Assembly: GCA_038209745.1 (NCBI GenBank)
Contig: JBBQXJ010000043.1
Location: 1-37,035 of the forward strand
Length of the DNA stretch: 37,035 nt
Direction of reading: 5' to 3'
Source: Verrucomicrobiota bacterium
GTDB lineage: Bacteria > Verrucomicrobiota > Verrucomicrobiia > Limisphaerales > CANJSG01
Below are positions 1 to 37,035 of the stretch, piece by piece. The position numbers and the translations under genes were made by a program. Every line of letters begins with the position of its first letter. Position 1 is the stretch's first letter. The notes beneath the pieces were generated by a model. That model worked only from the letters and a program-made list of their open reading frames with translations, searched no databases and had not been told where the DNA came from.

Positions 1-3000
1 ACGCGGGTCACGGTGGACGGTTCGCGGTTCAGCGGGTTCTCGGAAACCACCCTGGCTCTGCCGACTCTTCGGAACCTGACGGCAACGAACAACGGGTCGG
101 GCAACGGCTACGTGTTCGTCGGCGGAACCTTGGCGGCGGACCGGACGCTCGACTTCGGCGGACTGGTCGGCCGGGTAACGGGTAGCGTCACCGTTCCGGC
201 CGGGCAGACGCTGACCCTGATTCCCGGGTTGGTCCTGAAGTTCGACCAGGCGAAGTATCTCCAAGTCTTCGGAACTCTTTCCGCGGTGGGCACTGCTTCT
301 GAAAAAATCATCCTGACCTCCCGCCACGATGATACCGCCGGCGGCGACACAAACGCCAACGGGTCCGCCACGGTCCCCCAAAGCGGCGATTGGTGGTCGG
401 TCTACTTCGAGCCGGGATCCGGCGGCTCGCAGCTCCGCTTCGCCGAGATCCGCTACGCCGGCAACCAGTCCAATCCCGGGAACCCGTCGTATTATCGCTC
501 GGCGGTCAATCTGACGGGAGTCACGCCTTCCATCAGCGATCTCGTCATCAGGGACGTCGACTTCATTGGCATCCAGTTCATCGACTCCAGCATCACGCTG
601 GCCCGGATCACCATCAACAACGCGCGCTCGGACGCTTTCGTCGCCGACTTGGCTTCCAATCCCAAGCTCATCACGCCCTTGGTGGACAACAACGGCGGGA
701 ACCGCCTCGTCAAAGCCGGCGGCACGTTGCCTTCGGACCAGGTCTGGGATGCCGGCGATCTGGTCATCGAACTGACCGGATCCATCGACATCCCGATCAA
801 CACGACCTTGACCATCGTGGCCGGACAGGTCGTCAAGCTCCGCCAGGGTCTCTACATCCAGGCGAACCAGGGGCGGCTGATCGCCGACAGCACACCGTCG
901 CTTCCCATCGTCTTCACCGGGGTGGCCGACGACACCGCCGGCGGGGACTCCAATGCCGACGGCAACGCCAGTTCCCCCATTGCCGGCAACTGGCATGGCG
1001 TCTACCTGACCAACGCCACGGCCGACTCCATCCTTCGCAACGTGGAAATCCGCTATGCCGGCAACCAGGCGAATCCCGGGAACCCCTCCTATTTCCGCTA
1101 CGCCCTCAACATCACCGGCACCGATGCACGGGTGGAGAATGTCCGCATCGCCGACGTGGACTACCGGGGCGTGCGCCTGCAGGACGCGTCGTCCCCCACG
1201 GTCATCAATGTCAGCGTGGCCCGCGCCCGCGACTACGCCTTCGCCTCCGACTTCGCCATCACGCCGACGATGGTCAACATCACGTCGTCATCCTGTGGAC
1301 GCGACGCGTTCCTCTTCGACGGCGGCACGCTGACGTCCAGTCGCCGCTGGTCGTTCGCCAATCTCCCCTACCTCTTCAACAGCTCGGTGACCGTGCCCGC
1401 CGGCCTGTCCCTGACGCTCGACCCCGGCCTCGTGCTCAAGTGGACCAACGCCCAATACCTCCAAGTCTTCGGAACGCTTTCCGCCGTCGGCACCGCCGCC
1501 CAGCCGATCATCCTCACGTCCCGCCGCGACGACACCGCCTTGGGTGACACGTTCCGCGATGGCTCCGATGGAGGCGCCGCTCCTCAGCGTGGGGACTGGC
1601 AGGCGCTCTACATCACCAGCACCTCCATCAACACGGTCCTCGACAACGTCGACATCCGTTATGCCGGGAATCAATCCAATCCAGGAAACCCCTCTTATTA
1701 TCAAGATGCGCTCTACTTGGCCGCCACGGCGACGGTGACCCGGACGCGCATCTACGAGGCCGACTATCGTGGCGTGGAGATCATTGGCGCGGGCAATGCC
1801 ACCTTGCTCGATAGAGTTACGGTCGACGGTGCAAGATCCGAGGCGTTCCGCATGACCTTGGATTCCGTTCCCACATTGCGAGGCCTGGTCTCGTCCCGGA
1901 CGGGAGGGGATCGGATCAGCGTCTCAGGTGAGTACATGACTGTCGACCGGACCTTCGACGGCTCGGGACTGCCGTTCCACCTCGACGGGAACCTGATCGT
2001 CCCGGCTGGACGCACCTTGACCTTGGTTCCAGGGACCGTCCTCAAATTCGGAACCGCCAAATACTTCCAAGTCTACGGCACCTTGAACGCAGACGCTTCG
2101 GCCGGCGCCGCCGACGTCTTCACGTCGATCTTGGACGATTCGGCCGGCGGCGATTCCAATGCCGACGGCACGGCCACGGCGCCGCTGCCCGGACAATGGC
2201 ACGGCCTGGATTTCGAGAACGCGACCAGCAGCGCTTCGATTCTCAACAACTTCCAGGTCCGCTATGCCGGCAACGTCGCCAATCCGGGCAACCCCTCCTA
2301 TTTCCGCGCCTCGATCTATTTCCAGAACGGCAGCAACGCGACCATCCGGAACGGAACCATCGGCCAGGGGGACTGGCGCGGCATCCGCATCAGCAGCTCC
2401 AGCCCGACGATCGATTCCATCACGATCACCGACCATCGCGACAGTCCGATATGGATGGACCTCGCCTCCGACCCCGCCATCACCGGCCTCCAGGTGGCCC
2501 GGAATGGGAACAATGGGAACAACTCGATTTTGGTCGATGCCGGAATATTGACGAGTCCCGCCGCTGCCCGCCGCTGGAACATCACGGTTCTGCCCTACCA
2601 GCTGACCGACAATATTACCATCGCGGCCGGCACCACTCTGATCGTGGATCCTGGTGTGGTGGTGAAGCTGCCCCAGGCCAAATATGTTCTGGTTGACGGG
2701 ACCCTTCTTTCCAACGGAACCGCCGCCAATCCGGTGATCTTCACGTCGCTGACCGACGACACCGCCCTCGGGAGCATCGACGGGACGGACAGCACGGGAG
2801 TCGCCGGTCAATGGCATGGGCTTATCATCCAGGGTCCGGGAACGAAGCTGGACTCCACGGAAGTCCGCTACGCCGGCAACGTCGCCAATCCGGGCAACCC
2901 CTCCTATTTCCGCGGTGCGGTCTATATCCGGAACACCGTCATTGCCGATAATCTGACCGTCCGCGACAGCGACAGCACCGGCATCATCCTCGACAGCGGG

Positions 3001-3380
3001 GCCTCCAATCTGACGCTGACGAACAGCCGAATCTTCCGGAGCGGGGTGAACGACACCGGGGCGTGGGCCGTGGTCGATGAAAACGGGCCGTTGACCGCCA
3101 CGGCCTTGAACGTGGCCGGGGGACGGAACGGGATCTGGGTCAAGAACAACCCCACCGCGACGGTGATGGTGACGGGTTCGTCCTTCACCGGCCTTACCGG
3201 AACAGCGGCCCGAAACGACCGAAACGACTTCACTTCCCTCGTGGCGACCGGCGACTGGTGGGGCGACGCCGGTGGTCCGAACGACCCTTCCAATGCCGAC
3301 GGCCGGGTGAACAACAATCCTTCGGGTCTCAAGGTCGGCGATTTCGTCGACTACTCGGGCTTCCTCACGGCGCGGCCCCC
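1..3380 (+). repeat. Tandem ~200-aa right-handed beta-helix-type repeats (5 copies of the core motif, first repeat partial)
   Basis: Motif RYAGN[QV][SA]NPGNPSY[YF] starts at 451, 1051, 1657, 2260 and 2866 (spacing 600, 606, 603, 606 nt). Each is preceded by a [FL]T[SG]xxDD[TS]A...G[DNQ]W motif. The array ends with ATGDWWGDAGGP near 3245-3280. Confidence 0.8.
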
Positions 3381-6300
3381 GCTGCCCGGCGGATTGAGGG
3401 TGATCGCCTTGGCTCCCGGCACCACCAACATCCCGCCGTCCGCCCTGACGGTCACGTTCTCCGGCCCGGTCTTGGAGAGCTCTCTCACGCCGGCCCGGAT
3501 CGTGATCACCGGCCCGCTCGGCGTGGTGGTGCCGGTCACGGGAGTGACCGCCGAGACGTCTTCCCGCTTCAGCCTCGCGTTGCCGCCCGGATTGGCCGCG
3601 GGCACCTATGTCGTCCGGATCGACGCGCTCGTGCTCGACTCCCAGGGCTTCCCGTTGGACTCCCCGTTCACCGGAGGATTCGTCCTCGATTCCACCGCTC
3701 CCACGGTGGTTTCCCAGACACCGACGGGCACCGCGACGTCGGCCTTCTCCCAGATCGTGGTGAAGTTCTCCAAAGCGATGGACCCTGCGACGCTGACTCC
3801 CTTGGCCGCGCTTCTGGCCGGACCGGCGGGCGACATCCGCATCCTGTCCGTCACACGGATCAACGACACCGACTACGCCTTTGGCTTCAACCAGCAGGCG
3901 ATCAACGGCACCTACGCGCTGACCATCCAGAACTCGGTGAAAGATCGGTCCGGCAACGCGCTGGCCGCCGTCTACGTGGGCAGCTTCGTCCTCGACCGGG
4001 CGGCGCTGCGGATCACCGGCCAGATGCCCGGCGGCTCGATCAACACGCCGCTGAGCTCCGTCGACATCACCTTCAACGCCGCCATCCTGGCCGGAAGCTT
4101 CACGCCTCTTTCGGTCCAGATCGTCGGGCCGCTCGGGACTGTCACGGCGACCGGCGTGTCCCGGGTGTCCGACACGGTTTACCGCATCACCGTCCCCACG
4201 CAGTTCGCCAACGGCACCTACACCTTCACCATCGGGCCGAGCATCACCGATCCGGCCGGCGTGGCGATGGACCAGAATGCCGATGGCGTTCCAGGAACCT
4301 TCTCCGACCGCTACACCGGGACCGTCACGGTCAACAACGTGGGCCCGACCATCGTTGCCCAGTCTCCAACCGGAGCGCCTGCAGCCCCGGCCGGCAGCGA
4401 TTTCGTCCAGATCACCTTCGCAGCTCCTATCAGGCCCGAAACCTTGACGGCCGATGATGTGCAACTCACCGGACCCGGCGGAACACCGGTCGTCGTGACC
4501 GGTATCGAGGCGGTTACCGGGAGCGTCTACCGGGTGAGGTTCGCGCCGCTGGCGGTGACGGGCGGCTACACCCTGAAAGTGGGGCCGACGGTCTTCGACC
4601 TCCTGGGCAATGGCATGGCGGCGGTCTATACGGGCACGTTCACCATCGATGCCGAACCGTTCTTCATCGTCTCCTCGTCGCCCACGACCGGAGTCACGAC
4701 ACCGTTCAGTTCCATCACCGTCACGTTCAACAAGGACGTCAACGCCTCCAGCTTCACGGCGGCGGACGCGGTCCTCACCGGGCCGAACGGAGTCGTCACC
4801 ATCAGCTCGATCAGCCAGCTCAATGCCAGGATGTTCAATCTGAACTTCGCCTCCCAGACCACCGTCGGCGCCTATTCGCTCGCGGTCGGACCGGCCATCC
4901 TCGATCTGACGGGAAACAACCTCGACCAAAACCAGAACGGCGCCTTCGGCGAGGTCGCCGATGTGTTCACGGCGACGCTTGCACTCACGCTGCCGAACCT
5001 GGCGACGCAGGAATTCACGGCCCCGGCCGTCGTCTCGGCGGGGCAGACGGTCACCTTCACCTGGACCGATGCGAACACCGGCAGCGCTGCGGTCCCATTC
5101 GGCCGCACTGATCAGCTGTTCCTTTCAAAGTCCGGTGTTTTCGGCGCGAGCGACAACATTGTGATCGGACAGGTTGTTCCCCCCGGAACGCTTGCACCGG
5201 GCGCCTCGGACGCCTTGTCGTTCCAGTGGACTCCGTCGTTCTTCCTCTCCGGCACCTACACCGTCTTCCTCAGGACGGATTGGGCCAACGTCATCTTCGA
5301 GACCAACGAGGCCGACAACGCCGCTTCCCGCGTCGTCACCATCTCATCGGCCCGGCCTCCGGTGAATCTGGTGGCTCTCGGGGTCACGGCTCCGGGCGAT
5401 GCCCAGTCTGGCCAGACGATTTCGCTCTCCTACTCGCTCACCAACTCCGGCTCCGGCGTCGTCTCCGGCAAGACCTGGAACGACCGGATCTACGTCGGCA
5501 CCGGAGCCGGACTCGACGGTTCGGCCCGTTTGCTGGCTTCGATTCCCACCTCCATCACGCTCGGCTCCGATGCGACCGCCACCGTCAATGTGACCGTCAT
5601 CCTGCCGGTGGACCTGACTGCGGGGAACTACCGCTTCTTCGTCCAGTTGAACACCGACTCCGCGGTCGACGAATCCGGGTTCACTTCCGACAACACCGGA
5701 TCCAGCGGGTTGGTGGCGCTCTCGCTTGCTCCGGTCGCGGATCTCGTGGCGACGGGCGTCGCCGGCCCGGCCGGGGCCAACGCCGGAACCACGACGACCG
5801 TTTCCTGGACGGTGACAAACAACGGGGCCGCACCGGCGGTCGGGACCGTGCTGGATCGGATCTATCTCTCGACGGACGGAAGCCTCAACAATGCGACGCT
5901 GGTGGGTGAATTCCCCGATGCGCTCAATCTGGGCGTCGGTGGTTCCATGTCCAGGTCGCTGGATGTCACCGTTCCCGCGCGCGCTCCGGGCTCCTACCGT
6001 TTCGTCGTCGTGACCAATTCCGACAACGCGATCTTCGAGCGGGGAGCCACCGGCAACAATTTGGATGCATCGGCGTCGGTCTTTGTCCTGACGGCTCCGG
6101 ATCTGGTCGCGGTGGGCGTGTCGCCCTTGGGAGCGGCGCAGTCCGGGACGGCGGCCACCGTCGGCTTCACCGTCCGGAACGACGGCGATGGCCCTGCCTC
6201 CGGCTCCGTGTCCGACCGGATATTCATTTCCAAGACCGCCGGTCTGGACGGTTCCTCTGTCTTGCTGGGAACGGATGTCCACAGCGTTTCCCTCAGCGCG

Positions 6301-9300
6301 GGCACGTCCGAGGCCCGCTCGGTCAACGTGGTCCTGCCGAACGGGCTCTCCGGAAGCTGGTTCATCGTGGTGGTGACGAACGCCACCGGTTCCGTGGCGG
6401 AAGGCAATTCTGCAAACAACACCGGGGTCTCCACCGGTTTCCCGGTCGCTCTCGCGCCCTACGCCGATCTGACCGTGACCACGGTGGGTGCACCGACCCA
6501 GGTGGTCGGTAATCCGGCGGACATCAACGTGTCGTGGACCGTCTCCAACTCAGGAACCGGGACCGGCTCGCAATCGACGTGGACCGACCGGGTCATCATT
6601 TCCAAGAACGCCACCCTTGGCTCCGGAGCTGGTGACACGGTGGTGGGCGAGTTCCTCCACGACGGGGCTGTTCCGGTCGGTCTGAGCTACTCCGAATCCA
6701 AGACGATACAGCTTCCGGCCAATCTGGAGGGTCGATACTACGTCTTCGTGGTCACCGACGCCTTGGCCCAAGTCTACCAGTTCACCAACACCGCGTCCGA
6801 CACGGGCCGGTCCTCAGCGCCTGTAGAAATCTCCAAACGACCCTACGCGGATCTGGTGGTGCATGATGTCACGGCTCCGGCGACGGGTCTCAGCGGCCAG
6901 CTTGTCTCGATTTCCTGGACCGTGGCCAACAACGGCATCGCGCAGACCGACGCCGAGAACTGGAGCGACCAGGTCTTGGTCTCCAAGAACGGCGACGGCA
7001 CAGGACTCCGCTATCTCGGCGCTTTTTCCAGGACGGGCATTCTGCGGGTGGGCGACAGCTACCAGCGCACCGTCGAGGTGCGGCTCCCGCAAGACCTGAG
7101 CGGTGCGTATTACGTCTATGTGATCACGGCCGGCGGTGGAACGCCCTACGAAGCCTTCCGCACGGACAACAACTCCGGCCGGTCGGGCCCGCTGAACATC
7201 ACGCTGGTGCCGCCGCCGCGGGGTGATCTCGAGGTGACACGGATCGACAGCGTGACCCAGGCGTTCGACGGGCAGTCCATCGACGTGAGTTGGAGCGTCC
7301 GCAACAACGGTCCCGAGAGTCTGACGGCCGGATTTTCCGACGCGCTCTATCTGGTGCCATCGGGCGCGGTGGGGCTGCAAGGAGCCAAGGAACTTGTCCG
7401 ACTCAGCAGGCCCGATGGGTTGGGTTCCGGTCTGAGCTATTCGCGCACGGTAAATGTCCCGTTGTTCAGCAAGATTTCCGGCGTCTACACGCTGGTGGTG
7501 GTCACGGATGTCGACGGGACGGCCGATTTTGTCGATTCCACCAACAACCGCCTTTCGTCGGCGGCCCTGACGATCGTCCTCCGTGATCGTCCCTACCTAC
7601 AAGTCACCCAGGCCTCGGGGCCGACCGCCACTGTCACCGAAAGAACGGTCGTGGACGTGACGTGGACTGTGACCAATCTCGGAACGGCGGCCACGCAGGT
7701 GGGTGGTTCCAGATGGTCCGACGGAGTTTATCTCTCCTTGGACGGACAGTTGGACAATGGCGACACGCTGCTTGGGTCCAAGGTCAACGGCTCGGCCTTG
7801 GCGGTTGGTCAGGCTTATTCTTCAACCGGCTCCTTCGTTCTGCCGAAGGGCGTGGCCGGGAACGCCTTCATCATCATCAAGGCCGACACCGCCGGACAGG
7901 TGGATCAGCAGCCCCGGCCGGGCGTTGGCTACTTCGTCATCCCGATCGCGATCAACGCGGTTCCCGTTCCCCCGTCGGATCTCGTCACCCGTGGTGTCTC
8001 CGCGCCGCCGCAGGCGTTCGACAACACCACGATCACCGTCCGCTACAATGTGGCCAATCTCGGCATCGGTGTGACTTCGTCGGGAAGCTGGACCGACCAG
8101 ATCTGGCTGACCCTCGCCAAGGACCGCCCGAACCCGAACCGGGGCGACATCTTCCTCGGCGCGTTCGGCCACAGCGGCGCTCTCGCCGTGGGCCAATCCT
8201 ATGATGCGGCCGTGGACGTCCATCTGCCCCAGGGAATGCGCGGCTCGTTCTTCATCACCGTCTGGACCAACAGCGGTCTTCAGGTGTTCGAGACGGCCTT
8301 GGACGTGAACCTCAATCCCGATGCGGTCGGCGATCTCCAGGGCAACAACTTCAAGGCGACCCCCATCCAGGTGCTCCAGCAGCCCTCGGCCGATCTCGTC
8401 GTCACCCAGGTGACGGCCCCCGTGAAGATGGTGGCCGGCCAGCAGGTCACGGTTTCCTGGACCGTGGAGAACCAGGGGGCGATTCCGACGAACATCGACC
8501 GCTGGATGGACAGCGTCTATCTGGCCAACGGACCGACCCTGGGCTCACCGGGCAGCAATCCTGTGCGGATCTTCGCGGCGCCGAACTTCGGGGTGCTCAA
8601 TCCCGGACAGAGCTATACCCAGAACGCCACGTTCACCCTGCCTCCTTCCGCGACGGGTTCCTATGTGATCGTGCAGACGAACGAGGAACCTTTCGCGATC
8701 GTTCCGGACGACAACCAGTTGCTGTCGGAGGTGGACGCCATCATCCGTCGGGCCGAGGCGGCCTTCGGGAAACCGCTGTCCCAGATCAATCTTTCCGATG
8801 TCGGCCAACTGACCCGCGGCCAGGTTCTCCAGATCCTCACTGGACCCGGCCAGTCCGCGCCGGGGCGGGTCTATGAAGGGCCCTACACCGACAACAACGA
8901 ACGCTCCGCCGCGACGACGGTGATCAACCGCGCGCCCGACCTTCGCGTGACCGCCATCAGCGCCACTCCGACCACGTTCTCCGGGGAGCAGATCACCGTG
9001 AACTGGACGGTCACGAATGTGGGGACCGAACCGGTCTACTCCGGCACCAAGGGCTGGGACGACTGGGCTCTGCTGTCGGATCGGGACACCTTCTCGACCG
9101 ACACCGTTTCTCCGCTGGGCAGCGCCACCCATCTGTCCCCGGCACCGTTGATGCCCGGTGAGAGCTACACCGCTTCCATCACCGTGCGGGTGCCGGAAGG
9201 GATCGAGGGTGTCCGCTACGTCTTCGTCGCGACCGATCCGGCGGTCGGCTTCCAGAATGGTTTCCACATCAGCCTGGAGCCGCTCGGTCCCGCGTCGTTC

Positions 9301-12300
9301 CCCGGTTGGCCCTCGGCGTTCGTGCACCGGGTCTGGGAAGGCGAGGACAAGCGGAACAATTTCTCCGCCAACGCTCCGGTGAACATCGTCTATCGCGAGG
9401 CCGACCTGAAGATCGTCTCGGCCGGCGGACCCACCGCAGCCGACTCCGGTTCGACGTTGACGGTGGATTACAGCGCAACCAATGCCGGCACCCGCGCCAC
9501 CCGGACGGATAGCTGGTCGGACCGGGTCTTCCTCTCCCGCGATCCTACCCTGGATTCCACCGACAAGCTGGTTGGCAGCACCACGCATCATGGCGCGTTG
9601 ACCGTTGGGGAAAGCTACTCTGGCACCGTCGATCTGAGGCTGCCCGACAACATCGGCGGGACGTTCTACCTGATCGTTGTCGCCAACTCGGGCACCTACG
9701 ACAATTCCTACGATCCCAGCATCTTCCCGGGCGCGCTCGTCTTCGGTTCGCCGGGCCTGAACGAATATCGCAATCTCGAACCCAATTCGACGACGCTGCC
9801 TCTCACCGTCAACGCGGTTCCTCTGCCCGACCTCCGCGTGGGGTCCGTTGTGGCGCCCGAGCGGGCGTTGCAGGGCCAGGGCTTCACGGTGACGTGGACC
9901 GTTACGAACTCCGGTCCGGGCGGCGTGCCCGACCGGCAGGTTCCCTGGACGGACCGAGTCTATCTTTCCCGCGACCAGACGCTGGACCTGTCGAACGATC
10001 TCTTCATCGGCTCGGTGGACCGCACCATGCCGCTGGCGTCCGGTGCCAGTTATTCGGTGACGAGGGACTACTCGCTCCCGAGGGGCATCACCGGTGGCTA
10101 CTATGTGTTCGTCGTCACCGATCTGGCGGACGGATACCGGCCGCGCGGTCGGGTGGTTGAAAGCAACGAGAACAACAACGCCCTCGTTTCGTCCGTCCCG
10201 ATGCTGATCGACCTCCCGCCGCCCACGGATCTGGTGATCGACAGCGTCGTCGGCCCCACGAACCTTTCCGTCGGGGGAACCGGCACCCTGACGTTGACGG
10301 TCAGCAATCGCGGAAGCGTCGCCGCCATCGGAAGCTGGTTCGACTCGGTCTATGTTTCCGCCGACACACGCTGGGACGTGGGCGACGCCCTCCTCGGCAC
10401 CGCGAATCCTCCGCAGGGCGGCCGCACCCTCCAGCCGGGCCAGAGCTACACCGTCCAGATTCCTTTCACCATGCCGGCCACGCTTCCCGGCAACTACCGC
10501 TTCATCGGCCGGACCGATGTCTTCAAGGACATCAACGAAGGGCCCCGGACCGACAACAACACGACCGTCGCGGTGGACGCGGTCACTGTGTCGGTGCCGA
10601 CGCTGACCTTGGGCGTGCCGCTCACCACCGATCTGCCGAGCAAGGGTGAACTTCTCTTCCAGCTGGTCGTCCCCGCTGACCAGACCGTTTTGGTCGCGCT
10701 TCAGTCTCTCGGCGGAGGAGGAGCCAACGAGCTCTACGTCCGACGCGGCAATTTGCCGAGTTCGCAGGTGTTCGACGCCGCGTTCCCCGGCGGCCTCCAA
10801 TCCGACCAGACGGCGATCATCCCGACGACCGTCGCGGGCACCTACTATGTGCTCGTGCGGAGCCAGGGCGGGGCCGCCGTCAGCCAGATCAAGCTCACGG
10901 CGCAGGCGCTTCCCTTCGGCATCAGCGGCGTCACTCCGGACGAGGTCGGCGCGGGTCGCTTTGCCACGGTTACCGTGACCGGGGCCCAGTTTTCCCCGCA
11001 GGCCACGGTGAAGCTGATCCGTCCGCAGTTCGGGGAATACGTCCCGGTGAACTACACCGTGGTGGACGCCACGCGCATCGTCGCCGTGTTCGACCTGCGC
11101 AATGCCCCGCTCGGCCTCTACGACCTCCAGGTGGCCAACCCGAACGGTGCCGTGGCGATCCTGCCCTACCGGTTCATGGTCAGCACCGCGTTGCCGCTCG
11201 ACGCCACGGTCGGCCTCGGCGGACCCGACGAGATCCTTCTGTCGAAGGCCGGGTTCCCCAACGCCACGTATTCGTTCTCGTTGCTCAGTCTGACGAACAT
11301 CGACGCGCCCTACGTCTTCCTCCAGTTCGGCGTGCCCCGCCTCGCCAATTCGTCCAACGTCATTCCCGGCGAACGTCTGCTCTTCCAGAGCAACCTTGGC
11401 GGCACGCCCGGCGTCGATGGCGTGCCTTGGGCGAACCTTTCGTCGGCCCTCAATCTGAACGGCGTCCTGACCGCTTCCGGCTTCGCCTATGATTTCAACG
11501 CGAAGGGTTTCGGGGCGCTTACGTTCGGCGTGGAGATCTATCCCGAGCTGAAGCGGCTGTTGAAGGAGAACCCGAAGTTCCTCGAACAGCTCTCCGATTC
11601 CGACCTGGCCTCGCTCAAGTTCAACTTCTACATCTTCGCCTCGGCCACGCCGATGACCTCGGCCGAATACGTCGCCTTCCAGCGGCAGCGCGCCAACGAT
11701 CTCAGGACCAAAATCCTGCTGGAGCCGACCGCCCCCCAGGCGCTCCGAGCGGTCGCCTCCGACCAGGCGACGTTCGCCGATTTCTACCTGGCTTCGCTGG
11801 AAAAGGCCGGGGTTCTCCGGGCCGTGGACACGCCGCCGTCGGCCCGGACGGCGGCCGTCTTCGACAGCGATGTCGCCGTGATGGTGGCCGGGCTGCTCGG
11901 AAACACCTCCGGCGCGGGCGTCGTCTCGTCGAGCGTCGACGGATTGGCCGGCTTCTTCGACCTGATCCGGAAATGGGCCGGCAACCAACCGGACGCCTAC
12001 GGCGGCAGCGCGCTCCCGGATCGCTCGTCCTATGATCTCGGGCTCTCCTCGGCGACGCACTTCGAGGCGTTCCGCATCAGGGTCAAGGTTCCGGACGACT
12101 TCTTCGCGGATTCGTCCTTCAACGGGGACGACGCCGGCCAGACGGTGGACAACAGCCTGAACCTCGGTGGCTTGTTCAGCGGGTCGGCGGCTTCGTCGCC
12201 CGGAGTGACCATCCGGGGTCCATCGGGCTTCGGCTCGGGCAACGTTCTCCCCGGCGGCTATGCCCTCCCGTATGTCATCCAATACACCGCGTCGCCGCTC

Positions 12301-15300
12301 GCGTCGTCGACCGTGCGCGAGCTGCGCGTCGTGGAGCGGATCGACCCTTCGCTCGACGTCCGCAGCTTCCAGCTCGCCGCCCTCCGGCTGGGCGATCTCA
12401 CGGTCGACATTCCCGCCGGTCGTGGTGCCTTCTCCGGCGAGTTCAACTACGTGGCCGACCGGGGCTACATCCTGCAGGTCGTGGCCGGGGTCGACGTCGT
12501 CGAACGTGTCGCCACCTGGACGGTCCGCGCCATCGACGCGGACACGGGATTGGCCACGGATCTCCCGAACGTCGGCCTGTTGAAGCCCGGACAGACCGCC
12601 GAGTTCGGCTACACCATCAAGGCCCTTCCCGAAGCCGTGACCGGAACGGTCGTCACGGCCCAGGCGCGGGTTTTCGCCGACCAGCTCGACGCCGTGGACA
12701 CCAACCGCATCTCCGCGATCCTCGACACGGCCGCGCCGACGACCACCGTCAGCAGCGGCGGTGCCGGGAACACGTGGCTGGTTGAATGGTCGGCCGTCGA
12801 CGATCCGGGAGGCAGCGGCGTTCGCGACTACACAGTTTTCGTTTCCGTCGATGGCCGCATCTATTCGGCGCTGCAGATCCGGACGACCAATACGCGCTTC
12901 ACCTACAACGCGCCCGATGGGGTCGTGCCCTCGTTCCTCGTCTTGGCGAAGGACAATGCCGGCAATGTCGAAGTGGCGCCGGACGGTGTTTCCCTGCCGA
13001 TCTACGGCAGTGGGGTAAATCTCGGATCAGCTTCGCTTGAGCAGCCGTCTTCCGTCGAACCGCTGCCCAGGCTCAATCCCGTGGCCGCATCGCCCCTGAA
13101 CGCCCTGTTCCTACGATCCCTCGCCGGGATTCCCGGCCCTGTTCCCGTCACGCGGTTGCCGGATTTCACAAGGGTGATCGATCCGTTCGCGGCGGCCTCC
13201 TTCGCGAGGGGACTTGGATCGTCGGGAGCCGGCATCGGTGCGCTCGGCGTGGCGGTGGGCCACGATGGGCGGGTGTGGGTTACCGGAGGTGGCGGGCGCA
13301 ACGAGATCTACCTCCTTGGTCCGGGAGGCGGCCCGGTTGGCTCTCCGTTGGCCACGCTCGACACACCGGTCTATGCGCTGGTCTTCGACCGCGACGGACA
13401 GCTGTGGGCGACCAGCGGGGGCGGGCAGTTGCTGCAGTTGGACCCGGAGACCGGCGGCGTCATCGACCGCTACGGCAGCGGCATCACTCTCGGCCTGGCC
13501 GCCGATCCGAGCTCCTCCACCCTTTACGTCGCCTCTGCCAGCGGTGTGCAGAAGTTCGACACGGTTTCCCGCAAGTTTACCCCGTTCTCGGCCACCCGGG
13601 TCGAAGGTCTGGCGGTCGGTCCGGGCGGAACGCTCTACGGCATCCAATGGCCGGACGGCGGCGACCTCATCACCTTCGACCGGCGCGGCCGGGCTTCCGT
13701 GGTGCTGGATCTGGGAGGGCAGGGGATCGGCCTGGCCTTTGGCACCGCTGGTTCGCGCCTCGACGGGCTGCTCTTCGTCAGTCGAACGAACGGTGCCTTG
13801 ACCGTCGTCGACACCGCGTCGCTCTCGACCACCGTGATCGCGTCGGGCGCCGGGCGCGGCGCCTTCGTCACCGCCGGAACGGACGGGCGCATCTACATCG
13901 CGGGAAGGAACGGCGTGGACGTGCTGTTCCCGGCCAGCGCTCCCACCGTCATCGCCAGCGATCCGGCGAACGGCCAGGGCGTCCAGGGCAACGTGAACCG
14001 CATCTCCATCACCTTCGACGCGACGATGTATCGCGGCGGCACCACCGATCCGCGTTCCGTCCTGAATCCGTCGAACTACCGGATCATCGACATGGCGACG
14101 GGTCAGCCGGTGCCGGTCGGTGCCGTGCTCTACGACGAGGCCACGCGCAAGGCCGAACTCGTCTTCGAACCGCTGGCGCCTTCGAGCTATGAGCTGCGGG
14201 TTCTCGCCACGGTGCAGGACGATTTGGGCAACGCGCTGGGAACGCCCTACTCGGCCGGGTTCGCCGTCGTCCAGGACCAGACGGTGGCGCTTGGCGGCAG
14301 TGTGCAATACGCCAATACCCGAATCGACCGGGGCGCCGGAACGATCAGTTTCGACGTGCGTGTGCTGAACTCCACCGCCGAAGCCCTGGGCGGTCCGGTG
14401 CGGATCAGCTTCCTATCCATCGCCGCGCAAGGGCTCACGTTCGTCAACGGCGTCGGAGCGGCGGCGCCTGCCAGCATCGATCTTGTTCCTTCCACGGGAA
14501 TCCTCGCCGTCGGGGCGAACACCGCTTGGGCCACCGTCACGGTCCGGGATCCTGCCGCCGTCGATCTGGATTTCTCGTCCATCAAGGTGGAAACCGGTGT
14601 GAGCCCGGCCCGCCGTCCGCTCTTCCAGACGAGCGCCCCGACGGTGGCCACGGTGGGCGATCCGTTCCGCTACGACGTGGGGGCAATCGATCCGCGCGGG
14701 GGCCCGATCCGTTACGTCCTGATCAACGGGCCGACGGGAGCGAGCCTCGATTCGACCACAGGCCTCTTGACCTGGAATCCCTCCAGCGGCGATTCGGCCG
14801 CGCAGCCGTTCGAAGTTCGCGCCATCGACGGCACCGGAGCCTATGCCCGGCAGACGTTCACCGTCGCCGTTTCCGGCACCAACGCCGCGCCCTTCCTCGC
14901 GGTCGTGGCCGACCAGAAAGTGGCCGAGGGAGGTCTGTTGTCCGTGCGCTTCGCCGCCGTCGACCCGGAGGGGCAACCCGTGACGCTCTGGGTGGACAGT
15001 CTGCCGGCGGGCGCGACGTTCGACGCGGCCACCAACACGCTCCGTTGGCGCCCGCTCGGCGGCCAGGCCGGGCTTTATCCCGGCGTTTCGGTGACCGCCA
15101 CGGACGGCGTCGTCCGGACCACGCGCACGTTCCAGATCACGGTCACGCCCGCGAACCAGCCGCCCGAATTCGCCGTCCCGATCGACCGTTCGGTGAACGA
15201 GGGCTCCACGCTGACCTTCCAGCTCCGCGCGACGGACCCCGAGGGCTCGCCGCTCACCTTCAGCTCCGACGCGCTGCCGACCGGCGCGGTCCTGGTGCCG

Positions 15301-18300
15301 GCGACCGGTGTGTTCACCTGGACGCCCCAATTCTACCAGCACGGCGTCTATCAGGTTCCGGTCAAGGTCGGCGACGGGCAGTCCAGCGTGGCCCGCACCT
15401 TCACCATCACCGTGGCCAACCTGAACGGTCCCGTGCAGTTTGTGGCTTTGGATCCGTTGACCGTCCGGGCCGGTCAGGCGTTCCAGGTGCGGGTGGTGGC
15501 GATCGACTCGAACGTTCCGCCCACGGGCGAAGGCACCTCGCTGACCCAGGCTCCGTCCACCTCCCCCGCCCAGACGCTGGCCTACACGTTCGACGCCCTG
15601 CCCGCCGGCGCTGCCTATGACCCGGTCACCCAATTGCTGACCTGGACTCCGACCCCGGCCCAGGCCGGCGTCACGACGATCCAATTTGCCGCCCGCAACG
15701 ACGGGGACGGAACCGGCACCCCGAACTCGGCGACCCAGACAGTCCGCATCGAAGTGCTGGCGGTGAACATCGCCCCGGTCGTGGCGCCGATCTCGAACCA
15801 GTCCGTCGCCACCGGCGGCAGCCTCGTCATTCCCGTCGCTTCGGTGGATGCGAACGGCAATCCGATCGTGTTGTCCGTCGAGGGCCTTCCGTCCTTCGCC
15901 ACCTTCACCGACTTCGGCAATGGCACCGGCCGCATCGTGGCGGATCCGCAGCCCACCCAGCGTGGCAACTACACGATCACCATCCGCGCGGCGGACAACG
16001 GCAACGGCGTCCCGACCGAAGTCCTGACCGGCGTGATGTCGTTCGTTCTGAGCGTCACCAGCGTCAACGAACCGCCGGTCATGGAGTTCATCGGACCGTC
16101 CGTGGCGGTGGTGGGCGAAGAGCTGGGCTTCCTCGTGCGGGTGGCGGATCTGGACCAGGATCCCTTGATCTTCGGCGCGACCGGGCTCCCGGCCGGCGCG
16201 GTCTTCGAGGCCACTTCCGTGTACGGCATCGCCGAGTTCCGCTGGACGCCGACCGCGGCGGACATCGGCAGCCGTTCCTTCACCCTGCAGGTCCAGGACG
16301 ATGGAAACCACGGGGCCGGAGCGGTCGCCTCGTCGCAACGGACCGTGGCCGTCACCGTCCGCGCTTCCAACACCGCTCCGACTCTCGGCGCCGTCGTTCC
16401 GCAGACCGTCGCGCAGGGCGGTGCGCTGTCGTTCTCGCTCGCGGGGCTCGATCCGGACGGCGACGTGGTCAGCTACCGTGCCACCGGTCTGCCGCGCGGA
16501 GCCTTGCTCGATCCGCAGAGCGGTGTGTTCAGTTGGAAGCCGGACTTCGCCCAGGCCGGCACCTTCGCCTTCACCGTCAGCGTCGGCGACGGGAACCGTT
16601 CGGCCTCCCGCACCGTTTCGGTCACGGTGAACGTGACGCCGCAGCGGCCGCAGATCGTGCCCGGTCCGCAGGTTCTCGGACAGGAAGGGCTGACGCTCGC
16701 CTTCCAGGTCTATGGGAACGATCCGAACGGCGGCACGCTCTCCTGGTCTGCCCAGAACCTGCCGAAGGGGGCCGTCTTCAACCCGGCCAACCAGACTTTC
16801 ACGTGGGCGCCCGGCTACGCGGACCAGGGGCTCTACACGCTGGTCTTCTCCGCGCGCAACGCGGCGGGCCTTGAGGCGTCGACCTCCGCTCTCGTCCAGA
16901 TCCTGAACGTCAACCGTCCGCCGGTGTTCAATGCGCCTCCGGCCCATCAGGTCGTCGCGGGCAACGATCTGAGCGTGCAGCTCGTCGCCGTCGATCCGGA
17001 CGCCGGTTCCACTCTGACCTACACGGCGGTCAACCTCCCTACCGGCGCAACGTTTGATCCTGCGACCGGAACCCTCCACTGGAAGCCGGGCGGCGTGCAG
17101 GCGGGCCGCTACGACATCCCGATTTCCGTCAGCGACGGCAGTCTCGCGGTCACTCAGGTGTTGCCGATCTTCGTGACCGCCCAGGCGCAGGTTCCGGTTG
17201 TCCGGATCGAGGTGACGCCGGGCTTCGCGGTGGTGCCGGGCGCGACGGTCGTGCTGCAGGCGACCGCCGCCGGGCTCGCCCCGATCACCGGGATCTCGGT
17301 CTTCGTGGATGGCGTGGCCAGGATCTTGGACAACCTCGGGCGGGTGACGCTGGTGCCGACCCAGCCCGGTCGGATCATCGTCACCGCGACCGCCACCGAC
17401 GCGGATGGCTACGTCGGCCAGGGTTCTGCGGAGATTCTCGTTCGCGATCCTCTCGACCGCACCGCGCCGGCCGTCACCCTCGAGGTTCCGCCGCTCGATT
17501 CCGTCCTGAGGGGACCGCTCGAAGTGCTGGGCTCGGTCTCCGACGTGAACCTCGAGTTCTGGCGGGTGGAACTCAGCCCGCTCGGCGGCGGCGCGGCCCG
17601 GGTGCTTGGAAACGGAACCACCGTCCCGACCGGAGCCCTTGGCTTGATCGACACCACCCGGCTGGAGAACGGGCCGTATCTCCTTTCGCTGGTAGCCCGC
17701 GACATGGGAGGACGCTCCAGCCGCATTGATCGCGTCGTGGAGATCAACAGCACCGACAAGGGCGCGGCTTTTGTCCGGGTGGAAACCGACGTGACGGCCA
17801 TCCTCGACGGCGTTCTGGTTCCGATCACCCGCCGCTACTCCAGCCTGTTGGCGGACAACGACGGACTCTTCGGGCCCGGCTGGCAGTTCGTCCTGGCCGA
17901 GCCGCGCTTCGCCTCCAACGTTCCCGGCACGGGCCACGAGACGGACGGCATCTACAACGCCTTCACCGCCGGCGCGCGGGTCTACGCGACCCTGCCGGAT
18001 GGAACCCGCACCGCGTTCCAGTTCACGCCGCAAGCCATCGTCGTGGGAGGACTCACCTTCTATCAACCCAAGTGGACCGCTGTGGATGCGGGAGCCGGAT
18101 TCACCCTCTCCAGCGGTGCCGCTCTGCTCGAGCTGCGGGGCGGCGCCTTCTATCAGGTCGGGACCGGATTGCCCTACAATCCGGCTTCGGGCCGCTTCAC
18201 CGGTGCGGACTTTGTTCTGACCGCGACCGGCGGAACCCGCTACTCCTACGACGCGGATTCCGGCTTGAAGGAAGTGACGGCGTCCAACGGCACGACCCTC

Positions 18301-21300
18301 GTCTGGACCGACGGCGGTTTCATCGCGCCGAACGGGGACCGGCTCGTCGTCGAAAAGGCCGCGTCCGGTCACGTGGCCCGGGTGGCCGCGCCCAACGGCG
18401 ATTCGGCCATCTACAGCTACGCCGCGAACGGCGCGCTGCTCCAGGTGACCCGTCTCGAAGCGGGGAAACGCACTTGGCTCGGCTACCGCGCCGATGGTGG
18501 CCGGCTCCTGACGGAAGTCGCCGGCGAGAACGGCGTGTCCGTCCGCTACGACGGCACCGGAGCCGTGGCGGGCGTCGATCCGATCCGGGCGGTGGAGGGC
18601 ACGTCCCGGCAATTCCTGGGCAACTCGGCCTCCGGAAGCTTGGCGTCCGGCGGCGACGATCTCTATGCGATCATCGTCGGTGCCTCCGAACTCGCCAGCG
18701 CTTCCAACGGCCTCGTCACGCTCGCCATCCAGATCACCGGCACGGGCGGTTTCAACCCGGCCGCGGCCGGACTGCGCGGCGCCACCCCGGTGTTCACCAG
18801 CACCGCAGCGGGAACCAGCCTCGCGCTCTACACTCTGCGGACGGCAGGGCCCCTCACCCTTGAAATCACCGGCGCGGACGCGACCACGGCCGGCGGCTAT
18901 TCCGTTCGGATCACCATCGCGGGCGACGTCAACGGCGACGCGGCCGTGGATGCGGCGGACGAGACCCAGTTCAACGCCGCCTTCGGCACGACGACGGGCC
19001 AGGCCGGCTACGTCGCTTCCGCCGACTTCGACGGCAACGGCGTCATCGACTCCGCCGACCGGGCGTATCTCCAGGCCGGGTTCGGGTTCGTGGCCGACCG
19101 TGCGCCCGTCGCCAAGGGAGCGTCCTTTACCACGGCCGGCGGTGTGCCGGTCGCGGTCGATCTCGGCGCGCTGGCCACCGATCCTCAGGGATCGAAGCTC
19201 TTTTTCACCGTTGGCACCGTGACGGGAGGCACCGTTAGACTGCTGGACGGCACCCACACGGCGGTCTTCACACCCACGCCCGGATTCGTGGGTCCGGGCG
19301 GCTTCGATCTCCGGGCGGACAACCTTTCGCTCGGGACCGCCACGGTGCGCGTCGCGGTGGAGATGTTGGCGACCCCGCTGGCGAACCTGCGTTTCTCCGC
19401 CGCGAACGCGCCGAATTTGGATTTGGGATCGTTGAGCCGGCTGGACGTCCTCGCCGATCTGCCCAATGGCGAGACCCTGACGTTGGGTCCCGGGCAGTTC
19501 ACCGTTTCAACCAGCGATCCTTCGGTGGTGCAGGTGGCGCAGGATGGTTCCCTGTTCGCGACGGCGGTCGGGCACGCGACGGTGGTCTTCGACCTCGGAG
19601 GCGGCAAGAAGCTCGCAACCGCCGTCACCGTGGGCGGAGCCGACAATCGCCAAGTGGAGTTCTTCCCGGAGGGATATGCGCTCCAAGCCGGCGGCACTCG
19701 CCAGTTCCTGGTTAAAGAGCGGACCAACGACGCTTATCTGGATCGGAGTTCGGCCGGTGATGGCTCCCTCTACTTCACGAGCGACCCGGCGGTGGCGACG
19801 ATCAATGCGGCTGGACTGTTGACCGCGTTCCGTAACGGCGAGGTGACGGTCACGACGGTCAACGGCGGGCAGTCTCGCCAAGTCCGGGTCGTCATCTCGG
19901 TCGCGCTTCCAAGCGGCGGCCTGATCGGCGCTGCCGGCGGTTTGATTGCCTCAGGGGGTGTCACGGTCGGGGTTCCCGCCGGCGCGTTCGATGGTCCTAC
20001 GCCTGTTGTGGTGACGCCGCTGGCTCCGGCCGCCGCCGGCTTGGCCGCGCCGGATGGCTGGGTGGTTGGCAATGGCGTTCACATCGAGTGGGGCAACGGA
20101 AGTCCCGGAGGGCCCTATAGCCTTGAGATGCCGGCTCCGTCGGGCAGCCATCCCGGCGACGTCGTCTACTTGATGGCTCCGATCACGCTCAAGCCGGGAC
20201 TCGGTCAACCGGACGTCCAAGGGTGGCTCTCTCTCGACACGATGGTGGTCGGCGATGACGGCATGATGCGGACGACGTCCCCGCCCAATCTTGGTCTGGC
20301 GGCCAAGCGCCAGTTCCTCACCAACTACAACCTATACGTCGCGCAGGCATTGGGGATATCCGCGTTCGCGCTCACCGCTGGAACAGCCGGCGGAGCGGTC
20401 GGCATAGGCGTGGCCACCATCCTGACCACGCAGGCGGCGTTGATCCCGCTGCTGGCGATCGCGGAATATAGGCTGGCGATCGGAGCGAATCGGGGACCGA
20501 GCATCTACGCGTTGTCCAACGGGATGGGCGTGATTACCGGCGCATTGGTGGATGCGCCGACGGGCTATAAAGTTACGGTCTCACGGGTTGACCAGGACGG
20601 TCTCCGGACGGTGTTCGCCCAAGACGCGGTCAAGGTGGCTCCGGGAACGTCCGTGACTTTCAGCATCGATGTTCCCGGTGCGGCCATCGTCCAACCGGAT
20701 CGCGCGCCGACCGTCACGGGAGCGACCTTTGATTTCGGCATCAATCCGGATCTTCCACTGCCTCGTCTGGTTCTTGCGGGCACCGATTTCCTGGCGACCC
20801 AGAACAATCCGGCGGCAGGTCCTCTCGGCACCCGGGTTGAGGATCTTTATGTGACGTTCGAGGTGGGCGGCCGCGACACGCTCAATCCGGACGGAACCAT
20901 CAACCAGGTCGGCGGCCGGGATGTCGTCGTGCTCGGCACCAGGCTCTCGATGGAGGGCAACGACCATCTGGTCGTGCCTGTTCCGGCAGGGGCGCAGATC
21001 GCCGGAGCGACAATCACCGTGACGCGTCCGACCATGTTGCCGCGGGACGGGAAGTATCAGCGCCAGGAGTTCACCAGCAATGGGGTCCAGTTGGTTGTCC
21101 AATCGCGCTATGTCTTCACGGCGAACGGCGGAGCGGGCTCGGTGTCCATCTTCGACAGTCTCGCCACGACAACCTTCACACCCGTCCTGAACGGCACGCC
21201 GGGCGACCCGCTCGTGAAGTTTGATCCGCGCGAGGTCGCCCGCGTGGCCCTCTCCGATCCGGTGGATGGGGCACCCAGGAACATCACGGTCACGGCGGAC

Positions 21301-24300
21301 GGAACCCGCGCCTACGTGACTTTCGACGGCACCAACAAGATTGCGGTGCTCGACGCCCTCGTGTTGCACCAGATCGACGTTGACGGCGACCTCGCAGGGA
21401 TCCAATCCATCACGCTACCCGGCGGCGCTCAGGTGTGGGACGTCGCGGTGGAAAAAGGAGGCCGTTACCTTTACGCGAGCGACTCGGCCAAGGGGGTGGT
21501 CTATGTCGTGGACATCGATCCCCATTCGCCGACTTACAACCACTATATCCAAAACCTCTACGTCAATCCGGCACCCTTGGGATTGAGGGGCATCGCGCTC
21601 AACAGCGACGATTCCAGGCTCTACTTGACCGCCCCGGGCCGCACCATCTTCGGGCAATACGGGGCCTCGGACGGACGCGTTCTGGTGATCGACACCAATG
21701 TGGCGACCCGGAAAGCCCCTGTCTTCACGCCGTCTGTTTCGACGATCCTCACCGTTGGGCCGGAACCCTACGACATCACGGGAACGGACGACCCCAATGT
21801 CATGCTCTTGGTGGACCGCATGAGCGACAGCCAGGGAGTCGGCATCTTGCGACGATCGGTCGTGGCGGCGGGCGGTGTGGCGCTCCACGACGTGAATTTC
21901 CTGAGCCTGTTGGGCTTTGGCCAGGTGCCCCGATTCATCGAGGGCCGCGCCACCCAGGTCTTCGGGCTGACGAACGCGTCAGGAATCGCCTATGTTCCGG
22001 CCAATTCGCTTCCCGGTCTCGATGGCAAGCCCTTCACCCATCCCGGCTACGCGTTCATCTCCACGTATAACCGATTCACCCCCGGTGACCCGAAGCGCGA
22101 TCCGGCCTTGGGTCCGATTCTGGCCTACAACTACTACTATTCCAACTCGTCCGGGAGTCCCATCGGGGTGCCCTTGGCGGCCGGCAGCAACGTCGGGGTC
22201 ATCCGCAACCCGTTGGGCAGCTTCTCCGACGTGTCCGCCACACCGCGCATCGTGGCGGCAACGTCGCCCGTTGCCAACGGCTTCGCAGACAGCATCGCTG
22301 TTTCGCCGCTGTCGGGGATCGTGATGGTGCCGATGCAGGGCCAGAACCGGGTCTACGCCTATAGCGCGGCCACGATCGTGAGAACGGTGGAGCTCGAAGC
22401 GAAGGGCGACCCGGTGCGGGACTTCAGCCAGCTCAATCCGGGTGAAGAGATTCCGGCGGCGTTGAGCCGGCTTCTCCGGGGACCGCTTTCTTCGATCCCG
22501 ATCGACATCTACCAGCGGGCGGTGGGTCTCCGGTCAAGTTTCGGCTACTACCAGAACAATCCCGGTGAGCTGCTTCTGGGTGTGCCTCCGACCGGACCCT
22601 ATGGAGAAACGCCGAATGCGTTCACTCCGATTTCCGCACCGCGTTTGCCCCGGGGCATTGCGGCGACACCGATCCTTCGCGGCGATCCTCTGGAATTGCT
22701 GGAGACCCCATACAACCAGGCGCCGACGCTGCTGTCCTTCCCGAGCGATCCATTGTCGGTCCCGGCCGGCACCACCGCGATGGCGGAGGTCCACACGGGT
22801 TCGCTGCGCGAGTTCCACGCGATGCCCACCTACAGCTCCGTGGGCGTGAACCGGGGCGCGACCTTGGTCTATGACTCGCTGCGGGCCGAAGCGCGGCCCA
22901 TCTACTACTTCAACTTCGGTGGATTGCCTTCGGATCCTGCGGCCCGCTTGGTCGTGCGCTTGACACTCCGGCTCGGCGACCAGGTATACACGGCGGACGG
23001 GTTGAGCGCGGAGCAGGCTGCCACTCTGGGGCTCCGCACGGGCGACAATTTCTTCAAGCTGCCCACTGGCGGCGGTCCAACGGATACGTTCGGCGGGGCG
23101 ATCCAGATCGACATGACCGACGTGGAGACGGGTCTTTACTCTCTGTCGCTGGAATATGGGGTCTTCACCGAGCGCGACGGTCGCTGGACTGAAGGCCGGT
23201 TCACCACGTTCACCCAGCCCTATGTCGTGGTGAACGAGAAGAAGAGCCAGTTCGGAGCCGGATGGGGGCTTTCGGGCTACCAGCAGATCTATGCGGGTGA
23301 CGGTGGGGTGGCCTTGGTGGACGGCAACGGACAGGAACAGATCTTCCAGGCGCCGCGCGTGGCGGGTGATCCGTTCACATCGCGTTCGTCGGCCGACTAT
23401 TCGGTCCTGAAGCAACAAGGGGACGGAACCTTCGAGAGACGCATGCTCGACGGCACCATCTACGTGTTCGACGCCAAAGGGCGGATCTCCACCGTCACTG
23501 ACCGCAACAACAACGCTACCCGCTACAACTACGCGGGAGACATGCTGGCCAGCATCGTCGATCCCGTGGGTCTTACGACCGTGTTCGAACCCGGTGGGAG
23601 TCGGACCTCGGCGATCCGCGATCCTGCTGGAAGGACCCTGCGTTTTTCCTACGACGGGTCCGGCAATGTGATTCGGCTGACGGATCCGGACAACTCGGCA
23701 TGCACGTTCTCCTACGAGAACGCGTCGTTCAAATATCTCATGACCGGGGAAGTGCAAAAGCGGGGCGCGTCGAGCGGAGCCTATCCGGACGAGCCCCTGC
23801 CAGCCGACCAGTTCAAGGAGACGTTCTCCTACGACAAGTTCGGCCGGTTGTCGGGCGGGAAGAGAGCGGATGGGAAGTCGTTCATCATCACGCCGGCCCA
23901 GGTGTTCGCCGTGTTCTCGGTGCCAGACACGACCGATCCGTCCAAGGCGCCCACGGTGGTGAAGTTGGCGACAACCCGCGACCCGGAGAAGTTGGCCAAG
24001 TCCGAGGCCGTCTCGTCCTACACCGGTTTCGACGGCGCCAAGATCCAATACGGCCTGTCCGCCTTCGGGCAGCTGATCCGTTCGGAAGACGGCGAGGGGC
24101 GGGTGACAATTTCGGCGCGCGACGCCAATGGGCTGATCAAGACGGAGACCGATGCCGTGGGCAACCTGACCACCTCGCTCTACGACCTCTTCAACAATCT
24201 GAGCATGCGGATCGACGCGGTCGGAACAGCGTCCTGGACCTACGATCCGACCAAGTTCAACCGGTTGGTGTCCCACACCGACGAGACCGGCAGGAAGACG

Positions 24301-27300
24301 GACTATGACATCGACCCGGCCAGCGGGGACATCAAGTCGATCAAGATCACCGCCGCACCGGGACAGAACGCGGGCGGTCTGGAGACATCCACGGCGATGT
24401 TCACCTATTATCCCAACGGCCTGGTCCATACGTTGAAGGATGCCCTGGGGAACAAGGTGTCATCGACCTATGACGCCTATGGACGGTTGACCGAAGTGGT
24501 CCAGCCGGACTTGACCTCGCGTTCCCAGACTTACGTGGATTTGGCGGGGACCGTCGGTTCGGTCGTCGATGAATCGGGCAACCGGACCGAGCTCGAGTAT
24601 GACCGGATGAACCGCGCCACCGTGCGCCGGGCCTTCTCCACCGATGCCTCCGGCGCTCGGGTGACCTACGCGTGGTCGGAAGCCTACGACGCCGCCGGGA
24701 ATATCATCCGGCGGGTGGACAGCAACGGGAACATCACCCTCTTCGAATACGACCGGCTCAATCGAGTTTCCAAGCGGGTCGAAGGTGCTTCGGGCTCTGT
24801 CTCCGGCGACCTGAACATCACCACGTTGTTCGGCTACGAACGAGGCGCCTTAGCCACCACCTACTCGCTGCCGGCCGCTGAAGCAGGATCGACCTACAAG
24901 TATGTGAAGGATCCGCTGGGCTACGTCAGCGTCCAGATCTTCGATCGTTTCGGCGATGTGCGTTACTCGATCGACAACCTGGGCCGGGTCACCGAGACCC
25001 GCTTCGATCTCGCACGTCATCCCATCGCCACCATCCTGCCGGATGGGTCGCGGATAACTTACAAGGTGGATTCCCGTGGACGCGTGGTCAGCCAGTCCGG
25101 ACCGACGACCGAGTCCGTCTCGTTCGAGTATGACGGCGCCAACAACGTGATCCTCCGCACGGTGGCCAATACCGGCGGCGACCAGGTGACGACCACCGCC
25201 TACAACCTCTTCGACAAACCGACGCGGGTCACCGACGCGGAGGGCAACGTGACCGTGATGGAATATGACGGCGCGGGACGTCTGGTGAAGGCCACGCAGG
25301 CGTTCGGCACCCCGGATGTCTTCGTGACCGAGCTTACCGTCGATACGAGGGGCCGGATCACGAAGCAGGTGATCCAAGGCACGGCGACCACCGGCTTCGA
25401 ATACTCGGGCACTGGCAAGCTGGTGTTCTCCACCGATGCTCGTGGCTTCACCAGCAGCTACGGCTATGACGGGCTGGACCGCCTGGTCCGCGAAACCAAC
25501 GCTGCCGGCGAGATCGTTCTCACCTCCTACGACGGCGAAGGCAACAAGCTATCCATGATCGACGGGCGGGCCCGCGGAGACGCCTCAAACACCGCGTTTC
25601 GGACGAGCTTCGCCTACGACGCGGTCAATCGGCTCGTTCGCATGACCGATCCGCTCGGCGGCGTCACGATCCGTGAATACGACGCCGCCAGCAACCTGAT
25701 CGCGACCGTCGATGCCCGTGGCGGCGGAAACGCGGCGGACGCTCGCTATCGGACCCAGTATTTCTACGACGCGGCCAAGCGCCGGCTTAGGATGATCGAC
25801 GCGGAGAGCGGCATCACTGTCTATGAATACAATCTGCTCGACGATCGGACGTTGATCGTCGATCCGAGGGCGGGCGGGGTGAAGGGGCGTGGCTACGACA
25901 CGGTGATGACCTACGACTCGTCGCGCCGCTTGCAGAGCCGGACCGACGCCCTGGGGCAGATCACGAACTATTTCTACGATAAGGTCGGCAACCTCGTCCG
26001 GGTCAGCGGTCCCCAGTCGGCCATCCACGACACGTTCTATGCCTACGACAAGCTGAATCGGCGGACCTCGGCGGAAACGGGCGCCGATCGGAAGGATGGA
26101 GTGGCGACCAAGACGGCCTATGACGCGTTCGGTCTGGTGGTCGCGACCACGGATGTGCTGGGGCACGTGAGCCAATACACCTACGATTCGCTCAAGCATC
26201 TCGCTTCGAGGACCGACGCCGCCGGCACAGCGGACGCCCGCACGACACGGTTCGACAACGACGCCCTCGGGAATGTCACGCGCATCCACGATCCGCGCGG
26301 AGCGTTCTACGACATCGTGCGCGAATACGACGGGCTCGGCCGGGTGGTCCACGAAACCCGCAATACCGGCCTGCCCGATGGACCCGGCCCCGTTTACGAC
26401 GTGCGCACGACCTACGATTTGGCAGGCAATGTCACCCAGGTCACCGATCCGAAGGGCGGGGGGCTTGTCGTCAAATATGAATACGACGCCTTGAATCGGC
26501 GGGTTCGTTCAGTGAACCAGGCGGGAAATCAGACGGTGTTCTCTTTCGACGCGGTCGGCGACCTCGTGGCGGTGGTCGATGCGCGCGGCAAGGGAGATCC
26601 CGGAGCCTCGGGCTACCGCACCACCTATGCCTACGACGGGCTGAAGCGGAACGTGCGGATAGTGGATCCGCTCGGAGGCATCACCCTGATGGCCTACGAT
26701 GCGGTGGGCAACCAGATCTCCGTGACGACGCCTCTCGCCCAGGGCAGCGCCGCCAATGGGTTCACCACGCGGGTGGCTTACGACGCCCTCAACCGGATGG
26801 TTTCCAGGACCGACGCCGAGGGCAACCGGACCGGATACAAATACAACGAGATCGGATTGGTCACGAAGATCATCGATCCGCGAAGCGATGTCGGGACGGG
26901 CGGTGACTATTCGACCTCCATTTCCTACGACGACCGCAACCACGAGTCGGCCCGCACGGTCACCCTCGGCATCGGGGGTGGCGATCCTGCTGCGAGCCGC
27001 ACCGTTTACGACGCGCTCGGAAATCTCATTTCTCGGCAGGACGCGCGCGGCGCCTATTACACCACCACCTACGCCTACGACGCGCTCAATCGCATGGTGT
27101 CGATGACCGTGCCGGGAGGTTCAGCGGAGGAGCATGGCGATCCACTTGTCACCCACTATGCCTACGATGCGGCCGACAACGTCACATCGACCACGGACCC
27201 GCGCGGCTTCACCGTCACCCAGACTTGGGATCCGTTCGGCCGTCGCATGTCCATGACGCTGCCGGGCGGCGACGGCGCGCTCCCGGCCAAAACGAGCTAC

Positions 27301-30300
27301 ACCTACGATGCTTCCGGCAATTTGCTGACCATGACCGATCCACGGGGCGACTATTACACGACGGTCACCACCTACGACGTATTGAACCGGCCGTCGACCG
27401 TCACCCATCCCGCCGGCACACCCGGCGAGCCAGGCCTGCCGCAGATCGTCCGCTACTCCTATGACGAGGTGGGCAATGTGGTCGGCACCACGGTCGTCCG
27501 TTACGGGTTGACCGGATTCATCGACCGGGTCACGGGCACCGACTTCGACGCGCTCAATCGCGCCGTCCGCACCACGGATCCGCTCGGATACGTGACCGAA
27601 TACGGCTATGACGAGGACGGGGATGTTCTGACCACGACCTATCGACCCGCCGAGGGAAGCACCGAACGGGTCGTCACGAACACCTACGACCAGCTCGGCC
27701 GAGTCATTTCGAAGGTCGACGCTGGCGGATACACCACCACGATGGCCTATGACGCCGTCGGCAACGTTGTCCGCAAGGCCGGTCCCTACGCCGGTTCCTC
27801 CGGGGGGCCGTATGTGACGGTCATGGTCTACGATGCTGGAAGTCGTCTGCGGTCCGCCACGGATGCCGAAGGCTATGTTTACCGCTACGAATACGACGCG
27901 GTCGGTAATCGCACCGCGGAAAACGATGGCCGCGGCGACTACTATCGCACCACGCACACCTACGACGCGCGCAACCTGCTTCTCTCGTCCACCTCGCCCA
28001 CCGGATCGCCTGCGTCTTCCGGCCTGGCGGTCACGACATCCTATGTCTACGACGGTTCTGGAAACCTCACCAAGATGGTCGATCCGCGCGGCTCGGCTTT
28101 CGCCACGGAATACTTCTACGATGCGCAAAACCGCCTCGTGCGCTTGAACGTGGTCGCGGGCTCGCCCGGATCTCCGGTCGTTCAGACCGAAAGCTACACC
28201 TACGACGCGGTCGGCAATCGCCTGACTGAGACGGACCAACGCGGCGCCAGCTACGCGACCAGCTCCACCTACGACGCGTTCAACCGGGCGGTTTCCCGCA
28301 CGATCCCGGCCGGACCGCAGGACGCTCCACGCAATGTGACCGAAACGATGGTCTATGACACCGACGGCAATCTCGTTCGGCACGTGGGCTTCGGTGGCGC
28401 GGAGTTTGTCACGGAGATGTCCTACGATGCCCTTGGCCGCATGGTCCGGCAGATCGACGCCGAAGGGATCGCGCAGACCAGGACCTACGACCGTTTCGGT
28501 AACGTGCTGTCGGTGACCACGCCCCTTGGAACGTCCGAGTCCAAGTTCGACGCGCTGAACCGTCCTTCGACCGTCAAGGATGCTCTCGGTGAAATCACGA
28601 GCTACGCCTATGACGCTGCGCGGCACATCACGACCGTGACCGATCCTCTGGCCAACGCGACGGTGATGGAATACGACGGCCTCGGCCGATTGGTCCGCCA
28701 GACGGATGCGGCATCCAAGAGCGACCGATACGGCTACGATGCGGTCGGAAACCGCGTCCTCACCATTGATCGCCGCGGAACCAAAACCGTCTACGAATAC
28801 GACGCCAGAAATCTCCTGCTCGCGACCACGGAAGCGGCCGGCACACCCGATTCGGCGGTGATGACCTCGGCCTACGACAACATGGGATGGCTGGTGCGCC
28901 AGACCGGTTATTCAGGATCGGACCAGACCATCGACTATCAGCGCGACAATCTCGGCCGCGTCGTTGTCCGCACAACCGCCACGACGACGAACGACGCGAT
29001 CGTCGAAACGATGTCCTACGACGCGATCGGCAATCTGGTTCGCTACGTGCCGGGCCGGGGTGAAGCGTTCGCGGTGGAGAACACCTACGACCGGCGCTCG
29101 CAGCTTGTCGCGACCCGGAAGAACGCAGGGACCGCCGCGGCGCCGTTGTTGGCCACGGAACTGACCACCTATGACGACGCCGGTCGCGCGGTGGAGATGC
29201 TGGACGCCCTTGGGCAAAAGACCAAGCGGACCTATGACCGGATCAACCGCCAAACGTCGGAAACAGTGATCACGAGCGAAGCGTTCGGTGGCCAACTGCT
29301 CTCCACCTGGTCCTATGAGTATGTGTCGGGCACCCTGCGGGTCACCTATCGAGACGCTCTCCGGTCGGTCGCCGATCTGATCGTCTACGACAGCGTGGGC
29401 CGCCTTGTTCGTCGCGAAAACCGGGAAGCCGGCCTCACGGTCAACGAATACGACAAGGCCGGAAATCTCGTCGCCACCTCCACGGGACTCATCGCGCGTT
29501 CCTACAAGTTTGATTCGCTGAACCGTAGGATCAAGACCCTCGACGAGGCGGGCAACATCATCGCAGAGGCCTATGACGAAGTGGGCAACATCGTCAAGAG
29601 GACGGACGCGGAGGGCAACGTCACCACATTCACGTTCGACCGGCGCAATCGACAGGTCTCGATGACCGACGCGCGCAGGGCCACGACGGTGACGGCGTAT
29701 GATGGCTCCGGCAACGTCGTCTCCATCACGGATCCCAACGGCAACGTCACATCCTACACCTACGACTTGGCCAACCGTCGCCTGACCGACGGGACCGTGT
29801 TTGGCACCCGGGTTTTCGCCTACGATGCAGATGGAAACATGGTCGCCTCCAAGGATCGCAACGGCCGCCAGATCGGCTACACCTATGACGGCCTCGGTCG
29901 CCGGAGGACGGAGGTCTGGGTCGATGGTGCCGGCCCGGACCAGAACATCACGTTCACCTCGGTTTTCGATGCAGATGGCCGCCTGGTCGCGATCAGTGAT
30001 GGGCGCTGGTCGAGCACGTTCACCTTTTCGCCGGACGCCCGGAATCTGTTGACCGGTGAAACGATTCTCGGCCCCGCCGGCTTCGGCTCTGCGCGGTTGG
30101 ACTGGACCTTCGATGTGGTCGGCATGGCCACTTCCGTGTCGGTCAGCCTCAACGGGGCGATGAACCCGGCGGTCCGCACGGACTATTCCTTCGACGCCGT
30201 GACGCACCGGTTGGTGGAAGTGGCCCAGAGCGGCACGTTCGCCGGCGCCAAGAGCGCGTCCTACACCTACGCGGAAAACCTCTTCCGGGTCGGTTCCATA

Positions 30301-33300
30301 AACCGATTCGATGGGACCGGGGCGATGGTGGTCTCTTCCGTCTACACCTACGATGATCGCAACTATGTCGCCACGTTGACCCATGCCGGCGCGTTCGAGA
30401 ACAAGACCCTCAACGCCTATGCCTACCAATACGATGGCAACGGATATGTGAGCCATCGCACCGACAGCGACGGCACCGCCACCTTCGGCTACGACAAGGG
30501 CACCCAGGTCGTCGCCGTCTCCTACACCAGCGGCGTGTTCGGCGGCGAAGCCTACACCTACGATGCCGCCGGCAATCCCACCGCCTCATCCCGTCAAGGC
30601 AGCGTGGTCATCGGTCCCGACAACCGCATCCTTTCCGACGACGCCTCCACCTACGACTACGACGCCGAAGGCAATCTCCTGCGAGTGACCAGCCGGTCCG
30701 ACGGAAGCTTCCGGGAATATGCCTGGGATTTCCGCAATCGTCTCACGTCCGTGACCGCCTTCTCCGGCGACAGCTCGCGGATCAAGACAACGAGCTACGA
30801 CTACGACGCGATGGACCGTCGCGTGTCCCTCAGCGTGGCGGAATTCCCGGTTTTGATCGGAAGTGCGCCGGTTACCTACTTCATCCAGGACCGCGGCCAG
30901 GTCATCCTTGAGCTCTCCGACGCCGATGGAAACGCCGGCCCCGCCCGGGCGCCTCCGACCCGCGCCTTCCTCTACGGCCTGGGCGTCGATGAGCCGTTGG
31001 CCCAAGACGACGGATCAGGCCGCGTGCTGTGGCTTCTCGCCGACGGGCAGCACCATATCCGCGACACGGCCGACAACACCGGCCGCCTGACCGACCACTT
31101 CTGGCTCGACAGTTTCGGCAATCCTCTCCGGAGAAACCCCGCCTCGCTTCCCACCCGCTATCTTTTTGCCGGCCGCGAATTCGATCCCTCCACCGGTCTC
31201 TACTACAATCGCGCCCGCTACTACGATCCCGCCGCCGGCCGCTTCATCGGCAAGGATCCCATCGGCTTCGCGGGCGGCGACTCGAATCTCTACCGCTACG
31301 CCAACAACAACCCGGTCAACCTTCGCGATCCGTCCGGAAAATCCCCGCTGAGCTTCACGGCCGACCAGCAGAAGGCCTTCGGCTTTGAAATCGGAGCCCA
31401 GCGCGAACTCGGGCGTCGTGCCGCGGCCCACGGCGGGCTCAACTCCCGCCAACGCCAGGCGCTCGGTGAAGCCAAGTTCCAGATGATCGACGCCGAGGCC
31501 GAAGGCCGGCGCGTCCAGGCAGAGAGCACCTATATCGGCGTGGCCGAGAAGTATTACCGGGAAAACTACGGCGACAGCCCGCTGGGCTACGTCTTCGGCG
31601 GTCTCATCGGCGCGGCCAAGCTGGTCTACGGGATCGTGGACCTGTCCGCGTTCTCCATCGTCGACGCGGTTGGCTACACTCGGCAGGGCTACGGGTATCA
31701 GCCGGTCGGAATGCTCGGGAATCTGGCGAGCCAGGTCGCCGACGAGACCGTGGCGGACGGAGGCGGATTCGATTCCTACTTGGGGCGATTTGGCGGCCAT
31801 CTGCTGTATGGCGCGACGCTCCAGCCCTTCGAAGGGCTCGCCCGGGCCCTGTTGGCCGGGAATTCGGCCGAGATAGGAGAGGCCTTGTTCAATGTCGGAC
31901 TCGTGGTTGCGCCCGCGTTCTTGGGCAAGGGAGGATCGGCGAACTCGGCCGGGCGCTCCGGGTTTACCGCACGGGCCGCCGAGTCGCTCGCGGACCATGC
32001 GACGCGTCAGATCGAGCATTTTGAAACGCTGCCGGCGGCCAAACTACGCGGCACCGGAGTGGAAGGGATCACGGCAGGAGTTGGTGAAGCGGCCGAAGGA
32101 GTCCGTCCTCCCCGGGCGACTGACCGCTGGTGGATGCCCCGGGACGATGTTGCGTCTACCAGCTTCCAAATGCCCAAGTCCCCGCGCCGGCCGGGGTCTG
32201 TCGAAAACACACAGCCACGCTTCCGTTGGAATCCGAGCGAGGGAGCGGGAGAAGCGGCGTTCTCCAGGCCGCGCCAGCCGACGCGGCCAGGAGCTAGCGG
32301 CAGCCTTCTCGAGGATGGCGCGGCGCGCCCATCCTCTGGTGAAAACACCGGTGGTGGAGCCGTCCGGAATAGCTCCACAGAGACTCCGGTTGCACCGGCC
32401 GCTTCCAAACAACCATCCGCGGCTGCCAAATCTGCTGCTGAAAGTCGCGAAACTAGTCCGGCAACGGCGGCGGACGGGGAGCACGCGCAACCGACTACGG
32501 CAGATGCTTCTGGGAAAATGCCCAAGGAAAAGCTTGAAGGAACGACGGCTGGAGAATCCGGGGCATCCGGGACGCCAGAGATTACCTACCCTGTCGAGGG
32601 CTTCGGGCAAAACGCGGGCGGGAAGAGGGAGGTCATTTGCACGCCTGAAGCTTTCCGGATGCTTGTGGCGTCGCATGGAAAGGAACTGGCCAAGCAGGCT
32701 GTTCTGGATCTGTTCGGTGTTGTCAGAGACGAGCGAACTGGAAACTATAATCAAGCGAGCTCGCTCAGGGTGAAGACCGCTGTTGACGAACTCAATCGGC
32801 TCGGCATCGACAACTCATATACCCACCGTGCGACGGTTGAATCGCTCGAAGCTGCAACGGCTGCAGGGCATCCCGTGTATGCGCGCACTCAAGGCCACAC
32901 CTTTGTCATCGACAGTGTATACATGGATAAAGAAGGACAATGGCGATTCGACTACCGCTCGACGAACACCGAGGTCGGCCTTGGTGATTTGAACGCCGAA
33001 CGAAAGATTGGCGAGTATTGGGCCACATCCAAATACGGAAGGAATAGTTTCACCGGTGAAGCAATCTCCACGCGACCCGGTTTCCGTTTTGAGGCCAAGG
33101 GAAAATATGCGGAATACGACCGTCTGATAGTTGAAGGAGGAACCGAAATCACAGTAAACGAGGGAAGGCCCTGGGAGTCGAAAACGAGGGTGGGTGGGTT
33201 CACAGGATTCGGCGATATCAACCGCGTCTACGACTCGACAACTGCCATTCAAGGCGTGGTCCACGAAAAACCGCTCCACCCTAGTCAATATGGCTACGAT

Positions 33301-36300
33301 CCCGGAACCACATGGCGAATAGAAAGCCAGCCAGCCAAGGCTGCCGCCAAACCCGGCGTCATTCCCGAGTCGCCGTTGTATAATGAGATTTCGTCGCGGC
33401 AGCCCCAGCCCTACAATGGCCCGACACGGTTCAACGGTTCTGTTACCGGGAGCAATCCTCGCCTAGACCCGGAATACAATCCCCAGGCACCAAGGGGAAC
33501 TTCGGGTGGAGGCTCGCCTTTGGTCTCCAACCTGGATCCCAACGGGTCTCCATCGACAACGGGCCTCAGCGGCTCTTCGACAACGGCTCCAAATCAAACG
33601 AACTCGTCGGCCAACACCGCGCTGTCTAGCGCCAACCTGACCGCCGCCATCGACGCTGCCCGCAACGCGTGGTCCCAAGTGCTGAGGTCTCCGGTTTCGC
33701 TCTCGCTCACGGTCGTGCCCACGACCCTCACACCGGGCCAGCTGGGCTACTCGGTGATCGACTCCGTCGGCACAGACGGCCTGCCGTCCCGCGGAACCCT
33801 CTATATCGACCAGGGTGGCGCGGGACGCGGATGGTATGCCGGAGTCTCAGCTCCGGCCGGCGGCGAAAAAGGATATGACCTTTCGACGCTGATCGCCCAT
33901 GAGATGGGCCATTTGCTGGGCTTCACCCGCAACTATTCGGGCTTTGCCGGTTTGGTGGCGACCGGCCCCGGCGGCGACCGTTTTTTCGCGGCGCCGGGAA
34001 TTCTGGAGCTGCTGGGCCCTGATCAGGACCATCTCTCCTCGCTCTCGCGGCCAGGCTCCCTGATGACACCTACGCTGACCGAGGGCACGCGCCGGATGCC
34101 GTCCGTCCTTGAAGGAAACATGCTGCGTGCGGCCTATACGTCGGCGGCGGCCGGCGCGCTGGCGGGGATCACGCCCAGCTTTGAACTCGCAGCCGGCGCC
34201 TCGGGCTTCACCGCCTTCGCGGCCGAATTGGCCGCGGGCGTGGCGGCGCCGCAGCCGACGTTGGTCAACGGCTCGTTCTCCGTTCCCGGCCTCGGATGGC
34301 GCACGATCGGGAGCGCGACCTTCGGCTCGGGCGGAATCGCTCTGGGCGAAGGCGGCGGATTGGCAATTTCTTCTGCGCTTCAGACATTCATCGTGCCCGA
34401 CCGCGCCGACAGCCTGATCTTCACGATCGCTTCCATCTCGCTCGGGAAAGGTTCCGGCCTGCCGCCCGACGCTTTCGAAGCCGCCTTGATCGACGCCCGC
34501 ACTGGAAAGTCGATTCTCGGGCACACGGCGGTGGGCAATACCGATTCGATCATCAACTTCGGTGGCGATGGCGCGTTCACGCTGGCGCCGGGGATGAAGT
34601 TGAAGTCCGGCACGGTCGGCGGCCCTGATCCACTGGTTTTCAGCTTGGACCTGTCGGCCGTTCCTGCCGGGACGGTGGCGACGCTTAGCTTCGACCTGAC
34701 GGGCTTCGGTGCGGTCGACAGTTCGGTGAGAATCACGTCCGCCGCCCTGAGCCAGTTGCCCTCCACGACCGGCGTTCCGAGAGTGACCTCGCTGGCCTTC
34801 GCGACCGGCGAAGGCCGGGCTCTCGCCGTCCCGGCCGGTTTGGGTGTGCTGTCCGGTGCAACCGATCCGCTGGGCCGTCCGCTCACCGCCACACTGGACG
34901 GGACGGCGCACAACGGCGTTGTCACGCTCCAAACCGACGGAAGTTTCCTCTACACGCCGGTGCCCGGCTTCGTCGGCATCGACACGTTCTTCTTCCGGGC
35001 CTTGGCCGGAAACGTGGGGTCGGATTTGGGTTCGGTCACCGTGACGGTATCGGCCGCTCCGCGTCAGCCGCCGGTTGCGGTGGACCATTCCTACACGATT
35101 CCGGCAGATGCCGCCCCCACCCGCCTCGAAGTGCTCGACGGTGCGGTCTCCGGCAATGTTGGAGATGTCCTGGGCGTGATCGCGGTGGGCAACGCAACCG
35201 GCGGCGTCGCGCGGATCTCCTCCGACGGCACCGCGATCCTCTACACGCCACTGCCGGGATTTGTCGGCCGGGATACTTTCTCCTTCACGATCCTCAATTC
35301 CTCCGGGCTGACCGCAATGGCGCAGGTGGTGGTGATGGTCGAGCCACGCATCCTCCCGAACCAGCCGCCGACCTTCACGCCTGGTCCCGATCAATCCGTC
35401 CCGTCGAACGGCGGTCGTATCGTCCGGACAGATTGGGCCACGAACATCAGTCCCGGTCCTGCCAACGAATCCTCTCAGACGGTTGCGTTCACTCTCACAG
35501 TGGATCGTCCCGAACTCTTCACCGAGCTTCCAACCGTCGCTTCGGACGGAACCCTGAGCTTTATCCCGAAACCCGGAACGTTGGGACGCGCGACGGTTTC
35601 CGTCGTGGCCCACGACTCGGGCGGCACCGACAATGGTGGCTCCGACACCTCGGCCGTCCGTTCCTTCACCATCGACGTGCAGTATGTGAACCAGCCTCCG
35701 ACTTACCGTCCCGGTGGCGACGTCACGGTGAACCAAGATTCCGGCCCTCAGACCGTCGGTGCCTGGGCCAAGGACATCGTCGCCGGTCCGCCGGGAGCCC
35801 CGGTCACGCGCGTCGATTTCGCGGTGACGAATGACCAGCCCGGACTCTTCGAGACGGCCCCGACCATCGGGAACGACGGGACGTTGCGCTTCACTCCGCA
35901 AGCCGGCGTGTTTGGAACGGCTCTTGTCACCGTCGTGGCCCGCAACGACGGCGGCACGGCCAATGGCGGAGTCGACTCCACGGTGCCGCGGACTTTCTCG
36001 ATCCGCGTCGCGGCCCTGCCCGTCATCGGCGGTGTGACCTTGGGACCGGGTGGATTCCTCTGGCAGCAGTTGAACGCCCCCGTCATCGCCTCGCTCTTCG
36101 CTTCCGCTCCGGACGGTGCCCGCGTCTCGCTCTCGATTTTGGAAGGCCCTCGCTGGCTCACGTTGGATCCGACGACCGGCCAGCTGAGTGGGGCGCCCCG
36201 TGTCGGGGATCCCGGACTCAGCACCGTGGTCGTCGCGGCCACGACCGGCACCGGCGGTGTCGTCAGCCGGAGCTTCTTGATCGGCGTCTATCGGCCCGCG

Positions 36301-36681
36301 ATCCCGCCTTCCGAATGGCAGCCGTGGTCGGAGTCCTTGGCTGCGGAGCGTGAAACGTTTGGTGTGTCTGGGCGGTTCGCCATCGGCAATGCCATGCAGG
36401 GCCGTCCACCCGAACGGATCGACGTGTCACCCGTGGAAGGCGTCGGCGACAAGATCCGGATCCAGCTGCCGGCGCCCGGCGACGTTGTTCTCGTGGAAGT
36501 GACCCTGGCCGGCGAAGACGGCGTCATCGGCACCGCAGACGATATTCGCCTGACGGGCGAGGCCGTGAAGTTCTCGATCGATGGCTTGGTTCTTACCGTG
36601 GATCTCGGCTCCGTTGCCGGGCCGGCACGCATCCAGTTCGTGATAGGAGGAGTGGTCTTCGAGGCGGACACGAAGCGGTGA
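1..36681 (+). CDS. Giant multidomain RHS/YD-repeat surface protein (beta-helix, Ig/CARDB/cadherin-like, dockerin, propellers, RHS core, internal cargo, zinc metalloprotease); 5'-partial, >=12,226 aa
   Basis: Frame 1 has no stop from base 1 (ACG CGG GTC ACG GTG GAC, TRVTVDG) to TGA 36679-36681. GC3-biased codons and recognisable domain motifs occur throughout. The GTG at 13 is unlikely to be the real start: TRVTVDGSR matches the internal repeat DRVTVDGAR near 1810, and no signal peptide is present. Confidence 0.95.
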   Translation, partial: TRVTVDGSRFSGFSETTLALPTLRNLTATNNGSGNGYVFVGGTLAADRTLDFGGLVGRVTGSVTVPAGQTLTLIPGLVLKFDQAKYLQVFGTLSAVGTASEKIILTSRHDDTAGGDTNANGSATVPQSGDWWSVYFEPGSGGSQLRFAEIRYAGNQSNPGNPSYYRSAVNLTGVTPSISDLVIRDVDFIGIQFIDSSITLARITINNARSDAFVADLASNPKLITPLVDNNGGNRLVKAGGTLPSDQVWDAGDLVIELTGSIDIPINTTLTIVAGQVVKLRQGLYIQANQGRLIADSTPSLPIVFTGVADDTAGGDSNADGNASSPIAGNWHGVYLTNATADSILRNVEIRYAGNQANPGNPSYFRYALNITGTDARVENVRIADVDYRGVRLQDASSPTVINVSVARARDYAFASDFAITPTMVNITSSSCGRDAFLFDGGTLTSSRRWSFANLPYLFNSSVTVPAGLSLTLDPGLVLKWTNAQYLQVFGTLSAVGTAAQPIILTSRRDDTALGDTFRDGSDGGAAPQRGDWQALYITSTSINTVLDNVDIRYAGNQSNPGNPSYYQDALYLAATATVTRTRIYEADYRGVEIIGAGNATLLDRVTVDGARSEAFRMTLDSVPTLRGLVSSRTGGDRISVSGEYMTVDRTFDGSGLPFHLDGNLIVPAGRTLTLVPGTVLKFGTAKYFQVYGTLNADASAGAADVFTSILDDSAGGDSNADGTATAPLPGQWHGLDFENATSSASILNNFQVRYAGNVANPGNPSYFRASIYFQNGSNATIRNGTIGQGDWRGIRISSSSPTIDSITITDHRDSPIWMDLASDPAITGLQVARNGNNGNNSILVDAGILTSPAAARRWNITVLPYQLTDNITIAAGTTLIVDPGVVVKLPQAKYVLVDGTLLSNGTAANPVIFTSLTDDTALGSIDGTDSTGVAGQWHGLIIQGPGTKLDSTEVRYAGNVANPGNPSYFRGAVYIRNTVIADNLTVRDSDSTGIILDSGASNLTLTNSRIFRSGVNDTGAWAVVDENGPLTATALNVAGGRNGIWVKNNPTATVMVTGSSFTGLTGTAARNDRNDFTSLVATGDWWGDAGGPNDPSNADGRVNNNPSGLKVGDFVDYSGFLTARPPLPGGLRVIALAPGTTNIPPSALTVTFSGPVLESSLTPARIVITGPLGVVVPVTGVTAETSSRFSLALPPGLAAGTYVVRIDALVLDSQGFPLDSPFTGGFVLDSTAPTVVSQTPTGTATSAFSQIVVKFSKAMDPATLTPLAALLAGPAGDIRILSVTRINDTDYAFGFNQQAINGTYALTIQNSVKDRSGNALAAVYVGSFVLDRAALRITGQMPGGSINTPLSSVDITFNAAILAGSFTPLSVQIVGPLGTVTATGVSRVSDTVYRITVPTQFANGTYTFTIGPSITDPAGVAMDQNADGVPGTFSDRYTGTVTVNNVGPTIVAQSPTGAPAAPAGSDFVQITFAAPIRPETLTADDVQLTGPGGTPVVVTGIEAVTGSVYRVRFAPLAVTGGYTLKVGPTVFDLLGNGMAAVYTGTFTIDAEPFFIVSSSPTTGVTTPFSSITVTFNKDVNASSFTAADAVLTGPNGVVTISSISQLNARMFNLNFASQTTVGAYSLAVGPAILDLTGNNLDQNQNGAFGEVADVFTATLALTLPNLATQEFTAPAVVSAGQTVTFTWTDANTGSAAVPFGRTDQLFLSKSGVFGASDNIVIGQVVPPGTLAPGASDALSFQWTPSFFLSGTYTVFLRTDWANVIFETNEADNAASRVVTISSARPPVNLVALGVTAPGDAQSGQTISLSYSLTNSGSGVVSGKTWNDRIYVGTGAGLDGSARLLASIPTSITLGSDATATVNVTVILPVDLTAGNYRFFVQLNTDSAVDESGFTSDNTGSSGLVALSLAPVADLVATGVAGPAGANAGTTTTVSWTVTNNGAAPAVGTVLDRIYLSTDGSLNNATLVGEFPDALNLGVGGSMSRSLDVTVPARAPGSYRFVVVTNSDNAIFERGATGNNLDASASVFVLTAPDLVAVGVSPLGAAQSGTAATVGFTVRNDGDGPASGSVSDRIFISKTAGLDGSSVLLGTDVHSVSLSAGTSEARSVNVVLPNGLSGSWFIVVVTNATGSVAEGNSANNTGVSTGFPVALAPYADLTVTTVGAPTQVVGNPADINVSWTVSNSGTGTGSQSTWTDRVIISKNATLGSGAGDTVVGEFLHDGAVPVGLSYSESKTIQLPANLEGRYYVFVVTDALAQVYQFTNTASDTGRSSAPVEISKRPYADLVVHDVTAPATGLSGQLVSISWTVANNGIAQTDAENWSDQVLVSKNGDGTGLRYLGAFSRTGILRVGDSYQRTVEVRLPQDLSGAYYVYVITAGGGTPYEAFRTDNNSGRSGPLNITLVPPPRGDLEVTRIDSVTQAFDGQSIDVSWSVRNNGPESLTAGFSDALYLVPSGAVGLQGAKELVRLSRPDGLGSGLSYSRTVNVPLFSKISGVYTLVVVTDVDGTADFVDSTNNRLSSAALTIVLRDRPYLQVTQASGPTATVTERTVVDVTWTVTNLGTAATQVGGSRWSDGVYLSLDGQLDNGDTLLGSKVNGSALAVGQAYSSTGSFVLPKGVAGNAFIIIKADTAGQVDQQPRPGVGYFVIPIAINAVPVPPSDLVTRGVSAPPQAFDNTTITVRYNVANLGIGVTSSGSWTDQIWLTLAKDRPNPNRGDIFLGAFGHSGALAVGQSYDAAVDVHLPQGMRGSFFITVWTNSGLQVFETALDVNLNPDAVGDLQGNNFKATPIQVLQQPSADLVVTQVTAPVKMVAGQQVTVSWTVENQGAIPTNIDRWMDSVYLANGPTLGSPGSNPVRIFAAPNFGVLNPGQSYTQNATFTLPPSATGSYVIVQTNEEPFAIVPDDNQLLSEVDAIIRRAEAAFGKPLSQINLSDVGQLTRGQVLQILTGPGQSAPGRVYEGPYTDNNERSAATTVINRAPDLRVTAISATPTTFSGEQITVNWTVTNVGTEPVYSGTKGWDDWALLSDRDTFSTDTVSPLGSATHLSPAPLMPGESYTASITVRVPEGIEGVRYVFVATDPAVGFQNGFHISLEPLGPASFPGWPSAFVHRVWEGEDKRNNFSANAPVNIVYREADLKIVSAGGPTAADSGSTLTVDYSATNAGTRATRTDSWSDRVFLSRDPTLDSTDKLVGSTTHHGALTVGESYSGTVDLRLPDNIGGTFYLIVVANSGTYDNSYDPSIFPGALVFGSPGLNEYRNLEPNSTTLPLTVNAVPLPDLRVGSVVAPERALQGQGFTVTWTVTNSGPGGVPDRQVPWTDRVYLSRDQTLDLSNDLFIGSVDRTMPLASGASYSVTRDYSLPRGITGGYYVFVVTDLADGYRPRGRVVESNENNNALVSSVPMLIDLPPPTDLVIDSVVGPTNLSVGGTGTLTLTVSNRGSVAAIGSWFDSVYVSADTRWDVGDALLGTANPPQGGRTLQPGQSYTVQIPFTMPATLPGNYRFIGRTDVFKDINEGPRTDNNTTVAVDAVTVSVPTLTLGVPLTTDLPSKGELLFQLVVPADQTVLVALQSLGGGGANELYVRRGNLPSSQVFDAAFPGGLQSDQTAIIPTTVAGTYYVLVRSQGGAAVSQIKLTAQALPFGISGVTPDEVGAGRFATVTVTGAQFSPQATVKLIRPQFGEYVPVNYTVVDATRIVAVFDLRNAPLGLYDLQVANPNGAVAILPYRFMVSTALPLDATVGLGGPDEILLSKAGFPNATYSFSLLSLTNIDAPYVFLQFGVPRLANSSNVIPGERLLFQSNLGGTPGVDGVPWANLSSALNLNGVLTASGFAYDFNAKGFGALTFGVEIYPELKRLLKENPKFLEQLSDSDLASLKFNFYIFASATPMTSAEYVAFQRQRANDLRTKILLEPTAPQALRAVASDQATFADFYLASLEKAGVLRAVDTPPSARTAAVFDSDVAVMVAGLLGNTSGAGVVSSSVDGLAGFFDLIRKWAGNQPDAYGGSALPDRSSYDLGLSSATHFEAFRIRVKVPDDFFADSSFNGDDAGQTVDNSLNLGGLFSGSAASSPGVTIRGPSGFGSGNVLPGGYALPYVIQYTASPLASSTVRELRVVERIDPSLDVRSFQLAALRLGDLTVDIPAGRGAFSGEFNYVADRGYILQVVAGVDVVERVATWTVRAIDADTGLATDLPNVGLLKPGQTAEFGYTIKALPEAVTGTVVTAQARVFADQLDAVDTNRISAILDTAAPTTTVSSGGAGNTWLVEWSAVDDPGGSGVRDYTVFVSVDGRIYSALQIRTTNTRFTYNAPDGVVPSFLVLAKDNAGNVEVAPDGVSLPIYGSGVNLGSASLEQPSSVEPLPRLNPVAASPLNALFLRSLAGIPGPVPVTRLPDFTRVIDPFAAASFARGLGSSGAGIGALGVAVGHDGRVWVTGGGGRNEIYLLGPGGGPVGSPLATLDTPVYALVFDRDGQLWATSGGGQLLQLDPETGGVIDRYGSGITLGLAADPSSSTLYVASASGVQKFDTVSRKFTPFSATRVEGLAVGPGGTLYGIQWPDGGDLITFDRRGRASVVLDLGGQGIGLAFGTAGSRLDGLLFVSRTNGALTVVDTASLSTTVIASGAGRGAFVTAGTDGRIYIAGRNGVDVLFPASAPTVIASDPANGQGVQGNVNRISITFDATMYRGGTTDPRSVLNPSNYRIIDMATGQPVPVGAVLYDEATRKAELVFEPLAPSSYELRVLATVQDDLGNALGTPYSAGFAVVQDQTVALGGSVQYANTRIDRGAGTISFDVRVLNSTAEALGGPVRISFLSIAAQGLTFVNGVGAAAPASIDLVPSTGILAVGANTAWATVTVRDPAAVDLDFSSIKVETGVSPARRPLFQTSAPTVATVGDPFRYDVGAIDPRGGPIRYVLINGPTGASLDSTTGLLTWNPSSGDSAAQPFEVRAIDGTGAYARQTFTVAVSGTNAAPFLAVVADQKVAEGGLLSVRFAAVDPEGQPVTLWVDSLPAGATFDAATNTLRWRPLGGQAGLYPGVSVTATDGVVRTTRTFQITVTPANQPPEFAVPIDRSVNEGSTLTFQLRATDPEGSPLTFSSDALPTGAVLVPATGVFTWTPQFYQHGVYQVPVKVGDGQSSVARTFTITVANLNGPVQFVALDPLTVRAGQAFQVRVVAIDSNVPPTGEGTSLTQAPSTSPAQTLAYTFDALPAGAAYDPVTQLLTWTPTPAQAGVTTIQFAARNDGDGTGTPNSATQTVRIEVLAVNIAPVVAPISNQSVATGGSLVIPVASVDANGNPIVLSVEGLPSFATFTDFGNGTGRIVADPQPTQRGNYTITIRAADNGNGVPTEVLTGVMSFVLSVTSVNEPPVMEFIGPSVAVVGEELGFLVRVADLDQDPLIFGATGLPAGAVFEATSVYGIAEFRWTPTAADIGSRSFTLQVQDDGNHGAGAVASSQRTVAVTVRASNTAPTLGAVVPQTVAQGGALSFSLAGLDPDGDVVSYRATGLPRGALLDPQSGVFSWKPDFAQAGTFAFTVSVGDGNRSASRTVSVTVNVTPQRPQIVPGPQVLGQEGLTLAFQVYGNDPNGGTLSWSAQNLPKGAVFNPANQTFTWAPGYADQGLYTLVFSARNAAGLEASTSALVQILNVNRPPVFNAPPAHQVVAGNDLSVQLVAVDPDAGSTLTYTAVNLPTGATFDPATGTLHWKPGGVQAGRYDIPISVSDGSLAVTQVLPIFVTAQAQVPVVRIEVTPGFAVVPGATVVLQATAAGLAPITGISVFVDGVARILDNLGRVTLVPTQPGRIIVTATATDADGYVGQGSAEILVRDPLDRTAPAVTLEVPPLDSVLRGPLEVLGSVSDVNLEFWRVELSPLGGGAARVLGNGTTVPTGALGLIDTTRLENGPYLLSLVARDMGGRSSRIDRVVEINSTDKGAAFVRVETDVTAILDGVLVPITRRYSSLLADNDGLFGPGWQFVLAEPRFASNVPGTGHETDGIYNAFTAGARVYATLPDGTRTAFQFTPQAIVVGGLTFYQPKWTAVDAGAGFTLSSGAALLELRGGAFYQVGTGLPYNPASGRFTGADFVLTATGGTRYSYDADSGLKEVTASNGTTLVWTDGGFIAPNGDRLVVEKAASGHVARVAAPNGDSAIYSYAANGALLQVTRLEAGKRTWLGYRADGGRLLTEVAGENGVSVRYDGTGAVAGVDPIRAVEGTSRQFLGNSASGSLASGGDDLYAIIVGASELASASNGLVTLAIQITGTGGFNPAAAGLRGATPVFTSTAAGTSLALYTLRTAGPLTLEITGADATTAGGYSVRITIAGDVNGDAAVDAADETQFNAAFGTTTGQAGYVASADFDGNGVIDSADRAYLQAGFGFVADRAPVAKGASFTTAGGVPVAVDLGALATDPQGSKLFFTVGTVTGGTVRLLDGTHTAVFTPTPGFVGPGGFDLRADNLSLGTATVRVAVEMLATPLANLRFSAANAPNLDLGSLSRLDVLADLPNGETLTLGPGQFTVSTSDPSVVQVAQDGSLFATAVGHATVVFDLGGGKKLATAVTVGGADNRQVEFFPEGYALQAGGTRQFLVKERTNDAYLDRSSAGDGSLYFTSDPAVATINAAGLLTAFRNGEVTVTTVNGGQSRQVRVVISVALPSGGLIGAAGGLIASGGVTVGVPAGAFDGPTPVVVTPLAPAAAGLAAPDGWVVGNGVHIEWGNGSPGGPYSLEMPAPSGSHPGDVVYLMAPITLKPGLGQPDVQGWLSLDTMVVGDDGMMRTTSPPNLGLAAKRQFLTNYNLYVAQALGISAFALTAGTAGGAVGIGVATILTTQAALIPLLAIAEYRLAIGANRGPSIYALSNGMGVITGALVDAPTGYKVTVSRVDQDGLRTVFAQDAVKVAPGTSVTFSIDVPGAAIVQPDRAPTVTGATFDFGINPDLPLPRLVLAGTDFLATQNNPAAGPLGTRVEDLYVTFEVGGRDTLNPDGTINQVGGRDVVVLGTRLSMEGNDHLVVPVPAGAQIAGATITVTRPTMLPRDGKYQRQEFTSNGVQLVVQSRYVFTANGGAGSVSIFDSLATTTFTPVLNGTPGDPLVKFDPREVARVALSDPVDGAPRNITVTADGTRAYVTFDGTNKIAVLDALVLHQIDVDGDLAGIQSITLPGGAQVWDVAVEKGGRYLYASDSAKGVVYVVDIDPHSPTYNHYIQNLYVNPAPLGLRGIALNSDDSRLYLTAPGRTIFGQYGASDGRVLVIDTNVATRKAPVFTPSVSTILTVGPEPYDITGTDDPNVMLLVDRMSDSQGVGILRRSVVAAGGVALHDVNFLSLLGFGQVPRFIEGRATQVFGLTNASGIAYVPANSLPGLDGKPFTHPGYAFISTYNRFTPGDPKRDPALGPILAYNYYYSNSSGSPIGVPLAAGSNVGVIRNPLGSFSDVSATPRIVAATSPVANGFADSIAVSPLSGIVMVPMQGQNRVYAYSAATIVRTVELEAKGDPVRDFSQLNPGEEIPAALSRLLRGPLSSIPIDIYQRAVGLRSSFGYYQNNPGELLLGVPPTGPYGETPNAFTPISAPRLPRGIAATPILRGDPLELLETPYNQAPTLLSFPSDPLSVPAGTTAMAEVHTGSLREFHAMPTYSSVGVNRGATLVYDSLRAEARPIYYFNFGGLPSDPAARLVVRLTLRLGDQVYTADGLSAEQAATLGLRTGDNFFKLPTGGGPTDTFGGAIQIDMTDVETGLYSLSLEYGVFTERDGRWTEGRFTTFTQPYVVVNEKKSQFGAGWGLSGYQQIYAGDGGVALVDGNGQEQIFQAPRVAGDPFTSRSSADYSVLKQQGDGTFERRMLDGTIYVFDAKGRISTVTDRNNNATRYNYAGDMLASIVDPVGLTTVFEPGGSRTSAIRDPAGRTLRFSYDGSGNVIRLTDPDNSACTFSYENASFKYLMTGEVQKRGASSGAYPDEPLPADQFKETFSYDKFGRLSGGKRADGKSFIITPAQVFAVFSVPDTTDPSKAPTVVKLATTRDPEKLAKSEAVSSYTGFDGAKIQYGLSAFGQLIRSEDGEGRVTISARDANGLIKTETDAVGNLTTSLYDLFNNLSMRIDAVGTASWTYDPTKFNRLVSHTDETGRKTDYDIDPASGDIKSIKITAAPGQNAGGLETSTAMFTYYPNGLVHTLKDALGNKVSSTYDAYGRLTEVVQPDLTSRSQTYVDLAGTVGSVVDESGNRTELEYDRMNRATVRRAFSTDASGARVTYAWSEAYDAAGNIIRRVDSNGNITLFEYDRLNRVSKRVEGASGSVSGDLNITTLFGYERGALATTYSLPAAEAGSTYKYVKDPLGYVSVQIFDRFGDVRYSIDNLGRVTETRFDLARHPIATILPDGSRITYKVDSRGRVVSQSGPTTESVSFEYDGANNVILRTVANTGGDQVTTTAYNLFDKPTRVTDAEGNVTVMEYDGAGRLVKATQAFGTPDVFVTELTVDTRGRITKQVIQGTATTGFEYSGTGKLVFSTDARGFTSSYGYDGLDRLVRETNAAGEIVLTSYDGEGNKLSMIDGRARGDASNTAFRTSFAYDAVNRLVRMTDPLGGVTIREYDAASNLIATVDARGGGNAADARYRTQYFYDAAKRRLRMIDAESGITVYEYNLLDDRTLIVDPRAGGVKGRGYDTVMTYDSSRRLQSRTDALGQITNYFYDKVGNLVRVSGPQSAIHDTFYAYDKLNRRTSAETGADRKDGVATKTAYDAFGLVVATTDVLGHVSQYTYDSLKHLASRTDAAGTADARTTRFDNDALGNVTRIHDPRGAFYDIVREYDGLGRVVHETRNTGLPDGPGPVYDVRTTYDLAGNVTQVTDPKGGGLVVKYEYDALNRRVRSVNQAGNQTVFSFDAVGDLVAVVDARGKGDPGASGYRTTYAYDGLKRNVRIVDPLGGITLMAYDAVGNQISVTTPLAQGSAANGFTTRVAYDALNRMVSRTDAEGNRTGYKYNEIGLVTKIIDPRSDVGTGGDYSTSISYDDRNHESARTVTLGIGGGDPAASRTVYDALGNLISRQDARGAYYTTTYAYDALNRMVSMTVPGGSAEEHGDPLVTHYAYDAADNVTSTTDPRGFTVTQTWDPFGRRMSMTLPGGDGALPAKTSYTYDASGNLLTMTDPRGDYYTTVTTYDVLNRPSTVTHPAGTPGEPGLPQIVRYSYDEVGNVVGTTVVRYGLTGFIDRVTGTDFDALNRAVRTTDPLGYVTEYGYDEDGDVLTTTYRPAEGSTERVVTNTYDQLGRVISKVDAGGYTTTMAYDAVGNVVRKAGPYAGSSGGPYVTVMVYDAGSRLRSATDAEGYVYRYEYDAVGNRTAENDGRGDYYRTTHTYDARNLLLSSTSPTGSPASSGLAVTTSYVYDGSGNLTKMVDPRGSAFATEYFYDAQNRLVRLNVVAGSPGSPVVQTESYTYDAVGNRLTETDQRGASYATSSTYDAFNRAVSRTIPAGPQDAPRNVTETMVYDTDGNLVRHVGFGGAEFVTEMSYDALGRMVRQIDAEGIAQTRTYDRFGNVLSVTTPLGTSESKFDALNRPSTVKDALGEITSYAYDAARHITTVTDPLANATVMEYDGLGRLVRQTDAASKSDRYGYDAVGNRVLTIDRRGTKTVYEYDARNLLLATTEAAGTPDSAVMTSAYDNMGWLVRQTGYSGSDQTIDYQRDNLGRVVVRTTATTTNDAIVETMSYDAIGNLVRYVPGRGEAFAVENTYDRRSQLVATRKNAGTAAAPLLATELTTYDDAGRAVEMLDALGQKTKRTYDRINRQTSETVITSEAFGGQLLSTWSYEYVSGTLRVTYRDALRSVADLIVYDSVGRLVRRENREAGLTVNEYDKAGNLVATSTGLIARSYKFDSLNRRIKTLDEAGNIIAEAYDEVGNIVKRTDAEGNVTTFTFDRRNRQVSMTDARRATTVTAYDGSGNVVSITDPNGNVTSYTYDLANRRLTDGTVFGTRVFAYDADGNMVASKDRNGRQIGYTYDGLGRRRTEVWVDGAGPDQNITFTSVFDADGRLVAISDGRWSSTFTFSPDARNLLTGETILGPAGFGSARLDWTFDVVGMATSVSVSLNGAMNPAVRTDYSFDAVTHRLVEVAQSGTFAGAKSASYTYAENLFRVGSINRFDGTGAMVVSSVYTYDDRNYVATLTHAGAFENKTLNAYAYQYDGNGYVSHRTDSDGTATFGYDKGTQVVAVSYTSGVFGGEAYTYDAAGNPTASSRQGSVVIGPDNRILSDDASTYDYDAEGNLLRVTSRSDGSFREYAWDFRNRLTSVTAFSGDSSRIKTTSYDYDAMDRRVSLSVAEFPVLIGSAPVTYFIQDRGQVILELSDADGNAGPARAPPTRAFLYGLGVDEPLAQDDGSGRVLWLLADGQHHIRDTADNTGRLTDHFWLDSFGNPLRRNPASLPTRYLFAGREFDPSTGLYYNRARYYDPAAGRFIGKDPIGFAGGDSNLYRYANNNPVNLRDPSGKSPLSFTADQQKAFGFEIGAQRELGRRAAAHGGLNSRQRQALGEAKFQMIDAEAEGRRVQAESTYIGVAEKYYRENYGDSPLGYVFGGLIGAAKLVYGIVDLSAFSIVDAVGYTRQGYGYQPVGMLGNLASQVADETVADGGGFDSYLGRFGGHLLYGATLQPFEGLARALLAGNSAEIGEALFNVGLVVAPAFLGKGGSANSAGRSGFTARAAESLADHATRQIEHFETLPAAKLRGTGVEGITAGVGEAAEGVRPPRATDRWWMPRDDVASTSFQMPKSPRRPGSVENTQPRFRWNPSEGAGEAAFSRPRQPTRPGASGSLLEDGAARPSSGENTGGGAVRNSSTETPVAPAASKQPSAAAKSAAESRETSPATAADGEHAQPTTADASGKMPKEKLEGTTAGESGASGTPEITYPVEGFGQNAGGKREVICTPEAFRMLVASHGKELAKQAVLDLFGVVRDERTGNYNQASSLRVKTAVDELNRLGIDNSYTHRATVESLEAATAAGHPVYARTQGHTFVIDSVYMDKEGQWRFDYRSTNTEVGLGDLNAERKIGEYWATSKYGRNSFTGEAISTRPGFRFEAKGKYAEYDRLIVEGGTEITVNEGRPWESKTRVGGFTGFGDINRVYDSTTAIQGVVHEKPLHPSQYGYDPGTTWRIESQPAKAAAKPGVIPESPLYNEISSRQPQPYNGPTRFNGSVTGSNPRLDPEYNPQAPRGTSGGGSPLVSNLDPNGSPSTTGLSGSSTTAPNQTNSSANTALSSANLTAAIDAARNAWSQVLRSPVSLSLTVVPTTLTPGQLGYSVIDSVGTDGLPSRGTLYIDQGGAGRGWYAGVSAPAGGEKGYDLSTLIAHEMGHLLGFTRNYSGFAGLVATGPGGDRFFAAPGILELLGPDQDHLSSLSRPGSLMTPTLTEGTRRMPSVLEGNMLRAAYTSAAAGALAGITPSFELAAGASGFTAFAAELAAGVAAPQPTLVNGSFSVPGLGWRTIGSATFGSGGIALGEGGGLAISSALQTFIVPDRADSLIFTIASISLGKGSGLPPDAFEAALIDARTGKSILGHTAVGNTDSIINFGGDGAFTLAPGMKLKSGTVGGPDPLVFSLDLSAVPAGTVATLSFDLTGFGAVDSSVRITSAALSQLPSTTGVPRVTSLAFATGEGRALAVPAGLGVLSGATDPLGRPLTATLDGTAHNGVVTLQTDGSFLYTPVPGFVGIDTFFFRALAGNVGSDLGSVTVTVSAAPRQPPVAVDHSYTIPADAAPTRLEVLDGAVSGNVGDVLGVIAVGNATGGVARISSDGTAILYTPLPGFVGRDTFSFTILNSSGLTAMAQVVVMVEPRILPNQPPTFTPGPDQSVPSNGGRIVRTDWATNISPGPANESSQTVAFTLTVDRPELFTELPTVASDGTLSFIPKPGTLGRATVSVVAHDSGGTDNGGSDTSAVRSFTIDVQYVNQPPTYRPGGDVTVNQDSGPQTVGAWAKDIVAGPPGAPVTRVDFAVTNDQPGLFETAPTIGNDGTLRFTPQAGVFGTALVTVVARNDGGTANGGVDSTVPRTFSIRVAALPVIGGVTLGPGGFLWQQLNAPVIASLFASAPDGARVSLSILEGPRWLTLDPTTGQLSGAPRVGDPGLSTVVVAATTGTGGVVSRSFLIGVYRPAIPPSEWQPWSESLAAERETFGVSGRFAIGNAMQGRPPERIDVSPVEGVGDKIRIQLPAPGDVVLVEVTLAGEDGVIGTADDIRLTGEAVKFSIDGLVLTVDLGSVAGPARIQFVIGGVVFEADTKR
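3390..4985 (+). other. Five SbsA/Big_5-like Ig domains (part of the giant CDS)
   Basis: Repeating pattern such as PTVVSQTP...IVVKFSKAMDPATL...GTYALTI...DRSGNAL; units start near 3391, 3697, 4003, 4342 and 4657. Confidence 0.7.
4990..10595 (+). other. Array of 14 CARDB-like domains (part of the giant CDS)
   Basis: xDLxVxxVxAP...VSWTVxNxG...WxDxVYLS...E.NExNN pattern; units start near 4990, 5356, 5734, 6094, 6460, 6844, 7219, 7588, 7972, 8386, 8932, 9397, 9823 and 10222. Confidence 0.8.
10600..11185 (+). other. PPC-like (pre-peptidase C-terminal) domain followed by an IPT/TIG-like domain
   Basis: ANELYVRRGNLPS...AGTYYVLVR (PPC-like), then ISGVTPDEVG...VTVTGAQF...GLYDLQVANPNG (IPT-like). Confidence 0.6.
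12190..13010 (+). other. DUF7619-like beta domain plus FN3-like domain
   Basis: GPSGFG...LPYVIQY...IDPSLDVRSFQL, then APTTTV...WSAVDDPGGSGVRDYTVFVSVDG...AKDNAGNVE. Confidence 0.45.
13180..13935 (+). other. NHL/SMP-30-like beta-propeller
   Basis: Blade-like repeats: LGVAVGHDGRVWVT, ALVFDRDGQLWAT, GLAADPSSSTLYVA, GLAVGPGGTLYG, GTDGRIYIA. Confidence 0.7.
14610..17185 (+). other. Nine cadherin-like / He_PIG putative Ig domains
   Basis: NxxP...V.EG..L.F...A.DPDG..L.[YF]....LP.GA.[FL]D..TG.F.W.P pattern; units start near 14614, 14881, 15154, 15424, 15766, 16066, 16369, 16639 and 16912. Confidence 0.8.
17760..18590 (+). other. First, short RHS-like module (DUF6531-like start plus a few YD repeats)
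   Basis: DVTAILDGVLVPITRRYSS...GLFGPGW, then GTRYSYDADSGLKEVTASNG, YSYAANGALLQV and VRYDGTG. No RHS core follows this module. Confidence 0.6.
18922..19086 (+). other. Dockerin-like domain (two EF-hand-like Ca2+ loops)
   Basis: GDVNGDAAVDAAD...ADFDGNGVIDSAD duplicated motif. Confidence 0.8.
21100..22400 (+). other. YVTN/YncE-type beta-propeller
   Basis: YVFTANGGAGSVSIFD, PRNITVTADGTRAYVT, WDVAVEKGGRYLYASD, LRGIALNSDDSRLYLT, VGPEPYDIT. Confidence 0.7.
22795..31150 (+). repeat. Main RHS/YD-repeat shell (dozens of YD repeats)
   Basis: Starts with GSLREFH..LVYDS and SQFGAGWGL. Continuous YDxxGN...DPRG...YDALNR-type repeats run from ~23400 to ~31100. Confidence 0.92.
31150..31341 (+). other. RHS repeat-associated core with aspartyl autoprotease motif
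   Basis: RYLFAGREFDPSTGLYYNRARYYDPAAGRFIGKDPIGFAGGDSNLYRYANNNPVNLRDPSGK. DPIG is at 31255, PxxxxDPxG at 31312-31338. Confidence 0.95.
32580..33075 (+). other. Putative papain-fold (C39-like) cysteine protease cargo domain
   Basis: GQ(32608)...C(32638)TPEAFRML helix, ATVESLEAATAAGHPVYA, GH(32896)TFVIDSV strand, possible third residue D at 32950. Confidence 0.55.
33630..34140 (+). other. Zinc metalloprotease domain (metzincin; matrixin/leishmanolysin-like)
   Basis: YDLSTLIAHEMGHLLGF (H 33898, E 33901, H 33910), later DH(34030)L and SLM(34063)TPTL as a Met-turn. Confidence 0.75.
34255..36678 (+). other. C-terminal tail: jelly-roll-like domain, 2 Big_9-like, 2 cadherin-like Ig, 1 He_PIG-like and a terminal beta domain
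   Basis: DGSFLYTPVPGFVGIDTF and ILYTPLPGFVGRDTFSFT (Big_9). NQPPTFTPGPDQSV and NQPPTYRPGGDVTV start at 35359 and 35689. GPRWLTLDPTTGQLSGAP (He_PIG) and GEDGVIGTADD follow. Confidence 0.65.
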
Positions 36682-36713
36682 AGCGGATGCCGGGCAAGCG
36701 CCCCGCGGAGCTT

Positions 36714-36839
36714 TCATCCCAACCGCCGCCGCCGGATCCAGCTCGCCAGCGTGGGATATTTGATCCCGCCAGCTCCGCGAACCCAACCCCGCTCAGTCCG
36801 CTCCCCTCGAACTCGGCCAGGATCTCCTCCCGCTTCCTC
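36714..36839 (-). pseudogene. tnpA: IS66-family accessory protein TnpA remnant, N-terminally truncated and frameshifted
   Basis: The minus strand reads RKREEILAEFEGSGLSGVGFAELA. After a 1-nt shift at the C-run 36765-36767 it reads IKYPTLASWIRRRRLG*, which is the HTH pattern of IS66 TnpA. Bases 36817-36832 are the exact reverse complement of 37020-37035. Confidence 0.7.
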
Positions 36840-36951
36840 GTAAGCGTCCTGCGGAGCGGCTCTGTTAGAGCGGCGGCATAGATGTCATAGGGATGGTAAG
36901 CGTCCTGCGGAGCGGCTCTGTTAGAGCGGCGGCATAGATGTCATAGGGATG
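36840..36951 (+). repeat. Perfect tandem direct repeat, 2 x 56 bp, of an IS66-like left end
   Basis: GTAAGCGTCCTGCGGAGCGGCTCTGTTAGAGCGGCGGCATAGATGTCATAGGGATG occurs at 36840-36895 and again at 36896-36951. Confidence 0.95.
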
Positions 36952-36956
36952 GGTCT

Positions 36957-37035
36957 ATGGCATCGATGAAGCTGTTGAAGAGGGACGTGCTGGGGCGGGT
37001 GCGGACGCCGAGGGCGAAACGGGAGGAGATCCTGG
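36957..37035 (+). CDS. tnpA: IS66-family accessory protein TnpA, 3'-partial
   Basis: ATG at 36957 gives MASMKLLKRDVLGRVRTPRAKREEIL. This resembles the LKxDVLGRVRTPxxRRExLLxEFERSG N-terminus I recall from verrucomicrobial IS66 TnpA proteins, and it overlaps in sequence with the minus-strand remnant. Confidence 0.7.
   Translation, partial: MASMKLLKRDVLGRVRTPRAKREEIL

Follow-up and report, generated by a model that had tools for sequence, protein, structure and literature searches.

A giant RHS-repeat protein with a variable module between its Rhs core and a conserved metzincin, CBM-like and Ig-type tail

The window, by which we mean the whole 37,035-nt stretch of DNA analysed here, comes from a sediment Verrucomicrobiota bacterium and carries a giant gene whose product is probably an Rhs-type polymorphic effector with internal cargo, one that by analogy would combine a MARTX-like logic with an SGS1-like topology. 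Its exchangeable payload is placed mid-chain, behind an RHS cage and ahead of a conserved tail that pairs a protease with adhesin-type domains, rather than at the end of the chain, where such payloads usually sit.

Architecture of the giant protein

A single open reading frame (ORF) of 12,226 codons, open at its 5' end and with zero internal stops, occupies nt 1-36681 of the forward strand. The 3' end of contig C36 and the 5' end of contig C43 share an exact 141-nt overlap, and C36 supplies the first 329 codons, bringing the full gene to about 12,555 codons. The complete chromosome of a cultured Pirellulaceae relative holds a 12,124-aa ORF that is colinear with the window ORF, and the gene product is likely to be an exported surface protein of about 12,555 aa that belongs to a conserved family of giant proteins. 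Its N-terminal 7,800 aa contain adhesin-type domains (CARDB, Big_5, He_PIG, cadherin and dockerin, by Pfam). The ORF and the features of its C-terminal third are as follows.

1..36681, + strand: giant ORF (ORF scan; C36-C43 overlap; colinearity with the Pirellulaceae ORF)
23560..31338, + strand: RHS/YD-repeat region, about 2,593 aa and 281 kDa (PF05593, TIGR01643)
31108..31338, + strand: Rhs-associated core, ending in PVNLRDPSG (TIGR03696; alignment to solved Rhs, TcC and teneurin-like chains)
31339..32049, + strand: Gly/Ala-rich hydrophobic segment, presumed helical, 237 aa and 24.9 kDa (composition, hydropathy)
32050..32577, + strand: low-complexity linker 1, 176 aa, GC3 0.585 (composition)
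32578..33330, + strand: variable cassette, predicted papain/C39-fold cysteine peptidase (hhalign, AF2, Foldseek, VIA-align)
33331..33627, + strand: S/P/G/N/T-rich linker 2, 99 aa (composition)
33628..34239, + strand: metzincin-like zinc peptidase, conserved (homology, AF2, Foldseek)
34240..34749, + strand: CBM/lectin-like β-sandwich with a PPDAFE motif (alignment, AF2, Foldseek)
34750..36678, + strand: Ig-type tail with Cadherin_4/5, Big_9, He_PIG and a terminal β domain (Pfam)

The RHS region is matched by PF05593 in 30 stretches (E 1.4e-200, Pfam) and by TIGR01643 (E 9.9e-153, NCBIfam). TIGR03696 (Rhs_assc_core, NCBIfam) scores 84.2 bits against a cut-off of 32.5, and its match ends exactly at PVNLRDPSG, the only PxxxxDPxG motif in the whole ORF (aa 10438-10446, nt 31312-31338). 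The putative autoprotease residues R10406 (nt 31216), D10419 (nt 31255) and D10443 (nt 31327) are all present, with the spacing of R2103/D2116/D2140 described for a bacterial teneurin-like protein (PMC13018210), and the RHS region is read as ending in a complete putative Rhs autoprotease motif. By sequence, the solved structures closest to the core are those of bacterial teneurin-like proteins (PDB 9pt5 and 9ifo; E 2.4e-15); SGS1 and SGS4 are also among its matches.

Beyond PVNLRDPSG the ORF continues for 1,780 aa (183.4 kDa), passing in order through the Gly/Ala-rich hydrophobic segment, linker 1, the papain/C39-fold cassette, linker 2, the HExxHxLGF metzincin, the CBM-like β-sandwich and the cadherin/Big_9/He_PIG Ig domains. 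An earlier note on this DNA had described an RHS protein running from core through hydrophobic helices and a variable cassette to a metalloprotease and an Ig tail, with a DPxG site at nt 31312-31338, a hydrophobic region farther on and about 1,780 aa beyond the site; every one of these parts was recovered in the one ORF, at that site and with that length.

Conserved flanks and unrelated middles

Of 81 ORFs examined with a profile HMM of the Rhs core, 19 (the window and 18 other loci) contain both a core and the HExxH motif, the core lying 537-1005 aa ahead of the motif; when only ORFs whose available upstream sequence reaches 1,200 aa are counted, the figure is 16 of 49. This HMM added L023 to the set and rejected the cores that a regular expression had picked out in L027, L063, L053, L058 and L096, and the stop-to-stop ORFs of L049, L034, L032 and L045 that had passed as "complete" gave no usable N-termini. 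Each of the 18 other loci, one of them the complete Pirellulaceae chromosome, encodes in a single ORF an Rhs core, an intervening 446-914 aa and then the metzincin-CBM module.

Both flanks of the window align with all 18 loci, the last 400 aa of the RHS region at 27-53% identity (E 1e-8 to 1e-120) and the metzincin plus CBM at 28-46% identity (E 1e-38 to 1e-103). In contrast, the middles of 15 of the 18 loci compare with that of the window at E ≥ 0.09, and the other three give a weak match in the papain domain (E 1e-3 to 1e-4). BLASTP sorts the 19 middles into 14 unrelated clusters, and at the E-values searched neither the window's middle nor those of 16 of the 18 loci match any Pfam or NCBIfam family. 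The nearest tail relatives, P0006 (50-52% identity) and L022 (46-49%), likewise have middles unrelated to the window's.

The edges of the unrelated stretch are sharp. Among seven long alignments, homology ends at window aa 10446-10451 in five, at aa 10481 and 10506 in the remaining two, and resumes at aa 11176-11230; the homologue from the complete Pirellulaceae genome aligns in one 9,560-aa HSP that stops at window aa 10451. The variable region begins at most five residues past the DPxG cleavage motif. As judged by these comparisons, the stretch between the core and the C-terminal module is a recombination-swapped, lineage-specific module, and we assume that the middles serve as effectors. 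The earlier note had proposed such an alignment of homologues for its reading of an RHS protein that resembles polymorphic toxins and has a variable domain sandwiched within it, a reading that it would have given up had the middle been as conserved as the flanks. The flanks and middles behave as that reading foresaw; its confinement of the variability to a globular cassette does not stand, as the cassette does vary but distant relatives are unrelated to the window all the way from DPxG to the metzincin.

Composition of the hydrophobic segment, linkers and cassette

The Gly/Ala-rich segment behind DPSG reaches Kyte-Doolittle peaks (19 residues) of 1.63 at about nt 31606-31653 and 1.49 at about nt 31891-31915, and its composition and hydropathy weakly suggest that it is helical. 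It has zero Pfam matches and shares 31% identity with the post-DPSG segment of P0005, and a small HMM built from it matches only P0005, P0002, P0006 and L028. Under a loose hydropathy criterion, 18 of the 19 middles contain such a segment in their first 300 aa, the same criterion also being satisfied later in the middle by 8 of the 19. The hydrophobic segment and the cassette are both rare, as nt 31339-33360 matched no more than two proteins at E ≤ 1e-3 when run against the full library with HMMER, too few for deep alignments; a scan of metagenome contigs with the hydrophobic segment and linker 1 yielded 359 pattern matches, of which zero were confirmed.

Across the ORF, GC3 averages 0.813 (sd 0.056; 480 sliding windows of 250 codons), and the hydrophobic segment, at 0.81, is host-like. 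All 21 sliding windows with GC3 below 0.70 start at nt 31726-33226, with a minimum of 0.556 at nt 32401, so that the dip is confined to about nt 31726-33975 and has no counterpart elsewhere in the 36.7-kb gene. Linker 1 (15% A, 12% G, 11% S, 10% P and 9% T) and the cassette (GC 0.542, GC3 0.586) both fall within it. The foreign composition that had been assigned to a cassette at about nt 32580-33330 is thereby confirmed in kind but not in extent, the true stretch being about nt 32050-33627 with both linkers included.

The cassette as a candidate cysteine peptidase

The cassette, previously noted as a variable globular domain, is itself a predicted papain/C39-fold cysteine peptidase, an assignment drawn from hhalign, Foldseek and VIA-align and made with a PF13529 score (14.8 bits, E 0.043) that lies below the Pfam gathering score of 24. 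Against the cassettes of L039, L044 and L047, in which the papain fold is likewise found, hhalign gives a probability of 86.8% with Cys and His aligned; in the window these positions correspond to Cys10880 (nt 32638) and His10966 (nt 32896), the candidate catalytic residues, and a third catalytic residue was not found in the cassette. The AF2 model of the cassette is weak overall, with a mean pLDDT of 50.5 and values of 70-78 over residues 20-130, and only residues 16-168 were used for fold comparison. In this model Cys21 heads a helix spanning residues 18-31. The top Foldseek matches listed are all papain-like, at E-values no better than 1.3e-3, and VIA-align superposes the model on 6mpz with a Z score of 11.4 and an rmsd of 2.7 over 120 aligned residues; nearly all of its best 50 entries are papain-fold proteins, mostly cysteine peptidases.

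The conserved C-terminal module

The metzincin-like domain carries the motifs HEMGHLLGF (nt 33898), DQDH (nt 34021-34032) and LM (nt 34063), and the alignment to the tail of the same-genus protein P0002 begins at its first nucleotide, nt 33628. In a set of 44 sequences, the H, E and second H of HExxH show conservation of 90% or more, up to complete invariance. No Pfam peptidase family matches the domain at threshold, and NF038122 (metallo_LGF) gives a faint 23.5 bits, below its curated cut-off of 80, though the HExxHxLGF motif is present; a PDB sequence search with the tail found only faint M7/MMP matches (E 0.11-0.29). The AF2 model, with a pLDDT of 90.2, finds leishmanolysin (1lml, 2.3e-4) and MMP-11 (1hv5, 2.6e-4) in Foldseek, and motif and fold matches together liken the domain to NF038122, leishmanolysin (M8) and MMP proteins. 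Leishmanolysin itself has the HExxHxLGF motif.

Foldseek relates the β-sandwich that follows to the CBM of the mannanase 1wky (1.7e-4), CBM4, CBM16 and legume lectins. The Ig-type tail is the best-conserved stretch in the alignment to P0002, and the last ~1,017 aa, which are 47% identical to a same-genus genome, are conserved across 18 loci.

Gene neighbourhood

Directly upstream of the giant gene, on the same strand, lies a cluster of OEP, HlyD, GAF-HlyD, PqqD-M50 and SecA-paralogue genes, and at 21 of 80 loci the giant gene has GAF-HlyD, PqqD-M50 and SecA-like genes next to it. In the complete Pirellulaceae genome the cluster does not adjoin the giant gene, and the five PqqD-M50 paralogues are all distant from it. 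No ABC transporter was found among the neighbouring ORFs scanned.

No immunity gene was seen in the window, which stops 354 nt past the stop codon, within a repeat; one may lie elsewhere.

36840..37035, no strand: 56-nt exact tandem duplication (nt 36840-36952), plus the terminal 140 nt, which recur at other contig ends (sequence repeats)

In the Pirellulaceae homologue the downstream gene is sulfatase-like and on the opposite strand, and offers no immunity candidate; elsewhere among the loci, none of the small ORFs changes in step with the type of cassette. A DUF3467 ORF is common to loci with unrelated cassettes and was not found in the window's genome (92% complete).

Comparison with known systems

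With Rhs, TcC and WapA proteins the window shares YD repeats, a core with two DPxG motifs, the R/D/D residues and an abrupt divergence right after DPxG. In the descriptions given in PMC8636562 and PMC3482391, the variable toxin of these proteins is the C-terminal-most part, has 9-20 kDa, is enclosed in the shell and is paired with an immunity gene, whereas the window has 183 kDa past its core and a conserved last ~1,017 aa, with no immunity gene seen. An Rhs cavity is given as about 28,000 cubic ångströms, with room for less than 25 kDa (PMC8636562), which is to be set beside 183 kDa for the whole tail and 24.9 kDa for the hydrophobic segment.

In the mosquito protein SGS1 (PDB 8fjp), as described in PMC9935623, the YD shell is followed by an aspartyl-protease site, hydrophobic helices of about 230 aa lie in the chamber, and the chain then passes out through the wall to a second cleavage site and an outer domain; the 237-aa hydrophobic segment of the window occupies the position equivalent to that of the helices. 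By analogy, SGS1 may be a closer precedent than the teneurins for the idea that the chain threads out of its shell. The outer domain of SGS1 is the conserved Tox-SGS, whereas the window has a swappable cassette with a protease and an Ig tail behind it. The bacterial teneurin-like proteins 9pt5 and 9ifo resemble the window in core sequence and R/D/D spacing; their C-terminal domains are reported to average about 15 kDa, fully hidden in the shell, with an immunity gene downstream (PMC13018210).

MARTX toxins are very long exported proteins with internal effector cassettes that are exchanged by recombination between conserved ends, a processing protease behind the cassettes and a C-terminus relevant to secretion. 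The window family resembles them in how it may work only, through internal cassettes exchanged between conserved flanks. Neither RTX repeats nor a C80 cysteine protease domain is among the Pfam matches over the whole ORF. In contrast to MARTX, the protease of the window is a metzincin, an RHS cocoon stands ahead of the cargo, and the neighbouring export genes are a SecA paralogue and PqqD-M50.

Proposed mechanism and implications

We propose that the protein would be exported via the adjacent OEP/HlyD/GAF-HlyD/PqqD-M50/SecA-paralogue cluster, and that the RHS cocoon would shelter the hydrophobic segment alone, in the fashion of SGS1. Like that of teneurins and SGS1, the chain would emerge from the cocoon, and the cassette and tail would therefore lie outside. 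A cut after DPSG would free the N-terminus of the cargo, the external CBM/Ig tail may bind the target surface, and a linker would be cut, by the metzincin or by the peptidase of the cassette itself, releasing or activating the cassette as an effector. In this proposal, the internal place of the cargo would follow from a need for the C-terminal module in export, anchoring or targeting.

A further-reaching version, which we put forward tentatively, is that these proteins form an undescribed class of polymorphic effectors, substrates of more than 12,000 aa of an OEP/HlyD/GAF-HlyD/PqqD-M50/SecA-paralogue exporter. The metzincin-CBM-Ig C-terminus would be kept as an export, anchoring or targeting handle, and the exchangeable cargo would therefore be internal. 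The RHS cocoon might then hold a hydrophobic segment able to insert into membranes, with a disordered linker tying it to a swappable effector outside the cage, and a second cut, by the metzincin, would free that effector.

If this were true, the at least 14 unrelated middles would constitute a pool of unknown effector families spread over PVC bacteria, Acidobacteriota and Proteobacteria. Searches for polymorphic toxins are described as targeting variable C-terminal tips (PMC3482391), and would therefore overlook a family with its variable module inside the chain. Anchoring on the Rhs core and the metzincin-CBM module and reading between them offers a route to effector domains, with 14 types among 19 members, nearly all free of family matches. 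The family also raises the structural question of whether in bacteria, as in SGS1, one stretch of a chain can sit in the cage while the rest runs on outside, and it connects these giant genes with a cluster of export genes that is so far unstudied. Experiments are possible because the cultured Pirellulaceae relative with a complete genome has a colinear gene.

Alternative explanations

The alternative that survives best, unlikely as we hold it to be, is that of a giant adhesin or exo-enzyme display protein that delivers nothing, in which the YD shell is structural, as in teneurins, and nothing is encapsulated or injected. The middle would be a displayed extracellular enzyme, here a peptidase, suited to local substrates or prey, and metzincin-CBM-Ig would be the general C-terminal end of HlyD/M50/SecA-like export substrates. 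Indeed, the metzincin-CBM module also terminates giant proteins that have no RHS region, in 33 of the 49 ORFs with enough upstream sequence, and the tail may for that reason be unrelated to cargo release; in Accumulibacter loci that lack an Rhs core a subtilase stands beside the metzincin (PF00082 at 4.6e-14 in L027). Display would also suit the adhesin-type N-terminus, the failure to find an immunity gene and the fact that the cassettes identified so far are peptidases. A purely structural shell, however, sits poorly with the retention of all three R/D/D residues, the last catalytic Asp included, which metazoan teneurins are described as missing (PMC9935623), and with variability that sets in at the classical Rhs toxin junction. 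Also at odds with display are the hydrophobic segment found behind the core in all but one of the 19 members, by the loose criterion above, and the PT-TG pre-toxin domain directly behind the core of L045 (27.1 bits against a cut-off of 23.5), a domain (PF14449) for which the post-core segment of the window gave no Pfam match. An Rhs-type effector with internal cargo is the reading that we prefer.

Logan contigs of metagenome runs X1/X2, X3 and X4 allowed the window to be compared with a close strain, represented in runs X3 and X4 from two other metagenome studies, whose flanks are 97-99% identical and in which one block is replaced by 1,099 different bases.

32484..33690, + strand: stretch swapped in the close strain, 1,207 nt against 1,099 nt (X4 record 23, X3 record 18)

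That the middle is instead a fast-evolving, loosely constrained spacer, dissimilar through drift and not through cassette exchange, is improbable. Two thirds of the window's middle are low-complexity or compositionally simple, and its want of a family match, shared with 16 of the 18 loci, would suit such a spacer, but drift accounts poorly for a block replacement between strains with nearly identical flanks or for a GC3 dip limited to one part of the gene. Nor does it explain P0004, whose papain-type cassette is 41-45% identical to that of the window, yet whose metzincin-CBM module is only 34% identical.

An assembly chimera, in which the RHS gene was misjoined to a separate metzincin/Ig gene at about nt 32000-33600, is very improbable, even though the contig is metagenome-assembled and its likely source runs are only 3-7x deep: public contigs bridge the joins, a natural variant swaps the cassette, and the same order of parts recurs in one ORF in 18 other loci, a complete chromosome among them. 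The earlier note had named a misassembly in this interval as fatal to its reading. X1/X2 contigs identical to the window span nt 31188-31573, 31921-32617, 32403-32783 and 32962-33532, with none over nt 33533-33732 among the X1/X2 pieces listed, and the start of the metzincin at nt 33628 is bridged by X3 record 20 (nt 33475-33721) and X4 record 26 (nt 33357-33700).

A giant Rhs-family protein with a long composite tail

The window is a whole contig (G000:C43) and almost wholly one 5'-open, stop-free ORF (nt 1-36681; 12,226 codons), in whose N-terminal part Pfam beta-helix, CARDB, Big_5, He_PIG, Big_9, cadherin-like and dockerin domains precede the RHS repeats. An exact 141-nt overlap of its 5' end with the 3' end of contig C36 from the same genome (G000) places the gene start at about C36:43122, for a total of about 12,555 codons, and the N-terminus of the giant protein bears a LEPLEARLMLSAD motif resembling LEGLEDRRLLA of its Pirellulaceae homologue. 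Past the gene, nt 36840-36952 form an exact 56-nt tandem duplication (repeat stretch nt 36840-37035); copies of the terminal 140 nt are found at each end of contig C30 and within C24, and a copy of about 60 nt of them at one end of C70. The 3' terminus resembles a repeated element at which the assembly broke off directly past the gene, leaving any downstream gene out of view.

The PxxxxDPxG site occurs once, as PVNLRDPSG (nt 31312-31338), and the NCBIfam Rhs-associated core model terminates on it. The three residues named as required for Rhs/TcC autoproteolysis in PMC8636562, PMC9935623 and PMC13018210 have putative counterparts in R10406, D10419 and D10443, with the spacing seen in the bacterial teneurin-like protein of solved structure (PMC13018210). 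Judged by its sequence, the window protein is a giant member of the Rhs family whose autoprotease motif is complete. Its RHS region (~2,593 aa) is far longer than the ~840-aa barrel (residues 420-1262) reported for the T6SS Rhs1 structure in PMC8636562, and is nearer the TcB+TcC cocoon in size. Two more Rhs cores occur in the genome (C91:18194-18448 and C16:65393-65566; 41-43% identical over the core), with post-core sequences unrelated to the window tail.

As the earlier note had claimed, the ORF runs far beyond the DPxG site, for 1,780 aa (183.4 kDa) that include an HExxH protease and an Ig tail. Segmentation of the tail drew on its composition, on family scans and on two structure predictions.

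RHS region and tail segments of the window ORF
~nt 23560-31338, + strand: RHS repeats (PF05593, E 1.4e-200; ~2,593 aa, 281 kDa)
nt 31339-32049, + strand: Gly/Ala-rich hydrophobic segment (237 aa, 24.9 kDa, GC3 0.81)
nt 32050-32577, + strand: low-complexity linker 1 (176 aa, GC3 0.585)
nt 32578-33330, + strand: globular cassette (251 aa, GC 0.542)
nt 33331-33627, + strand: S/P/G/N/T linker 2 (99 aa)
nt 33628-34239, + strand: zinc peptidase (204 aa, HEMGHLLGF)
nt 34240-34749, + strand: beta-sandwich (170 aa)
nt 34750-36678, + strand: Ig-type domains (643 aa)

The zinc peptidase and beta-sandwich gave a good AlphaFold model (pLDDT 90.2; 44 sequences), the first half of which resembles leishmanolysin and MMP-11 in structure searches, and the second half carbohydrate-binding modules and lectins.

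Conserved flanks enclose a variable middle

In two genomes of the same genus, 5'-truncated ORFs are 47% identical to the window tail over their last ~1,050 aa, the alignment beginning exactly at nt 33628 with none further upstream. A profile scan for the metzincin-CBM module (zinc peptidase plus beta-sandwich), with one genome per species, confirmed 142 relatives, from which 80 loci were retained. By core HMM, a true Rhs core lies in the same ORF, 537-1005 aa upstream of HExxH, in 18 of the 80; with the window included, core and metzincin share an ORF in 19/81 cases, or 16/49 where 1,200 aa or more is available upstream. By record title, these 18 loci span Verrucomicrobiota, Planctomycetota, Acidobacteriota and Proteobacteria.

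Alignment of the segments intervening between core and HExxH bears out the proposal of a variable domain sandwiched between conserved flanks, rather than a middle as conserved as its surroundings. All 18 loci match the window both over the final 400 aa of RHS (E 1e-8 to 1e-120) and in the metzincin-CBM module (E 1e-38 to 1e-103), while 15 of their middles give E >= 0.09 against the window middle and the other three (L039, L044 and L047) match only weakly (E 1e-3 to 1e-4; 21-23% over 108-134 aa). Clustering sorts the 19 middles into 14 groups. At least 19 family members thus share this design of Rhs core, variable middle and conserved metzincin-CBM-Ig C-terminus. Homology to the window stops at aa 10446-10451 in five of seven long alignments; in the comparison with a complete Pirellulaceae chromosome and its 12,124-aa ORF, a single 9,560-aa HSP stops at aa 10451 and matching restarts at aa 11207. 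The left breakpoint of the variable middle is the classical Rhs breakpoint.

The internal module is horizontally exchanged

In windows of 250 codons, mean GC3 over the ORF is 0.813 (sd 0.056), and the 21 of 480 windows below 0.70 all start at nt 31726-33226. Part of the stretch is present in twenty public sediment and soil metagenome runs, four of which were mapped onto nt 30500-35000. Two of these, both from a single study and possibly the source, have identical short contigs spanning the DPxG site and the cassette left edge. In two runs of two other studies, a closely related strain shares ~97-98.5% identity with the window as far as nt 31978-32483 and 99.4% beginning at nt 33979, and has 1,099 other letters in place of nt 32484-33690; in each run a single contig carries the replacement, of 4,572 nt in one and 1,952 nt in the other, and small contigs from the same runs span nt 33628 in the window's form. 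The nearest tails, those of the related protein P0006 (50-52%) and locus L022 (46-49%), follow middles unrelated to the window's, and protein P0004 combines a metzincin-CBM module just 34% identical with a cassette 41-45% identical and then a different (PKD) tail. Cassette and backbone relationships are incongruent.

Drift as the cause of the divergent middles is rejected by the GC3 dip, the block replacement between strains and this incongruence. The misassembly or chimeric join near 32000-33600 that the earlier note had considered is likewise rejected, as public contigs bridge the DPxG site, the cassette left edge and nt 33628. The internal module is hypervariable and horizontally exchanged.

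A 1,710-nt contig (record 26 of X4, one of the related-strain runs) matches nt 33357-33700 alone, with 24 differences, and is otherwise unlike the window, a hint of a third allele that combines another cassette with a shared linker 2.

Predicted fold of the cassette and contents of other middles

The cassette is predicted to have a papain/C39 fold. Its Pfam C39_2 match is below threshold (E 0.043), and its AlphaFold model (five sequences; mean pLDDT 50.5) is confident over residues 20-130 only, with Cys10880 heading a helix. The top Foldseek matches listed for this model are all papain-like cysteine peptidases (E 1.3e-3 at best), and papain-fold proteins, predominantly cysteine peptidases, make up nearly all of the best 50 VIA-align entries, the best being a double-glycine C39 protease (Z 11.4). 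The L039, L044 and L047 cassettes are papain-like too, and profile comparison with the window cassette gave a probability of 86.8% with Cys and His aligned.

At the E-values searched, neither the window's middle nor those of 16 of the 18 loci matched Pfam or NCBIfam. L045 has a PT-TG pre-toxin domain immediately past the core, and L039 a sub-threshold C39_2 match. The variable middle of the deltaproteobacterial locus L040 (7727-9931) contains a further metzincin-like stretch of the LGF type (NF038122, E 2.7e-4), so its protein would carry two such peptidases. Giant ORFs of two Accumulibacter MAGs, L027 and L063, have the metzincin-CBM tail and lack the Rhs core by core HMM; in L027 a subtilase (PF00082, 4.6e-14) lies just 5' of the metzincin, so this position may hold enzymes in non-RHS relatives as well. 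A hydrophobic 19-residue window (KD >= 1.2) falls within 300 aa past the core in 18 of 19 middles, a loose criterion since 8/19 also pass further along.

Export genes, proposed mechanism and main rival

Five genes lie directly 5' of the gene start:
G000:C36:34712-43001 (L107 4712-13001), same strand as the giant gene: OEP (TolC-like), HlyD, GAF-HlyD, PqqD-M50(-HlyD-like) and a SecA paralogue

Apart from this cluster, contig C22 encodes the canonical SecA. GAF-HlyD/PqqD-M50/SecA-like homologues adjoin a giant metzincin-CBM-tailed gene, with or without RHS, in at least 21 of the 80 loci (four of them in the Rhs set), a floor because the giant ORFs themselves fill the upstream flanks. The cluster is not beside the 12,124-aa homologue in the complete Pirellulaceae genome. 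That chromosome (G061:C1) has five dispersed PqqD-M50 paralogues, none close to the homologue.

PMC8636562 gives the Rhs cavity as ~28,000 cubic angstroms with a capacity below 25 kDa, so that, of the tail, the 24.9-kDa hydrophobic segment alone plausibly stays inside the cocoon, even a larger, Tc-sized one. In SGS1 (PMC9935623), the chain exits the shell and leads to a further cleavage site and to an outer domain, the arrangement we infer for the window. The hydrophobic segment would remain inside the RHS shell while the chain exits, and the cassette would serve as an effector on a tether, to be freed by one of the two predicted peptidases; its internal position would reflect the need for the C-terminal module to remain terminal. 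In MARTX toxins, too, the cargo is internal and the C-terminal module keeps its terminal place. Polymorphic toxins were defined by a variable C-terminal-most domain in Zhang et al. 2012 (PMC3482391). In full-text searches covering the main text of openly accessible articles, we found no description of an Rhs core with a swappable internal module and conserved metzincin-Ig tail, nor of the neighbouring OEP/HlyD/GAF-HlyD/PqqD-M50/SecA-paralogue cluster.

The main rival to such a delivery system is an adhesin or enzyme-display protein that delivers nothing. It is favored by the metzincin-CBM tail also ending giant proteins without RHS, and by the surroundings of the complete-genome homologue and the other loci examined, where no candidate immunity gene was seen. 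Four loci from Proteobacteria, L038 (14097-15060), L039, L044 and L047, have a ~100-aa DUF3467 ORF immediately 3' of the giant gene; it was rejected as an immunity gene because it is common to loci with unrelated cassettes. In L038, a PEP-CTERM protein is encoded 3' of this ORF.
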